A stretch of DNA of 64,000 nt from an uncultured Nitrospiraceae bacterium (GTDB lineage: Bacteria; Nitrospirota; Nitrospiria; Nitrospirales; Nitrospiraceae), in contig CAVPLT010000003.1 of NCBI GenBank assembly GCA_963706325.1, forward strand, positions 1 through 64,000, written 5' to 3'. The notes under the pieces are model-generated. The model saw only the letters and a list, made by a program, of their open reading frames with translations. It ran no database searches and had not been told where the DNA came from. A program made the translations under genes and the position numbers. This document shows, piece after piece, positions 1 through 64,000 of the stretch; position 1 is the first letter of the stretch; every line of letters starts with the position of its first letter.

Positions 1-9
1 ACATTGGAC

Positions 10-474
10 TCAGAATGAAAGAGCCGCTCGCTCGTCCTGATCCCTGATCGAAGCCGCAAAGCGTTTCATGCGGTCAACCAAGGCCTTCTCGTCGGCATCG
101 AGCTTGTCTTCACTCTTAAGGGGCAAGAGCACGGCATAGGGGACCACTTTGACGACCGTGGCAAAAATGTGATGGGCCGCCTCGGTGCTGATTCCACCTT
201 CTTTCTTTTCCAACATTTCCAGGAATCGGTTCATGCCCTTGCGCTTCCCGTCATACGCCCCCTTGACCGCAGCTTCAGTGACCACCCCCAACTGTCTGAA
301 GTACGGATCAAAGCTCCCGGTCTTGGCCATGCTCCTTTGCTCCATAACATCCAAAGCAATTTTGTCGATCCAGGGCGGCGCAACCCAGGCTTTCGCACTG
401 GTGGGAACCAGCACAAGTGCAGGACTCACTAGCAATGTCGCTAATACCAGACGATGTACAAGACGTGAAGTCAT
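10..474 (-). CDS. Hypothetical exported protein
   Basis: 154-aa ORF, AGGAG RBS, signal peptide ending ...PTSAKA; no family recognised. Confidence 0.7.
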   Translation of the reverse strand: MTSRLVHRLVLATLLVSPALVLVPTSAKAWVAPPWIDKIALDVMEQRSMAKTGSFDPYFRQLGVVTEAAVKGAYDGKRKGMNRFLEMLEKKEGGISTEAAHHIFATVVKVVPYAVLLPLKSEDKLDADEKALVDRMKRFAASIRDQDERAALSF

Positions 475-540
475 GGGTGACTCCTTTCACAGATGGTTGA
501 ATAGGACCTCGGTGTTTAGGCCAATTACGACATCTGTTGG

Positions 541-556
541 AGCATGATCCTTGCCA
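541..556 (-). promoter_or_regulatory. Putative sigma-54 (-24/-12) promoter
   Basis: Minus strand TGGCAAGGATCATGCT; GG-N10-GC spacing; about 65 nt upstream of 10..474. Confidence 0.45.
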
Positions 557-1245
557 AGAAAAATACAGCGCACAAAGTCACGCCTCAGTAGGTAAAAGCG
601 GCCAACGTTGCTCAGCATTCGGTGGCAGGAAGGGCACATGTGACGGTGCGACACTGTCTCATGCTCATAACCAAGTTATGCCTTGACGAAACTGAGGATT
701 GGCAGAATACGATTTCGCACCGTACGGTCAGTGCGAGCCCGCTCGCTTTGGAAGCGAGACAGCAAGGCTGTGACAAGAAAAACGGGATCCGAACAAGTCA
801 CCCGCCAGAACGCTTGACGTATCCACGGGCTTGTAAACATTCGTCGATGTGGTCTTGCACAGACAACATACTGCCAGTATGGGGATCTCCTTCCTATCCG
901 CCCTGCTTGGCCCGCTCCTCACAAGCAGCCAGGTCTTGCTGGAGGCCTCCGATTCCCTTCATGGGATGTTCCCACCTCGTTACGCCACAGCCGGCCATCA
1001 CTCCCAGGATGCAGGCTGCACGCCACAGGCTCCCGTTTCGAAGTGAAAATGTCTTCATTGTCTCCAACCTGATCCAGTCGCCATTTTCTCTTCCTGGTGC
1101 CCCGAATCGTGGTGTTTGATGATGAATGGCGCCAAACTTTTTGCACCCGCTTTACGGGCCATATTAGGACTGTCTCGGTTTGTCGGATCAGTAGAGCAGT
1201 TATCCAGGGATGGAATGCTTTCAAGACAAGCCGATTGAGCCGCGT

Positions 1246-1555
1246 TCAACAGCTGTGATGTCTCCACTGACGGAGAATGGCCCTTTCATCGAAAAGCAGG
1301 CGATAGAGGTCGCAATACCTGGTTCTCGGACCATTGAGATCCCCACCGGTATTCGTCCAAACCTGATACACCCACACCATCTGGCCATTCGGCAGGGGCT
1401 TCGTGAAGTGAGGGCGTCCCAACCGTCGTTGGACCTCGTCTTGTGTCTCGTGAAGTCACCGCCTCCTTGAGGTGAATCACCTCTTGTGCGGAAAATAACG
1501 TACAACCGGTTAAACACCATAGCAGGCAACCGATGCACCGAAGGCTTAGATTCAT
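1246..1555 (-). pseudogene. Frameshifted small lipoprotein (SmpA/OmlA-like)
   Basis: MNLSLRCIGCLLWCLTGC lipobox, frame change near 1455, then ETQDEVQRRLGRP...VWVYQVW...CDLYRLLFDERAILRQWRHHSC*. Confidence 0.55.
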
Positions 1556-1985
1556 CTGACTCGTAGGCTTCTGTGTAAGGTTCAACATTTGCTGTGACTG
1601 ACCTAATCGCTCAGTTGGCGGCTGCGATCCGGGGACACCCATGTTCTCATTTGCGCCGTGGGTGAAACTTCGTCTATTCATACAGATAATCTGCCCTCTC
1701 CGCAGCAGCCGTGGATGAGGCGGGCTGCGACAGTTCTGAACCCTCATGCCCGCTTGCGCGTCCTTCAACACCCGGTGATGCGCTCCTCGTGAGGCGTTTT
1801 CTGGTCATGGCCCCTTCCGTGGGTGCCATCTCAGCACAGCCGAACTTTTTTAGCCAATGGTCTAGTTGGAGGGGAAGGTCTGCATCTATCTGATATCCGA
1901 ACTTCTTTACTTCATGGCAGAGGCGGTATGGCCGCCCTGATGGTCTCAGAATGAGAGACGCGGCCTTTAGTGGATTGGATTTTCC

Positions 1986-2666
1986 TCACCCAACGGATGG
2001 AGCCGCAAGCAGATCGTCGAGCTCACCCTGCAGCAGATCGTCGATCCGTGTAAAGGTGAGATCTGCTGCAGGCAACGTCCGTCGCAGGTTCAAGCCCCTG
2101 GCGTAGTGGCCTTGCTGCGAGTGAACAGTCGTGACCCGCGATCCCCACAGATGTTTGACCGCGGAGAGAATGCGCAGCTTGTCATCAATCAGCACATAGT
2201 GTTCGGCAGGATATCGCGCTTCTATGTCGTCCAATTCTTGTTCCTTATGCACATAGATCAATACGTGGCCATCCACGGCATCGAAGAGACCGGCGCGCTC
2301 GATCTTGTGCGGCTGGAACACCGCATCTCCCTCTGAGACTAGTACGACAGGTCCATGCTGTCTCAAGCGCTCTATGAGGGTGAGGGCACTAGGGAGAAGG
2401 CGATTCGAAAACGGATAGTTAAACAGAAAGCGGGACACCGTGAGGATGTGAGGATCGTGCGCATGTTCAATCCGAAAACGTTGGATCGCCCCGAGGTAGT
2501 CGGCATACCCGAGTTCGTCCCGGCGTTGCTTGAGGAGGCTCCAATACCGCTGCTGCCGCTCACGGCCGAATGTTTTCTCGAGATAGCGTCCCAAGTCGAG
2601 CGTAACCCTGTCGGCATCGAACAGCGTATTATCGACATCAATGAGAAACACCATCTCGTGATTCAT
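1986..2666 (-). CDS. HAD-superfamily hydrolase
   Basis: FLIDVDNTLF (motif I DxD) and LIDDK (motif IV); RBS GAGGGGAG before ATG 2666. Confidence 0.85.
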   Translation of the reverse strand: MNHEMVFLIDVDNTLFDADRVTLDLGRYLEKTFGRERQQRYWSLLKQRRDELGYADYLGAIQRFRIEHAHDPHILTVSRFLFNYPFSNRLLPSALTLIERLRQHGPVVLVSEGDAVFQPHKIERAGLFDAVDGHVLIYVHKEQELDDIEARYPAEHYVLIDDKLRILSAVKHLWGSRVTTVHSQQGHYARGLNLRRTLPAADLTFTRIDDLLQGELDDLLAAPSVG

Positions 2667-2723
2667 TAAGCTCCCCTCGTTCATCACAGTTTTCGCAGAA
2701 CACCTCGCCCCTGCCGGATGAAT

Positions 2724-2739
2724 AGCAAGTCACGTTCCA
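2724..2739 (-). promoter_or_regulatory. Putative sigma-54 promoter for the HAD gene
   Basis: Minus strand TGGAACGTGACTTGCT, one mismatch to TGGCACG-N4-TTGC. Confidence 0.6.
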
Positions 2740-2877
2740 ATCAGTTTGTAAGGAAGGAGCGCGCCGCGAACGCCAGGCAATGACGAGGGATTCGAGGCGC
2801 CGCACTCATGAGCCGGTGTGCGGGACGTCGCCACACCGCATTGCGCGGCAGGTCACACCACGATCATTCGCGGTGAC

Positions 2878-4470
2878 TCACACCATGTCGTGATTTTTCG
2901 TGACAGCCGAGTATGACGGGACGTGCGGTACGAACGGAGGGAGCGACGTGGGGCGAGAGAGCCCTAACTTCTTCATTCGACTGCGGAGGGTACTGGGGTT
3001 GATCCCCAACCGGTTTGCCGCGCCCAGCGGACCATAAATTCTCCATCCAGCCTGTTCAAGGACATGCTGGACGTGGTGCCGCTCGGAGTCGTGCAATGTA
3101 ACGACTGGTTCCGCAACCGCTATGTGCCGCGGAGAAGGTATGACGGCACGTTCGTCGATGGCGACGAGATGCGTCGGCGCAAGAATCGCCGCCCGTTCAA
3201 TGACATTCTGGAGTTCCCGGATATTGCCGGGCCAGTCATACTGCGTCAACCGCGCGAGTGCCTGGTCATCGAAGATGACATCTCCGCGCTTGAGCTTCAC
3301 GCGGCAGAGCTGAAGAAAGTGTTGCGCCAATAGCGGAATGTCCTCGCTGCGATCGCGCAAGGGGGGAAGCATAATCGGAAACACCATCAGCCTGTAATAT
3401 AAGTCTGCTCGAAAACGCTTGTCCTCCACGGCTTGCGCGAGATCCACATTGGTCGCTGCGACGAGCCGCACATCCACGTGGACCGACTTCGCCCCTCCCA
3501 CGCGATCAACCTCATGGGCCTCCAAGACACGAAGAAGTTTCGCCTGCACTTCCAGCGGCATCTCCCCGATCTCATCGAGAAACAGTGTTCCCTCGTGTGC
3601 AAGTTCAAACCGACCCTGATGCCGCTGAACCGCCCCCGTAAAGGCCCCTCGCTCGTGCCCAAAGAGTTCACTCTCCACGAGGCCGCTCGGCAGGGCCGCG
3701 CAATTGAGCCGCACAAATGGTTTGTGACGTCGCAAACTGCCCTCATGAATCGCGCGCGCGACCAATTCTTTTCCGGTGCCGGTCTCTCCCATGATCAGCA
3801 CCGTAGTGGATGTCGCGGCCACCGCCTGAATTTGCGCCAGTACCTTCCCGAGGATGTCACTTTTACCGATCAACAGTCCAAAATTGCATTGCTGCTTCAC
3901 CTCCTCGGTCAGATAAGCGTTCTGCTTTGTCAGCTGCTGGCTCAACTGGGTCAGCTGCTCATAAGCCCGCACATTCTCGATCGCCAGCGCCACCTGGATC
4001 GCAACCTGCCGCAAAAAATCCAATGTCTCATCATCCGGCTCTCCTGACGCTACACTCCCGATATTCAGCGTACCTAAACAATGTCCACGGGCCAGGAGCG
4101 GAAGATTCACCATCCGACCGAGACCTTCTTCCGCGTAATACTGATCTTCGAGAAAGAGTTGGTGATGTTGGAGATCCGCTCGGACATGCACCTCGCGGTG
4201 GTCATAGACCCAACCTACGGCACTCCCGGCTCGTGGAATGATGGCGCCACGCTCGAGTACCCGCTTCGGCATGTTGGTTTCCAGTGCGTGGAATCGGAAA
4301 CCATTTTCCTCAGGCGCGTAGAGGAGAACGCCGGCCCGTTCCCACGTCACGACCGCCTTGATGCACTCGGTGCAGGCCTGCCACAGGCTCTCCATCTGGC
4401 GCTGCGAGTTCAGCACATTGGACACATCCAGCAGCGCATGATACCGACGATGGACCGCCGTCATTACCAC
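2878..4470 (-). CDS. GAF-domain sigma-54-dependent activator (FhlA/NifA-like, Fis HTH)
   Basis: N-terminal GAF, GETGTGKE Walker A, GAFTGA loop, LFLDEIGE, WPGNIREL, C-terminal HTH. Confidence 0.95.
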   Translation of the reverse strand: MVMTAVHRRYHALLDVSNVLNSQRQMESLWQACTECIKAVVTWERAGVLLYAPEENGFRFHALETNMPKRVLERGAIIPRAGSAVGWVYDHREVHVRADLQHHQLFLEDQYYAEEGLGRMVNLPLLARGHCLGTLNIGSVASGEPDDETLDFLRQVAIQVALAIENVRAYEQLTQLSQQLTKQNAYLTEEVKQQCNFGLLIGKSDILGKVLAQIQAVAATSTTVLIMGETGTGKELVARAIHEGSLRRHKPFVRLNCAALPSGLVESELFGHERGAFTGAVQRHQGRFELAHEGTLFLDEIGEMPLEVQAKLLRVLEAHEVDRVGGAKSVHVDVRLVAATNVDLAQAVEDKRFRADLYYRLMVFPIMLPPLRDRSEDIPLLAQHFLQLCRVKLKRGDVIFDDQALARLTQYDWPGNIRELQNVIERAAILAPTHLVAIDERAVIPSPRHIAVAEPVVTLHDSERHHVQHVLEQAGWRIYGPLGAANRLGINPSTLRSRMKKLGLSRPTSLPPFVPHVPSYSAVTKNHDMV

Positions 4471-4946
4471 TGATCTCCACCTTGAGTAATGTTTACTAAC
4501 CAGCAGGTCGCACTGCGCATCAATTGTCCGCGTCCCGAGCGAGGAAATAGAGCAGCTCTAGTCTGATATAAGTTAAGTATAGGCAAGTTGCTTGCCTGTC
4601 ACGATTTGTCCCACACCCACTGCGGCCCTTGAGACCGCAAACCATGTCAACGGCTGGTAACCCGCCGGTTGACGATGTAAATCTTTCCGGAATCGTCAGC
4701 TCGCCGCTTTTACCCCCAAGGATAATCCCTCTTCTTGAGCAGAACCTCAGTGTGCGGCCCGTGCAGAATCGCTCATCTTTCCTGAATGAGAGGCCTCAGA
4801 CAGGGCTCACCGCTCGTGAAACACAAGACGCGTCGTTCTCTCTCACTGCACGGCAAACAGGAGCAACAGGCATTGAAGACAAAGACGAGTGAGTCAGTCG
4901 CCCTCATTGCGTTCACACATCGTGAAACGACTGACTGCCTGAAACG

Positions 4947-4961
4947 TGGCGTGCAACTTGC
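4947..4961 (+). promoter_or_regulatory. Putative sigma-54 promoter
   Basis: TGGCGTGCAACTTGC, GG-N10-GC, divergent from the activator, about 70 nt upstream of ATG 5033. Confidence 0.55.
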
Positions 4962-5032
4962 GTTGTTATCGCCTGTGCTGCCGGCTGGATCGTCATGATG
5001 TCACATGCCATGTTCCTGTGAGGAGGTACGGA

Positions 5033-5350
5033 ATGAAGCTCGTCGGGATGTTCCTCATGCTCGCGCTGCTCCTGGTGCCCACGCTGAGTGATGCGCGTTG
5101 TCGGACGGTGGGTGAGAGCGCCAGCATTGGCACTGAATATGGCACCCTGCCGTTATACCCGGCGAAACGCCTTGTGGAAGCCGGCGAGAAACGCGATAGC
5201 GTCGCGCTGCAATGGGTCGGCTATGGAATTGGGCTGCCCCTCCTTGTGGTCGCCATGCCCTTTGCGATGGTCGGAGCCGGAGTGGGCGCCGCGCTACATC
5301 CATGGACAAAATGCAACCAGGCTGAGGATGATTGGCCCGACTTGAAGTGA
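5033..5350 (+). CDS. Small exported/membrane hypothetical protein
   Basis: AGGAGG RBS, signal peptide MKLVGMFLMLALLLVPTLSDA, later hydrophobic Gly-rich segment. Confidence 0.7.
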   Translation: MKLVGMFLMLALLLVPTLSDARCRTVGESASIGTEYGTLPLYPAKRLVEAGEKRDSVALQWVGYGIGLPLLVVAMPFAMVGAGVGAALHPWTKCNQAEDDWPDLK

Positions 5351-5429
5351 ACCATCCTATAGACGGATGAGTCCCTCGATGCGTATGCCGACTGCCCCCT
5401 GCCTCGTGACCGCACGATCAACGCACGCG

Positions 5430-5658
5430 AATGTCGGGCAGGATTCCCTTTAAAAAACGCGCTTGAGTCGAGCAAGCCAAGACGGCTTTTTTTCTCTGCT
5501 GAGAGTGTGTTTGGTCTGGCCGATCTTGACGAAGAACACTCCATCTGCAACTTCCTCGTTGGGAAATCGTGCGGCCTTTTACGGGTGTGTAGACCGCTTT
5601 TTCGTTCCCAACATTGGGACGTTCTGAGATAAAACCGCTTGAGACGTTTTGACTGCAT
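5430..5658 (-). pseudogene. Degraded Crp/Fnr-family cNMP-binding domain
   Basis: Pieces across frames (NVGNEKAVY, EVADGVFFVKIGQTKHTL, LGLLDSSAFF, ESC) are colinear with KVGSGKTFLY, DTADSVFYIQEGRVKLTV, VAILERTNFFGESC of 22472..23128. Confidence 0.5.
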
Positions 5659-5865
5659 ACACGGGACACACCCGCAGAATGTTATGCGTAAAAGCGCTAC
5701 GGCAACACAGAGAGAAGAACGCGATCCGAGCTTTAGCGCTTGCGCCTAGGGAGGACTCCCTTGCCAGACCTGTTCCTCTCTCGGCCATGCTCAAGCTACT
5801 GGCGTCAGCACAGCACATTGGGGCCGAATGTGTGTGTCAACATTGGCGCAGCGCGCAAGCGATTT

Positions 5866-8367
5866 TTAATCAAGACTGTACGTCGCGATAGGCTTGTGAA
5901 AACCCTTCAGAGTTAGGTCGCCAATATGTTTCCCCCGAAAGTCATTGTTAACACTTTGCCACACTCGCTCGGATATCAGGATTTGCCCGTGATCGGCTTT
6001 ACTGCAAAGCCGAGCCGCCAAATTAGTGACCGGACCGATTGCGGCATAATCCTTACGACCTTCGAAGCCCACCACGCCCAGGGAAGCATAGCCCGTGGCA
6101 ATCCCGATGCCGGCGCCGAGGCCAATGCCGCGCTTGTTCCACTCACGACATAAATCAACGACACGATAGCGCATTGCGATCGCCATCCTCACGCCCTGTT
6201 CGATATGGTTCGGCTTCGGAACCGGATCATTAAGAAATGCCATCAGCGCGTCCCCGGAAAACCGTTCCAATGTTGCTCCGTATTCAGAGACGATGGCACC
6301 CATTTGGGACTGATATTCCCGAAGGACCGCCATTAAGTCCTCAGGAGCCGCACTTTCTGCGAACTCGGTAAATCCTCGCAGATCAATAAACACCACCGTA
6401 ATATTGGTCCGATGCCCTTTCAAAAACTCTTCTCGGTCTCCAGCTAGAATCATCTCCGCCAAGTTCGAGGGCAGAAAACGCGAGATTTTCTCTTTTTGCA
6501 GCTGAACCAACTCGCGTTCCTGAGCCCGAGCATGAATTAGATTTCCCACTCTGGCCAGCAGCTCATGTTCATCAAATGGCTTGGCTAAATAGTCATCCGC
6601 ACCCGCTTCCAGGCTTTCCACGCGCGCGTCGGTCCCCGCCCGAGCAGTTAAGAACACCACAGGGATAGAGCGTAGGGTGGAATCCGCACGTATTGCCTTG
6701 AGCAAATCGTATCCGCTCATCCTTGGCATCATCGCATCGGTAAGAACTAACTCCGGACGGTTTAACCGGATCTTTTCTAAAGCGTCGGCTCCATCGTTAG
6801 CCAATATCACACGATATGGCCTTGCCAGTACGCGGTGCAAGTACGTCCTCATATCAGCGTTATCATCTGCCACTATGACTATCGGACGATTATCAGCAAT
6901 GGTTGTCTCAACTAATGGCATTTCGTTTACGTCATCAGCCGAACGGTTAATAGGAAGGAACGTGATATCATCTTCCTCTTCGAGTGACACCACATTGCCC
7001 AGACTGCTATTGCTGCCTCTGGAAATCGTGATCGTGAAAGTAGACCCCCGTCCAAGAGAACTATCAACTGCAATCGTCCCCTCATGCAGTGTCACTATCT
7101 CTTTTACTAGGGCGAGTCCGATTCCACTCCCCTCGTAGCGCCTGGTCGCACTGCCTTCCACTTGGGTAAAACGGTCAAAAATGCGTCCCTGCTGGTCCGA
7201 TTGGATCCCTATACCATTGTCCTCAATTTCAAGCTCAACGGTCGTTTCTTTCACGAGCAAACGGATCCACACTTGCCCCTGTTCTGGGTCGCTGAATTTA
7301 AAGGCGTTTGACAGTAAGTTAAACAACACCTTTTTCATCTGCCGTGCATCGGCTTCCAGCGGAACGGGTTCATTGAGTCCCTTTAGATGAACTCGACGGG
7401 GCTGGCTGGAATCGAAATTAGTCACAACATTTCGTACCAGGCCTGCAAAATCGATGCAGCGCTTTCTTGCGGAGGCTAGTCCACTGTCGAACTTAGCCAA
7501 GTCCAACAGCTCGTTAATGAGGAACAACAATCTAGACGTGTTACGCAAACCCGACTCGATGAGGTCTTGGCACTCCGGATTAGGAGATAGATTGAGCAGC
7601 GTCTTTAACGCGCCTAAGCTTAGGGTGAGAGGCGTACGGAGTTCATGACTGATATTGGCAAAGAATTCCGTCTTCAGCCGATCTAATTCGAGGAGCTTTT
7701 TGTGAGACTCCTCCATCTCCTGACGCGCCCGACGCTCCGAGATTCTCGCAAAAAATTCAGCACGCTGTAGGCGTTCATACAGGGATACAGAAAAGAGAAG
7801 CGCAACGGATGTCCAGATGAGAAAAAACGAATTTTCTATTGCGGCATTAGTATCTATTGACGAGACGGGCTCGAAAAAGTTTGCACTATAATAGGTCGTA
7901 ATCGTGGCCAGTTGCGCTATCAAATGGCTGGGCCATGATACAGGTACGATCACGGCGGCGGCCAAGAAAACCAAATTAAGTCCATTGTAATACTGGGACG
8001 TAAATCCGCCTAAAACAACGGTCATGTGGACGATGCAGATATTACCGATGAGTACCCAGAGAATCGTTAATCCATTCGGCGTGACAAGAGGAGCACGGTA
8101 TCTCAAGGCCAGGAAAGCTAGGATCAATCCGGCTTCGAGGATACTACGGGTCAGTAAAAGCTCCCCAAGATGCTCTCGATGAAGGAGAACATCCGCCGCA
8201 ATGAATACAGGATTGGCGACCAGTCCCAGATAATAAAGAACTTTCAGTCGTTCAGACGTGAAGTGGCGGCGCCAATCGGCATAGTTAGCCATATCATCCG
8301 GCCGAGTAGATGCCTCGTCTAGTATTTCCGACGTTGCGCTTCCTCTGCTTTGGCCTGTCTGAATCAT
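5866..8367 (-). CDS. Membrane hybrid: multi-TM sensor, HisKA/HATPase, REC, class III adenylate/guanylate cyclase
   Basis: About 6 TM helices; SHELRTPL; NLLSNAFKF, DNGIG, GSGIGL; REC (ADDN...TDAMMP...KPF); FIDLRGFT, ERFSGD, IGPVTNLAARL. Confidence 0.93.
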   Translation of the reverse strand: MIQTGQSRGSATSEILDEASTRPDDMANYADWRRHFTSERLKVLYYLGLVANPVFIAADVLLHREHLGELLLTRSILEAGLILAFLALRYRAPLVTPNGLTILWVLIGNICIVHMTVVLGGFTSQYYNGLNLVFLAAAVIVPVSWPSHLIAQLATITTYYSANFFEPVSSIDTNAAIENSFFLIWTSVALLFSVSLYERLQRAEFFARISERRARQEMEESHKKLLELDRLKTEFFANISHELRTPLTLSLGALKTLLNLSPNPECQDLIESGLRNTSRLLFLINELLDLAKFDSGLASARKRCIDFAGLVRNVVTNFDSSQPRRVHLKGLNEPVPLEADARQMKKVLFNLLSNAFKFSDPEQGQVWIRLLVKETTVELEIEDNGIGIQSDQQGRIFDRFTQVEGSATRRYEGSGIGLALVKEIVTLHEGTIAVDSSLGRGSTFTITISRGSNSSLGNVVSLEEEDDITFLPINRSADDVNEMPLVETTIADNRPIVIVADDNADMRTYLHRVLARPYRVILANDGADALEKIRLNRPELVLTDAMMPRMSGYDLLKAIRADSTLRSIPVVFLTARAGTDARVESLEAGADDYLAKPFDEHELLARVGNLIHARAQERELVQLQKEKISRFLPSNLAEMILAGDREEFLKGHRTNITVVFIDLRGFTEFAESAAPEDLMAVLREYQSQMGAIVSEYGATLERFSGDALMAFLNDPVPKPNHIEQGVRMAIAMRYRVVDLCREWNKRGIGLGAGIGIATGYASLGVVGFEGRKDYAAIGPVTNLAARLCSKADHGQILISERVWQSVNNDFRGKHIGDLTLKGFHKPIATYSLD

Positions 8368-8494
8368 TCTTTAATCCGACCCAATGGTCGGTATCATAGG
8401 AGTTCTACAGAACGTGTCACATTTGGCATAAGTTATGAACGCTGGATCAATCTGGAATGCCAGTGAAGGTCGCACGGCATCATGACGGCGTTAC

Positions 8495-9868
8495 TCAAAA
8501 TCGATAGCTGACGGTGTTATAGACATAATAGGCGCTCACTGATTCGGACGCGTTTGGACCGAAAGGCAGGGAAGAATTTGTGTATGTCACGGAATTCTTA
8601 ATGCCGTAGACGGCCCCAATGTCGAATGCCCACCTCTCGGTGAAACGAAAGCCGAACCCACCTGTGAAGTGGTGTTCTAGTATGAGTGGTGCTATCGGAC
8701 TCAACGTTTGTTTCGGTACTGGATTATTGCCGTAATTATAGCCCATCCGCAAAACTAGCCGGTCTCGCTCTTGCCATGCCACTTCTTGGAGAAGGGCATA
8801 CGATACCCCGATGCCTAGCACGACTTGATCCTTCCAATTAAAGGGAATATTGAGATTCACTTGAGCGGGGGCAAGGGGGTTATTCGGATTCGTGGCCGTA
8901 ATCTCCATGGTATTGATTGAAGCCCAGTTGATCCAACTCGTCGTCAGTGCAATCAACAGCGGCTCGATCGGTCTCACCGCCATTGACACGTCGACCTGCT
9001 GTGGCCACTTAAGACCGGCCACTCGCGCATCATAATTTACAGTACCTAATCCAAAGGCTGAAAAATTAAGCGCGGCCTGGCCGTTGTTGTAATCGAAACG
9101 CACTGGAGAGGTATAAGTAGCGCCGACCGTCAACCAAGGAAACGCTCGGTACATTGCTCCAACTTTTACTCCGAACACGACATCTGAGGGGCATTGGTCA
9201 CCCAGGCCACCGAGACCGCCATTCCTCGCACAACGGTCGCGTATGTCCAACCCAGCGAACCCAGTCGGAACTCCAGGTCCGGGAAGAACAGACGTTCCCG
9301 GGAAAAGGCGCAGGGAAACGTCAGAATATCCGATACTGGGGGCAATCCCGATCGATAGCTTTTCCGTAGCTTCATAGCTGAGTGCGATGGCGAACTTGAG
9401 ATACCGAAAAAATGACGACGTATCATCGCGTGTTCCAAACGCCGTTTGGAGGTTTCGAAAATCTGTCCCGAATCCTCCCTGCGTAAATATTCCGGCGCCC
9501 ACTGTGAGGCCAGGCACGGATGCAAGACGGGTAGCATACCCGACATTTCCTATGGCAAATATATGATTCTGGCCCGCGATCTGGTCATTATTAAAGATGT
9601 CCGAATGCCGAACGAACGCCTGTAAGGGTCCCGCCGTGACATCGAGACGGCTGCCTTGAATTAACGACAACGCGGCTGGGTTCGTGTTAATCGCAGATGT
9701 GTCGGCAACCGCGACGTGGCCCGCTCCTGCAAGCGCGGTGGATTCAGCGGAAAATCCAATAAGTTGGGGGCCGTTAATGGCGAAGGAGAGATTCGAGTCT
9801 AACAGCAGCAGTATACCGACGAAAATCGGTGCCCAATAGACAATCCTTAGCCACGGTGCCCTCTGCAT
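8495..9868 (-). CDS. FadL/TodX-family outer-membrane channel for hydrophobic compounds
   Basis: Signal peptide, ALAGAG...AINTNPAAL hatch motif, amphipathic beta strands, terminal YRF; AAGGAG before ATG 9868. Confidence 0.85.
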   Translation of the reverse strand: MQRAPWLRIVYWAPIFVGILLLLDSNLSFAINGPQLIGFSAESTALAGAGHVAVADTSAINTNPAALSLIQGSRLDVTAGPLQAFVRHSDIFNNDQIAGQNHIFAIGNVGYATRLASVPGLTVGAGIFTQGGFGTDFRNLQTAFGTRDDTSSFFRYLKFAIALSYEATEKLSIGIAPSIGYSDVSLRLFPGTSVLPGPGVPTGFAGLDIRDRCARNGGLGGLGDQCPSDVVFGVKVGAMYRAFPWLTVGATYTSPVRFDYNNGQAALNFSAFGLGTVNYDARVAGLKWPQQVDVSMAVRPIEPLLIALTTSWINWASINTMEITATNPNNPLAPAQVNLNIPFNWKDQVVLGIGVSYALLQEVAWQERDRLVLRMGYNYGNNPVPKQTLSPIAPLILEHHFTGGFGFRFTERWAFDIGAVYGIKNSVTYTNSSLPFGPNASESVSAYYVYNTVSYRF

Positions 9869-9959
9869 GCTGGTCTCCTTTTTAAAACAGGTGCTGTTTT
9901 TTCCTCCAATGTACTTTTTGCTACCAGGCGCGCTATCGGTCATTCCGAGTCAACGTTAT

Positions 9960-10748
9960 TTAGAGACTCAGTTCCTGACCTTCTTTCAAGATACTCAGAT
10001 TTGGAATGTCAAGAGTTTCGAGTTGTTGCGTGATGGCGTCATGGAATGGCGGCTTAAGATGATAGGCATAGACTTGCACTTGAGTATTGTGCAGTTTTGC
10101 CCATTCCTTCGAAAGGAGTGCAGGAGTGAGGTGCTTGGCCTGCCTTGCAATTGCCGATAGCTCATTGGGAAAGGATGATTCGATGAAGGCCGCTTTGAGA
10201 TCCGGAACCGCCCGGGCTTGTGCCCAAATTTCCTCTGTCTCATAAGTGTCGCCGCTGTACAACCACGCCGCGCGAGGGCTCTTGATGATGTATCCCACAG
10301 TAGGTACAGAATGATTCACTGCGATCGGCATGACTTCGAGATGGTGGACCGACACCGATTTTCCAGGTTCCAAGACCTGTCCCTTCAAGACCGGGCGTTT
10401 CCGATTCGGCAACTCAAAAAAATTGGGGTACAGCGTGTCGTTAAACACATGCTCTCTCAGCCCTTGCAAAACCGGCTCAGTCGCCATAACCACGAGTGAC
10501 TCATCGAAAGCGTGGGCGAGATTGTCTACCAGGGTGGGGAGGCTTTTGATGTGATCGAAATGAAGATGACTCAACAGAACGAAGCGAATCCTCCGTTGCT
10601 CAGGCAGGGTGAGCTTGGAACCGATCGTGCCAGCATCTAAGAGAACGGCATCGTCAATGAGGAATCCACAACTTTCGTGTTGTACCGCTCCGGCCGCGCC
10701 GTCAATGAGCTGATCGGATCCATGGCACCCCAACACCTTGATGTGCAT
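9960..10748 (-). CDS. Class II 3',5'-cyclic nucleotide phosphodiesterase (metallo-beta-lactamase fold)
   Basis: VLGCHGS, LLDAGT, SHLHFDH, NHSVPTVGY, YSGDT, ESSFPN, KHLTP, YHLKP. Confidence 0.88.
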   Translation of the reverse strand: MHIKVLGCHGSDQLIDGAAGAVQHESCGFLIDDAVLLDAGTIGSKLTLPEQRRIRFVLLSHLHFDHIKSLPTLVDNLAHAFDESLVVMATEPVLQGLREHVFNDTLYPNFFELPNRKRPVLKGQVLEPGKSVSVHHLEVMPIAVNHSVPTVGYIIKSPRAAWLYSGDTYETEEIWAQARAVPDLKAAFIESSFPNELSAIARQAKHLTPALLSKEWAKLHNTQVQVYAYHLKPPFHDAITQQLETLDIPNLSILKEGQELSL

Positions 10749-10795
10749 ATGTGGACTGCGTCTCCGACCTGAACACCGGTTGCCTGACCTCTTGC

Positions 10796-12106
10796 CTATC
10801 TAACGGAAGTCTTTGGAGGTTGCAGGGGCAGGTAAATGTGAAACGTAGTCCCCGTGCCCAACGAACTGTCCACAGTAATGGTGCCGTGATGGGCCTCCAC
10901 CACATCTTTGACAATCTTGGTTCCTAACCCTGTTCCGCCCTGCTTACTACTCTTGGCACCCGGAGTGAATAGCCGATCGCGTATGTCTGGTGACATGCCT
11001 TTCCCTGTATCTGCCACCATGACATGAACTCCAATTCCAACAGGTTCTTCTCTTGCGCTTACGGTAATCTTTCCTCCTGCGGGGACCTCCGGAATGGCAT
11101 TGTTGATAAGATTATAAAAGGCGTTGAACAGTCGTCGCTCGTCAGCCACGAAGACGGGTATTTGCTCGAGCTGCGCGGTCTGGATCAAGATCCCTTTTTT
11201 GTCGGCCGACCACTTGAGGGTTTCCGTCACATCATTGACGACCTTGTCCAGCCGGCAGGCGGCGAACTCGGGCGTTGTGCTCAGTCCCTTGACACAATCC
11301 GCAATCTCCTTCACCCGGTCCTGGATCCTTCGCGTAGAATTCTCCACCATCTCCACCACTTCATTGCAGCGATCGAAACTTTCTCTCGCCTGCTTATTTC
11401 CGCGCCGAAGAGCGTCTTCCAGCAAGTCCTTGAGTTCTTCATGCATCAATCCGGCACCACACACCACAGGCATCAACAAATTCTTAATGTCATGACTGAT
11501 GTCGCCAAGTAACCGCGTGACCTCTGCCAATTTCGCCTCTTCATAGAGGCGCGCTTGCTCGATAGATGAGGCGGCGATCGCAGACACGATGCTCAAAATG
11601 GCGACATCATCCTCATCCAGTAACCCTTCGCGTTTGTTGAGCACCTCCAGCACGCCGATCGGCTCCCCTTCCCATCGCTTGAGGGCAATCGCAATCATAT
11701 CGCGAGTGGTATGCGAGGTCAGTTCATCGATTACAGCAAGATGGCGAGCGTCCTGTTTGGCGTCGGAGATAATTAAAGGCTTTCCGGTCTGAAAGACGGT
11801 TCCCGCGATTCCCTGATCCCAAGGAATAACGGTCCCAGTTTTGACGGGGCTATCACCAATGGAGTGGCGGAAGATGAGTTGTTGGGAGGCAGGATCGGCA
11901 ATGAGGATCGAACCGCACTCGGCCTGAACGACCTCAAGCGCGGTCCGAAGGGCCCGGCCGATCAGCTCATCCAGCGTCAGGTGTTCAAACAACGCTTCAC
12001 TGATACGGCGAGCCGCTTCGAGCTCACGATCTTTTCTTACCTGGCGACGATCATCCTGCCGGCGAAGGAGACCACGACGGTCATGGGACAAGCATTGGTC
12101 GGCCAT
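10796..12106 (-). CDS. Cytoplasmic GAF histidine kinase
   Basis: GAF (GIAGTV...IGVLEVLNK), SHDIKN H-box, NLINNA, DTGKG, GTGLG. Confidence 0.92.
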   Translation of the reverse strand: MADQCLSHDRRGLLRRQDDRRQVRKDRELEAARRISEALFEHLTLDELIGRALRTALEVVQAECGSILIADPASQQLIFRHSIGDSPVKTGTVIPWDQGIAGTVFQTGKPLIISDAKQDARHLAVIDELTSHTTRDMIAIALKRWEGEPIGVLEVLNKREGLLDEDDVAILSIVSAIAASSIEQARLYEEAKLAEVTRLLGDISHDIKNLLMPVVCGAGLMHEELKDLLEDALRRGNKQARESFDRCNEVVEMVENSTRRIQDRVKEIADCVKGLSTTPEFAACRLDKVVNDVTETLKWSADKKGILIQTAQLEQIPVFVADERRLFNAFYNLINNAIPEVPAGGKITVSAREEPVGIGVHVMVADTGKGMSPDIRDRLFTPGAKSSKQGGTGLGTKIVKDVVEAHHGTITVDSSLGTGTTFHIYLPLQPPKTSVR

Positions 12107-12242
12107 CGGACCCCTAGATCGGTCAGGACAGAATCTACTGGGAGAGCGATGTGGTTACTTCACGGAGTCGCTGGCATTGGCCTGTAGTCGCTCCGGGGTC
12201 GCGACAATATCCTGCAGGCCGTCGCTCACAAACAGTACTCTC

Positions 12243-12647
12243 TCAAGTCGTGAACTTGTCCTTATACACGTGCGCTTTCACATGTTTTGCGACTATCTCC
12301 GTCAATTTCTCGGGACTGACTGGTTTCACGAGGTAGTCGACTACCCCCTGTTTCATGAGTTCGGTTGCATCCTGCACTTGTGGCTGGCCGGTGAGAATGA
12401 TGACTGGCACCGACGGATATTGTTGCCTAAAAAAAGCCACGGCTTCTTTGCCATTTATCTTGGGCATCTGGATGTCGCATAAGATCGCGTCAACCATGCG
12501 CGGATTGTCTCCGGAACCTATTTCTTTGATGGCTTTCTCTCCGTCTTCAGCTTCAACCACGTCGAACCCGGCCTTCGTCAGCGTCAGGCGAACCGTCTTT
12601 CTAATGTCCTCTTCGTCGTCCACAATCAATACGCGTCCCCGTCCCAT
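12243..12647 (-). CDS. Single-domain response regulator
   Basis: IVDDE, CDIQMP, LTG, KP; GAGGAG-like RBS. Confidence 0.92.
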   Translation of the reverse strand: MGRGRVLIVDDEEDIRKTVRLTLTKAGFDVVEAEDGEKAIKEIGSGDNPRMVDAILCDIQMPKINGKEAVAFFRQQYPSVPVIILTGQPQVQDATELMKQGVVDYLVKPVSPEKLTEIVAKHVKAHVYKDKFTT

Positions 12648-12956
12648 AGATTCCTCCTCTTGGTCTTAACTAGTGAGCAAATCCTGCCCGGCAACGGCAC
12701 TATATTGCTAACGGTTGTGTATTGCAAGTATTACCTAGATGTAATACTTCCATTTCTCAGGATAATACCGATCAGCAACCGTGATTTTTGCAGCTTAGAT
12801 TGTGCGATTCCTCAATGGAAATCTCCGAGACTTCTAAATTTCTGATCCTCGATTTAACTACGAGCCCCTGCTATACTCGCAACCTCTTGACCGTAATGGG
12901 CTGATGTAATCGGACCATCCGTTCACCACAGTGCCTTGTCCTAACCGGCGCAAAGA

Positions 12957-14234
12957 ATGCCTACCGAGTCAGACCCTACGCCCCTCAAACCAAGTCCCGA
13001 GCTAGAGGCCGCCCAACGCATCAGCGAGACGCTATTTCAGCATTTGGAAGTTGACGATCTGGTCGAGCTTACCCTATCGGTCGCACTGCAGGAAGTCGGC
13101 GCAGAGGCAGGGTCAATTCTCCTGGTGGATCACGACGCTCAACAGCTCATATTTCACCATTCGATTGGAATGGGGCCCGTACCACGTGGAACGGTCATAG
13201 GCTGGGATCAGGGTATTGCGGGAAAAGTCTTTCAATCAAAGGAACCGGCTCTTATTCCCGATGTCAAACAGAACGAACATCATTTCGCCGGTATTGATGC
13301 AATCACTGGTTACATGACGCGTGACATGATCAGCCTCCCGCTTAAACAATGGAAGGGCGATCCTATTGGTGTGCTGAACGTTCTCAATAAGCGGAGTGGA
13401 AGTCTGGATGAAGGCGACTTAGCACTTCTGACGATCGTTTCCGCATTTGCAGCCCTTGCTATTAGGCAAGCGCGGTTGTACGAGGAAGCCAAGTTGGGCG
13501 AGGTGGTGCGTCTTATTGGAAATATCGGACACGATTTGAAAAATTTCTTACAGCCCATAGTTTCGGGAGCCTGGCTGATAAAGCAGGAGATGGATAGAGC
13601 ATTCCAGTTGCATCCCAACGAAGGAGACGGCCATTTACGGGAGAGTAGACATAATTGCGATGAAGCCATTGTGATGATTCAGAAAACAACCGGACGGATC
13701 CATGATCGTTTCAAAGAAATTGCAGATTGCGTGAAAGGGCTCAGCGCCCCAGCGCAATTCCTGCCTTGCCGGCTGGACGTTGTCGTAGGGGATGTACTTC
13801 AAACGCTACGCATCTTAGCTGCCGATAAGGAAATTGCATTAACCTCCAGAAAACTCGATATATTGCCATTGATCCGAGCCGATCATCGCCGTCTGTATAA
13901 TGCCTTCTACAATCTTGTGAATAACGCCATTCCCGAAGTTCCGAAAGGCGGGTCAATTACCGTCGATGGCCAGCTGGAAGACAATGGACAAGGGGTCATT
14001 GTGTCGGTCTCTGACACAGGACGAGGTATACCACAGGAAATTCGTGAGCGGCTATTTACGTCTCGGGCGATGAGCACCAAGGCTGATGGGACAGGCCTTG
14101 GAACCAAGATAGTCAAGGACGTCATCGATGCTCATCGAGGAAAGATCACAGTGGAAAGCGACGTCGGCCAAGGTACCACTTTTCGTATCCACCTACCTCT
14201 CGATCCAGACCAGGTTACCAAACCAAAGACGTGA
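12957..14234 (+). CDS. Cytoplasmic GAF histidine kinase (paralogue of 10796..12106)
   Basis: ELEAAQRISE, GAF, GHDLKN, NAFYNLVNNAIPEVP, GTGLGTKIVKDV. Confidence 0.92.
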   Translation: MPTESDPTPLKPSPELEAAQRISETLFQHLEVDDLVELTLSVALQEVGAEAGSILLVDHDAQQLIFHHSIGMGPVPRGTVIGWDQGIAGKVFQSKEPALIPDVKQNEHHFAGIDAITGYMTRDMISLPLKQWKGDPIGVLNVLNKRSGSLDEGDLALLTIVSAFAALAIRQARLYEEAKLGEVVRLIGNIGHDLKNFLQPIVSGAWLIKQEMDRAFQLHPNEGDGHLRESRHNCDEAIVMIQKTTGRIHDRFKEIADCVKGLSAPAQFLPCRLDVVVGDVLQTLRILAADKEIALTSRKLDILPLIRADHRRLYNAFYNLVNNAIPEVPKGGSITVDGQLEDNGQGVIVSVSDTGRGIPQEIRERLFTSRAMSTKADGTGLGTKIVKDVIDAHRGKITVESDVGQGTTFRIHLPLDPDQVTKPKT

Positions 14235-14541
14235 GTTAATTGTACCGCGGGCCAAATTCGCGAGATCGGGTTTAAGGCCTGCGCCGGTACGACAAATAAT
14301 GCCATGATGTTGTTCAGCGATGAGGAGCCGCCTTCACGAAAAGTTTCTCCGGTGATAGTGACAGACCCGGAAAGCCTGGCATCTAAGGAAAGAAACCTAA
14401 CCAGAAGGCTACGATGGCGCCTGGTCCAACACCTCAGTTTTCTTTGTACTTTACCTCCTTTAAATGCGGACGGAAAACCTCTCGCTGGTGTGGGGAGGGT
14501 GCACAGCAACCTGGCTACCCTAAAGATTGATAGGCAACTTT

Positions 14542-14916
14542 CTAGGAGGAGGAACCTCCTAATGCATCATCGATCTGGCGGAACACAGATCCAGGGTCGA
14601 ATGGTTTCTCAATCACCGCAAAAACATCCAGATTCTGGAGTTCTTGGCGCACCTCGATCTCATCCATACCTGTGACCATGAAAACGATCAGGTCCGCTGT
14701 AGACGAATTTCCTCGGATCCTTCTCACAACCTCAATTCCGGTCAGGCCGGGCAATCTCCAATCCAAAACTATGAGGTCTGGATTACACTTTTGCACAATC
14801 TCTAAGGCATGAGTGCCCGTTTCTGATTCCAGCACGCGATAACCACCACGTTCTAACTGCATTCTTAGAACGCATCTCACGTCCGGTTCGTCATCCACTA
14901 ATAGAATCGTCTGCAC
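14542..14916 (-). CDS. Single-domain response regulator
   Basis: LVDDE, LDWRLP, VTG, KPF; GTG start inferred from a GAGGAAGG RBS. Confidence 0.8.
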   Translation of the reverse strand: MQTILLVDDEPDVRCVLRMQLERGGYRVLESETGTHALEIVQKCNPDLIVLDWRLPGLTGIEVVRRIRGNSSTADLIVFMVTGMDEIEVRQELQNLDVFAVIEKPFDPGSVFRQIDDALGGSSS

Positions 14917-15231
14917 CTTGTGGCCTTTTCCTTCCTCGCTTGGACACGTCTGGCGAGGGCATAATGCAGGGATAAGAATCGGCTCATGAGTCAAGCTAGA
15001 AGCGCATTCGATTCTTCCCGAGTTGCCGAGAGTTGAATGAAAGCCGTACGCACGCAAAAATAGCATTCGGAGGCCGATGTTGCAATGATGCCAAGATCTT
15101 AGGGTGTCCAATTAGAACTCCAGAGCAAGGACAGGAGTACTGGCAAGAGTATGGCACTCGGTTGGAATTGGAATTCAAGAAGGATCGCGCCGAACAATGT
15201 GGCCGCGCGTTAGCCTCGGCAGTCTGTGACC

Positions 15232-15375
15232 GATCTGGTGTTTCATAGCCAGACTGGGACGCCGCTCGATGGGAGCAACATCAGGCGATGCCTAAACAGC
15301 CCGATCAGGATCGCCAAAATCCATGATTTACATTTCCATGATCTTCGGCACACGTTTGCGACGCGAATGGTTCAG
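15232..15375 (+). pseudogene. Tyrosine integrase C-terminal fragment
   Basis: DLVFHSQTGTPLDGSNIRR...FHDLRHTFATRMVQ (HxxR box); both ends missing. Confidence 0.8.
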
Positions 15376-15646
15376 CCACGAAGCGATAGCTTGGGAACAT
15401 TTAGTCGAAGAGAATGGCCAGGCGGTGGGCACGCCGGAATGACTTTCTCTTCGTCAATCGCCTGGCTGGCATATTCAAGCGCGGCAGTGACATCGTGGGC
15501 AGCCAGTTCGGGATAGGTGCCCACAATCCGGGATCGGTATAGCCGCCAGCCACCATGCCGAGAATATTCTTCACCATAATGTGGGTACCTCGAATCGTGG
15601 GCTTCCCGCTGCAGATTTTGGAATCGACAACGATACGATCATCCCT
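15375..15646 (-). pseudogene. DUF433 antitoxin-like remnant, probably followed by a DUF5615 (PIN-like) N-terminal remnant
   Basis: DDRIVVDSKICSGKPTIRGTHIMVKNILGMVAGG, frameshift, IVGTYPELAAHDVTAALEYA; no start codon; followed by LAILFD*/NVP/AIASWL. Confidence 0.65.
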
Positions 15647-16483
15647 AACGAGTTCCTCTCTAACTAACTGGGATAGTTAGCGTAAGGCTAGGAAGTTCCA
15701 CGTGTCCGCTCAAGATAAGCCGTTCGGTCAGAATAGGAGAAACCAAAGCAGGACGCCGGTGCGCGGGCTGGCGTAAGCCACCTCCCACGGGGCCGCGCGA
15801 GCGGCCACTCCTAAACTTGTCAGGAGGACATTCTCGCCAATCACCCGCGGCCTCACATCACACTACCTCCCGCAGGGAAGTCTGGTCTATCACGATTCAT
15901 GGTTTCGGAAAACAACGTCTCGAAATGTCTTGGGAAGCGTAGACCCGATTCGCGGCAATAAGGGAGAAAAAGGGCACGTCACGAAACCAAAAGACGAACG
16001 AGGTCGGGCTCGAGGTCGAGCCAAAAGCACGATTTCGGAAGAAATGCTGCGCCGGCGCTTGCCGAAGCGCGGGCGGTTTCGGGAAAGGGGGTGTCGAAGA
16101 CTCCCCCATAGCATTCCAGGATCTTGTTTTGCCGTTATGATTTGACCGAAATATTTTCGCCTGGCAATGCCCCACCGACAGCAACATCTCAATCGTGGTT
16201 GGTGTATGGAAGTTCCAGTAGCATCGACATCTATTTTCTAGCCTTGGCAATGGCTGTGCGTTATCATTGCCGCCCATTAAGAGGCTCATAACGCTACGCA
16301 TCCGCCGAAGGTCTTCAATGGACAATTTGCTGAGCACAAATCCCCGTTCCGGTGCATAAATTAGAGAATCCGGGCGTCCTTGCGGAGCTGACCAGGATGA
16401 CTCACGGCTACTGCATGGCAGTTTACATAGCTTCATTTCCTTAGCGGCGAAGACACATGATATTTATGTAGAGTAGCCCAACC

Positions 16484-17275
16484 ATGATTCAACTGTATCG
16501 AGGAAGCGGTTCCGGAGAGCTTGAACTTCTTAACGAGGCACTGCCTCTGAATGAATGGAATACGTTACGCACTCAGACGTGCAGGCTCCTACGAGCTCGA
16601 AAGGAAAACCTAGCGGCAGAGGAATTGGAATCGATTCCGTTCGAGATACGAGACGGAACCAATACCTTTGGTGACGAGTTTTCTGCGCTGTACTGCTCGC
16701 TTCCCATGAAGGAGTATGTAGCTCTAGCCCAAAAAAATGAGAATCCAGAATTTAAGGCGGCCTTTAGATCGGTAGCTGAAACCATTTCAGAACTTGGACA
16801 CTACATCCGCTTTATTGCCGTTGAACTAAAATCTAAAACAGGCCCTGATCCGGTGTCATCCCCAAATCTTCAAATTACATCGGATTCTGTAGAGCGAGCG
16901 CTCGCTGATGCAGAGCAACTCATGAACAGGCAAGGAGCAACGAGTGGAATTGATCGAATCCAGACGGCCTTTCACGAGTTTATGCGAGCTGGTTGTGTAA
17001 AAAATGGCATTACCATCCCACCTGATTCCAGTATTACGGCGTTGTTTAAATTGCTGCGCGAGAACCATCCAGCTTTCTCAGCAAGAACGGTAAATAATAC
17101 GGATTTGCAGCGAGTGCTTAGAGGCATAGCGACGATTGTGGATGCGCTAAACCCATTGCGAAACCGGGCAAGTTTGGCTCATCCAAATGAAGCGTTACTC
17201 GACGAGGCCGACGCTATGCTGACGATCAACTGCATCCGTACGCTTCTTCACTACCTTAATGCTCGACTACAATAA
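16484..17275 (+). CDS. Abortive-infection family protein (Abi_C/HEPN-like C-terminus)
   Basis: AT-richer 263-aa ORF; SITALFKLLRENHP...LNPLRNRASLAHPNE carries an R-x6-H motif. Confidence 0.75.
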   Translation: MIQLYRGSGSGELELLNEALPLNEWNTLRTQTCRLLRARKENLAAEELESIPFEIRDGTNTFGDEFSALYCSLPMKEYVALAQKNENPEFKAAFRSVAETISELGHYIRFIAVELKSKTGPDPVSSPNLQITSDSVERALADAEQLMNRQGATSGIDRIQTAFHEFMRAGCVKNGITIPPDSSITALFKLLRENHPAFSARTVNNTDLQRVLRGIATIVDALNPLRNRASLAHPNEALLDEADAMLTINCIRTLLHYLNARLQ

Positions 17276-17411
17276 AGATTCGATCTTCGGACATGACGGT
17301 CTAGCTCACCGGGGACATAGCGACTCACGGTTATCGTTTATTCTTGCTGCGAATCAGTTTCCACCCTTTAAGACTGCGGAATGCTGCTATTCCCTGCTCA
17401 GATAGTTGCGG

Positions 17412-17513
17412 TCGCCACGAGTGCTTTACCTGACCGGAGGACTTTGTTCGTCTGGGATAGACGAATCCCCCGTGACTTTCGACGGACGGCTGTGCCGACT
17501 ATGGTCAGAGCTG
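17412..17513 (+). pseudogene. Collapsed remnant of the integrase family at 32016 and 38060
   Basis: PRVLYLTG joined almost directly to VWDRRIPRDFRRTAVPTMVRA; DNA matches about 38288-38313 and 38486-38551. Confidence 0.7.
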
Positions 17514-17932
17514 CGGAAATGAAGAAATATTTTGAAGACTTCTATCGCAAGCTTTGAGTTCCAAATCGGCGCCTTCCCCACAGCAGATTTCATCACGACC
17601 AGCCGCCCAATCCAATTCGCCGGACAAAACAGCAATTTGGGGGTAAGTCCGATCAGTGGGGTGGGTGGTCTCCACGCCTGACCAATGAAGACCTTAAGCA
17701 GTATCCGGCTTTACCGGAGTTCGGAACTCCTAGTATAGAAAGCATGGATTGATAACGCGATCGGCATTGGTATCACAAGCTACCGGCACGCCATGCGAGC
17801 TGGCATCTATGGCACACGTCGCGTCAGCTTCCATGGACGTAATCGCACAAAATGAGGGTAGAGCGGTTCAACAGCAGGAGGTGGCGACGAACCAAGCGTC
17901 CGCCGCCGACTCGATGCGCTGGTTCGATGCTC

Positions 17933-18952
17933 CTATTCGACAACCTTCTCCATCGTATTGATGCTTACATGCGGCCACTGGATGAGACCTGGGCAGCAGC
18001 CGGGGGGCAATCCATCCGAGCGCGGGAAGAAGTCCAGCATGACCAGTTGCGAATATTGCAGCCGCAACTTCGGCTCCCCATTCTTGTCTTTCTCCTTCAA
18101 TTCCTGAATCCAGAAGGTAGACTTCACCACCGTCGCATTCGCCTGCCTCACGACGAATGGAATGTTGACCACGCCACCCGTCGGCCGCGTCGAATCAACG
18201 TCGAGGACTGTCGTCTTCTCAATCTCGACCCCTTCGTTGGCTTTTTCGAGCAGATCGTTCGGGCTCACCGGGTTGAACAGTCCCTGAAAAAACTTTTCTG
18301 GCTTTTCACCAAAGTGTTTGTATGGCGCCAGGTAGGGGTTATTGAGATCTTGATCGACCCCGATCGGCAAACCACTGATATCAGGAATGCTTTGTGCTCC
18401 TGAGTGTTCACTGCTTCGGCCTAAGGCCAACACCGAGTCGCCATGAGGAATGGTCGCGAGTCGTCCAATATTGAGGCCCTCAGTGATGCCATTCGTCATA
18501 TGCAGCCACAAACCCGGTTCATGATGAATGACATCTCCAGGCGAACCCGCCAGGCCGCTGTTCGGGAAGTCATCACCAGCGATTTGCCTTATTCTCTGTT
18601 GATAGTCTAATGCCACGAGAAACTGATCGGTATTAGCGGGAGTTCCAGGAACGAGACGGATGCCACGATTCGGTACGGCCTTGTCGACTAGGATAAACTC
18701 AAGCTCTTCGTTGTATTGGTGGAGCAGCAACCGATAATTGAGGGGGAAGGGAACCCCCGGGGGGGGCGGCGCTACAAACGGCAGGGCAATCATATTCCAA
18801 CCACGACCTGGTAGGTTCGGCAAGTTCGCCCACTTTCCCGGAAGAAGCTTCAACGGTCCAAGCTCCTGGTCATTCGTCTTAGGTTTTTCAAGCCTTCGCT
18901 TTTTATCCTTGAGCTTTGCCGGTTCCGTTTTCATCGTCTTAAAATCTTTCAT
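17933..18952 (-). CDS. Putative haem-binding protein / FMP-type peroxidase family
   Basis: LGPLKLLPGKW, GRGWNMIALP, VPNRG, IHHEPGLWL, RLATIPHG, LQYSQ, WPHVSINT; family recalled from motifs. Confidence 0.65.
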   Translation of the reverse strand: MKDFKTMKTEPAKLKDKKRRLEKPKTNDQELGPLKLLPGKWANLPNLPGRGWNMIALPFVAPPPPGVPFPLNYRLLLHQYNEELEFILVDKAVPNRGIRLVPGTPANTDQFLVALDYQQRIRQIAGDDFPNSGLAGSPGDVIHHEPGLWLHMTNGITEGLNIGRLATIPHGDSVLALGRSSEHSGAQSIPDISGLPIGVDQDLNNPYLAPYKHFGEKPEKFFQGLFNPVSPNDLLEKANEGVEIEKTTVLDVDSTRPTGGVVNIPFVVRQANATVVKSTFWIQELKEKDKNGEPKLRLQYSQLVMLDFFPRSDGLPPGCCPGLIQWPHVSINTMEKVVE

Positions 18953-19839
18953 CGTAAAAGCTCCTTTTGATTTAGGTGAACCACGCTTGTAGGAACCGAT
19001 AGGTATTTAGCCGCATAACCGGAATAGCGAACCGATTAACAAGACACGAGACCAACTACAGCCTCCTTCTCTTGATTCCCCATTCCCTCATAAAGCATGG
19101 ACCGCACATGAGTCCGACGATAGTCCGAGCAGTTCGATTGTTGTCTGGGATTACATTCCTAACAGCAAGCGAGATGCCAGTGGGATCACAAGACGCAGGA
19201 ACGCCGTGGTGAGATCGTTGTATTGTTTTACTTTCAGCATTGTAGAGGCCTTGGGAACGGTCATAACCCGCGCGAGACACACCGCACTGATTGACTCGAT
19301 ATGTATTGGATGTGATACAGGAGGGGTATCGAATCCGATACTTGCGAAAACAATTGATCAATGTTTATCAGGCGCCGACAACCTACCCCACGGGAAAAGT
19401 ATGGTACTGAGATGGCCGCAGATGTGTCTGGGTTGTCCTTTTCAAATAGCAGCGAGGTAGCAGGCACTCCTACAACGGAGGACACATGAAATAATCTTAC
19501 CGTTTCGAACTAAGTCCATCGGACGACAGGAATGTTTTTCGCTTTCTATGAGCCAAGTCATGGAGCGTGAATGACTGTCTGGCACTATGAGGGCGACCCT
19601 TTAACCAGTTTCACCTTCACCCCATTATGATAAGTAAAGTGATCGGCCGCGATCGCAGAGAAGGTCGACCGTCTGCTCGTCATCGGTAGCCTGTGCGTAT
19701 GTCAACGAATGATCTCGCCGGGCTCGGAGCCATGCAGGCAATGGAAAGGGGCAAGGACAGCACGACACGAGTATGAACTGAATCTCTCGGTCGAAACCCT
19801 GATCATACCCGCACGGGTTATTTCCCAAGATGGATGGAT

Positions 19840-20330
19840 GCGGCCGGCCGCCTGCGGTGGTTCTTCCGGTTCTGGCACGAGGAGAAACGTCGACAGTTCG
19901 GATCATTAACACGAAGACGGAAGCTCGGGAGTTCTATGAAAAGGCTGAACAGGAGCAGAAGCTAGGACAGTTTTTTCCCGAGCGATGCCAGTCGAGCGGG
20001 TTTGCCAAGCTGGAACGGTTCTGGACGAGTTTTCTCGCAGGATTTACCGGGAAAACGAAGCGGGAGGAAATGCGCTTCGCTCGAAATGGAACTCCCTCTA
20101 TTCGAGGGCAGGATTAAACGCATTAACCCCCGCCGCACTCAAAAGGCACGTGCGTTGCTGACCGAGGAAGGCCGCACGCTTCGTCGGGTGCTCAACAAGT
20201 CGGGCGCCACCGAAGGGACGATCGCCGCCCTGCTTCGGCACAGCGGCACGACGCTGGTGAGCGGTATGCGCAACTCGGTCCATCACATCTGCAGCAGAAA
20301 ATCGAAAAACTGTCTTCCTTTGGCAGGAAC
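19840..20330 (+). pseudogene. Internally deleted tyrosine integrase (int1)
   Basis: N-terminal WFFRFWHEEKRRQFGS and TKTEAREFYEKA; C-terminal IAALLRHSGTTLV / RYAQLGPSHL; several frameshifts; directly before an att copy. Confidence 0.65.
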
Positions 20331-20440
20331 ACACGAGAGGCGAAGGTTCAATCTGATGGGCCAAAAGAGGGGCCGGTGGCTTGGAGGGAACGCGAGATTG
20401 GCACTGATCCAAATGATTCAGGAACGACGGGCTCGTTTGC

Positions 20441-20461
20441 AACCGTGAGTGAAACCGTGAC
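20441..20461 (+). repeat. Putative integrase arm-type direct repeat
   Basis: AACCGTGAG-TGA-AACCGTGAC; near-identical copy at 38924..38944. Confidence 0.55.
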
Positions 20462-20508
20462 CCACGCGAAGTGACTGGGTGCGAGGAAGCGCGAAGTACT
20501 GAAATTTC

Positions 20509-20553
20509 TGGAGCCGGCGAGTGGAATCGAACCACCGACCTGCGGTTTACGAA
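20509..20553 (-). mobile_element. att site 1: 3' half of tRNA-Thr(CGT)
   Basis: Minus strand TTCGTAA ACCGC AGGTC GGTGG TTCGATT CCACT CGCCGGC T CCA; no D-arm or 5' acceptor strand. Confidence 0.9.
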
Positions 20554-20920
20554 TGAGGACAGGACAATTATTGAAATGCTCGGTCATTCAAATGGTTTCC
20601 CCACTTTAACCGTAAATACCATGACATGGTTGCTTCCCAGGAACTCGATAGATTCGAGAGGAACTGATGGTGCTCAACAGAGTCTAGCCCATATTTAACG
20701 TGTCCATTGTGCAACCAGGGACTAAGGCACGGCAGGAGGAAAGCAATCGAGCGAGAGCAGGTTTCCGACCGCACTCTAGCCGTACAGTGGCAGAGCGTCT
20801 CGTGTTATCGGTCACGTTGAAAACATTTCGTTGGAATGGAAAGCATCACTAGTCCCAGCGTATCGCGTAAATATGACTCCCAGCGATGAACGCATGCTCA
20901 GAGAGCGCCTCCAGAGGAAT

Positions 20921-21757
20921 TCACGGAATGCCCCCAGTCCTACTACGCTTGCCCCATGCGAGTAGTCCCACAAATCCAGAACCGAAAATCAGGAGAGTCA
21001 TCGGCTCGGGCGCCGAAACTGATCCCGCTACAGGAATGCCGAAGATTGCATCAGGACGCGTAGCCGTATCATGAAATTCGATCTCAAAGCCCCCATTTCC
21101 AATAAGAGGCCCACTCGATGATTGGTACCCAAAAAGCGGACTGGTTAAGCCCGGTGCCAGTCCCTGTGAGCTTTGCGCTGACGTAAATGCCCAGTCAAGT
21201 TGCCTTTGCGGAATGAGGGCTGTCGATATCGTGACCCGCTGGGCATCTGACACCGTACTCCCGGCAAAGCCCAGTGCTTTGGAGCCGTCGAGATTTTTGC
21301 CCGGTCCGTCTCCCACACACAACGGACCTGAGAGCGAGCAACTCGACTGAGAGGAGGAACCAGTGGCACTCACGGCCAGGCCTTGATCGACAAATCCTAA
21401 GCGGAGGTTACCATTATCGAACGATCCCACTGTCGTGGCTTTCACCGAATCGGGCCCCACGAAATCGAATACTCGTGGTCCTGAATTATTGGCGATCTGA
21501 TAGAGGTACGTAAATTGATGGGAGTCTAAATTCGTCGCGCCTGTACCGGGTCGGTACGAATCGGACAGGAGGCTAAGAAAAGAATCGCCGGGGGTTAACA
21601 CCGCAAAGTTGACGACCACATCCCCACCTCTCACAAGACCTTGACTGTAGCCGGTGAAATCTTCCAGTGCGACAGCGTGGCAAGGTACAGAAAGAGGAGG
21701 AGCCAACGACAGTGCCATTGATACACAGAATACAGCAACCGGCATTTTGGATGTCAT
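20921..21757 (-). CDS. PEP-CTERM sorting-domain surface protein
   Basis: Signal peptide; Ser/Gly/Thr-rich body; C-terminal APEPMTLLIFGSGFVGLLAWGKRSR. Confidence 0.85.
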   Translation of the reverse strand: MTSKMPVAVFCVSMALSLAPPLSVPCHAVALEDFTGYSQGLVRGGDVVVNFAVLTPGDSFLSLLSDSYRPGTGATNLDSHQFTYLYQIANNSGPRVFDFVGPDSVKATTVGSFDNGNLRLGFVDQGLAVSATGSSSQSSCSLSGPLCVGDGPGKNLDGSKALGFAGSTVSDAQRVTISTALIPQRQLDWAFTSAQSSQGLAPGLTSPLFGYQSSSGPLIGNGGFEIEFHDTATRPDAIFGIPVAGSVSAPEPMTLLIFGSGFVGLLAWGKRSRTGGIP

Positions 21758-22471
21758 GCCTGCACCTCCCGGTTTTGAATCGCAAGGCTGCCAATGGTTC
21801 CGGAATACTAGCATAGTGCCGCCCTATCAATGAATCATCCCCTTTGTGAATAAACGCTAGGGCAAACATATTACTGGTATTCTTGCAGGAAGTAGCGCAC
21901 ATGTTCGGTAATTATGATGAGTATCCGATAAGTGCAGGAGGCCGGAAGAATCGACGGTACCAGGATCTATCCAGTCCTAATTGGAGCCGATAAGGGCAGA
22001 CTACAGGGCGGACTTGCGGTGAATCACGTCTGGTAGCTGCCCCGAGGATGTGAAAGTACGCTTCGATTTTGAGCGACCGGATGTGGGTTGCTGGGTGGCC
22101 CCGAGCCGTTTCGTCGCAAGCTTCGCGCCCTTCACGAGAGCCTGCTTGACTGACTCGCTGCGGCGCGGTTCGGTGACCGCCAGAATTGCTTGAGCTTCAG
22201 CTCGTTGGTCCCGCGTGTAGGAGGGGCCTCGGAGGAGAGGGCGCACAAGACTTCTAGTTCGACGTGGCTTCGGCAAAACCAGCACCCACCTTCTTCTTCG
22301 ACTGCAGTTAATTAGTGCATCCCTTGCAAGCCGACTCATCAACCGCGTCACGCGGACTATGCAGACGGCCCATGCTAGACCTTACGTGAAACGGAGGCTG
22401 ATCAAAATTGCTCTGTCAGGGGACGGAACCTATGCGGGTTTCCTGGGAATGTGAACTAAGGGAGGAGAGCA

Positions 22472-23128
22472 TCAGTCATGCAACACGATGTTCAAGAGGG
22501 AGCTGTGAATGTGCAGGCCGCCGCTGTTGTATTGGATTAGGCCAAGCTTTCGGAACTTATTCATGAAGAAACTGATGCGTGACCGCGTGGTGCCGACCAT
22601 CTCGGCCAGTGTTTCCTGGCTAATCTTCGCGATGACTGGTTCTGGCTTGCCCTCCTTTCCGAAATGGGCTAACAGCAACAGCACGCGGGCCAAGCGCTTC
22701 TCGCTGGAATTGAAGAGTTGATCTACGAGGTCGGCCTCGATGCGAGCGTTGCGAGAGAGGAGATACGCCATAAAGAGCTCTGAGAAGGTGGATTCGTCGT
22801 GGAGGACTTGGATCATAGCGGTTTTATCGATACGCACAATCGTTGAGGCGTCAAGGGCCCTAGCGGAAGCCATGCGCAGCGGTTGTCCGGCCAGACAGCT
22901 TTCCCCAAAAAAGTTCGTACGCTCCAGAATGGCGACGACCGCCTCCTTGCCCTTTGCTGAGACCACGGTCAACTTCACCCGTCCCTCCTGAATGTAAAAG
23001 ACCGAGTCAGCGGTATCGCCCTGGGAAAACAGGACGTCATTCTTCTTCGAATAGAGAAAAGTCTTTCCGCTGCCCACTTTGGCCAGGAAGGCGGTGGGGT
23101 TGAATGCGGTGGAGGGTGTGCGTGCCAT
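22472..23128 (-). CDS. Crp/Fnr-family transcriptional regulator
   Basis: cNMP-binding domain (FFGESCL...RMASA), SEKRLARVLL, SQETLAEMVGTTRSR HTH. Confidence 0.93.
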   Translation of the reverse strand: MARTPSTAFNPTAFLAKVGSGKTFLYSKKNDVLFSQGDTADSVFYIQEGRVKLTVVSAKGKEAVVAILERTNFFGESCLAGQPLRMASARALDASTIVRIDKTAMIQVLHDESTFSELFMAYLLSRNARIEADLVDQLFNSSEKRLARVLLLLAHFGKEGKPEPVIAKISQETLAEMVGTTRSRISFFMNKFRKLGLIQYNSGGLHIHSSLLNIVLHD

Positions 23129-23388
23129 ACGTGTCCTGTCTGGGTGGGCGGTAGCTGAATTAAGCTCAGAGTCTCATTTTTTAATGCCTTAGTTAGGTGA
23201 GGATATACTAACTCTGGATCCCCTGTTCTCGCAATAACAGCTGCTACCCGGCCTTCCCCTGCATTTCTTGAAGTGGTCTATTTTGACCAGTCAGTTTGCC
23301 CCCGTCATGGGTAGAATGATGGCGTCAAAACTTCGATCCTGGAGTTAGTCTGAGAGAAAACAGTGACGGATAAGAAGGAGAATCGACC

Positions 23389-23613
23389 ATGTTGTGTGCA
23401 CGCTGTGGCGGTCTGCTCATGCAGAACTGGTGGGACTCTAAGGGGAGTGTCCAAGAACGAATGCCGAGTACGCGATGCGTGAACTGTGGCTGCATCAATG
23501 ACCCGGTAATTCTGGCGAACAGGCGGCCGTTGCACCGCGCCCGAATAACGCTAACCCGCGACTGCACGAACTCCGTAAAGTTATCGATACCTTCTCCACA
23601 GGGGAAAATGTAG
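23389..23613 (+). CDS. Small CxxC...CxxC zinc-ribbon-like protein
   Basis: AAGGAG RBS; MLCARCGGLL...RCVNCGCINDPVILANR. Confidence 0.7.
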   Translation: MLCARCGGLLMQNWWDSKGSVQERMPSTRCVNCGCINDPVILANRRPLHRARITLTRDCTNSVKLSIPSPQGKM

Positions 23614-23804
23614 CTCTGACATGCCATTCCGAAAGAGTCAAGGGTAGGCAAAATCAGAATACCCTTCAGCAGACTGAGCAGCGGCTGCAAAGGTTTTCTT
23701 GCCATCACACTGGTCACATTACGTGCCTTCCTAGCGAGTTAATTGCCACGGTGGTCGCTTCCTTGCCCGAATAATAACCAGTATGAAGAAATTCGAGGAT
23801 AATC

Positions 23805-25124
23805 ATGGCTGAAGTCACAGTTTCCCCCCAGGTACTCACTCCCGCCCAGCGTTCCGAGTCTCACTTGCTGGCGCAATACGCCATCACCCTGGTCTTGGCA
23901 GAGTCCGCCACCCTGCAGGAGGCCATTCCGGCCATTCTACGAAGCATAGGCGAAAGCCTCGGCTGGCACTTGACCCTATTTTGGAAAGTGGATGAACAGA
24001 CGAGTGCGTTGCGGTTTGCCAGCCTCTGGCATCACTCGAAGATCGACGCATCTGGATTCATTGCAGACAGCCGAGACCGACCCATTCAGCACGAGGGAGA
24101 ACTGATTGAACGTGTCTGGAAAACTGGCAAGCCGTTTTGGGCTCCCGACATTGTCCTGGAAACCGGGTTCCGCCGAGCATCAATCGCGGCCCGCGCGGGT
24201 CTCCATGGCTGGTGCGCCTTTCCGGTTCGAAAAGGCAACCGGATTTATGGCGTCATTGAATGCTTCAGCCCTGAGATCCGCCAGCCGGATCATGCAGTGC
24301 TGCATATGATGGCCGACATCGGCATTAAGATTGGTCAATTTGTCGATCGTAAGGAGACTGAGGTAGCGCTTCGCATTTTGGAGGCGCATGACGAGGAAGA
24401 GGCCCGGTTGGCTGAAGTGGCACGCGTATTGGGAGACATCGCACACGACATCAAAAATATGCTGATGCCAGTCGTCTCAGGGACGTCCCTTCTGGAGGAG
24501 GAACTCAACGAGTGCTACGGGCGCATGCCGCAACCGGTGACGGCCGCCGTGACAACGAGCCGTGAGCTGACAAAGGAGCTGATCGAGATGATTCAGAACG
24601 GATCCCGGCGGATTCAACATCGGGTCGGAGAATTTGCCGACTCCATCAAGGGACATACTCGCTCTCCGCACATTGCTCCCTGTCACATGGCCAAGCTAGT
24701 GTCGAGCGTGTATGCCATCCTTCAAATCCCTGCCAAGGAATGCGGCATTACCCTTTGCGTCGAGGGCCTCGACAGATTGCCCATGATTCAAGCGGATGAG
24801 AGCCAGCTGTTCAATGCCTTTTACAACTTAGTTAATAATGCCTTGGCGGAGGTCCCGCCCGATGGCTCAATCACCGTTAAGGGCCAAACGGAACCCGGCG
24901 GGAGGAGGATTATGGTGTCGGTCGTCGACACCGGAAAGGGCATGCCGCCCGAAATCCGGGAAAGTCTGTTTACCTACCATGCGATTAGCCGAAAGGTTGG
25001 AGGCACCGGACTTGGAACAAAAATTGTGAAGGATGTGATCGACGCGCATCAAGGGGAAATAACCGTGGAGAGTGAGCCAGGTGTCGGAACCTCGTTCCAT
25101 ATCACGTTACCGGTGGGGGGATAG
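23805..25124 (+). CDS. Cytoplasmic GAF histidine kinase (third paralogue)
   Basis: GAF; EEARLAEVARVLGDIAHDIKN; NAFYNLVNNA; GTGLGTKIVKDV. Confidence 0.92.
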   Translation: MAEVTVSPQVLTPAQRSESHLLAQYAITLVLAESATLQEAIPAILRSIGESLGWHLTLFWKVDEQTSALRFASLWHHSKIDASGFIADSRDRPIQHEGELIERVWKTGKPFWAPDIVLETGFRRASIAARAGLHGWCAFPVRKGNRIYGVIECFSPEIRQPDHAVLHMMADIGIKIGQFVDRKETEVALRILEAHDEEEARLAEVARVLGDIAHDIKNMLMPVVSGTSLLEEELNECYGRMPQPVTAAVTTSRELTKELIEMIQNGSRRIQHRVGEFADSIKGHTRSPHIAPCHMAKLVSSVYAILQIPAKECGITLCVEGLDRLPMIQADESQLFNAFYNLVNNALAEVPPDGSITVKGQTEPGGRRIMVSVVDTGKGMPPEIRESLFTYHAISRKVGGTGLGTKIVKDVIDAHQGEITVESEPGVGTSFHITLPVGG

Positions 25125-25285
25125 GATGCGCAGCTCGCGCGAGGACATCTTCCGCCGTACGCTCTCTTTCCCCTCTTCCTCCCGCTGTCAGCCAGAACCC
25201 CCGTTTGAGCACACCCACAAGTAAGGCATGCTTCTCGGCCTGCCAGGTCTGAAGAAAGCGGGCCAGCCAACCGCCCACGAGTTAG

Positions 25286-25468
25286 TTACTTCTCTTCTCG
25301 GATTGCTGCTTTTACTTTCGCCCTAAGCTCCGGGGTGACCTCCCGAATCCCATGTTGTTTGGCGTGTTCCGCGGCATTCTTGAGCACTTCCTCTTCGGTC
25401 TGACCACGGACCACATGCTTGCATCCCGACGACGGATCGACTGTGGAACATTCAACAATCTTAGCCAT
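25286..25468 (-). CDS. DUF1059 family small metal-binding protein
   Basis: ECSTVDPSSGCKHVVRGQTEEEVLKNAAEHAKQHG; GGAGG RBS. Confidence 0.85.
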   Translation of the reverse strand: MAKIVECSTVDPSSGCKHVVRGQTEEEVLKNAAEHAKQHGIREVTPELRAKVKAAIREEK

Positions 25469-25816
25469 GATGACAACCTCCTCCGTGCCATATTTGTGGC
25501 CACGAAGGATTGTCCGCGAAAAAACGGGGTAGAGTCAATTGTCCATTTCGTCATTTTTATCGGCCAGCTTCGCATCCCGAGAAGGAGATACCGGTTCTGG
25601 AAGGCTGGCGACTGTGGTGGCAGTCCGCTTACCGGCAGAAAGTGTGGGCGCTGGTATCCACTGGAGGACGACCCAAGCGTTCACGATTTTTTAAACGCCC
25701 CGGCGGAGTGGCTCACTCAACGACTCAGTCGGCGCGATGGTCCTGATGAGGGAGAGCATATCAATCATTTGCTGATCCGCGATTTGTTCGTCCCATGTCG
25801 GCGTCTCTTCGTCTGA

Positions 25817-26041
25817 TCACAAATCAGGTCCGGTTCTACCCGGATCCCACAAGGCGACCAGTTTGGCTTTATGGGCAAGGGCGATATGCCGTGCCTCGGA
25901 CTGAGAGGTATAGCCCTCCCGCTGGACGGTCCGGCTGTCGTACGCAACAGTGGGACTCAGAGGCACCTCTGCCTTCAATGTTAGGATGCGATAGTGCCAT
26001 CTATGTTGCACCTGGAATAAATCCAGATCGTATTGAGCCAC
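25817..26041 (-). CDS. Hypothetical protein
   Basis: 74-aa ORF co-directional with its neighbours; no family recognised. Confidence 0.45.
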   Translation of the reverse strand: MAQYDLDLFQVQHRWHYRILTLKAEVPLSPTVAYDSRTVQREGYTSQSEARHIALAHKAKLVALWDPGRTGPDL

Positions 26042-26179
26042 GATAGTGTGTCAATGGGTCAGTGATGAATGATATGAGTGCACGGTGCACTTCCCGCCCA
26101 CGCTATTCCGAGATGTCCTCCAGGACGAGTCCATCTAGTCTGCGTCTCGCCCACGCTTGCACACAGCCCAACCGCCGCG

Positions 26180-26560
26180 CTAGAAGGCACGATAGACGGC
26201 CAGGAGATCACTCAGCGCCACCGTCTTCGTCTGGAAGATGACCCGCTGCGCCCCCAACACATCGAGCGCGGCCACTTTTTCGGTGCCTCCCAGGATGGCC
26301 TTCGCACCCAGGGTGAGCACCCGCTCGCATTCTTTTTCCACCTTGCCTTTTACGACTGGGTTCACCTTCAGTATCTCCAGCATTTCTGCCCGAGTTGAGG
26401 CCAAATTCTCCTGAAGTTCTACCTCAGGAGAGTCCTTGCGTACCGTCTCGCTATCGCATCTATCAATGTATTGAGTCAGAAAGACGTACAACCGTACGAA
26501 GGTTTCCGCGATGTTGATGTGTTGCGCAGTCAATTCCTTCTGAAGCATTGGCGCTTCCAT
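26180..26560 (-). CDS. Hypothetical helical protein
   Basis: 126-aa ORF with protein-like composition. Confidence 0.65.
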   Translation of the reverse strand: MEAPMLQKELTAQHINIAETFVRLYVFLTQYIDRCDSETVRKDSPEVELQENLASTRAEMLEILKVNPVVKGKVEKECERVLTLGAKAILGGTEKVAALDVLGAQRVIFQTKTVALSDLLAVYRAF

Positions 26561-26619
26561 GAGGTGCTGAGGGACGTCGCGGTCAGTTTCGCAGAGTGCT
26601 ATCGCTGATGATTACCGTC

Positions 26620-26868
26620 TTAGAGGTCTTCGGCATAAATCTCAAAAAAGGCATCGACACTTTCGAGCAATTGGGCTTTGATTTGGGCTGGTGTCCCGTT
26701 GATGACATGCACAGCCATCGTTCCTACTGATCCGTTTGGAAGCGTGACGGGGACGTGGGAATGGCTGAATTCTGTGCCCGTTCCCCGATCCAGCCGCATG
26801 CCATAGCCGAGCGTAAATTCCGGCCCGCTCTTGGGCGTTCCGTTCTGTGGGGGTACATCCACGAACAC
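26620..26868 (-). CDS. Hypothetical protein
   Basis: GGAGG-preceded GTG; 82 aa. Confidence 0.6.
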   Translation of the reverse strand: MFVDVPPQNGTPKSGPEFTLGYGMRLDRGTGTEFSHSHVPVTLPNGSVGTMAVHVINGTPAQIKAQLLESVDAFFEIYAEDL

Positions 26869-26904
26869 ACCTCCTTCCAGGTCGATCTATGACCCTTCTC
26901 CCTT

Positions 26905-27036
26905 TTACTTCTTATAATCGGCTAAAGCCGTCTTGATGGCATCTTCTGCCAATACGAAGCACTGAATCTTGTCCGGCGGCAAATTCAGCTCCTGCAAAAT
27001 GTCCGTGTTCTTGATCCGCGCGTCTTCTTCTACGAA
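26905..27036 (-). pseudogene. iscU: C-terminal fragment of the Fe-S scaffold IscU
   Basis: VEEDARIKNTDILQELNLPPDKIQCFVLAEDAIKTALADYKK* matches the IscU LPPVKIHC...LAEDAIK signature; not in the ORF track. Confidence 0.8.
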
Positions 27037-27099
27037 CTATACGCACGGCTTCGCTTGAAGTGGACAGCCTGTAGTGGAACACTTGGCACCGATCCGGCA

Positions 27100-27318
27100 T
27101 TACCGTCCTCGGTTTAAGGAATTGGATCCTATAAATTCGGCCGGCGCGAGCGAGCTCCGCAGCTCGTCCAGGTGTTCCTGCATCTCTTCCAGGACATGGC
27201 CAATTCGTTTGGCTGAACAGTGACGGAGCTGGTGGAGGTTCCTCCCCGTCCAGATGCGAGGAGCACTGCGGATGGGCGAATGTAAAGTCATTACATACGT
27301 CTGCGGTGTCTTCTTCAT
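27100..27318 (-). CDS. Hypothetical protein
   Basis: AAGGAGG RBS; 72 aa. Confidence 0.45.
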   Translation of the reverse strand: MKKTPQTYVMTLHSPIRSAPRIWTGRNLHQLRHCSAKRIGHVLEEMQEHLDELRSSLAPAEFIGSNSLNRGR

Positions 27319-27480
27319 GTCGTCCTCCTTGAAATGGCCCCCTGGATCGGGCCTTTAGGAACATCATTGCGCCCGATTGACCTGGTTTCGAGTCCACGAG
27401 TAACGACAGGAGATCACTCAGGACTATCTATGCTGTTCAAGCTAAGGCATAAGAGCGCTGTTTTGACAGCGTCATAGAGT

Positions 27481-27825
27481 TTAGCTCCAGGTGCGGTGTT
27501 GTTCACTCACATGCTCGGCACCATCTTTTTTCAGGATGACCCACTCTACGTCATCGGGAATAGTCACGATCTTGAGTTCCGCACAGTGCCCGTTGGCCTC
27601 TCCGCGCAACTCCTCCACCACTTGCACAAGTCGTTGGTCATCGCGGGGAATCAGCATCCCGCATCGATTGAGACTTGGCTCCTGAGGACTGGCGGCCTCA
27701 GGCCAGTAGGCCCCGTGATCCGTTTCCCTTAAGGCATCCGGCTGCCCTAACTCCCGCAACCGAAGGAATGCCTTATGGCTCACACAAAACCGGTCGTAAC
27801 TTGTATTGATAACGATTTGGGCCAT
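27481..27825 (-). CDS. Hypothetical protein (resembles small phage-associated proteins)
   Basis: IVINTSY...RDDQRLVQVVEEL...ANG...LKIVTIPDDVEW...EHVSEQHRTW. Confidence 0.7.
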   Translation of the reverse strand: MAQIVINTSYDRFCVSHKAFLRLRELGQPDALRETDHGAYWPEAASPQEPSLNRCGMLIPRDDQRLVQVVEELRGEANGHCAELKIVTIPDDVEWVILKKDGAEHVSEQHRTWS

Positions 27826-27905
27826 ATGCCACTCTCTTTCTGTTGCTCACACGGAAACGTGTGAGGTAGATCGCCAACATGCCCGACTCTTGATAGGGAC
27901 CAGGG

Positions 27906-28151
27906 TTAGGAGGAAGCCAACTCGGGGTCTTTATAGCCGATGTAGTTTCCCGTCCAATGCGAATATCGGCGATTGACCCAGGTGCTCACTTCGTCCTTCT
28001 TCGTCTCCCCATAGCGCTTGAGAACAATGTCGGTAAACGTCGTGAGATTCCCCTGGATCTCTTTGAGATCGGCATCAGTAATTTTCTCCCACTTGGCTTT
28101 CAAGGGAGCCCTTAGCTGTGACCAAAATTGCTGAAACTGTTCTTGTATCAT
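27906..28151 (-). CDS. CsbD-like general stress protein
   Basis: WSQLRAPLKAKWEKITDADL...RYG; AAGGAG RBS. Confidence 0.75.
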   Translation of the reverse strand: MIQEQFQQFWSQLRAPLKAKWEKITDADLKEIQGNLTTFTDIVLKRYGETKKDEVSTWVNRRYSHWTGNYIGYKDPELASS

Positions 28152-28196
28152 TGCGTGCTCCTTGGGGTGCTGGGTTGCCTCGAAAGGCAACTCGTA

Positions 28197-28493
28197 TTAG
28201 AACTGGGGGGCGCCTTGATCTGTTTTTCTGATCCCTTCCTCTCCTTGACAGGTGCGTTCCGCCAACATGCGCTGTCCAACACTAGCCTTGTCGGGGATTC
28301 TCGCGAGGCAAGCTTTCAGCGTGTCCTCCACGGCCCCCGATGCCACATCGCTGTGCTTGTCCAGGGGAGCGGTAATCATGGCGCCCTTCACGTGCGTATC
28401 CTCCGCATGGGTGCGAAACGGGGAGAGCGAGAATGCGAGCAATAGCACGGATGAGCATAGGATCGACCGTTTTACGAAGACATGAGTTCTCAT
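28197..28493 (-). CDS. Small exported protein with two Cys
   Basis: Signal peptide; DTLKACLARIP...LAERTC. Confidence 0.65.
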   Translation of the reverse strand: MRTHVFVKRSILCSSVLLLAFSLSPFRTHAEDTHVKGAMITAPLDKHSDVASGAVEDTLKACLARIPDKASVGQRMLAERTCQGEEGIRKTDQGAPQF

Positions 28494-28659
28494 AGCATGC
28501 ACCTCAATTCGTGGCCGCGTGTTCACATTTCATAGCGGGCCATTCCATGAAACGAATACAACTTACTTTTGAGATAGACTCGTAAAATCTTGCGTTCACG
28601 TGCAGTCAGAGGAAGGTGATCACGACATTAGGCACTCTAGAGCCGTCCCATAGATTCGC

Positions 28660-28863
28660 CTAGCCCGCGGGGCAAACAACAAAGGATCCCTGACCGTCCG
28701 CAATCATCAATAATCGATGGCCCAAGCGAAGTTGATTCACTTCCCGGAGGACTTGTTCCCACGTGAACTCTGGAAAGAGGAGCACCAAGTCGTCCATGCG
28801 ACCTCCTGGAGCCCGGCTGATCGCCTCGAAAATTCGATCCCCGATGGCCCGTTTAAGTGTCAT
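28660..28863 (-). CDS. Small winged-helix-like hypothetical protein
   Basis: GGAG RBS; MDDLVLLFPEFTWEQVLREVNQL. Confidence 0.6.
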   Translation of the reverse strand: MTLKRAIGDRIFEAISRAPGGRMDDLVLLFPEFTWEQVLREVNQLRLGHRLLMIADGQGSFVVCPAG

Positions 28864-29065
28864 GGCTGCATCTCCCCACTAGGCCAGCGATACCCACAAC
28901 CCCAGGCTACACCCAGAGCCGCAGCTTGGCTGGTCACTATTGCTCAGTTTTGCAAATAGCTTCGAGCGTAGAATATTTCATCTCATCGCACCCGCAGGCG
29001 TAACACAACCCAGCGAACTGCGTACTGACGCGTCACTGGCATCGAATTTCGACCTGTGACACAAA

Positions 29066-29565
29066 CCGAAACCACTCAAAATGCTCTTGATTGCCTGCCA
29101 CCTGGGACAGCGCTTTAGGGAGATCACCAATTTGATGTGGTATCGGGTTGACCTTCAGCGGGGTTTGTCACTCTCCGTTCGTTCGACACCAAGACGAAAA
29201 GGCGAGGGAGGCTCCGCTTACTCCTGCCGTACGGGAAGTATTGGGAGACCTACCGAAAGTGCGGCGTCTGGATACGAATCACGTCTTTTTGTATGAGGGT
29301 CACCCCCACCAAGAGCATCAAGGCCGCGTTCAAGAGATCCACACGGCCTTCCAGTGTAGAGGGCTTTCGGTTCCATGACCTCCGGCACTGTGCGGCGACC
29401 AACCTACGAAGGGCTGGAGTCGATACGGCAACCGCCATGCGGATTGTGGGTCACAATTCCGAGAAGATGTGGAAGCGGTACAACGCGATTGACGAGCGGG
29501 ATCTGACGAAGGCCGCGTCTCGACTCCACACGTACCTTGAAGCTAACACGCTAATAACAACGTGC
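29066..29565 (+). pseudogene. Tyrosine integrase remnant (int2)
   Basis: GQRFREI, TKT..AREAPLT, FHDLRHCAATNL, VGHNS...RY spread over three frames; N-terminus missing. Confidence 0.88.
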
Positions 29566-29607
29566 CAGCAGTCTCTCCTCAGTGCAATCTGCAAGTGCCT
29601 GATTTTG

Positions 29608-29652
29608 TGGAGCCGGCGAGTGGAATCGAACCACCGACCTGCGGTTTAGGAA
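29608..29652 (-). mobile_element. att site 2: 3' half of tRNA-Thr, one substitution in the anticodon loop
   Basis: 44 of 45 nt identical to att1 (loop reads TTCCTAA). Confidence 0.88.
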
Positions 29653-29949
29653 TCAGGACAGGACAGTTTTTAAAATGCTCGGTGTTTCAAATGGTTTCCC
29701 CGTTTTAATTGTGGAAACAAATATTTGGGCGCTTTCTAGGGAATTGATGGATTCAGACAAGTTTCAGCACAAATTTAGCACACGGTTTTGGTGTGAACCC
29801 TTCGGGTGAGGCAGGTTGGAATTGGCACACTCGATGGTTCAATAAATGTTGTTCCTCACACCGCCTCTGTTGCTTCAACCTTCTGTGCTCCTCGCGGCAA
29901 AGCGTTTTACGGGGGTGGCGCCGCTTGAGCGTGAGTGTACGGCGGATCT

Positions 29950-30019
29950 ATCGCCGCGAGGGATGCTGAAGAGGCGCCTCGTCTCCTTCTCCTAGTCTTT
30001 GAGTCTAAATAGATCCGAG
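29950..30019. repeat. ~70-bp diverged repeat, copy 1
   Basis: ATCGCCGCG..GCTGAAGAGGCGCCTCGT..GAGTCTA..TAGATCCGAG, also at 38962..39030. Confidence 0.8.
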
Positions 30020-30341
30020 GTCCCCTCGTGTCCGCTGCTATATACCGGGGCTATGCCCAGTTCACCAAAAGCGAAGTCGGGGCTATAGTCACGGGTGGTG
30101 AGCAAACGAGCACGTCATACAGCAGTGCTCCCATGCCCCCGCTTCCGCGTCGCACCGAGCGGCAACCACGCGGACTCCTTACCTCCTGAGCTTGCAGACG
30201 GAACGTCCAATTCCCACGCCTATGGTCGAACCTGCAGAGCATTCTATTCGGTTGTCGCGTCAATTCTTCCACGGACGCAAATCCCACAGAGCCTGACGAT
30301 ACCCTTCGAGTACCAACTCGATCCATTTGAGGATTATATCG

Positions 30342-31187
30342 ATGCAATCAAACTTCATAAACTCGACGCGAACCGACGGTGGCGACATCATCGGCCGCGA
30401 TAAGTGCCCCTGGAACCCACTGTCGGTTGATCCGGTGGCAAGCCAATTCTCGTGCTACGCGGCCTTCCAGGACACGACGGTCGTCAGGCCGCTGGCACCC
30501 CGCGTACCCGTCAACACCGAACTCACCGATGCGCACGATCAACTGAGACAACAGATCTGTGGCGATTCCTACTCGTGCACTGGCGCGACCTCTGTGTTCG
30601 CCCAAAATGCTTACCGTTTCGGATTATTCCCGGAACTTGCGTGCGACGGCGCCGTACGTGCCGTCTGCCACGACCTGTATGAATTCTGCCACGAATTCCC
30701 GATCATGGACGACCAGTTGACGACCTTTATTGCGATGTTCCTGGGACCCGCGATCCAATCAGAACAGCATTTCGAGGATCTGCTTTGGAGACAGCTTCAG
30801 GCCATGCACGCCATTGATTCCGATTTCTTTGCCTGGGACAAGAGCGTCGGCTCCAACCCACAGAACAACAACTTTTCGTTTAGCATCGGTGGTCGAGCGA
30901 TGTTCGTCATCGGCATGCACCCCAAGGCCTCACGTCTCGCACGAACCTTCAGGTATCCGACCATGGTCTTCAACTTACATGCACAGTTCGAGCGCTTGCG
31001 CGCTCGCGGTAAGTTTGAGACCATGCAGCAGATAATCCGGGCACGCGAGATGGCGCTCCAGGGCTCGATCAACCCTATGCTGAAAAACTTCGGCGAACGT
31101 TCCGAGGCGAGTCAATATTCCGGCCGGGCAGTTTCAGACAATTGGTCATGCCCGTTCCACGCACAACAACAAAGGGATGAGACATGA
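30342..31187 (+). CDS. YqcI/YcgG-family haem-dependent guanidine N-hydroxylase-like protein (GntA/DcsA-like)
   Basis: SEQHFEDLLWRQLQ, FSFSIGGRAMFVIGMHPKASRLAR, VFNLHAQFERLR, SEASQYSGR, WSCPF. Confidence 0.8.
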   Translation: MQSNFINSTRTDGGDIIGRDKCPWNPLSVDPVASQFSCYAAFQDTTVVRPLAPRVPVNTELTDAHDQLRQQICGDSYSCTGATSVFAQNAYRFGLFPELACDGAVRAVCHDLYEFCHEFPIMDDQLTTFIAMFLGPAIQSEQHFEDLLWRQLQAMHAIDSDFFAWDKSVGSNPQNNNFSFSIGGRAMFVIGMHPKASRLARTFRYPTMVFNLHAQFERLRARGKFETMQQIIRAREMALQGSINPMLKNFGERSEASQYSGRAVSDNWSCPFHAQQQRDET

Positions 31188-31777
31188 CCACTCAGCAGTG
31201 GGCCCGTATTCCGCCACAGAGTGGCTGCTCATTCATAATCAAGCGTGGGCAGGTGTTGCGCGTTGTCGATCCCCTAGGCGAGCAGGTATCTGACCTGTTC
31301 GCCTTCGACGAGCACGATCACCATTGCAGGCTGTCGTCAGGTCGTTCGCTGGACTATGCGAGCCGGATCTACCTGACGACCAACGACATCCTCTACGCCA
31401 ATAATAGCAATCCGATGTTCACCATCGTCGAAGACACCGTCGGGCTGCATGACTTCCTCCTGACGCCCTGTAGTCAAGAGATGTTTCAGATTCTTTATAA
31501 TCATGAGGGTCATCATCCGAGCTGTTTTGAGAACCTACTTAATTCGTTAAAAAATTACGGTATCTCCGGACATCAGATCTCGACAACCTTCAACATCTTT
31601 ATGAACGTCAAGGTCGATCCGCAGGGAAAATTGACGGTCGGCGTGCCCATGTCAAAGTCGGGCGACCACATCGAGCTGCGGGCCGAGATGGATATGGTGT
31701 GTGGACTCACAGCCTGCTCCGCTGAAGGTTCGAACAACGGACGCTTCAAACCTATCGACTTCTCAATCCTTGGTTGA
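31184..31777 (+). CDS. DUF1989 / urea-carboxylase-associated family protein
   Basis: GEQVSD, HDFLLTPCS, HPSCFENL, FNIFMNV, LTACS; ATGA overlap with the upstream gene. Confidence 0.9.
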   Translation: MTTQQWARIPPQSGCSFIIKRGQVLRVVDPLGEQVSDLFAFDEHDHHCRLSSGRSLDYASRIYLTTNDILYANNSNPMFTIVEDTVGLHDFLLTPCSQEMFQILYNHEGHHPSCFENLLNSLKNYGISGHQISTTFNIFMNVKVDPQGKLTVGVPMSKSGDHIELRAEMDMVCGLTACSAEGSNNGRFKPIDFSILG

Positions 31778-32029
31778 CGCCTCGCAGGCCGCCAAATTTC
31801 GCCGCTTCTAGGGGCCGGACCAATAAGTCGATGTGGCACCCACAATGTCCGAAATAAACGACAATTCTTGCTCGATAGCAATGCAAATCGCGGCGGACGA
31901 AACTAAGTAAGGGCACGGTTATTTTGCCATAGAAATTCGCGACATGATGGATGCAGTAAAGGCGAGATTAGGCCAAGAAGATTCTCAAGGTTAAAGAAGG
32001 GGAAGTGGCGGCTGGGTGTTATCGAGGGG

Positions 32030-32580
32030 CTACAGCGGCATGCGGTTGGGTGAAGTGTGCTCGCTTCAATGGCGGCAGATTAACTGGATCGAAGGCAATG
32101 TGTTCCTCCAAGCTGAAGACACCAAGACCAAGACACCACGGGTGCTCTATCTGACCGGAGACCTGTATAGGGTCCTGATGGCTTGGAAAACCCGTTGCGA
32201 GATTAAGTGGCCGGCCTGTTCGTGGATCTGCCATCGAGGTGGCATTCGCCTCCAGGGCCTGAAACGCTCCCAGCGTAAAGCCTGTGGAGCGGTCGGGCTT
32301 GAGAGAATGGTGATGGATGAGAAGAAAAAGCGGCTCGTCTGGGATGGAAGAATTCCACATGACTTCGGGCGCACAGCGGTGCGGAACATGGTCCGGGCTG
32401 GAGTACCGGAAAAGGTGGCTATGACCATTTCTGGCTATAAAACCAGGAGTGTCTTTGCCCGGTACAATATCGTGAATGAACGGGACCTCGAACAGGCTGC
32501 GCGGTCCCTCTCGGCTTACTTCGAGCAGCAAACGATTACACTCGCGGTTACACTGGCAGAATTGAAGGGTGAGAGCAGTG
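32030..32580 (+). pseudogene. Tyrosine integrase C-terminal half (int3), catalytic residues mutated
   Basis: Begins at YSGMRLGEV; HDFG instead of HDFR and SGYKT instead of SGHKT; close paralogue of int4. Confidence 0.88.
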
Positions 32581-32622
32581 GTGTCGCAAACCGCCAACAG
32601 GTTGAATCATCAATTAGATTTC

Positions 32623-32667
32623 TGGAGCCGGCGAGTGGAATCGAACCACCGACCTGCGGTCTACGAA
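32623..32667 (-). mobile_element. att site 3: 3' half of tRNA-Thr(CGT)
   Basis: 44 of 45 nt identical to att1 (loop reads TTCGTAG). Confidence 0.88.
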
Positions 32668-32998
32668 AACCATTTCCACAAGAGCCCATCATCCCCAAAC
32701 TCCCTACTCCACCAAAGGGAAACGAAGCGCAGCGCGATGGCTAGCAGCTTAACTACGTTGCAGTGGGTTGCGTGGAGAGTGACGGTTCCGCGCTCAGGAA
32801 GGACACACTCACGGGCACACCGCCACGAGCAGGGAGTGCCTGGCGTTCACTTTATCCATACACCTAACTGTGCAGTTCCCTTCCCACCCCCGCCCTCCAC
32901 TTGGTCACACCCTGCCACCGTCATTTGGTCGGGTCCCATACCCGTCATGTGCGGTGAAAACAAAAGGGCAGCTTTAGGAGGAGGCAGGTATTGAGCCG

Positions 32999-33187
32999 CT
33001 AGCCACGGTGATACTTAGCCCGGGGCAGAGGGATCGGCTTGGGACGTTTACCAGACAGCTCCGACCTTAGGACGAACGCCAGTATGATTCCCCCAACGAC
33101 CAGTCCGGCGGACCCGCCGTAGAGCATCGCGGACTCAAAACTCAGCGGGAAAAGTGACGGAAGTCCGTTAAGCCATAAGTCAGCCAT
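32999..33187 (-). CDS. Small single-TM hypothetical protein
   Basis: Hydrophobic GGSAGLVVGGIILAFVL followed by a basic tail. Confidence 0.5.
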   Translation of the reverse strand: MADLWLNGLPSLFPLSFESAMLYGGSAGLVVGGIILAFVLRSELSGKRPKPIPLPRAKYHRG

Positions 33188-33494
33188 GCCCTAAACACAC
33201 CACAGGGTGGGAATGAAGTCAAGGCTGCAAAGCCGGACCCACGACACAGCTCTGGCTAACGGCTGCCACCCGCCCGCTGGGCTCGGCTACGTCCCGCGAG
33301 ATTTCGTGTGGAGCACCTCCTTCCCATCAGCCGTACGTGGGTATAAGCCAAGCCAGGAGTATTCCTAGTTACGCGGCGATGGCAGAAGCACTAGGATCAC
33401 GGTCAATTGAGCACGACTCGGCCTTTAATTCGGTTAATGGAGGCAGCAGATGTGGCACATGCAGGAGGTCTTACAAAGGAGCAGCGGTGTGCGA

Positions 33495-33780
33495 ATGGCG
33501 TTCCATGGAACCCTGCTCATGGCGGTATGGAGCGTCATGCCCGTCATGCTGTCGGCTGCGTATGCGCAGCCCAAGGAGCCAGTGCCGGCATCAGGAGTTC
33601 CGCCAGGAGGGATAGATGCTGACTGTCGCGTTGCCCTTGGGAAACTTCCCTGCCAGGGCATTAAGCAGGGCAGCGGTCGCATCCGGACGTGTTATGAAGA
33701 CAACAAAGGCCAACTCACACCGTCATGTCGCCAGCAGGTGGAAGAACATATGTCTGAAGCCAGTGCCATTATGCTTATGC
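33495..33780 (+). pseudogene. Exported cysteine-rich-repeat protein, N-terminal remnant
   Basis: Signal peptide then DADCRVALGKLPCQGIKQGSGRIRTCYEDNKGQLTPSCRQ; only one repeat, then low-complexity sequence. Confidence 0.45.
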
Positions 33781-33844
33781 CGGCGGCGGCAGGGGGGCGG
33801 CGGCGGCAGGGGCGGCAGCCGAGCCGATCATTGAACACAAACGT

Positions 33845-34486
33845 GTGCGCCCCAGCGAAACCTACGTCGCCGGGTTTGGGGGGTACACGTTTGGCGGAAA
33901 GTTGAATAATGTGGAGGGCCCCGGCTTGCTGCCCGGTGGGAATGTCGGTGATCGTGATCTTGCGGATTCGGCGGTCTACGGCGGAAAGCTCGGCCATTTC
34001 TTTGGCGACCGCATGGATTGGCTCGGCGTGGAGATGGAAGCGTTCAACACCACGCCCCACGTGGAGCAGCAAGGACTGACGCCCGGAGCCCATTTGCGGG
34101 TTACGACCTTGGCTTTCAATCTCATCGGGCGGCTGAAATTCGGCTGTGAGACAAAACCGCTGCGCACGGAGGCACGGACGGAGGGAGAGAAACGCTATGA
34201 AACCCACTATGAGCGGGAGTTCTGCCGGGTGCAACCCTATGGCGGGGTGGGGCTGGGCGTCTTTTTTGCCAACCTCTCGAACAATGGCACCAGCGCGTCC
34301 GATAATGCCGTGCCGGGCCTCAATGCCTTGGCTGGCCTACGCTATTACTTCAACGAACGGGTGGCGCTGTTCGGGGAATACAAATACAACCGGGCGGCGC
34401 TCGATTTGACGAATGGTCCCATCGGGGGACTCAAAGGCGATTACGAGGCGAATCATCTGGTCGGAGGGCTGTCGTTCCACTTCTAG
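33845..34486 (+). CDS. Eight-stranded outer-membrane beta-barrel protein; signal peptide apparently lost
   Basis: ETYVAGFGG, VYGGKLGHFF, QPYGGVGLG, LFGEYKYN, terminal FHF. Confidence 0.75.
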   Translation: MRPSETYVAGFGGYTFGGKLNNVEGPGLLPGGNVGDRDLADSAVYGGKLGHFFGDRMDWLGVEMEAFNTTPHVEQQGLTPGAHLRVTTLAFNLIGRLKFGCETKPLRTEARTEGEKRYETHYEREFCRVQPYGGVGLGVFFANLSNNGTSASDNAVPGLNALAGLRYYFNERVALFGEYKYNRAALDLTNGPIGGLKGDYEANHLVGGLSFHF

Positions 34487-35005
34487 GCTGTGCCTCGCGC
34501 CGGCGAGGGACACCAGTCCGGCCTGTCGCGCAGGGGCCCGGAGCCAGATCTTTTGCCCACAGGGGGGCCAGAGCCATGCTAAAACGGGGGTGCCCGGGCG
34601 GTGCGGGAGGGCGCAGTCGAATGACCCGCGATTGGTTTATTTTCTGCCGTTCGAATGATGGACACGAAAGAGAAAAGTCTGTTCAGAATCTCGCTGATTG
34701 TGTATCAGCACGAAGCGGAAACGCGTGGAAAACGCAGTGATCTTTAGGGCGGGTGCCAAGGTGGTGCCATTAAGGGCGAACACATAGCCCATGGGCTCAC
34801 GACTGGGCACTCGCGCCACTACACCGGTTAGGGCCAGGTTTTCCCTTCACATCTAAGTCGCCGCCTCGTACCAATTCCATTCGTTTTGTCCCTATCCTTC
34901 ACACTAGGCTAGCACCAGCTCCCTACCCCCACGTGGCGCATCCCCCTACCGTCAATCGGTAGGTACCCTATCGGGAAATGTGCGGTCGCACCTCGTAGGC
35001 ACGGT

Positions 35006-35326
35006 TCATGGGACCTCTTCCCTGGCCCCATACCCTGCTCTCCCAAGTGGTTCGGTCGATGACGGTTTCCGCTGGTCGCGCAATTTCAGAATATTGAGGA
35101 AATGACCGTACTGATGGCTCAGGAACGTGGCCTTTCGCAGCGAACATCCATGCGTGACGAAGTAATCACGGATGGTCCATGCCGGCGGCATCATTTCCTG
35201 CTCGTGCACAAATAAACAAATTTCATAGAGGCCTTTCCAATTGTCCTGCTCCAATGGGTCGTCCTCTGGGCACAAGCGGACGAACTCCTGAAGCAGTATC
35301 TCGAGATGCGGGTCAACCTGTTCCAT
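35006..35326 (-). CDS. Hypothetical protein
   Basis: GGAGG RBS before MEQVDPHLEILLQEF. Confidence 0.6.
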   Translation of the reverse strand: MEQVDPHLEILLQEFVRLCPEDDPLEQDNWKGLYEICLFVHEQEMMPPAWTIRDYFVTHGCSLRKATFLSHQYGHFLNILKLRDQRKPSSTEPLGRAGYGAREEVP

Positions 35327-36389
35327 GTGCCCTCCCTCCGTACGAGTGATGCACCGGACTATAGGACACCCTCTCCTCAGGGCAACATCCCGCAAAGATA
35401 TAGTTGGGCTAGCTCCTTCGAGAGTCGAAGGGGCCGGTCTCACGCCGCACGTTCTTTAGAGCATCTCGACTGATGAGTTCCAGCGGAAAGACAAACGGTG
35501 GAAGTTATGGTCTCGAACTTATTAATTGCCTCCATGCCGTCGACCGCTTCCACGACGACTTTCAAACGCGGGATGCACGTCGAGGCCGTCCGGCAGGACC
35601 GTTGTCCGGCATCCCAGAGAGTTCGCCTCACGAGTATGGAGATAGGGAGAGGAGCGCTGAACCCCTCATCGTCTTCCTAAATGGGTTTTTAGGCTGGGAA
35701 TGCACGAGGCCACGAAAAAAATGAGGTCTACATTGGTGGGTTTGAGACATATGCGGTGCACTTCAACCGCTTTATCCCATCCACTTTAGCGTGGCTGCTC
35801 GGCGACTATCATCGCCGTAAGTCAGCCCGCAAGTCCATCTAATGAGCGACCTGAGACGGGAATCTTCGTTGATGCTGGGTGCCCAGGAGTCAGGGAGTCA
35901 GGCGAGCCACCAGACCCACGTGAAGGTAAGAATAGAAACAGGGTGGTCATGGGACCAGCAACCAGGGCGAGGTCATGGATCCTTTCCCACAGGAGGATGC
36001 CGGTCACACGATGCACTTGGGTTTCTCACTTCCCGGGGGTTCACCCCCTATGCGCAGCTACGGGACCGTTCCTCCGCGGTCCAGGCTAACTGTTGCACAG
36101 TGGGTTTGGGAAGCCAACGACTTGGCGTGCGAACGATGAGACCTAATCTTCCGGCGCGAGACGAAGCAATCTCATGACGGCCTTCCCGTAAAGACATTCC
36201 AAACCGACTTGCTCGCAATGGACCTGTTTCGGTTTTCATCACGTACCTCCCAACATCGGAGTGAATTGGCGTCAGAGGAAAGCCTACCGCGTTCCCTGTC
36301 GTCCGGCACTGGGAAACCCCCTAGTCCATCGAACCTTCACGTCCTCAGTTAATAGAACCGAGGGAGTCTTCCTGGGAGCGACTGATCGG

Positions 36390-37232
36390 CCACACGGTCA
36401 AGCCGCGCACGTTGGCGCGCTATGCTGAGATACTCAGGCTCCACCTCTTACCCCGCTTCGGGAAGGTCCCCGTGCGCGACATGGACCGCGGGCGCATCAA
36501 ACTGTTCCTCACCGATAAGCTGGCCACAGGGCTTCGCGCGAGAACGGTGCTCCATATTCAGGCGGTGCTGCGCACCATGCTCAATGCGGCCATGGAGGAT
36601 GGCGTGATCGCATCGAACCCGGCCGCCAAACTGGGGCGCACCCTGAAGCTCAATCTTTCGCGGGCTACCACCCAGGAGGAGATTAAAGCGATGACCCAGT
36701 CGCAGCGCCATCTTTTTCTCGCCACGGCGTTACGGGTCGCACCGCGCTACTATCCCCTGTTTTTCGGCCTGGCTGGAACGGGGATGAGACTCGGCGAGGG
36801 ATTGGCGCTCCAGCCTGAAGACGCCGACTACTCAGGGAGGACGATCCGCATTGTTCGGGCCTTTTCAGAAGATGGCGCACTTGAGACCCCGAAATCAGGA
36901 CACGGGCGCACAGTCGATCTCTCGGAGGCCCTTGTTGACGTCCTACGCGCTCATGACCGGACACGAAAGCAGGACGCGCTCAAATATGGATGGGTGGCGC
37001 TCCCGCCGTGGACGTTTGTGACGAAAGCAGGCACCCCGGTCAACCCTGCCAATGTCCGCCGAGCGATGCTTAGAGTGTTGAAAGCCGCGGGGCTGCCGCA
37101 ACACTTCACCCCACACTGTTTGCGTCATACCTACGCATCCCTCTTATTGGCGGACGGAGTCAGTCCCGTCTACGTGCAGGAGCAGCTTGGGCATGCGACA
37201 ATTGAATTGACCATGTCAACGTATGGACGATG
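36390..37232 (+). pseudogene. Tyrosine integrase of a different subfamily, truncated at both ends
   Basis: TGMRLGE, TPKS, PHCLRHTYAS, QLGH, TYGRW, then an abrupt switch to unrelated sequence; arm-binding N-terminus absent. Confidence 0.88.
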
Positions 37233-38059
37233 GTCGTTACTGAGCTTCTTAGTAATCGAGGATTTACGCTTGAATGGTATACGGCAGAAACAGGTGGTAT
37301 TCACTCAACATCTGGGTATAGGACACACTTTGGACTTAATTCTTCTGACCAAATTACTGTCTATGCTTTTGATGTCGCCCGCCTTGCCTCATGGGAACAA
37401 CATATTTGGGCCGCACATAACGTTGCCCCGGAAGGGAAAGTGTCTAATGAGTTGTTAGCTGCGCAGTCAGATCTCGGCCGGCATCCACACATGCCGTTGA
37501 GGGCTTGCTATTCCAGAGTATGCGAATGCTAGAAGCGGGGTTTCAGAAAGAACACCAAATCTCGCTGTTCACTCATGACATAGACGATGGTGAAGCTATG
37601 CAGCAGATTTCTCGTTTCGCGAGCAAGGATCATGCGTCATTGCTAAGACTGGCGAAAGAGCTTGTCCGCGTTTTCTCGGATCGGCTCAATATTCGCGACC
37701 TTCGTAAACTTTCAACCCACGCAGAGGAAGATAAGCTTGGTTCAAATAAACTTCTGCAAGATATATTGTCACAGAAAGTTGGAGTCGATAAGGCTCACCA
37801 AGTCTTTGCCCAAATTGCTGGCGCCTATGACATGCGCGTCGGTGATGCACATCCGACCGGATCAAAAATTACAGAAGCCATCAAGCTTGCTGGTATAGAC
37901 CAGCGCAATTCGTTCCTAAGACAAGGTGAGCAACTAATTCACAACTTCGGGCGATCCATTTGGTCTATAGGTAAATTTCTCTCTGGACAATCTAGAGATT
38001 GGATTCCTCAAGCGGATGTTCCGATTAGGTTTCCAACAAACTCCGCAACTCGTCGCTAG
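37230..38059 (+). pseudogene. C-terminal half of an AT-richer island protein with a HEPN-like motif, frameshifted
   Basis: ORFs 37230..37532 and 37505..38059 read as one protein; YDMRVGDAHP (R-x4-H) in a helical domain. Confidence 0.55.
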
Positions 38060-38720
38060 GATTCCCCATATTCCCCAGTTCAAGGAGCACAATATCCGTT
38101 CTGGCTTCTTTGAGCATGAGGATTTCCTGGCGCTCCGTGGTGCCCTGCCCGACTATGCCCAAGTGGCCGCCACGCAGGCCTACTACAGCGGCATGAGAAT
38201 GGGCGAAGTCTGTTCGCTCCAATGGCGACAGATTAACTGGACGGAAGGCAAATTGTTCCTCCAAGCTGAAGACACCAAGACCAAGACGCCACGGGTCCTC
38301 TACCTTACTGGAGACCTGTATAGAGTCCTGCTTGCCTGGAAAACTCGCTGCGAGAACAAATGGCCGGCCTGTTCATGGATCTGCCATCGAGGCGATTCGC
38401 CTACAGTGCCTAAAACGCTCCTGGCGTAAAGCCTGCGAAGCGGTCGGACTGGGGCGTATGGTGATGGATGAGAAGAAAAAGCGGCTCGTCTGGGATGGAC
38501 GAATCCCTCATGACTTTCGGCGCACGGCTGTCCGGAATATGGTCAGGGCTGGGGTACCAGAAAAAGTGGCCATGGCCATTTCCGGCCACAAAACCAGGAG
38601 CGTGTTTGACCGGTACAACATCGTGAACGAACGGGACCTCGAACAGGCCGCACGATCCCTCTCGGCCTACTTCGACAACCAGACGGTTACACTGGCAGAA
38701 TTGAGGGGTGAGAGCAACGG
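38058..38720 (+). pseudogene. Tyrosine integrase catalytic domain (int4), frameshifted near 38390
   Basis: [17 protein letters not shown], frameshift, [22 protein letters not shown]. Confidence 0.9.
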
Positions 38721-38761
38721 TGTGGCAAACCGCCAACAGGTTGATTCGTCGGGGATATTTC

Positions 38762-38806
38762 TGGAGCCGGCGAGTGGAATCGAACCACCGACCTGCGGTT
38801 TACGAA
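38762..38806 (-). mobile_element. att site 4: 3' half of tRNA-Thr(CGT)
   Basis: Identical 45-mer to att1. Confidence 0.9.
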
Positions 38807-38923
38807 AACGATTCCGTCGGGAACTGCATACAACAGCAGGACACGCTATGCCACTGCAAACCTACGACTATCAAGAACTTCTGTGCACAGCGTAATCTAG
38901 CGTTTTACAGCGTTGCGTCCCCT

Positions 38924-38944
38924 AACCGTGACTGAAACCGTGAC
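38924..38944 (+). repeat. Putative integrase arm-type direct repeat
   Basis: AACCGTGAC-TGA-AACCGTGAC; 20 of 21 nt match 20441..20461. Confidence 0.55.
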
Positions 38945-38961
38945 TGTACTGCGGGTCTTTG

Positions 38962-39030
38962 ATCGCCGCGGGGGACGCTGAAGAGGCGCCTCGTCCCCTT
39001 TACCTCGTCCCTGAGTCTAGTAGATCCGAG
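38962..39030. repeat. ~70-bp diverged repeat, copy 2
   Basis: Matches 29950..30019. Confidence 0.8.
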
Positions 39031-39327
39031 CTTCCTCTTAGCACTTGAGAAGCAGCGCTCAGCCTATATGTCTGACCCCGCCTGGAATGTCGACCCGCAC
39101 CCGCCCGCCGAGATCCGTTCACGGTCCCACCGCTCGGGTTGCCAAGGCAATCAGTGGACGAACGGATAAACGTACTTCTGGCCACCATCGTCGAAATCTT
39201 CCTGGTCCCCTTTTTGCTTCTTGCGCTCCCATCTAACCTGCCTTGCGTCTCACAAACTCGGCGCTTATCATTTGGCATTGCCTTCTAACCGACCATTTTC
39301 CAAAAGGTCGACGCGTCGATTTGTGAC

Positions 39328-41022
39328 ATGGTCTCACCAGCTCTACAGCTGTGTGCGCAGAGGAGAGTCATCCAGCTCCCAGTTATCCTGTGCGGTCTCG
39401 TCTTGCTCTATATCCTCGCCGGGAAGTTTGGCCTTCAACTTGCTGTGTTTCACCCAAGTGCGACTCCGGTATGGCCTCCAGCTGGAATCAGCTTGGCGGC
39501 CTTTCTTCTATTAGGATATTGGGTGTGGCCCGCAATCTTTCTCGGGGCCTTTGCTGTCAATGTCACTACAGCTGGTTCGATTGCCACCTCTCTCGGTATT
39601 GCGACCGGTAATACGTTGGAAGGGCTCCTGGGCGCATTTCTTGTCAACCATTTTGCCCACGGCCGAGAAGTTTTTGCCCAACAACGCGATGCGCTGACGT
39701 TTGTGCTTCTGGCTCCTATGCTTAGTACGACCGTGAGCGCAACTTCCGGCGTCACGAGTCTCTCAGTGGGGGGGTATGCTGACTGGGAGCGGTACAGTGC
39801 GATTTGGATCACCTGGTGGCTGGGTGATGCCGTAGGGATTCTGATCGTCACGCCTGTTATTCTTCTCTGGGCAACGGACCATGCGATCAGCTGGAATCGC
39901 TACCAACTGCTGGAACTAGGTGTGTCGTTCACCCTCCTTTGCCTAGTGGCACTGTTTGTCTTTCAGAGCGGCCAGGCGATGATTGGTCCCAACTATCCAC
40001 TCGGCTTCGTCATTCTCTCTATTCTGATTTGGGTCGCAGTCAGGCTCGGGCCACGGGAAACTTCAACGGCCGTCCTGCTGTGTGTAGGAATTGCAATCTG
40101 GGGAACGTTGCGGGGGGCCGGCCCTTTCGCTCGGGGCGGCCAAAATGAAACCTTGCTGCTGTTACAGGCCTTCATGGCTGTGATAGCCGTCACCGCATTA
40201 GCGTTAGCCGTCGGGGTCTCCGAACGAAGGCGCGTCGAGCAGGAACTGGAGCAGTTGAATCAGACGTTAGAACGACGGATTCAGGATCGAACGAGCACTC
40301 TTCAAGCGACCGTCGAACAACTTCAAGAGTTCGACCGGCTGAAAAATGCCTTCGTCAGCATCGTCTCGCATGAACTGAGGACACCGCTGACCGCGATTAA
40401 GGGGTTCGTGGAGAATTTGCTGCAGGGATTGATTGGTCCTCTGAATGAGAAACAGAATTACTACCTTACCCGGATCCAACTCAATGCAGACCGTCTGACA
40501 CGAATGCTGAATGAACTGCTGGACTTGTCAAAAATTGAGGCAGGGAGCATGGAGCTGTGTCCTACTTTGTTGTCCATCCAAGAGATACTCACTGATCTTC
40601 TAGAAGGGTTTCAGCCTCTCGCCCAGCGGAAATCGATCATGATGGAAGTGTTTGCTATGGAGAGTATGCCAAGGGTTCACGCTGATCGGGACAAATTGTA
40701 TGAAGTGCTCGCGAATTTGTTGGAAAATGCGATCAAGTTCACGCCATCTGGTGGGCGCGTCCAGATCGACGCAGAGGTCCTCGATGATCGATACGTCAAA
40801 ATCGGTGTTTCGGATACCGGTTGTGGGATCTCGGAAGAACATTTGCCGAAAGTCTTCGACAAGTTCTATCGAGTGCAACCGGGTTCTGGACATGCTGCGG
40901 GTGCTGGCTTAGGGCTGGCAATTGCGAAAGGGCTAATTGAGTTGCATGGGGGAACCATGGCCGTGGAAAGTTCATCGGGAAAAGGGAGTCATTTCTACTT
41001 CACCCTCCCTTACGCCACCTAG
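39328..41022 (+). CDS. MASE1-domain sensor histidine kinase
   Basis: PVWPPAG, WWLGDAVG, many TM helices, SHELRTPL, NLLENAIKF, GAGLGL. Confidence 0.93.
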   Translation: MVSPALQLCAQRRVIQLPVILCGLVLLYILAGKFGLQLAVFHPSATPVWPPAGISLAAFLLLGYWVWPAIFLGAFAVNVTTAGSIATSLGIATGNTLEGLLGAFLVNHFAHGREVFAQQRDALTFVLLAPMLSTTVSATSGVTSLSVGGYADWERYSAIWITWWLGDAVGILIVTPVILLWATDHAISWNRYQLLELGVSFTLLCLVALFVFQSGQAMIGPNYPLGFVILSILIWVAVRLGPRETSTAVLLCVGIAIWGTLRGAGPFARGGQNETLLLLQAFMAVIAVTALALAVGVSERRRVEQELEQLNQTLERRIQDRTSTLQATVEQLQEFDRLKNAFVSIVSHELRTPLTAIKGFVENLLQGLIGPLNEKQNYYLTRIQLNADRLTRMLNELLDLSKIEAGSMELCPTLLSIQEILTDLLEGFQPLAQRKSIMMEVFAMESMPRVHADRDKLYEVLANLLENAIKFTPSGGRVQIDAEVLDDRYVKIGVSDTGCGISEEHLPKVFDKFYRVQPGSGHAAGAGLGLAIAKGLIELHGGTMAVESSSGKGSHFYFTLPYAT

Positions 41023-41407
41023 CTACCGAGTTGCGGAAGTGAGGGCACCCGCGACTTCACGCATCAGAAAAACACGAAGGCCCCCGAAGGCGCTATCACC
41101 GGGGCCAGGTCGGTAACAGATGTTCCTGGGGATCCGCTTTATTGTTCCATAGCGTTGCTGCAAAATACTGAGTCAGCCGATTGCCGCGCGACCGCTGAAA
41201 TGCTCGTCGGCGGTTCATCGGATTCACGTTCAGGTACCATCGTACGGATTGTTCCGATCTACTCATCCGAGGAGTGGAATACAATCTTCGATCGGGGCCC
41301 TCATCGAAGAACAGATTATTCCGGTGCATTGACTCCTTTCCGATGAGACAACTGCTCGTGAGTGATGCCGGCATCTCACCACTGTCACTCTTCTAAGACG
41401 TTAGCCG

Positions 41408-41623
41408 CTAGAGATAGAACCAAATGAGGAAGCCCGCGGCCAGCGCCGCGCTGACACCCCATAACAGCGCCAACCCACGTTTCGTCCGTCGCTCCATCTC
41501 GCGCTGTGCCGCTCGGCGAAAACCGGACACCGGATTCTGGCCGGCGATCCAGTCACGCAGTTGTCGGTCTGCAAGCGCCCTAAGACTGTCCTGGTCCCGA
41601 CGGTGAATGTGCATACGACACAT
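41408..41623 (-). CDS. Small hypothetical protein with C-terminal TM helix
   Basis: Basic helix followed by GLALLWGVSAALAAGFLIWFYL. Confidence 0.5.
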   Translation of the reverse strand: MCRMHIHRRDQDSLRALADRQLRDWIAGQNPVSGFRRAAQREMERRTKRGLALLWGVSAALAAGFLIWFYL

Positions 41624-41706
41624 TCTGGCTTACGCTGCATCAATTGCTACCAATCGTACTGGGGCTCCACGGAGTGCCCTTCAGTCTCATTGTTGTACCG
41701 TTCCTG

Positions 41707-42120
41707 CTACGGGTTGGTCGGTACCTGATTTTTGCGGAGCCCGTGGAGCCGGACGCAGACTCGCACGGCATTGAGCAACTTCTCCTGTGACACCGGCTTG
41801 ATGAGATAGTCGCAGACGCCCTGCTTGGCGAGGATTTCGTTGAGGAGAAAATCCCGGTCGGCCGTCAGGACTACGAAGGGAACGGTGGGGTGGTGGGCTC
41901 TGAGGTGCGCGATCACTTCTGCTCCGTTAATTTTGGGCATTTGGAGATCACAGACGATCGTCGCGATGTCCCCCGCCTGGCTGGAATTCTTCAGCCAGGC
42001 AATAGCGGCCTCGCCGTCGGAAGCTTCCACCACCTGATACCCGGCCTTCGTCAGCATCAGGCGGACGACACGCCGGATATCGGTATCGTCGTCTATGATC
42101 ATCACGCTCGCGGCGGCCAT
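41707..42120 (-). CDS. Single-domain response regulator (paralogue of 12243..12647)
   Basis: IIDDD, LTKAG, CDLQMPKING, KPVS; GGAGGT RBS. Confidence 0.9.
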   Translation of the reverse strand: MAAASVMIIDDDTDIRRVVRLMLTKAGYQVVEASDGEAAIAWLKNSSQAGDIATIVCDLQMPKINGAEVIAHLRAHHPTVPFVVLTADRDFLLNEILAKQGVCDYLIKPVSQEKLLNAVRVCVRLHGLRKNQVPTNP

Positions 42121-42541
42121 CGATACCTCCGAGAAGGCGACACTAGGTTTAACAGCATAGACTGTCAAGCCTCCCTCGCTTGGTCCAGTGAAACAATAAT
42201 GCCACTATTTCCCCCTCGTACAGCCCAGGCGGAAGCATCGCTGGGAATACGGTCAGAGCACGAAGGAAAGTAGCAGACGAGCCACTAACTTGGTTGAGTC
42301 AGGTAGGCATTACAACTGAGGATGTTCCTAGAGTCCAGTTGCATAGACCCGGCACTTTTGTGCTAACCCTATGAGTATGCGCTCGGCGCTGATAGAGGTT
42401 GGCGGTGGGTGGAGGTCGCTACCTGGTAGGTTGGACAAGGAACTGCATGTAAAATTGCGAGCTGTCGCAAAGATGTAACCTCCCACCCCCGATCGATAAA
42501 TCCGCACCATGACACTGCTCGCATTCATGCTCGCCCGGCGT

Positions 42542-43228
42542 TCAATCCTCCTCGCCCACGCCCAGCACGATCAGAACTGCATAGTCCTGTTTCGCGCAGC
42601 CCTCAACGCGAGGCATCGCTCCCCCGGGCGCAACTGGGAACACAGTCTTCGGCGCATGTTCCGGCGAGCACGAACCACCACCTGCTGCCGGTGTATAGCG
42701 CGCAGAGCGGCACGCCAGGTGCGTCACGTCATAGAGTGTCGCACCCTTCTCGAGTTCCCAGCGGGTGTCGCCATTCCTGTCGGCAGGATGAATGGTCAGC
42801 ACAGCCGTCACATCGCGGGCGCCGGTGACCAGGTATCTGCCGGGAGGGAGCGGAAAGGCCGGCTGCTCCATAATCAAGCCGTGCTCCTCCAGCCACCAGT
42901 CCATGCTGTCGAATTTCCAGCGCGCCGGAGCGAGGCCGCCTGTCTCCTTCAACCGTTGATAGTTCTGCAGCTTGACGCCCCGAGGACCGGGGTCCAGAGG
43001 CCACAGACCCCAGAATTGCGCGCCGCTCCCAGAGGTCGCACCCGGATCGCCCAACGCCGCGATGTACTGTGTCGAAATGGTTTGGAACTTCGGTTGAGTT
43101 CCGCCTGCGGCGTGGGCGTGGCCCCGACTCAGATGAAATGCGGAGACCTCAAACAAACCAAGCAGAATGAGAACTAGGATGAGCAAAGAACAGGTACGGG
43201 AAGAAGAACCACCCTCGTGTTTTGTCAT
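42542..43228 (-). CDS. Exported hypothetical protein
   Basis: N-terminal hydrophobic segment; WGLWPLDPGPRGV, WWLEEHGLIM, VTHLACRSARY. Confidence 0.75.
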   Translation of the reverse strand: MTKHEGGSSSRTCSLLILVLILLGLFEVSAFHLSRGHAHAAGGTQPKFQTISTQYIAALGDPGATSGSGAQFWGLWPLDPGPRGVKLQNYQRLKETGGLAPARWKFDSMDWWLEEHGLIMEQPAFPLPPGRYLVTGARDVTAVLTIHPADRNGDTRWELEKGATLYDVTHLACRSARYTPAAGGGSCSPEHAPKTVFPVAPGGAMPRVEGCAKQDYAVLIVLGVGEED

Positions 43229-43430
43229 CTTCGCTCCTGTGTTACCGTCGCCGGTAACGAACTGATAATTTAAGGCTGCATGGCGTGGGCTTCGAAACAA
43301 AGGAGGCTACGACCTCATTCCCAATGCAACTTGCACGCGGAGATCAAACGGTTGGCTCCAATCGGATTCGCTGACACAAACGCGGGCTCAGAAGTCCCGC
43401 CGCTTAAAGGGGTGGACTCGCCGAAGGAGA

Positions 43431-43835
43431 TTACGAACCGGTGGCAGCACCGCTCTGACGTGGCTCCCGATAGCAAATCTCCAGACGGTTGCCGCTGGGG
43501 TCTTCAAAGAACACGGCATAGTAACCTGGCTCTTCATACAGCGGGCCTTCAATATTCCGAGCCCCCGCTTTGACTGCCATCGCAGCCAGCCGCTCGACCT
43601 CCGCATGGTTATCCGCCCAAAAGGCGATGCGGCATTCGTTGGCCACATGGCGCGGCGACTCAGTCAGGCCAAAGAACACCGGGACCTCGCTTCCCCCCGA
43701 CGCTTCATAGGTCACCCATCCCGCTATTCCCGCCTCATGTGTAAAGCCGAGGGCCGGCAGCATTACCTCATAAAAGGGCCGCGCCGCAGCCAGGTCATGC
43801 ACGCGCAGGTCGATGTGATCAAAATGCCGTGGCAT
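43431..43835 (-). CDS. VOC (glyoxalase/bleomycin resistance) family protein
   Basis: FDHIDLRV...FY; YYAVFFEDPSGNRLEI. Confidence 0.9.
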   Translation of the reverse strand: MPRHFDHIDLRVHDLAAARPFYEVMLPALGFTHEAGIAGWVTYEASGGSEVPVFFGLTESPRHVANECRIAFWADNHAEVERLAAMAVKAGARNIEGPLYEEPGYYAVFFEDPSGNRLEICYREPRQSGAATGS

Positions 43836-43959
43836 GGCTTCACTCTACACGACTCGATAGACAAGTAGGAAGTCGTGGAAGTCCTGGCATCAGCGCCGAG
43901 AATGGAACGGCGTGGTCAACGCGGCCTGATGGTGAGCCTGGGCCGTCTCGCTGATTTTC

Positions 43960-44185
43960 GCTTTGGGATACCGCCTGAGACGAGCTGTTTCCACCGGATT
44001 CAGGCTGACAAGACGAAGGCCGTACTAGAGTCTTCGTGCCCAACAGACCGAGGCGGTGTTCGCGAGCACCGGTTTGACCGGATCAGGAAAAAGGATGAAC
44101 AGACCCACGGTCAAGACCGGGGCGAGGGAGTGCTCTGTGAGGAGTGACCGGTGTCGTCGCGAGACATTACTGAACTCGCTCATTC
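43960..44185 (-). pseudogene. Probable PilZ-domain remnant
   Basis: NVSRR...VGLFILFPDPVKPV...ASVCW...*YGLRLVSLNPVETARLRRY with an internal stop. Confidence 0.4.
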
Positions 44186-44681
44186 AGACGCCGCCAACTC
44201 GACAGCTCGGCTTCGTCAAAGGTGACATGCCTGTCCATGGGCGTCCACCACGGTGATGCGTCCGCCAGCTAGTTATTCGTTTCTCTCCGCCACAACTGGC
44301 TCATAATCTTTCCGGTTTCATACTGCCTTCAGGGGCTGTCAGCGAAGAATTCCGGACGCTTGAGCAAGTGAGGTGCCGCGCCACGTTCTTCTGTTAAGAA
44401 AACCGGACTTCCGGATAAGACACCACGAGAAAGAGCCCCTATAGTGGGACGTGTCGTTGGGGAGCGATGTGTCGATGTACGAGGGGACTACCAGAATATC
44501 CGGTCCCATCACGATGCAGGCCATCATTTTGGATGATGCGCGAGTGGCACATCGCCGGAGCAACGTGGGAATGGAGCCATGATCGCACGATTGTCCGCAT
44601 TCTCTTTACGGAATAGCTTTCAATGGGATCACTCCTCTTCAATCCAACCACATCCATTCGGCGTTCAGAAGGAGGCATGTT

Positions 44682-46316
44682 ATGACACTCACCCACATCA
44701 TCGGATTCGCCGCAGCTGTTCTGCTCGCCAGCGCGACGCCAAGCTCAGGCACGGGATCGACCGTGGCGCCGGCGCCGTCCGACACGGTCCCGCTGTACAC
44801 GAACCTCGGTTCCCATCACAAACGTATCTCCACCAGAGTCCCGGCCGCACAGCAGTACTTCGACCAGGGCCTCCGACTCGTCTACGGATTCAATCACGCG
44901 GAGGCGATCCGCTCGTTCACACACGCCGCCGCGCTCGATCCCACCTGCGCGATGTGCTATTGGGGGATCGCACTGGCCTACGGCCCGCACGTCAACGCCC
45001 CCATGGACGCCGCGAGCGGAATCGCTGCATACACGGCGGCACACAAGGCGCTGGCGCTCACGTCCCACGCCACGGCATCTGAGCGCGCGTACATCGAGGC
45101 AGTCGGGCAGCGCTACGCGGAGGTTCCGCCGTCTGATCGTGCCCAGTTGGACACGTTGTACTCGAGGGCGATGGAACGGGTTACCCACACGTATCCCAAG
45201 GACCTCGATGCCGCAACCCTGTACGCCGAATCGCTCATGGATCTCCGCCCGTGGAACTACTGGCGACCCGACGGCACTCCCTACCCAGGCACCAAGGACA
45301 TCGTCCGCCAGCTTGAGAGAGTTATCTCGCGCAACCCGAACCATCCTGGCGCGTGCCATTACTACATCCACGCAGTCGAAGCGGTGAACCCGCAGGCCGC
45401 GGTGCCGTGCGCTGAGCGGCTCGCTCGGCTGATGCCGGGCGAAGGGCACATGGTTCACATGCCCGCACACATCTACATCCGGGTCGGACGGTGGAATGAC
45501 GCCGTGCAGGCGAACCAACACGCCATCCACACTGACGAGGCGTTCATCGAAGGGCAGCACCCCACTGGCGTCTATCCGCTCGCGTACTATCCCCATAACA
45601 TCCACTTCCTCGCCTTCGCCTCCACGATGGGAGGCCGCAGTGCGCAGGCGATCGAGGCGTCGAAGACGCTTACCTCCAAGGTGAACCTTGATGCCGCCCG
45701 CCAGGTCGGGCTGCTACAGGAGATGCTGCCATACCACGCGCTGACGCTTACGACGTTTGGAAAATGGGACGCCGTGCTTGCCGAACCGCTTCCGCCGGAA
45801 GACATCCGCTTCTCATATGCCCTGGCGTCCTATGCGCGCGGCGTGGCGCATGCCGCCAAGGAACAGTGGGCGGAGGCTCAGACCGCGCTCGACACGGTGA
45901 CGGAAATCAACGCCGCGACGCCCGACGGGGCCGAGGGCAAGACGGCGCTCGCGATCGCCGTGCACGCGCTGGCCGGCGAGATTGCCACACGCCGCGGCGA
46001 GCTTGACGCGGGTATCAACCACTTTCGGAAGGCCATCAAGATTGAGGACGCGGGACTCTACTTCGAACCACCCAAGTGGTATTACCCGATTCGGCATTCA
46101 CTCGGCGCCGCCCTGTTGAAGGCGCGGCGACATGCCGAGGCCGAGAAGATGTATCGAGAAGACCTCCGGCGGTTCCCCGAGAACGGCTGGTCGCTCTTCG
46201 GCCTCGCGCAGGCGCTCCGGGCGCAGGGGAAGAACACTGAAGCGGCCGCAGCGGACGCGCGCTTCCGCCGAGCGTGGGCAAGCACGGACATGATGCTGAC
46301 AGCATCGAGGTTCTAG
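44682..46316 (+). CDS. Exported TPR-repeat protein
   Basis: Signal peptide; AQQYFDQGL..YGFNHAEA, HPGACHYYIH, HMPAHIY, PENGWSLFGL. Confidence 0.88.
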   Translation: MTLTHIIGFAAAVLLASATPSSGTGSTVAPAPSDTVPLYTNLGSHHKRISTRVPAAQQYFDQGLRLVYGFNHAEAIRSFTHAAALDPTCAMCYWGIALAYGPHVNAPMDAASGIAAYTAAHKALALTSHATASERAYIEAVGQRYAEVPPSDRAQLDTLYSRAMERVTHTYPKDLDAATLYAESLMDLRPWNYWRPDGTPYPGTKDIVRQLERVISRNPNHPGACHYYIHAVEAVNPQAAVPCAERLARLMPGEGHMVHMPAHIYIRVGRWNDAVQANQHAIHTDEAFIEGQHPTGVYPLAYYPHNIHFLAFASTMGGRSAQAIEASKTLTSKVNLDAARQVGLLQEMLPYHALTLTTFGKWDAVLAEPLPPEDIRFSYALASYARGVAHAAKEQWAEAQTALDTVTEINAATPDGAEGKTALAIAVHALAGEIATRRGELDAGINHFRKAIKIEDAGLYFEPPKWYYPIRHSLGAALLKARRHAEAEKMYREDLRRFPENGWSLFGLAQALRAQGKNTEAAAADARFRRAWASTDMMLTASRF

Positions 46317-46786
46317 CGGATGAAGTGACCTTTTGGTTCACTCCTGGCCGGCTTATACGCGATAACCCACGATAAGAAAGCGAGGCCTACGATGACACAG
46401 CATGAATGTTCGGACCATGAATCAGCGACTAGCAATGTACGACGGCCGGCCCATCCGTCTGCAGGCCTCGTGGCACGCGCATATATGTAATTCTTCCGGT
46501 GCAGGCTCAGCTGCAGAGGCGACAATATCAGAAAGGTACACCATTAGGCCGAAGGCCGCAGGTGAATATTGCTCACTTTCAACTGAAGACGGCGGGATCA
46601 CTAGATCTCAAACAACTATTCCTCGTTAAGGCAGGAGACGCAGGCCGTGACTCTAGTTCTGAGGGTAGCCCTTTTATTGCAACGCTTTTAGAATTGCTCG
46701 GTGATACGTGTTCGGTGTCATCGTAACCGTCGCATCGGCCGCGTATTAAGGCCTAAGTCTTCCTCTGCACGACCCACTCGCTTTCA

Positions 46787-47816
46787 TCAGAAATGATAAT
46801 CGCCTCCAATCGAGACAATCGTGTCATTGAAATCCCTCAGCGCATTCGTCGAGATACGTTGCGTGCGCTGGAAGCTTAGGAGTGCGGACCCTTTGGCAGT
46901 CAGTTGATAGCGGAACGTTGCCATTCCCTGATGGGTGAAATCCTCGCGCCCCTGATGCGTGTCCCCCGCAAGGCCGCTGGTGAATGTCTTTCGCACATGG
47001 AGATACACTAAGTCGAGGGAGAGCTTGGTGGCCACCCGTAGCTCTGTCCCGAAGGACAGGAGGTGAATTATAGTAGGACACGTCATCCATGAACTGAGGT
47101 TCCTCCCGACCATCCGCGAGACCGCGTTCATACAGGTACCCCATGGAGAACTTTACCCAGGGGGTCACCCGGTAGTCGAACCGCGGGCCGGCTGCGTAGA
47201 ATCGTGTGTCACGTTCAGCGAAGGGTTGGTTGTACAACCGCAGCCCATACCGGGTCACAAAGGTGGCAGCGACGTGCTCGTTAAGTTGTCGCTGGAGTTC
47301 CGCTCTCCACGTGTGAGACGTGACCCGTTCATCGGTGAGTGATTGGCTGCCGCTTCGCCGCTCAACATTCGGCCCAAGAAAAAGGTTCGGCACATAGCGG
47401 TACCGTAATAAAACGGATGTGTCCGGGTTCAGCCACTGGCGGTCCTGAATACGAAATTCACCATGATTGAAGATTGGCTTGTCGGTGTAGATGTACCCGT
47501 GGGCTTTGACTGATAGTTCATCCAGGCCCACATGGTTCGAGTCGGAGCGAATAACCTCGACCGTCGGTTCCCAAATCACGTCTTCCGACTTGTCTAAAGG
47601 CACCACCGTCGGCTGCGAAGGATCCTCACTGAGAGCGAGCCGGCGGGCGGAGGAAAACTGGAATGCGTCGGTCGTGTAACTTGTCCGCTGTTCCGCGATG
47701 GCCGACCATTCTCCCCTGGCCGGCTGGCAGACCGACAATGACGCAACCACGACTGCACCAACAAGAAGAATACCTCGACCGCATGTCGCAGGATGTCCCC
47801 TCAGCCCTTGCCACAT
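46787..47816 (-). pseudogene. Outer-membrane beta-barrel protein with a single +1 frameshift near 47067
   Basis: ...DDVSYYN (extra T) HLLSFGTELR...IGGDYHF*; removing one base restores the frame and the terminal Phe. Confidence 0.75.
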
Positions 47817-47819
47817 GGC

Positions 47820-48302
47820 TCATTGCTTGCCGAAAGACCGGACGTACAGCAGCACCTGCCACGCCTCTTCTTCGGTCAGGACTAAGGGCACAAAGGATGC
47901 CATATCCGTTCCCGGGCTTCCGTTTTTGAGAATCCAGAACAGCTCCCCGTCTGATCGGGCCGCCTGCCAGATATGATCGGTAAAGTTTCTGGGCAGTTTT
48001 CCACGCAAATCGGGAATATCGGCTAAACCCCGCCCATCCTGCCCATGACACGTCGCGCAAAAGGCCTTCCCCTGGAAGATTGCCTTCCCCCTTGCAATGT
48101 TCTCAGGTGTCGCCTCGAAAGGGTTCGTCCATTGGCGGGCTCCGTCAATGAGGTGAGCTGGCACCCTCGGGCGCAAGATTTCTGCGTCACTCCCGAGGGT
48201 GAGACGAGGCCATGCGGCCGCTAGCACCGTGGCTGCCACGATCAAGGACCTGCTCCCCACGTGGGTTCCGCACATGGTGCGTCCTATTTCATTCTTAGCC
48301 AT
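47820..48302 (-). CDS. Monohaem c-type cytochrome
   Basis: Signal segment, CATCH, distal GTDM. Confidence 0.9.
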   Translation of the reverse strand: MAKNEIGRTMCGTHVGSRSLIVAATVLAAAWPRLTLGSDAEILRPRVPAHLIDGARQWTNPFEATPENIARGKAIFQGKAFCATCHGQDGRGLADIPDLRGKLPRNFTDHIWQAARSDGELFWILKNGSPGTDMASFVPLVLTEEEAWQVLLYVRSFGKQ

Positions 48303-48317
48303 GGTCAGGGCCCGACG

Positions 48318-48839
48318 CTATTTGTCTGCGTAACCTGGAAATTTGTGCCCCAGCGATTGCGGGAAGGTGACAGTGCCGTCGGGGAATTCCTGGCCTTTCT
48401 GCCACAGATGGTAAATCACGCCATCGGTCTTGGAGGCGACGTCCGCGACGGCCTTGGCTTGGTCCTCAGGCATATCGAGTATTTGAACCCGGCCAGTGGC
48501 AATCTCCACCTTGTGGTCATGGAAATGCCGATGCCACTGGATCGCCGGAAGTTTTCTGGTGAGATCTTTGGAGACAAAGTATTCAATCGCCACGAGCGGC
48601 GCTTTGGGATGGGTGGATTCAAACAGCAAGCATTGCAAAATTTGATCGGAAATGCCCTTGCAGTAGTGATGATAGGGGCCGCCGGGGGTTCCATCGGGCA
48701 TCATGTGCGGAGCCTGCACATGTATGTCATATCCGAAGGCCGGTGACGCATCTGTGGCCGTTACCGGCCTGGGGAACATCCCCACGACCACGAGTCCTGC
48801 AAGTAGGCACATAGGGATTAAACGCCTGACATCACACAT
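48318..48839 (-). CDS. Exported DUF1264/OBAP-like His-rich protein
   Basis: HHYCK, QCLLF, IEYFV, HFHDHKVEI, YHLWQ; GGAGG RBS. Confidence 0.75.
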   Translation of the reverse strand: MCDVRRLIPMCLLAGLVVVGMFPRPVTATDASPAFGYDIHVQAPHMMPDGTPGGPYHHYCKGISDQILQCLLFESTHPKAPLVAIEYFVSKDLTRKLPAIQWHRHFHDHKVEIATGRVQILDMPEDQAKAVADVASKTDGVIYHLWQKGQEFPDGTVTFPQSLGHKFPGYADK

Positions 48840-49131
48840 AGCGACCCTCCTTTAAGAACTTACTGCCGTTGATAATGTGGAACACTCTAGTTGAGGCACT
48901 TGCAGGGTCCCATCGGTAGGTACGACGAGTGGCCTATACAAGTTTCGTGAGGCGCGCATATGGCCTCGCTCACTGGAGAATAACGCCGCCAGGGCGGCTT
49001 TGAGAAAGGTACACCCTGAGGCCGAAGCAGACTGGTCACAATTGCTCATAATCGCTCTCACGGACATCGCGTTTGGTTCCGGCGGTTATTGCGGTCACGG
49101 TCGTTCTAGCCTTAGAATACTCGGAAATATG

Positions 49132-49281
49132 AAAGGCATAAAAAAACGAGCACATGGGTCCCCTCCAGCTCCCGCCCACCCCGACCAGCGACGTATGGCG
49201 CGCACACCCGCCACCGTATTTAACTCCACTGCCTTCCTGGCTCAAGTGGGCTGGGGAAAAACCACGGTGTACTACTCCAAG
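49132..49281 (+). pseudogene. 5' fragment (leader plus about 29 codons) of a Crp paralogue
   Basis: MARTPATVFNSTAFLAQVGWGKT versus MARTPSTAFNPTAFLAKVGSGKT; the upstream 60 nt also match the reverse complement of 23129..23190. Confidence 0.75.
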
Positions 49282-49577
49282 CCGAGCATCATCAACAACT
49301 TCGATGCTTCCTGTGGTCTAGCACCTCACGCTGCGTTACCATCTAACCGTGACTAAAACCGGATGGTTCAGGCCAAGCCTGTGCCGAGGGGACGAGTACT
49401 GCGATATGATCGAATAAGGGTTCTGCGCCCTGTCTAATGATTTTAAAATCCTCAGGGCTGTGGCTGGAAAATCCATCTTTGCGTTTAAGGGCACCCCCCC
49501 ATAGGCCCGCTGTGGAGACGGTCGCGGGGACCCCATACACGCCCCCAGGTCACTCTGCTCCATTGCTTGAACGAATT

Positions 49578-49976
49578 TTAGGCCTTGATATGGGGATGGC
49601 CTTGATCAGGCCCGAGTCGTAATTTTCCACTGAGGAAATACCGCTCTACGGCGTAGCTTGCGCCTCCCCGATTAGTCACTGTCCTTTCGTCCCACTCATC
49701 ACTGTATCGATTCTGTATCGCGAAAACGTCGACGAGATTTATTCGGCTCTCGCCCTGATCGTACCTCCAGGTGCCGGATGCCCGTAGGACGTCCGATCTG
49801 CCTTTGACTTTAATCTCTTGTATATAGGTGCCATCAGACTCGAGTTTGAGGGTGTCGGTTCCAAAGTCAAACTCGGCCACGTAGGTTCCGGGTATTTCTT
49901 TCGGGTCTGGATGCAACAGACATCCGGATGTCAGTACAACAAATGCTACTGGGGCAACTAGGTGCCACAATGTCAT
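49578..49976 (-). CDS. Hypothetical lipoprotein
   Basis: LTSGC lipobox; GTY...LKLESDGTY...GTW beta-strand pattern. Confidence 0.7.
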   Translation of the reverse strand: MTLWHLVAPVAFVVLTSGCLLHPDPKEIPGTYVAEFDFGTDTLKLESDGTYIQEIKVKGRSDVLRASGTWRYDQGESRINLVDVFAIQNRYSDEWDERTVTNRGGASYAVERYFLSGKLRLGPDQGHPHIKA

Positions 49977-50349
49977 TGCTGGTACCTTCGCCCATATTCG
50001 AATGGGCGCCCTCCGTATGAACCAGCGGATGCCCTCCGAACTATAGAGCAACCTGTCGAGGTTTGATGCTTTTCAGTGATGCGCCTCACAGCCGGGGTGA
50101 TCGCAGGGGCATGAAGCAGTGCCCTCGGGTGTGGTCGCGGCAGTTTCGCATTTAGTGCCACAATACTTCTGTCCGTCAAACTTGGCATGAACAGGATGAA
50201 TGTGCACATTTAGAAGCTGTCATGTCTTCCTCCTATACGGGGGAATCTACAAGAAAGCAGTTCCGAAGTTCCGGTGTCTCAAGCACGTGATCGCGAGTCG
50301 CCGTCTCGATATGCGAGCGATTCGGCCTGCCGGGCGCGACAGGCGAGAG

Positions 50350-50640
50350 TCCACCATAATGCGGTTCTCAAGTTGCGTCACTCGGGCACCGTCGTGGCGA
50401 GTTTGGTCGCCAAGCCCTTGCCTTCCTACGTGCTGACGATGCCATGCAGGACCACATGGCCATCATTCACCTGGACCGACAAAGTGTTCCATTGAATATC
50501 GTCTTCAAGCCGTAAGCGCCTCTCGACTCTCGACTTGGTCTCATAGTCCGAACTCCTGGACCCCATCGTCTCGTGCCGCAGAGCGTCCTCGCCCTTCGTC
50601 ACTTTCACCTGGCCAGCCATGACTGGGCTCCAGAGGGCGA
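50350..50640 (-). pseudogene. BON-domain protein remnant
   Basis: SDYETKSRVERRL...LSVQVNDGHVVLHGIVST*EGKGLATKLATTVP, frameshift, VTQLENRIMV. Confidence 0.7.
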
Positions 50641-50859
50641 ACACGGCAATCTGAACTCCCGTGCAAGGTTGTAAATGACCTCTGTCTATATCCAGGTCCG
50701 ACCTCCTTTCGTTTAGACGGCTCCGCATTGACTTCCCTGAAAATGGCCCTCAATCACCAGCCTCCCCCTTCGCTAGGTATCCTCAGGATATTCTCTTCTA
50801 TGCCACTTGAGCACGAGGCCTGCAAGGCTAGTTGAAAACCTCCACCCCTTGCTGAACAC

Positions 50860-51285
50860 ATTCTCAAGCTGGGCTGTGTGGTCCACACCTGACCATTTTC
50901 ATGGATATTGTGCCCTTACGGGAACTAGCAAATGGCGATAGACTGCATGGCAAAGTTACTAGGAGAGGAAATAGAGGTAGCTTGAGGGGGGCACTCGTAT
51001 ATGCGGCTGCAAATCACCTCTTCTCCACGGCCACAATTGAGAACAGAAGCGAAGCCTCTCCAATTTGGCACTGCGCTAGGGGGATTGCCAGAGGACTTGT
51101 TGAGCGGAGACTTGTTATGGTGAGCAGTAGGATGCAGTTCGTTTCTAGATACAAGGAGCACTATGCCATTTTCGTTAAAGAACTCTTTCATTGTTCTTCA
51201 AACACTCCTTCTCTCGGTATTTGCCCTTTCCTGTTGGGCGGGTGATACGGAGCTCTATAACGAGATTGATGTCACAAACGGAGGT
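50860..51285 (+). repeat. Diverged duplication A (leader plus 5' end of the 51163 gene)
   Basis: Shares GAACTAG.AAATGGCGATA, AAAGTTACTAGGA, GTTTCTAGAT and GTGATACGGAG with 63012..63470. Confidence 0.75.
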
Positions 51286-52113
51286 TCGATCCGGGGGAAA
51301 GTAAAGTTTGCAGGGAAAGTTCCAACACCTAAAGGATATAACCTGACCACTCTGCCGGATCCGATCTACTGCGGGCGGATATCCGATGGAAAAGGTTGGC
51401 GTCTCTTACAACCCTTCGACGTGGGACCACAAGGCGAGTTTCGACAAGTCGTTGTGCGTTTGCAAGGGATACACAATGGAAAATCTTTCGCGTCCGGCAA
51501 GCCCCCTCGTATTCAAGCGATTGACTGCCAGTTCCTCCCGTTCATTAATGTCGTGCGAGATCAACAAGAAGTGGTGGTGGTTAATTTGGATCCAGCGATG
51601 CACGACATACAGGCCTATGAAACGTCGCAGCTCGGGCCTCGGGTCTTGTTCAATATTCCGTTACCGATTAGTCCGCGTTATCCGAATGAAGTCCGTCTGA
51701 GCGCACATTTTCATAAACATTTCGAGGGACCCCCGATGACACAAGCCGTGAGAATGACAAAGGGACGACGTGTGTTTACCATGCAATGCGGTTTCCATGC
51801 GTTTATGGAGAGCTGGGCTCTGACGGTGGAGAACCCTTACTTTGCGGTGACTGATACGGAGGGACGATTCGAGATTGAGGACATACCGCCAGGGACCTAT
51901 AAATTATCTGTCTGGCATCCATATCTGCGCGACGTCTATGAACAAATAATCGCGGTCACTCCGAAGGCGTTACAGGACGTGCAATTTGAAGTCGCAGCTC
52001 CAACGGGGCGACTATACGCCAACCAAATGGTCGAGAACGCCTATAATCGCTATACGATTACAGAAGACGTGCAGAGCGAGATTGTTCCAACCGTTGAAAA
52101 GCAAAGCTATTGA
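51163..52113 (+). CDS. Exported carboxypeptidase-regulatory-like / cupredoxin-like protein
   Basis: Signal peptide; GSIRGKV; CQFLP; NLDPAMHDI; QCGFHAFM; NPYFAVTD.EG.F.I.DIPPGTY. Confidence 0.8.
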   Translation: MPFSLKNSFIVLQTLLLSVFALSCWAGDTELYNEIDVTNGGSIRGKVKFAGKVPTPKGYNLTTLPDPIYCGRISDGKGWRLLQPFDVGPQGEFRQVVVRLQGIHNGKSFASGKPPRIQAIDCQFLPFINVVRDQQEVVVVNLDPAMHDIQAYETSQLGPRVLFNIPLPISPRYPNEVRLSAHFHKHFEGPPMTQAVRMTKGRRVFTMQCGFHAFMESWALTVENPYFAVTDTEGRFEIEDIPPGTYKLSVWHPYLRDVYEQIIAVTPKALQDVQFEVAAPTGRLYANQMVENAYNRYTITEDVQSEIVPTVEKQSY

Positions 52114-52426
52114 GACGGCAATCTCACTCCAGTCGATCAGATGCGGCGTGAAACGCTTACACTGGCGATCACCAAGGCTTCCACCGAATCGTGCATCGTA
52201 GATCGCCGTCATCAGTGAGAGGTAAATCGGTCCCAACAAGCGGTCTTGGACGTCAAGCCCAAGATGGCTCTCCCACGGAGAAGGAAAGGCATCGGTTAGC
52301 AGAGTACGTGGAGCGCAACGTAAGCCGCCACCATATGGGACCGTGTCAGGACGAGCCTATGGTTCGTCCCCAGCATTATGGTGACTGGCGCCCTCGTCCT
52401 CGCCCTAGGTACCCGTGCAGCGGATT

Positions 52427-52952
52427 TGTAGGAGAGAAGCCTGATCAGAGGTGTCTTGCATACAACAATGCGTTCACTCTGTCAGGGGCGTCCTGTCTCC
52501 CATCGGTTAAGAAGCGCATCTTTAAGGCCGGGAGGTCGGGTGGGAAGTGACATCGTAGATTCACAGTACCGACAAAGACTCTCAAACCACCAGACTTCCT
52601 GCGGATCCAAGTCATACAGCTGCCGGGCAACGGATTCCTCCATCCAGGCTTCTCTGGATGTCACCGTTCTCTGTGGGAGCTGTCTGCGGCCGCATTTTTT
52701 GCAGTGAAACCAGACCGCCCGACCCAAGAACAGGCCTGATTCATTAACGGCTGCGTCTCCGGTCTCGTCGCCCGGGCCGTGCTCTTGCTCGTAATCATGC
52801 ATTGCCCGTTTATAGGGCAGTCTGCTGAAACCTGGAACTCGTAAAATGTGAATGTTTTTGCGGAAAGTTTACGAGGCACGTGATAGGGTAAGGGAGAGCT
52901 GAATGAGGGCCATCAGCGCCGATTATAAGGGCAACAGACCATGCATCAGGGC
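52427..52952. repeat. Diverged direct repeat B, left of nxrAB
   Basis: Colinear with 59515..60049 from TGTAGGAGAGAAGCCT to the last codons of a NarL-like gene. Confidence 0.85.
52482..52802 (-). CDS. Small CxxC...CxxC protein; C-terminus frameshifted relative to its paralogue
   Basis: WFHCKKC...LDPQEVWWFESLCRYC; paralogue of 59480..59893. Confidence 0.55.
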   Translation of the reverse strand: MHDYEQEHGPGDETGDAAVNESGLFLGRAVWFHCKKCGRRQLPQRTVTSREAWMEESVARQLYDLDPQEVWWFESLCRYCESTMSLPTRPPGLKDALLNRWETGRP

Positions 52953-53057
52953 CATTACAGGGGCTGGGGGACGCTTACCACGGGGGCACTTGGGATTGCC
53001 TTGCATACAGACTCATGGGTCTGAGTAACTACTGAATCTAGGGCTAGATCCACATAC

Positions 53058-53333
53058 TTACACAGGAGCTGTACGATTTTTATCGACAATAGCCCAGGCT
53101 ATTAGGCCATATGAAATGAATCGCAATATATAAATGAAGGGGTCTTCCTCCGATGACGCAGCCATAAGTGCCATACAAATACGACTCACCACTTCCACAA
53201 AGAATGCGAGCGCGAAAAATAAAAACAAACGGTCGCCGCTCGTCCTCCAGAATCGCAAAAAGAATACACCTGCCATCGAAGTTCCCAACGTAACCGCCCC
53301 CAGCAGCCATTCTTTCAGCCCCAATATTTCCAT
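53058..53333 (-). CDS. DUF5985-like small membrane protein
   Basis: FFLRFWRTSGDRLFLFFALAF...YILR...AIVDKNR. Confidence 0.8.
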   Translation of the reverse strand: MEILGLKEWLLGAVTLGTSMAGVFFLRFWRTSGDRLFLFFALAFFVEVVSRICMALMAASSEEDPFIYILRFISYGLIAWAIVDKNRTAPV

Positions 53334-53596
53334 TAGTCCACCTCAGTCCGCATGATGAGCCCGTAGAGGAGTAGGCTGATGGCAAGGAGTGCAATGATAT
53401 GTCGCCAGATACTTAGATCTATCAGGGGAACCACGAGTTTATCTGCAATAAGCAAGACGTTGTTTACGGTCTGAATGCTAAAAAATACGCCGCTCCAGAA
53501 GATGAGTCTATTATTCCCACTCCGATAGGCTCTGAGAAGGAGCCACGCGCATAACAATGCGGTCGCCGCACAGAGCGTATAAATAAGACCAGCCAT
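53333..53596 (-). CDS. DUF5985-like small membrane protein
   Basis: IYTLCAATALLCAWLLLRAY...LIFWSG...LLYGLI; TAATG coupling to the next gene. Confidence 0.8.
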   Translation of the reverse strand: MAGLIYTLCAATALLCAWLLLRAYRSGNNRLIFWSGVFFSIQTVNNVLLIADKLVVPLIDLSIWRHIIALLAISLLLYGLIMRTEVD

Positions 53597-53598
53597 GG

Positions 53599-53985
53599 CT
53601 ATTCTTTCTTCTTCAATCTAAATGCATCCGCCATTTCCGCGAGATCCCGTCGAGGCTTCTGATGTATGAGGTTGGTTACCGGTACGAGATATTTGGAATA
53701 AGTGTCTGCCAATTGATTGATGGATGCAGCAAGGTCCTGATTCTTGGGCTGGTAGTAATACAATCTGGGCTCCAGCGTTTCGGTTTCAATCAACTCACGC
53801 GCCACCAGCTTCCCGAGAACCGCTGCAGTTTCCTTCTCAGTCATGTAAATCCGTTCGGCAACGCCGTTGCAAGTCCATTTGTGCTGTGGATGAGTACGAA
53901 ACAGTAGTAGGGCTTCGAGTTGGGCAACGGAATCAATGTTGGCGAGAATGAATCTGCGAACTTCATCGGGGATGCGATGTTGCAT
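53599..53985 (-). CDS. Winged-helix-like hypothetical protein accompanying the DUF5985 pair
   Basis: VRRFILANIDSVAQLEALLL...LADTY...VTNLIH...ADAFRLKK. Confidence 0.75.
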   Translation of the reverse strand: MQHRIPDEVRRFILANIDSVAQLEALLLFRTHPQHKWTCNGVAERIYMTEKETAAVLGKLVARELIETETLEPRLYYYQPKNQDLAASINQLADTYSKYLVPVTNLIHQKPRRDLAEMADAFRLKKKE

Positions 53986-54390
53986 GATTTCTTTTTAATG
54001 GGGGAAGCAAAATTAGACGATCCGGGTGCGGCACCAGCAAGTCTGCACGCCCTCAGGTATGGGGGGGGTACTCTCAGCTAAAGCTCGTACAGACTACTTA
54101 TTTGAGAAAAGCTCTGTCAATACGCTTCAACCGATAATGGTCCTGACAATAGTTCCTACCAGGTTACTATCTTCCAATCGCGATGAAGCATTTGCTGCCT
54201 TATTAGCCCGTCGGTCTACTCTTCTATTCCTCTCTCCCAGAGACATAGGGATCATACCTCCGAGAATGGCCTTAGCGTGATCCGCAGCGGATTGGGCTCC
54301 TCCATGAGGTCAGTGTAAGTGAAGGGATACTTCCTCGATGAGAAGAGTCAGCGCGTCGGGCTGTGGAATAAGTAGGAGATCATTAAGACG

Positions 54391-54476
54391 AAGGCAGGAG
54401 GCCCTTTCGAGCTTCCTGCCTTCATTCCTGCTCATTCTCTTCACAGGAGAAAAAGGCGAGGCCTTTTTCCCCTGTG
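54391..54476 (-). terminator. Two tandem hairpins after nxrB (putative terminator / 3' stabiliser)
   Basis: CACAGG-GAAAAAGGC..GCCTTTTTC-CCTGTG stem and AAGGCAGGAAGCTC-GAAA-GGGCCTCCTGCCTT; weak U-tract. Confidence 0.55.
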
Positions 54477-54482
54477 TGAGTC

Positions 54483-55772
54483 TTACAGCCAGTTCACGCG
54501 TTCGGCCGGCCGAATGTAGATCGGCTCTTCGACCTGGATGCGCGCCACTTCCTTGCCCGACTTGTTGAAGCCCAACACGGTATCGTTGTACATATCGAAC
54601 CGCTTCCCGTGGATCTGGGTTTCAAACACTTTCGGACCCGGAATGACGTCGTACCGGAAGATGATCTGCTGGCTCGCTCTCCAGAGCTGGAGGACGGCCA
54701 ACAGTTCCCGACTCGGCACAAGATACTTCTCGATGGCGTTGTCCACGCCCGGGCCGAACATCTGCCGCGCATACCCACGCGGGCTGTGTCGCGGCGGAAT
54801 GTAGAAGCCGTTGGGCTCGGTGCCCCACTGTGGATACAGGGGCAAGGCCACCTGCTCTACGCGAATCGCGTAGTACAGGGGATGCCAGCGGTCTTCGGCC
54901 CACAGGCCGTCCTCGCCGATCCGCATCAACGACTGCATGCGGATCTTGCCCACGCAGGCCGCCATGCAGCGCGTTTCCATCGGCTCGCCGCCCGTCAGCG
55001 GATCCTTGCCTTCGATCCGCGGATAACAGGCGATACACTTCTCCGACACCCGGGTCGTGCCCCGGTACATCGGCTTCTTATAGGGACACTGCTCCACGCA
55101 CTTCTTGTACCCGCGACATCGGTTCTGGTCGATCAACACAATGCCGTCTTCCGGCCGCTTGTAGATCGCCTTCCGCGGGCAGGCCGCGAGGCAGCCCGGA
55201 TAGGTGCAGTGGTTGCAGATCCGCTGCAGATAGAAGAAATACGTCTCGTGTTCCGGCAAGCTTGAGCCGGAGAGCCGCCACGGTTCGTCCCGCGTAAAGC
55301 CCGACTTGTCGATGTTCTCGACAATGGCCCGCATCGACGTCGCCGTGTCTTCATAAATGTTCACGAACCGCCATTCCTGGTCGGTCGGAATGTACCCGAT
55401 CGCCGCCTGGCCCACTTTGGCCCCGGCGTCGAAAATGGTCATCCCTTCGAACACCCCGTACGGCGCATGGTGCTTGCGGCCCACGCGCACGTTCCACACC
55501 TGCCCGCCCGGGTTCACTTGCTCGACGAGCTGCGTGATCTTCACGTCGTAGAACTGCGGATACCCGCCGTAGGGCTTGGTCTCCACGTTGTTCCACCACA
55601 TGTACTCCTGCCCCTTCGAAAAGAGCCAGGTCGACTTGTCGGCCATCGAACAGGTCTGACAGGCCAAACAGCGATTGATGTTGAACACAAAGGCAAACTG
55701 CCACTTCGGATGCCGCTCCTCATACGGATACAGCATCTTCCGTCCCAGTTGCCAGTTATAGACTTCTGGCAT
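54483..55772 (-). CDS. nxrB: Nitrite oxidoreductase beta subunit (Nitrospira type)
   Basis: MPEVYNWQLGR start; CLACQTC...D, CNHCTYPGC..ACP, CRGYKKC..QCP, CIAC...C..AC Fe-S motifs; 429 aa. Confidence 0.97.
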   Translation of the reverse strand: MPEVYNWQLGRKMLYPYEERHPKWQFAFVFNINRCLACQTCSMADKSTWLFSKGQEYMWWNNVETKPYGGYPQFYDVKITQLVEQVNPGGQVWNVRVGRKHHAPYGVFEGMTIFDAGAKVGQAAIGYIPTDQEWRFVNIYEDTATSMRAIVENIDKSGFTRDEPWRLSGSSLPEHETYFFYLQRICNHCTYPGCLAACPRKAIYKRPEDGIVLIDQNRCRGYKKCVEQCPYKKPMYRGTTRVSEKCIACYPRIEGKDPLTGGEPMETRCMAACVGKIRMQSLMRIGEDGLWAEDRWHPLYYAIRVEQVALPLYPQWGTEPNGFYIPPRHSPRGYARQMFGPGVDNAIEKYLVPSRELLAVLQLWRASQQIIFRYDVIPGPKVFETQIHGKRFDMYNDTVLGFNKSGKEVARIQVEEPIYIRPAERVNWL

Positions 55773-55855
55773 GACTCGCTCCTTTCAGTCTCGATAGGTC
55801 GATCGTTGTTCGTGACGCCCGCCGCCCGACGGCGCGTCACAGACGAACCCACACC

Positions 55856-58800
55856 CTAGACCTTGATCTTGATATGTTCCCCTTTGAGCCACTTGATCAT
55901 GAACTCGTTTTCCTGACCCGGCGTGAACCCGGTCCGGACTGGTTCCCAGGGCCCACGGGCTCCGATGCCGCCGTCTTCCGCCTTCGTGATGCGGATCAAG
56001 CATTCCTTCGGGGTTGTGTTGACTCCATGGTGATCGATGGCATAGCCCCACTTGAACTTCCAAGCAACCGTATGTTTGCCCGGCAATGAGTCCGTCTGGT
56101 GCATCGGCATCAACCAGCTTCTGGTAAACGACTGTTGGGCGCCGTACCGGAAGTTGGACTGATAGCCGGTATCGACCGCGATGGCACGTCCGTCCGGCCG
56201 CGTCTCGTGGCCCTTCACCGACTTGGCCGTCGACACGTACGGAGCATGTTTCGCCATCGTGACGTGATACGGATAGGCTGGATTGTACTTAGCCCGGATC
56301 ATCAAACGGGACACTTTGTAGAACGGATCCGAAGGTTTCCAGCCACGATAGGGCCGGTCCACCGGGTTGCCGTCGACAAAGACGTAGTCGCCGTCGTTGA
56401 TACCGCGGTCTTTCGCCGCTTGCGGATTAATGTGCAACTGGTGTTCGCCGACACCCGGCGTCCGTTTGTCCATGCGGTACGGATCGCCGAAGTTCGACTC
56501 ATAAATCTGCACCCAGTCGTTGACCGACCATTGGCTGTGCACCCGGTGCCGGGTCTTGGGCGTCACACAGTAGAACTGGTAGCCCTTTTCCCACAATGGG
56601 TTCGGATGCCGCTTGATTTCCTGCCACGGCAGCTTGATGTTGCGCACGTGCTTGTCATCATGGTGCTGCGCGGTGATCGGAATCCCGTAATCGTCCGGCC
56701 GAATGAACGGATTGTTCGAGAAAATCGCATTCGGCAAGTACGGCGTACACTCTGGGCCTTCCCGGTGTACGATGAAGTTTTCCCCGTACTCGATGGCTTC
56801 CGGCTCAATCCGGTAGGTCTCGATGCGGCCTGACCGCGTCCACTGGGGCTTCGACTCGTTCGTCTCCTCCCACAGCGGATGCCGCGGATAGGTCCTGGTC
56901 ATGACCATCCAGCCCTTTTCCGACTTCAACATGACATCCGCGCTGTATCCGTAACAGGTGGCGCTAGCATCCAGCATCCGCTGCGGATAGACATCGACGC
57001 GGTTCATGTAGACGAAGTGGAACACGCCACGGAACCGGGCATCTCCGGTCACCTCCGCCAGCTTGGCGGCGACGCCGGCGAAGGTGTCCGCATCGTTCCG
57101 GGTGTCGTACAACGGGCGGATTCCGCCTTTCCAGATCTGCACCCACGGATTGGAGACCGTAGCGGTCATCTCCGGATAGGTGAATTCCATCCACGAGTTA
57201 CAGGCAAACGCCACGTCCGCATGGTTGACGTCCGAGGTCATCTCGATGTCTTGCGTGACGATCATCTCGATGTTCGGATCGACGTTCTTCACCATGTCAT
57301 AGTGGTGTTTGGCGTTGTTCAGAATGTTCACGTTGGTCACCCAGCGCACTTTGCTGGGGCTCGGCATATGGGTCTTGCCGGTGAACACCTTGCGCCCGTA
57401 CTTCGGCGTATTGACGATCAAGGCCGTATCCCCATGGTTCCAGTACCCGACCTCTTCACCATAATAATACGATTTGGTCTTGATCTCTTTGCCATGGGCA
57501 TTGGGATCCAAGGTCAGGTTGAACGGATCCTCACCGGTGTGGACCGCGAGTCCCCCGCCGGACCACGGCACCGCGTTCCAGATCCCGGCTTTGTAGTTGC
57601 CGGACCAGGTATGGCAGCCCGTGCCGAATTTGCCGATGTTGCCCGTGATGGTCATCACCAGCGCCGCCGCCCGACCCATTGCCGTCATGTGGAAATAGTG
57701 ACAGACGCCTTCGCCGTTGTGCATCGCGGCCGGCTTGATCGTGCCCGAATCACGCGCCCAACGGACCAGCAGGTCTTTCGGCGCCCGGGTGATTTGATGC
57801 GTGGTATCGAGATCATAGTCCTGAAGGTGGACTTGATACATTTGGTAGATCGACATGACGTCGATTTCGCGACCATTGACCAGCTTCACCCGGAACGTCC
57901 CGGTCAAGGCCGGATCGATGCCGCTCTCCTTGAAATGGAAGCCGACCTGCTCCCGGTGCAGAGGAACCGCTTTCCCCTTTGCCAGGTCCCAGACCATCAT
58001 GCCGCCGAGTCGTTCGATTTGCTCGGGCTTCAAGGATTGGATGCGCCCCGAATAGCTCTTCGAGAAATCCGGGAATTTGTAATCGGCCACCACATCGCGC
58101 GGATCGAGATACTGGAGAGTATCGGTCCGTACAAGTAAGGGCAGGTCGGTAAATTCCTTGATGTAATCAATATCCTGCAAATTCTCGTCGAAAATGATTT
58201 TGCAGGCACCGAGGAAGTTGGCGCCGTCAGTTTCCGGCCGCAGAGGAATCCAGTAATCGGCCCGGTAGGCCGTCGGATTATATTCCGGCGTAATGACGAC
58301 AATACGCGCGCCGCGCTCGATCGACTCGAGCTTCCAGTGCGCTTCCGGCATCTTGTTCTCGACGAAGTTCTTGCCCCAGCTGGTGTTCATTTTGGAAAAA
58401 CGCATATCGGCTAGATCCAGATCGCAATTCTGGGTGCCGTTCCAGAAAGGATGGGACGGGTCCTGGTCGCCATGCCAAGTATAGTTTGAATAGTACTTTC
58501 CGCCTTGAGCCCTATCGGGACCGACTTTGCGAATCCACGAGTCCAGCAAAGGCAGACACCCATTATTAAAGCGGGTGTTCATCATTTTGCCCACGATGCC
58601 GAGCACCGGCATACCTGCCCGATGCTTGAAGCAGCGCACGCCCGCGCCCTTCATCATTTCGATCATTTCCGGCGCATAGCCCTGCTCGCGGAGACGGCGC
58701 GCTCCGGCTTCGCCGCTGTAGCGAGTGGCGATGAGCACGCAGGCTTTTGACACATAGGTAAACGCCGTGTCCCACGAGACCCGGTTGAGGTCGTCGAGGA

Positions 58801-59299
58801 AGCGGCTGTCGAATTTATACTTGTGTTTGACATCCGGCGTGAGTTCCGGTGATCCGTCGTCCATCCATTGTTTCCAGCCCTTCCGCATCAAGGGACCCTT
58901 CAAGCGATAGGGACCGTACACGCGGCGATGGAAGGTGAATCCCTTCAAGCACATGCGCGGGTTATGCGCGAAGGTACCGCGGTTGCCATAGAGATCTTCG
59001 TAAGTTTGATGATCATAATTTTGTTCGACGCGCATGACGACGCCATTCCGGACGAACGCCCGGACTCGACAGCCGTGGGTATCGTTCGGCGAGCAGCACC
59101 AGGTAAAGGACGAGTCATACCGGTATTGATCGTGATACACACGCTCCCAGGACCGATCCGGGTACTCACCCAGCGGGTTCCCAACCTCGATGACCGGCTG
59201 CAGCGCGGTCAACGCGAGGACTTTGTCCGCCACGGCCACGGCCGCGACGGTTCCTGCTGAAATTTTGAGAAACTGTCTCCGTGAAACGGAAACCAGCAT
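55856..59299 (-). CDS. nxrA: Nitrite oxidoreductase alpha subunit (periplasmic, Tat-exported, Mo-bisPGD)
   Basis: SRRQFLK Tat motif; CSPNDTHGC...RMCLKG; YTWHGDQ; TPKTRHRVHSQW; GGAGGT RBS places the start at 59299. Confidence 0.97.
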   Translation of the reverse strand: MLVSVSRRQFLKISAGTVAAVAVADKVLALTALQPVIEVGNPLGEYPDRSWERVYHDQYRYDSSFTWCCSPNDTHGCRVRAFVRNGVVMRVEQNYDHQTYEDLYGNRGTFAHNPRMCLKGFTFHRRVYGPYRLKGPLMRKGWKQWMDDGSPELTPDVKHKYKFDSRFLDDLNRVSWDTAFTYVSKACVLIATRYSGEAGARRLREQGYAPEMIEMMKGAGVRCFKHRAGMPVLGIVGKMMNTRFNNGCLPLLDSWIRKVGPDRAQGGKYYSNYTWHGDQDPSHPFWNGTQNCDLDLADMRFSKMNTSWGKNFVENKMPEAHWKLESIERGARIVVITPEYNPTAYRADYWIPLRPETDGANFLGACKIIFDENLQDIDYIKEFTDLPLLVRTDTLQYLDPRDVVADYKFPDFSKSYSGRIQSLKPEQIERLGGMMVWDLAKGKAVPLHREQVGFHFKESGIDPALTGTFRVKLVNGREIDVMSIYQMYQVHLQDYDLDTTHQITRAPKDLLVRWARDSGTIKPAAMHNGEGVCHYFHMTAMGRAAALVMTITGNIGKFGTGCHTWSGNYKAGIWNAVPWSGGGLAVHTGEDPFNLTLDPNAHGKEIKTKSYYYGEEVGYWNHGDTALIVNTPKYGRKVFTGKTHMPSPSKVRWVTNVNILNNAKHHYDMVKNVDPNIEMIVTQDIEMTSDVNHADVAFACNSWMEFTYPEMTATVSNPWVQIWKGGIRPLYDTRNDADTFAGVAAKLAEVTGDARFRGVFHFVYMNRVDVYPQRMLDASATCYGYSADVMLKSEKGWMVMTRTYPRHPLWEETNESKPQWTRSGRIETYRIEPEAIEYGENFIVHREGPECTPYLPNAIFSNNPFIRPDDYGIPITAQHHDDKHVRNIKLPWQEIKRHPNPLWEKGYQFYCVTPKTRHRVHSQWSVNDWVQIYESNFGDPYRMDKRTPGVGEHQLHINPQAAKDRGINDGDYVFVDGNPVDRPYRGWKPSDPFYKVSRLMIRAKYNPAYPYHVTMAKHAPYVSTAKSVKGHETRPDGRAIAVDTGYQSNFRYGAQQSFTRSWLMPMHQTDSLPGKHTVAWKFKWGYAIDHHGVNTTPKECLIRITKAEDGGIGARGPWEPVRTGFTPGQENEFMIKWLKGEHIKIKV

Positions 59300-59479
59300 G
59301 ATAGCTACCTCCTTGTTGGCCCATGAGTCCCTCATGCACCTGTTCGTACGACTTCCCTGCAGTTCCTAAAATGCGATTCTGGTTGATATACCCCCTTCCC
59401 CTGTATCGAATTGGAAATATGGAGCGATCGAACGTCGCATACGAGATGGCGGTGGTCTCTGGCTCAATAGATGAGAGTA

Positions 59480-59893
59480 TCAAGGCTTTTGGGACCATGC
59501 GCCTTGTCCAAGTCTGTAGGAGAGAAGCCTAATTAGATGGGTTGTGTATACAACGATGCGTTCAGTCTTCCCACTGTCGTCTTGCGTTGCATAGGACACG
59601 AAGAGCATCTTAAGGCCAGCAGGTCGCGTCTGAAAGGAAATCGAGGTTTCGCGGTGCCCACAAAGAGTGTCCAACCAGCAGACTTCCTGAGGATCCAAGT
59701 TATGCCGTCGGAGGGGGACCGATGCCTCTTCCCAGCTTCCTTTGAATTTCGCAGGTCTGCTTGAGATATGTACTCGTCTGCTTCTCTTGCAGTTAAACCA
59801 GAGTGCCCGACCCAAGAACTCGCCTGATTCATCAACGGCCGCATCCCAGTGTCCGTCGTCCCAAGGATGCTCCTCTTCGTGGGTTTCATGCAT
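59480..59893 (-). CDS. Hypothetical protein, paralogue of 52482..52802 lacking two of the four Cys
   Basis: DAAVDESGEFLGRALWFNCKRS...LDPQEVCWLDTLCGHR. Confidence 0.55.
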   Translation of the reverse strand: MHETHEEEHPWDDGHWDAAVDESGEFLGRALWFNCKRSRRVHISSRPAKFKGSWEEASVPLRRHNLDPQEVCWLDTLCGHRETSISFQTRPAGLKMLFVSYATQDDSGKTERIVVYTTHLIRLLSYRLGQGAWSQKP

Positions 59894-60049
59894 GGCCCAT
59901 CTATAGAGCACCCTGCAGAAGTTCGGAACTCGGAAAACGTGAATGTTTTTGCGGAAAGTTTACGAGGCACGGGGAGGAATAAAGGGAGGAGACGAATAAG
60001 CTACCGTCAACGCCGATGACTAAGGGGTCAACAGACCATGCGTCAGCGC
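59515..60049. repeat. Diverged direct repeat B', right of nxrAB
   Basis: Colinear with 52427..52952. Confidence 0.85.
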
Positions 60050-60661
60050 ATATTTGATAAGTTCTGCAGTGGTCCGCAATCCAAGCTGCTCCATGGCTTG
60101 TGCCTTATGAAATTCAACAGTCCGCGTCGAAATTTTGAGTCTCACGGCAATGTCCTTCACCGCTCGTCCCTCGGCCAGTAGTTGGAGGACCTCTCGCTGA
60201 CGAAAGGTGAGTGGCTTTTTGTGTCGCAACTGCTCAGCCCCAGGAGCAAGTAAGGTGTCAATGAGCTCCTTGGCGATCAACGGCGTGACGTAGGTGTGCC
60301 CCCCCCATACCACTTTTATCGCCTGCTCCAGCTCATCGACAGCTGACCGTTTCAGCAAATAACCTGACGCGCCTGCTTCGAACGCCGATCGAACATAATC
60401 AACATCGGCATGCATGGTCACGAAAATAATCTTGATCGAGGGCTGCCGCTTCTTTAGCTCCGTGGCGGCATCGATGCCGTTCAGTAAAGGCATCGACACA
60501 TCGAGAATGACAATGTCGGGCTGCGCGCGTTCAGCGGCTTCAATAAGCGCTCGCCCATCTTCGACCATTCCGACCAGCTCGCATTGCGCATCGAGAATGC
60601 GCCGGAAGCCTTCGAGCACCAACGAATGATCGTCTGCCAACAGGACGCGCGGCCTAAGCAT
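60020..60661 (-). CDS. NarL/LuxR-family response regulator
   Basis: LADDH, LDVSMP, LTFRQREVLQLLAEG...ISTRTVEFHK. Confidence 0.95.
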   Translation of the reverse strand: MLRPRVLLADDHSLVLEGFRRILDAQCELVGMVEDGRALIEAAERAQPDIVILDVSMPLLNGIDAATELKKRQPSIKIIFVTMHADVDYVRSAFEAGASGYLLKRSAVDELEQAIKVVWGGHTYVTPLIAKELIDTLLAPGAEQLRHKKPLTFRQREVLQLLAEGRAVKDIAVRLKISTRTVEFHKAQAMEQLGLRTTAELIKYALTHGLLTP

Positions 60662-61820
60662 GTGACGCTCCTACCCAAGGAACTTGGACTTGCATATGCG
60701 TCCCCTGCCCCGGTGCCGTGACGACGTCCAGCGTGCCATGTACGAGCCGCGCCCGTTCTTTCATGCTCAGCAATCCGAGGCGCGGGGAAGTCTGTGCCAT
60801 CTGCTCGAGATCAAACCCGATGCCGTTGTCGCGGATCGAGAGACTGATCAAATCTTCCTCGCAAATCAGTTCAACCTCCACTTCAGTGGCCCGAGCATGA
60901 CGCGCTACATTATTGAGACTTTCCTGTGCGATCCGATAGACACATGTAGCGAGATCGGGGGGTACAGGACTGACGGAATCGTCATGAACATACAATGCCT
61001 CCAACCCTGTACTCGCGGAGAAATCATCCACGAGACGACGCACGGCCTTGGTGAGTCCAAGGTCATCCAGAATAGAAGGGTGGAATCGATAGGCCAGTTG
61101 CCGCACGTCATCTGAAACCTTGCTCAAACGTCCGGTGATCGACCGAGTCAAATCCCAGATAGCCTTGTAATCGGTCATCTCGTCCTTTTCAATCCGGCGG
61201 AGATCCATTGCCAGCATCGCCAACCGTTGATTCACGTCATCATGCAGGTCACGAGCAATCCGGCGGCGGTCCTCTTCTTGAGCGGTCAGCAGTTGTCCCG
61301 CCAGTGCCCTCAGTTCTTCGCGACTCCCTCGCAGTTCCTCCTGGCTGGCGCGGAGCGAGGTCTCGCTATCGCGAAGCGATCGCTCGGTCTCTCGCCGTTC
61401 GCCGATCTCTTCAAGGAGGGCCTGATTGACCAAGGCCAGTTCACTGGTGCGTTCCTGCACCCGGGTCTCCAATTCGCCATGGGCTCTCCGAAGCGCTTCC
61501 TCATTCTTCCGATGCTGCAAAAAATAGGCAACCGGCCCCCAAATTGCGGTGAGACAAAGCAATCGATTGCTCACGCCAATCCAGAGCGGCACATTCGGGA
61601 TGGTGGGACCCAGGAAAATATCGGATATGGCGAGAACGGAACAGATACTCGCCGCAATCACAGCGGTTCTTCGTCCGGGGAGGGAGAAGGAAAGGACTAC
61701 CAGACCGCCGTAGAGCACGCCATTGCCGACGCCAAGAGGAAGATAGAGATCTAAGACATACAGGCCGATACCTAGGATGACTATCGTAAGAAGGAGCCAT
61801 CTGTGGGACGGTAGAGTCAT
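60654..61820 (-). CDS. Membrane sensor kinase, HisKA_3 (NarX/UhpB type)
   Basis: About 4 TM helices; EDRRRIARDLHD; QESLNNVARHA; DNGIGF; LGLLSMKER; overlaps the regulator start. Confidence 0.93.
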   Translation of the reverse strand: MTLPSHRWLLLTIVILGIGLYVLDLYLPLGVGNGVLYGGLVVLSFSLPGRRTAVIAASICSVLAISDIFLGPTIPNVPLWIGVSNRLLCLTAIWGPVAYFLQHRKNEEALRRAHGELETRVQERTSELALVNQALLEEIGERRETERSLRDSETSLRASQEELRGSREELRALAGQLLTAQEEDRRRIARDLHDDVNQRLAMLAMDLRRIEKDEMTDYKAIWDLTRSITGRLSKVSDDVRQLAYRFHPSILDDLGLTKAVRRLVDDFSASTGLEALYVHDDSVSPVPPDLATCVYRIAQESLNNVARHARATEVEVELICEEDLISLSIRDNGIGFDLEQMAQTSPRLGLLSMKERARLVHGTLDVVTAPGQGTHMQVQVPWVGASHA

Positions 61821-62151
61821 GGGAAGCAATTATCCCCTCTTCGCAGAGGATGGGCAAGCCAGCATTTCGTCTTAACGTTGACGGGTCACGACTATGCCGC
61901 GCCCAGCTATTCTTTTCGGGGGTCCGTCTTTCTGAGGTAAACTTAGAGAAGCATACAACTCCGGCGGGGCTTGCGGTTTCATGGCAGAGAGGAGGACGTC
62001 ACAATCAAAAATAAAAGGGATGATCTCCGTGTGATAGGTGTGCTCCATGCAATGTGGGTCCGCCTATTACTGCTTCAGAGGGCGCTTTCGGACGAGCTCA
62101 TCTTCGCGTCTAAAATCCCATTCGCCAAACCCAGCAGCGCGAACGCACGTT

Positions 62152-62895
62152 CTAGCGGAGATCGAAGTCTAGTGATCCAGAGACGACTTGCATCCTCTTT
62201 TCCATCGTAAGCCTGCTGTGCCGCAATTTCTCTGTAGGCTTTTGCCCGAGGGAGCTCACGACTAATAAGATGCGCTGTAGCAACCGATCCAGAATCATCC
62301 CCTGCTTCATCTGTACAAGACCGATACCTTGGAGTGCTATATCTTTCCGGAATGGAGCTTGGATGTGCTGCGCCATTTCAATGGCATGAGTGATGTTTCC
62401 AGATTCAGCTTCTGTGAGAGCGATACGCATTAAGATTGTACTTCGATTGACTTCTGTCGGAATGAGGTGAGCCGTGTTAAGAGCGCCTTGGCGGTCACCG
62501 GCAGCCAGTTGTGCCAACGCAATCGATACCATGGCTGCCGCGCGATCGGTTCCGTCGTCGATTTTGTCGACTGTTTGAAAGGCCGCCTTAATATGATGTG
62601 ATTTCGCCTGTACTTCCGCGATCTCGACCAGTATGAGGTTCCTATCATCACGTTTCTTCATTGCTAACACAATGTCCAGCGCATTTTTTGGATTGTTGGT
62701 TTTTGCCTCGGCGACAGCAATGTCTCGCAGCGTATTCACTCGCAAATATTCGTTCCCAATCTCGTCGGCTTCTTGTTCGGCTTCCCTCAGTAGGTTCCCA
62801 GCAATGTCCTGGTCTGCCCTCAGAATTGTACTGGGAACCGATACAAGTACGATGATAGAGAGCGTCAAAAGTGCAACTTTGTTGGCATTGTGCAT
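62152..62895 (-). CDS. Exported alpha-helical repeat (TPR-like) protein, probably truncated
   Basis: Signal peptide; ~32-aa repeats of IA.AQA..G....A...A..I; C-terminus loses the pattern. Confidence 0.6.
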   Translation of the reverse strand: MHNANKVALLTLSIIVLVSVPSTILRADQDIAGNLLREAEQEADEIGNEYLRVNTLRDIAVAEAKTNNPKNALDIVLAMKKRDDRNLILVEIAEVQAKSHHIKAAFQTVDKIDDGTDRAAAMVSIALAQLAAGDRQGALNTAHLIPTEVNRSTILMRIALTEAESGNITHAIEMAQHIQAPFRKDIALQGIGLVQMKQGMILDRLLQRILLVVSSLGQKPTEKLRHSRLTMEKRMQVVSGSLDFDLR

Positions 62896-63011
62896 TTCCG
62901 GCCTCTCGTTCTAGCGTGTCGTTCCGGATCGATCATGCATGACATACACTGGCTTTTGTATCGCAGAATCCGTTCTGTGGCTGAGAATATATCCCAGCCC
63001 AGGAGGGGCAT

Positions 63012-63470
63012 CATTCTAAGGCGAGTCTGTGATGGGAATCGACCTGAGCATTATGTAGGTCATTCGTGCTCCCATGGAACTAGTAAATGGCGATAACATG
63101 CATAGTAAAGTTACTAGGACAGGATGTCGGAGTAGCGTTAGTGGAGGCCTCTAGCGTATATGGCTCCAGTCAATTCTGATCCGCACCGAGCAATTGAAGA
63201 ACAGATATTTCCCAGAAGTGAGGTTCGAAATCGAAGCCACGCTAGGGGGGATCACCACAGGATTTGTTGAATCAAGACTTTTATGTTAGTTACCGCCTGA
63301 AGGGATGCAGCAACCCTGCAGCTTGTTTCTAGATTCAAACGAGCATCAATGCGGTCTTTCTTAAAGCACTCTATCGTTTTCACATTATTCCTGCTCTCGT
63401 TCTTTGCAGGTTCGTGTTGGGCAAGTGATACGGAGACAAATAGGGAGACTGAGGTAGTAAATGCAGGTGT
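63012..63470 (+). pseudogene. Duplication A': leader and first ~40 codons of a paralogue of 51163..52113
   Basis: MRSFLKHSIVFTLFLLSFFAGSCWASDTETNRETEVVNAG versus MPFSLKNSF...SCWAGDTELYNEIDVTNGG, then divergence. Confidence 0.7.
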
Positions 63471-63636
63471 GATTGTGTCACCACGCTTGGCGTCACGCAT
63501 CCATCTGCCTGATCTCTCGCATTTGGCCCTAGATCGTGGTCAGCTTTTACTGATTCCATTAAAGGGTATTGATCCGTAACCCCTGACCCGTCTCAACCGA
63601 CGGCCCAACATTTGTTCCTGTTTATGCGTGACCCGA

Positions 63637-63884
63637 TGGTGATTGCTCAGAGCAGAAAGCTTCTTCTTGCACTTGCGGTGCTCGGTTTTTTGCGCTGCGC
63701 TCCAGAGGTTCAGTACACAAAACAAGGGGCAACGCAGGAGGAGCTTGACTGGGACCGGTATGAATGTATTTCTCCTCGGGGAGCAAGAATGGATCGTCCC
63801 ATGCCCGATTCCAATCAACTCGATCGGTGCTTAGCGGCCAAAGGATGGCGGAGAGCCAGTACCAATTCTCGGTCAGCGCACTGA
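63637..63884 (+). CDS. Small lipoprotein-like protein
   Basis: Hydrophobic leader plus Cys; KQGATQEELDWDRYEC...CLAAKGW. Confidence 0.65.
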
Positions 63885-63907
63885 TGGGCCGAAAGAGAAA
63901 GGTGACA

Positions 63908-64000
63908 TGGGAGATTTAAGCCCAAGCACTCAAGCAGTCCTGGGCCCCGTGATCGTTCTTGCCGTGGTCGTTGTGATCATCTTCGTGGTGCTGAAAGTCA
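63908..64000 (+). CDS. Small membrane protein, runs off the window
   Basis: AAAGGTG then ATG; MGDLSPSTQAVLGPVIVLAVVVVIIFVVLKV. Confidence 0.4.

Follow-up and report, generated by a model that had tools for sequence, protein, structure and literature searches.

We propose that the signaling genes at 5430..12647 of a 64,000-nt stretch of DNA (the window) form a sensory cyclase module that is paired with a FadL channel, and we give this reading a probability of about 50%. A hydrophobic cue would enter via FadL, be perceived by a domain of six transmembrane helices (6TM), and act through a phosphorelay on a class III nucleotide cyclase; a phosphodiesterase (PDE) would reset the signal and Crp would read it. 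The DNA is from an uncultured, Nitrospira-type, nitrite-oxidizing member of the Nitrospiraceae, whose genome we call G000. All of the parts belong to known families, and we found no description of the combination, nor did the author of a preliminary description of this DNA know of one. Our literature search, which covered a minority of subscription journals, found no pairing of FadL with a sensor kinase or cyclase and no cAMP signaling with FadL in Nitrospira.

Layout of the cassette

As described previously, five genes lie on one strand (the minus strand) in the order REC, GAF kinase, PDE, FadL, kinase-cyclase, and Pfam hits bear this out. They encode a stand-alone REC protein of 134 amino acids (12243..12647; PF00072, E = 1.6e-29); a cytoplasmic GAF-HisKA-HATPase histidine kinase of 436 amino acids, whose H-box histidine is His205 (10796..12106; from Pfam domains and the H-box motif); a class II-type cyclic nucleotide PDE of the metallo-beta-lactamase fold, with 262 amino acids (9960..10748); a FadL/TodX-family outer-membrane barrel of ~457 amino acids including a signal peptide (8495..9868, in an ORF that extends to 9943); and an 833-amino-acid hybrid of 6TM, HisKA (H241), HATPase, REC (D544), and class III nucleotide cyclase domains (5866..8367; from Pfam domains and a motif alignment). 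From REC towards the cyclase, the intergenic gaps are 136, 47, 16, and 127 nt, and the last three of these confirm that the central genes are closely spaced. If FadL starts at ATG 9868, then the PDE-FadL gap is 91 nt. Scans for promoters and terminators gave counts that were not above those in shuffled sequences (for instance, 8 promoter-like sites versus 6.8 ± 3.3). One such promoter-like site is located between the FadL and cyclase genes.

The cassette has a GC content of 52% (versus 56.7% ± 2.2), which is among the lowest 2.3% of 601 genome windows, and it is surrounded by integrases and scraps of genes. A full-length ortholog was found in none of 17 genomes from the same genus. The cassette looks as if it was acquired or is rarely retained, given the low GC, the integrase-rich surroundings, and its patchy distribution within the genus. 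In agreement with the earlier description, we saw no genes for fatty-acid or aromatic catabolism nearby: there are none among the 30 ORFs of the window that we scanned with Pfam.

The membrane sensor is predicted to have a cyclase-anchor fold

The hybrid's input domain (residues ~26–215; 7723..8292, minus strand) is an integral-membrane domain with six helices in the AF2 model (pLDDT 96.5), and it contains the motif GGFTSQYYNGLNLV. When we compared the predicted domain to known structures with VIA-align, the Z scores were 15.8 for ImcA, 15.6 for human AC5, 14.4 for AC9, and 9.1 for Rv1625c. For ImcA, AC5, and AC9, 204–211 residues were aligned with rmsd of 5.2, 4.1, and 3.8 Å, and the next unrelated row had Z = 9.8. 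Foldseek returned ImcA as the sole match (E = 3e-3); the matches to cyclase anchors are from VIA-align. The structural comparison that had been suggested for this domain thus yielded matches to ImcA and to the AC5 and AC9 anchors, but no CqsS chain or model came up in any of the searches. When 10 distant TM relatives were scanned against NCBIfam, no family named for CqsS or LqsS was among the matches listed, and no CqsS chain was among the PDB matches listed. The sensor and CqsS may be alike in motif spacing. We conclude that the sensor is predicted, from its model, to share the 6TM anchor fold of adenylyl cyclases; the shared fold says nothing of its function.

PF20968.2 (MASE8) does not match the window protein, and precomputed PF20968.4 labels are found on most of its close homologs. 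One distant relative scored 23.8 bits for MASE8, below the cutoff of 26.2 bits. Atlas neighbors carry MASE8, MASE2, MASE11, MASE7, and MASE6 at partial shares. In relatives, the sensor domain is joined to a range of outputs: kinase, GGDEF, cyclase, HD, and SpoIIE. We disregarded otopetrin (E = 0.005) and rhodopsin chimeras, which are weak and implausible PDB matches of the TM profile, and a lysine exporter, the sole NCBIfam match (E = 0.007–0.02). We also rejected a quinone site of the RegB type: the GG motif of the sensor prompted the idea, but the rest of that motif is absent. There is no conserved set of histidines that could anchor haem (the best column has His in 45 of 95 distant rows).

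For ImcA, control is reported to lie with a partner protein rather than with a lipid (PMC10904736). When the 6TM receptor of CqsS was grafted onto Rv1625c, the chimera responded to the lipophilic signal CAI-1 (PMC4821796). Mammalian cyclases are modulated by fatty acids, and the source describes the binding site within the TM region as unmapped (PMC12414865).

The kinase-receiver-cyclase chain

H241, N354, D383–G387, G413–G417, D544, and K596 are invariant in our alignment of homologs (A1), and 114 of 120 homologs have both the H-box and the REC aspartate motif. In the cyclase domain, D662 and D706 (metal binding) and N782 and R786 (transition state) align with those of Pseudomonas aeruginosa CyaB, and these motifs are intact in 96–97 of the 97 homologs that have the domain. 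This conservation is consistent with the earlier proposal of a phosphorelay within one polypeptide: the kinase would pass a phosphate from His241 to Asp544 and so switch the attached cyclase.

The cyclase has the catalytic residues of class III but, judging by the alignment, not the adenine-specifying Lys and Thr/Asp of canonical adenylate cyclases. The specificity positions are Arg702 and Ala775, where P. aeruginosa CyaB has Lys and Thr. Glu-Arg precedes F-x-G-D in all 97 homologs, and 96 of the 97 carry alanine at the Thr/Asp/Cys position. Because Arg/Ala replaces the canonical Lys/Thr, the product nucleotide is uncertain. The most likely product is cAMP, and CyaB, the nearest solved relative (E = 3.9e-32), is an adenylate cyclase. 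With the Arg/Ala pair, the cAMP of the suggested cAMP circuit is nevertheless not assured.

The FadL barrel

The first in-frame ATG of the FadL gene is at 9943, and another ATG at 9868, which an AAGGAG site precedes, is the likelier start. FadL matches PF03349 at 107 bits (cutoff 29.7), and its best sequence matches are TodX, TbuX, and CymD. The NPA motif is nearly invariant, and the N-terminal plug, beta-barrel, and C-terminal phenylalanine are present. By Foldseek, the AF2 model (pLDDT 90) has TM scores of 0.76–0.79 to E. coli FadL and to TodX, and 0.57–0.61 to BamG. This profile, these features, and the model place the barrel in the FadL/TodX/OmpP1 channels, and it would transport a hydrophobic solute. 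What FadL likely delivers to the envelope is a hydrophobic molecule, probably one similar to a fatty acid, and the six-helix domain likely senses it. The cassette does not encode a signal synthase. An AHL synthase was not found in G000, by a search that matched no control genome either and so had no positive control.

FadL-cyclase pairing across the Nitrospiraceae

We identified 37 clusters (at 95% identity) of 6TM-kinase-REC-cyclase proteins, of which 31 were informative for an upstream FadL; all neighborhood counts are from related genomes. FadL is directly upstream of the cyclase in 18 of these 31 clusters and is not upstream in the other 13. Among paralogs that end in a second kinase, FadL is upstream of just 1 of 12. 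The 18 pairings comprise nine tandem arrangements with a FadL of the window's type, all in one clade; eight divergent arrangements with another type of FadL (“div”); and one divergent arrangement with a third clade. In some tandems (L001, L002, and L187), the FadL stop codon is 1 nt from the cyclase ORF. The three clades of FadL are deeply separated (both of our trees are quick versions), so the pairing has originated, or been re-staffed, at least twice. Because the pairing recurs with three lineages of channels, a lipid-like signal from outside likely switches on the production of a cyclic nucleotide (cNMP).

FadL is often beside sensor kinases as well. All three FadL genes of G000 abut one. 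We surveyed the higher-scoring FadL matches, setting aside 124 lower-scoring ones. Among the FadL matches listed, a kinase or cyclase gene is no more than 600 nt away from 28 of 51 “div” loci, as compared to 27 of 751 background ORFs. In a separate clade of FadL, whose members are mostly beside patatin or sulfatase genes, the corresponding figure is 0 of 9. FadL is paired with several unrelated input domains (6TM, V4R-like, membrane-PAS, and LuxR autoinducer-binding), an indication that a hydrophobic input is a common requirement of these.

The other genes of the cassette recur to varying extents. L187 has REC, GAF kinase, PDE, FadL, and cyclase in one place, though ordered differently, and G038 has a group of four of the five (by an inferred contig join). 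A GAF kinase-FadL-cyclase tandem is found in L039, L215, and L226, and an intact Crp adjoins the cyclase in L042/L209 and in L207. The survey of co-occurrence that had been proposed thus supports the FadL-cyclase pairing and shows that PDE and GAF kinase recur, but the exact six-gene order is found in only 1 of 37 clusters, which is the window's own.

Near the cyclase, 4 of the 37 clusters have a REC protein similar to the window's, and 11 have a homolog of the GAF kinase (at least 45% identity). G000 has several paralogs of the REC protein (48–59% identical), and the window contains a paralog of the GAF kinase at 12957–14234 (56% identical). The PDE is near the cyclase in three of 37 clusters, one of them broken, besides the inferred join in G038. 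The GAF kinase-PDE pair also occurs without an adjoining cyclase (G093). The PDE matches PF02112 at 37.6 bits (cutoff 23.7), over residues 52–141 only, and has the HxHxDH metal motif at residues 61–66. It has no signal peptide and no solved relative at E = 0.001.

The cassette appears to have replaced the host's cyclase and PDE

The circuit was originally put forward as a candidate for being self-contained, with a decayed Crp at its end. What is there is a stop-containing scrap of 45–70 residues that resembles the N-terminal, cNMP-binding part of a Crp protein (~5438–5647, minus strand; 220–300 nt past the stop codon of the cyclase). By tblastn, it matches two of G000's three Crp-type proteins (E = 0.001 and 0.005), with scores of 59 that none of 400 random genome segments reached. 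Its matches to two other Crp proteins were not above chance, and no HTH part was found. So, there is a weak remnant of Crp, but it is not functional and cannot be a working part of the circuit. Instead, the cNMP would be read by intact Crp proteins elsewhere, on contig C1 and at 22472..23128 of the window (minus strand, outside the cassette). The latter matches PF00027 and PF13545 and has the G-E...R phosphate-binding motif.

The hybrid cyclase is the only PF00211 match in G000, and the PDE is the sole intact class II-type copy detected (1 match). A PDE is nearly core in the rest of the genus (16 of 17 genomes), and in G000 this genus-core PDE is a pseudogene (contig C4). The genus-core CHASE2-cyclase cluster is missing from its usual site, and G000, a 96%-complete genome, yielded no cyclase of the class I or CYTH type. 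With the core PDE a pseudogene, the core cyclase missing, and readout likely by Crp elsewhere, “self-contained” was the wrong description. As the only detected cyclase and PDE in G000, the cassette would set the cNMP level of the whole cell, with the neighboring PDE removing the signal. The incoming pair appears to have replaced the ancestral cyclase and PDE.

Alternative explanations

The kinase-cyclase could be a sensor whose 6TM domain responds to the state of the membrane or to a partner, as ImcA does (PMC10904736), with FadL not as its delivery route but as a co-regulated output or a handler of envelope lipids that tends to be found next to signaling genes. The clusters that lack FadL (42% of the informative ones) fit this reading, and the divergent arrangement (9 of 18 pairings) fits a regulator and its target as well as it fits supply. 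FadL-like barrels also have non-transport jobs, as the similarity to BamG illustrates, but our model is nearer to FadL and TodX. The almost-abutting FadL-cyclase tandem, present throughout one clade, and the pairing of FadL with several unrelated input domains are also hard to reconcile with this reading, and we consider it rather unlikely.

We think it improbable that the wiring is as we propose with a messenger other than cAMP, that is, with the Arg/Ala cyclase making cGMP or another nucleotide. The Arg/Ala pair is conserved as well as non-canonical, and class II PDEs and some Crp proteins (such as Clr) accept cAMP and cGMP alike. On the other hand, Lys to Arg is a conservative change, the nearest solved relative makes cAMP, and the Glu/Cys pair that is typical of guanylate cyclases is absent from the two positions. 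Slightly less probable still is that the signaling genes are loosely assembled on an island undergoing decay and share no function other than that of cyclase plus PDE. The low GC, nearby integrases and gene scraps, unique gene order, and lack of full-length orthologs within the genus would fit, but the cassette's genes regroup in other genomes, and all five are intact while the genus-core PDE has decayed.

Returning to the FadL-paired sensory cyclase, it might be part of a broader, undescribed system of lipid signaling, which is a doubtful extrapolation at present: dedicated FadL barrels in Nitrospiraceae would supply a cue derived from fatty acids, and possibly resembling an oxylipin, to 6TM, V4R-like, and membrane-PAS receptors that are interchangeable. 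The cassette would be the variant of this system that works with cNMP, and portable enough that it could displace the host's own cyclase and PDE. If this broader reading is true, the orphan cyclase-anchor fold would have a lipid ligand in a native setting. The cassette itself points to an unstudied layer of lipid-type signaling in nitrite oxidizers, whose FadL genes often adjoin sensor kinases. The six-helix anchors of adenylyl cyclases may be ligand receptors, and lipids modulate them (PMC12414865). Because a domain with the predicted anchor fold is repeatedly encoded beside a channel for hydrophobic molecules and is fused to an easily read enzyme, a ligand screen in E. coli would be straightforward.

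Comparison to known systems

The PDE resembles class II cNMP phosphodiesterases, which we take to include Vibrio CpdP and Myxococcus PdeE, in its metallo-beta-lactamase fold, HxHxDH motif, and above-cutoff match to PF02112. It differs in that the profile fits the N-terminal third alone and in lacking a signal peptide.

In rhizobial AHL sensing, the receptor is a cytoplasmic LuxR-type protein; here, the membrane kinase-cyclase would be the receptor. The likeness is that FadL takes up a signal, rather than food: rhizobia take up long-chain AHLs via FadL (PMC9938287; PMC7728783, citing Krol and Becker 2014), and the window's FadL would have a similar role.

The sensor resembles P. aeruginosa ImcA and the 6TM anchors of human AC5 and AC9 and of Mycobacterium Rv1625c, and may resemble CqsS-type receptors, in being a predicted six-helix bundle with short loops that runs into a signaling helix. 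Sequence identity to the AC5, AC9, Rv1625c, and ImcA anchors is just 6–12%. Also, unlike the cyclase anchors, the window's bundle feeds a kinase first and reaches the cyclase only through a receiver.

CyaC from Spirulina (Arthrospira) platensis similarly has kinase, receiver, and class III cyclase in one chain, and the window protein has the intact H-box, ATP boxes, and receiver aspartate by the cyclase that go with this architecture. Cyanobacterial CyaC is reported to be activated by phosphorylation of the REC that adjoins the cyclase, via internal phosphotransfer (PMC3009899). CyaC differs in its N-terminal receiver and its two GAF domains; the window protein instead has a six-helix input and the pairing with FadL. 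Dictyostelium ACR (AcrA) is likewise a single protein that includes membrane helices, a kinase, receiver(s), and a cyclase, but it is described as lacking the phospho-accepting histidine, with a kinase and receiver that are not critical for control of the cyclase (PMC3009899). In contrast, the window protein retains His241, the ATP-binding boxes, and Asp544.

The cassette and its place in the genome

The minus strand carries five intact genes in the order given by the preliminary description: a lone receiver (REC; 12243..12647), a GAF kinase (10796..12106), a class II-type phosphodiesterase (PDE; 9960..10748), a FadL-type channel (8495..9868), and an 833-residue hybrid that joins a six-helix membrane domain (6TM) to HisKA, HATPase, REC, and class III cyclase domains (5866..8367). 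The intergenic gaps in this order are 136, 47, 16 (or 91), and 127 nt. The PDE is a metallo-β-lactamase-fold protein with a match to PDEase_II. The "decayed Crp" (5438..5647, minus strand) is probably a real remnant, but it is a scrap of 45–70 residues with a stop and without function: it outscores 400/400 random segments against two Crp proteins of this genome and does not do so against two others.

The hybrid is the only class III cyclase that we found in this genome (4.24 Mb, 96% complete), and we found no class I or CYTH cyclases there. A class III cyclase is present in each of the 17 same-genus genomes; the two that we checked carry it as a CHASE2-type gene within a cluster of ~10 kb. That cluster is absent from the syntenic site (contig C5, 190872-190986), where the flanking genes are ~114 nt apart. 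Similarly, the genus-core PDE is found in 16/17 same-genus genomes and is a pseudogene here, with stops and an internal deletion (contig C4, ~285080-285476). With the core PDE decayed and the CHASE2-cyclase cluster missing, the detected cyclase and PDE of this cell therefore both come from the cassette, which seems to have taken the place of the ancestral pair. Contrary to the preliminary description, the circuit is not self-contained; intact Crp-type genes lie outside the cassette (window 22472-23128, minus strand, and on contigs C1 and C6).

Elsewhere in the window are two paralogs of the GAF kinase (12957-14234, 56% identity; 23805-25124, 42% identity), a second Crp fragment (48895-49353; 62% identity across 42 residues with the intact Crp at 22472-23128), an Abi_C/HEPN-like protein (16484-17275), and an FMP-type haem-binding protein (17933-18952). 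A TAT-exported molybdopterin oxidoreductase with an iron-sulfur partner (54483-59335) resembles nitrite oxidoreductase, and we infer that name for the pair. The window corresponds to positions 1-64000 of contig C3, and the named relatives of its genes are Nitrospira or Nitrospiraceae.

The channel and the predicted sensor

By sequence, TodX, TbuX, and CymD are closest to the window's FadL, which has the NPA motif and the C-terminal Phe. Its model fits E. coli FadL and TodX (TM 0.76–0.79) better than BamG-type barrels (TM 0.57–0.61). An extracellular loop with two cysteines (mature residues ~180–195), which also occurs in another FadL clade ("div"), is likely closed by a disulfide near the channel entrance.

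The hybrid's N-terminal domain has no Pfam match, and a precomputed MASE8 label stands on its homologs. A profile of this domain found 965 representatives (E ≤ 0.001); among 80 of them scanned, its fusion partners are kinases and GGDEF, class III cyclase, HD, or SpoIIE outputs, a pattern typical of a mobile sensor. AlphaFold predicts six helices (pLDDT 96.5). With VIA-align, the predicted domain resembles ImcA (Z = 15.8) and human AC5 (15.6) and AC9 (14.4), all well above unrelated rows (at most 9.8); Rv1625c scored 9.1. Foldseek returned ImcA only.

An alignment of 20 sequences shows no variation at H241, D544, or K596 or in the N, G1, F, and G2 boxes, and 114 of 120 homologs have the H-box and receiver motifs together. 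The cyclase domain is nearest to CyaB of P. aeruginosa (E = 3.9e-32) and retains D662, D706, N782, and R786. Its base-specifying positions are Arg702 and Ala775 in place of Lys and Thr, a pair common to 96–97 of 97 homologs with a cyclase domain. The most likely product is the cAMP of the preliminary description, although this is not certain.

Recurrence of the FadL-cyclase pairing

Among 150 other genomes of the family, 10 contain a match that covers the membrane, kinase, receiver, and cyclase parts of the hybrid (truncated in one case), and ~13 contain a paralog that is either cut off or has a second kinase at its end. The full-length hybrid is absent from all 17 same-genus genomes. (Family tallies for the hybrid, PDE, class III cyclase, and FadL include up to three genomes flagged as unpublished, G006, G053, and G076, on which no individual claim depends.)

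Pooling 89 loci (the window, GTDB, and 64 metagenome loci) and clustering them at 95% identity gave 63 clusters, of which 37 are cyclase-type and 14 second-kinase-type; the remaining 12 were too short to type. We left out 6 cyclase-type and 2 second-kinase-type clusters that had no FadL match but also less than 1.2 kb of upstream sequence. In the rest, FadL is immediately upstream in 18/31 cyclase clusters versus 1/12 second-kinase clusters; it is missing upstream in the other 13 cyclase clusters. Three FadL clades, widely separated in the tree, supply these 18 pairings: nine window-type in tandem (with a gap of 1 nt in loci L001, L002, and L187), eight "div"-type divergent, and one divergent from a third clade. 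The window-type pairings fall together in the sensor tree, in a single clade with SH-aLRT 94, so we count them as one event. Overall, at least three of the pairings look independent of one another.

We saw the exact gene order in the window alone, but its FadL-cyclase pairing recurs. Among the 37 cyclase clusters, the neighbors include a GAF kinase homolog in 11, REC in 4, and PDE in 3. Locus L187 (4768-12320) has all five genes; an inverted FadL-cyclase block interrupts a split PDE gene, with REC, the GAF kinase, and the 5' part of PDE on its far side. At L042, a divergent FadL, the cyclase, PDE, REC, and an intact Crp have come together separately. Intact Crp adjoins the cyclase in two clusters (L042/L209 and L207) in a non-systematic Pfam scan. 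Genome G038 likely has FadL and the cyclase followed by convergent PDE and GAF kinase genes, across a presumed join at a contig break. Counting against recurrence are the 13 cyclase clusters that lack FadL and genome G093, which has a GAF kinase-PDE pair with no cyclase alongside.

FadL beside other sensors

All three FadL genes of the window's genome adjoin a sensor kinase; the other two neighbor a V4R-like-GAF-kinase-REC (contig C1; L112:9469-13720) and a membrane-PAS-kinase-REC (contig C7; L113:6263-10219). We surveyed 60 FadL loci from the best 150 of 274 Pfam matches, favoring longer contigs and ignoring neighbors (L120 has no callable FadL and L122 has two). A kinase or cyclase gene lies within 600 nt of 28/51 "div"-clade genes (including survey loci L123-L173) and 0/9 genes of a separate clade, which mostly neighbors patatin or sulfatase genes; the background is 27/751 similar-sized ORFs of the window's genome. 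Because the surveyed genomes are kin, we regard this as a pattern rather than a statistic.

The partners include V4R-like GAF kinases (a weak label; E = 0.029 in one homolog), membrane-PAS kinases, STAND-type cyclase-AAA-TPR genes (L165:4375-9182 and L004:4240-9311, a Nitrosomonas MAG whose FadL shares 64% identity with that of the window), and a divergent LuxR protein with an autoinducer-binding domain (L168:3391-5903). Several FadL loci also contain lipid-oxidizing enzymes. At L143:2022-8551, L148:1689-8212, and L156:1502-8281, FadL and a V4R-like GAF kinase stand in tandem with DyP-peroxidase genes (two of the loci have a weak cytochrome P450 match); these loci may make and sense an oxidized fatty-acid signal. 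At L103:2-11135, FadL is followed by patatin, animal-type haem peroxidase, lipoxygenase-like, RoxA-like cytochrome, and V4R-like genes, which looks like an oxylipin-type cluster. An ATPase of 805–850 residues with weak HerA/DUF87 matches (L104, L105, L106, L109, L111, L125, L126, L135, and L189) adjoins FadL of two different clades and is upstream of one FadL-less cyclase.

Proposed mechanism and alternatives

Given the observed anatomy, residues, and neighborhoods and the predicted fold, we infer that a chain from FadL through the kinase-cyclase and PDE to Crp is the most likely mechanism (probability roughly 0.5). A hydrophobic molecule would enter the envelope through FadL by the kind of lateral diffusion shown for TodX and CymD (PMC7728783). 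The 6TM bundle would sense it and set the balance of kinase and phosphatase activity; phosphorylation of D544 would then switch the cyclase, as in CyaC. PDE would reset the cyclic-nucleotide level and Crp would read it, and the GAF kinase and lone REC perhaps add a second input. Dictyostelium ACR cautions that a fusion of this kind need not rely on its own phosphorelay (PMC3009899).

FadL might instead be a co-regulated bystander of a sensor that responds to something other than a ligand. ImcA, the sensor's best structural match, is under partner control (PMC10904736). We consider the bystander reading unlikely, if the most plausible of the alternatives.

It is quite improbable that the cyclase makes something other than cAMP. 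Slightly less probable still is that the cassette is an incidental island: its GC content is 52.0%, versus 56.7 ± 2.2% for the genome, which places it in the lowest 2.3% of 601 genome windows, and the stretch farther along the window contains three integrase-like ORFs (32016-38895).

Comparison with known systems

In a literature search with most subscription journals outside its scope, we found no description of FadL paired with a sensor kinase or cyclase, nor of a FadL-paired kinase-cyclase system in Nitrospira. This is a real, recurrent module whose combination is undescribed and whose parts are known: kinase-receiver-cyclase fusions are represented by CyaC and Dictyostelium ACR (PMC3009899), lipophilic control of 6TM anchors is described for a CqsS-Rv1625c chimera (PMC4821796) and for mammalian cyclases (PMC12414865), and FadL aids signal uptake in rhizobia (PMC9938287, PMC7728783).
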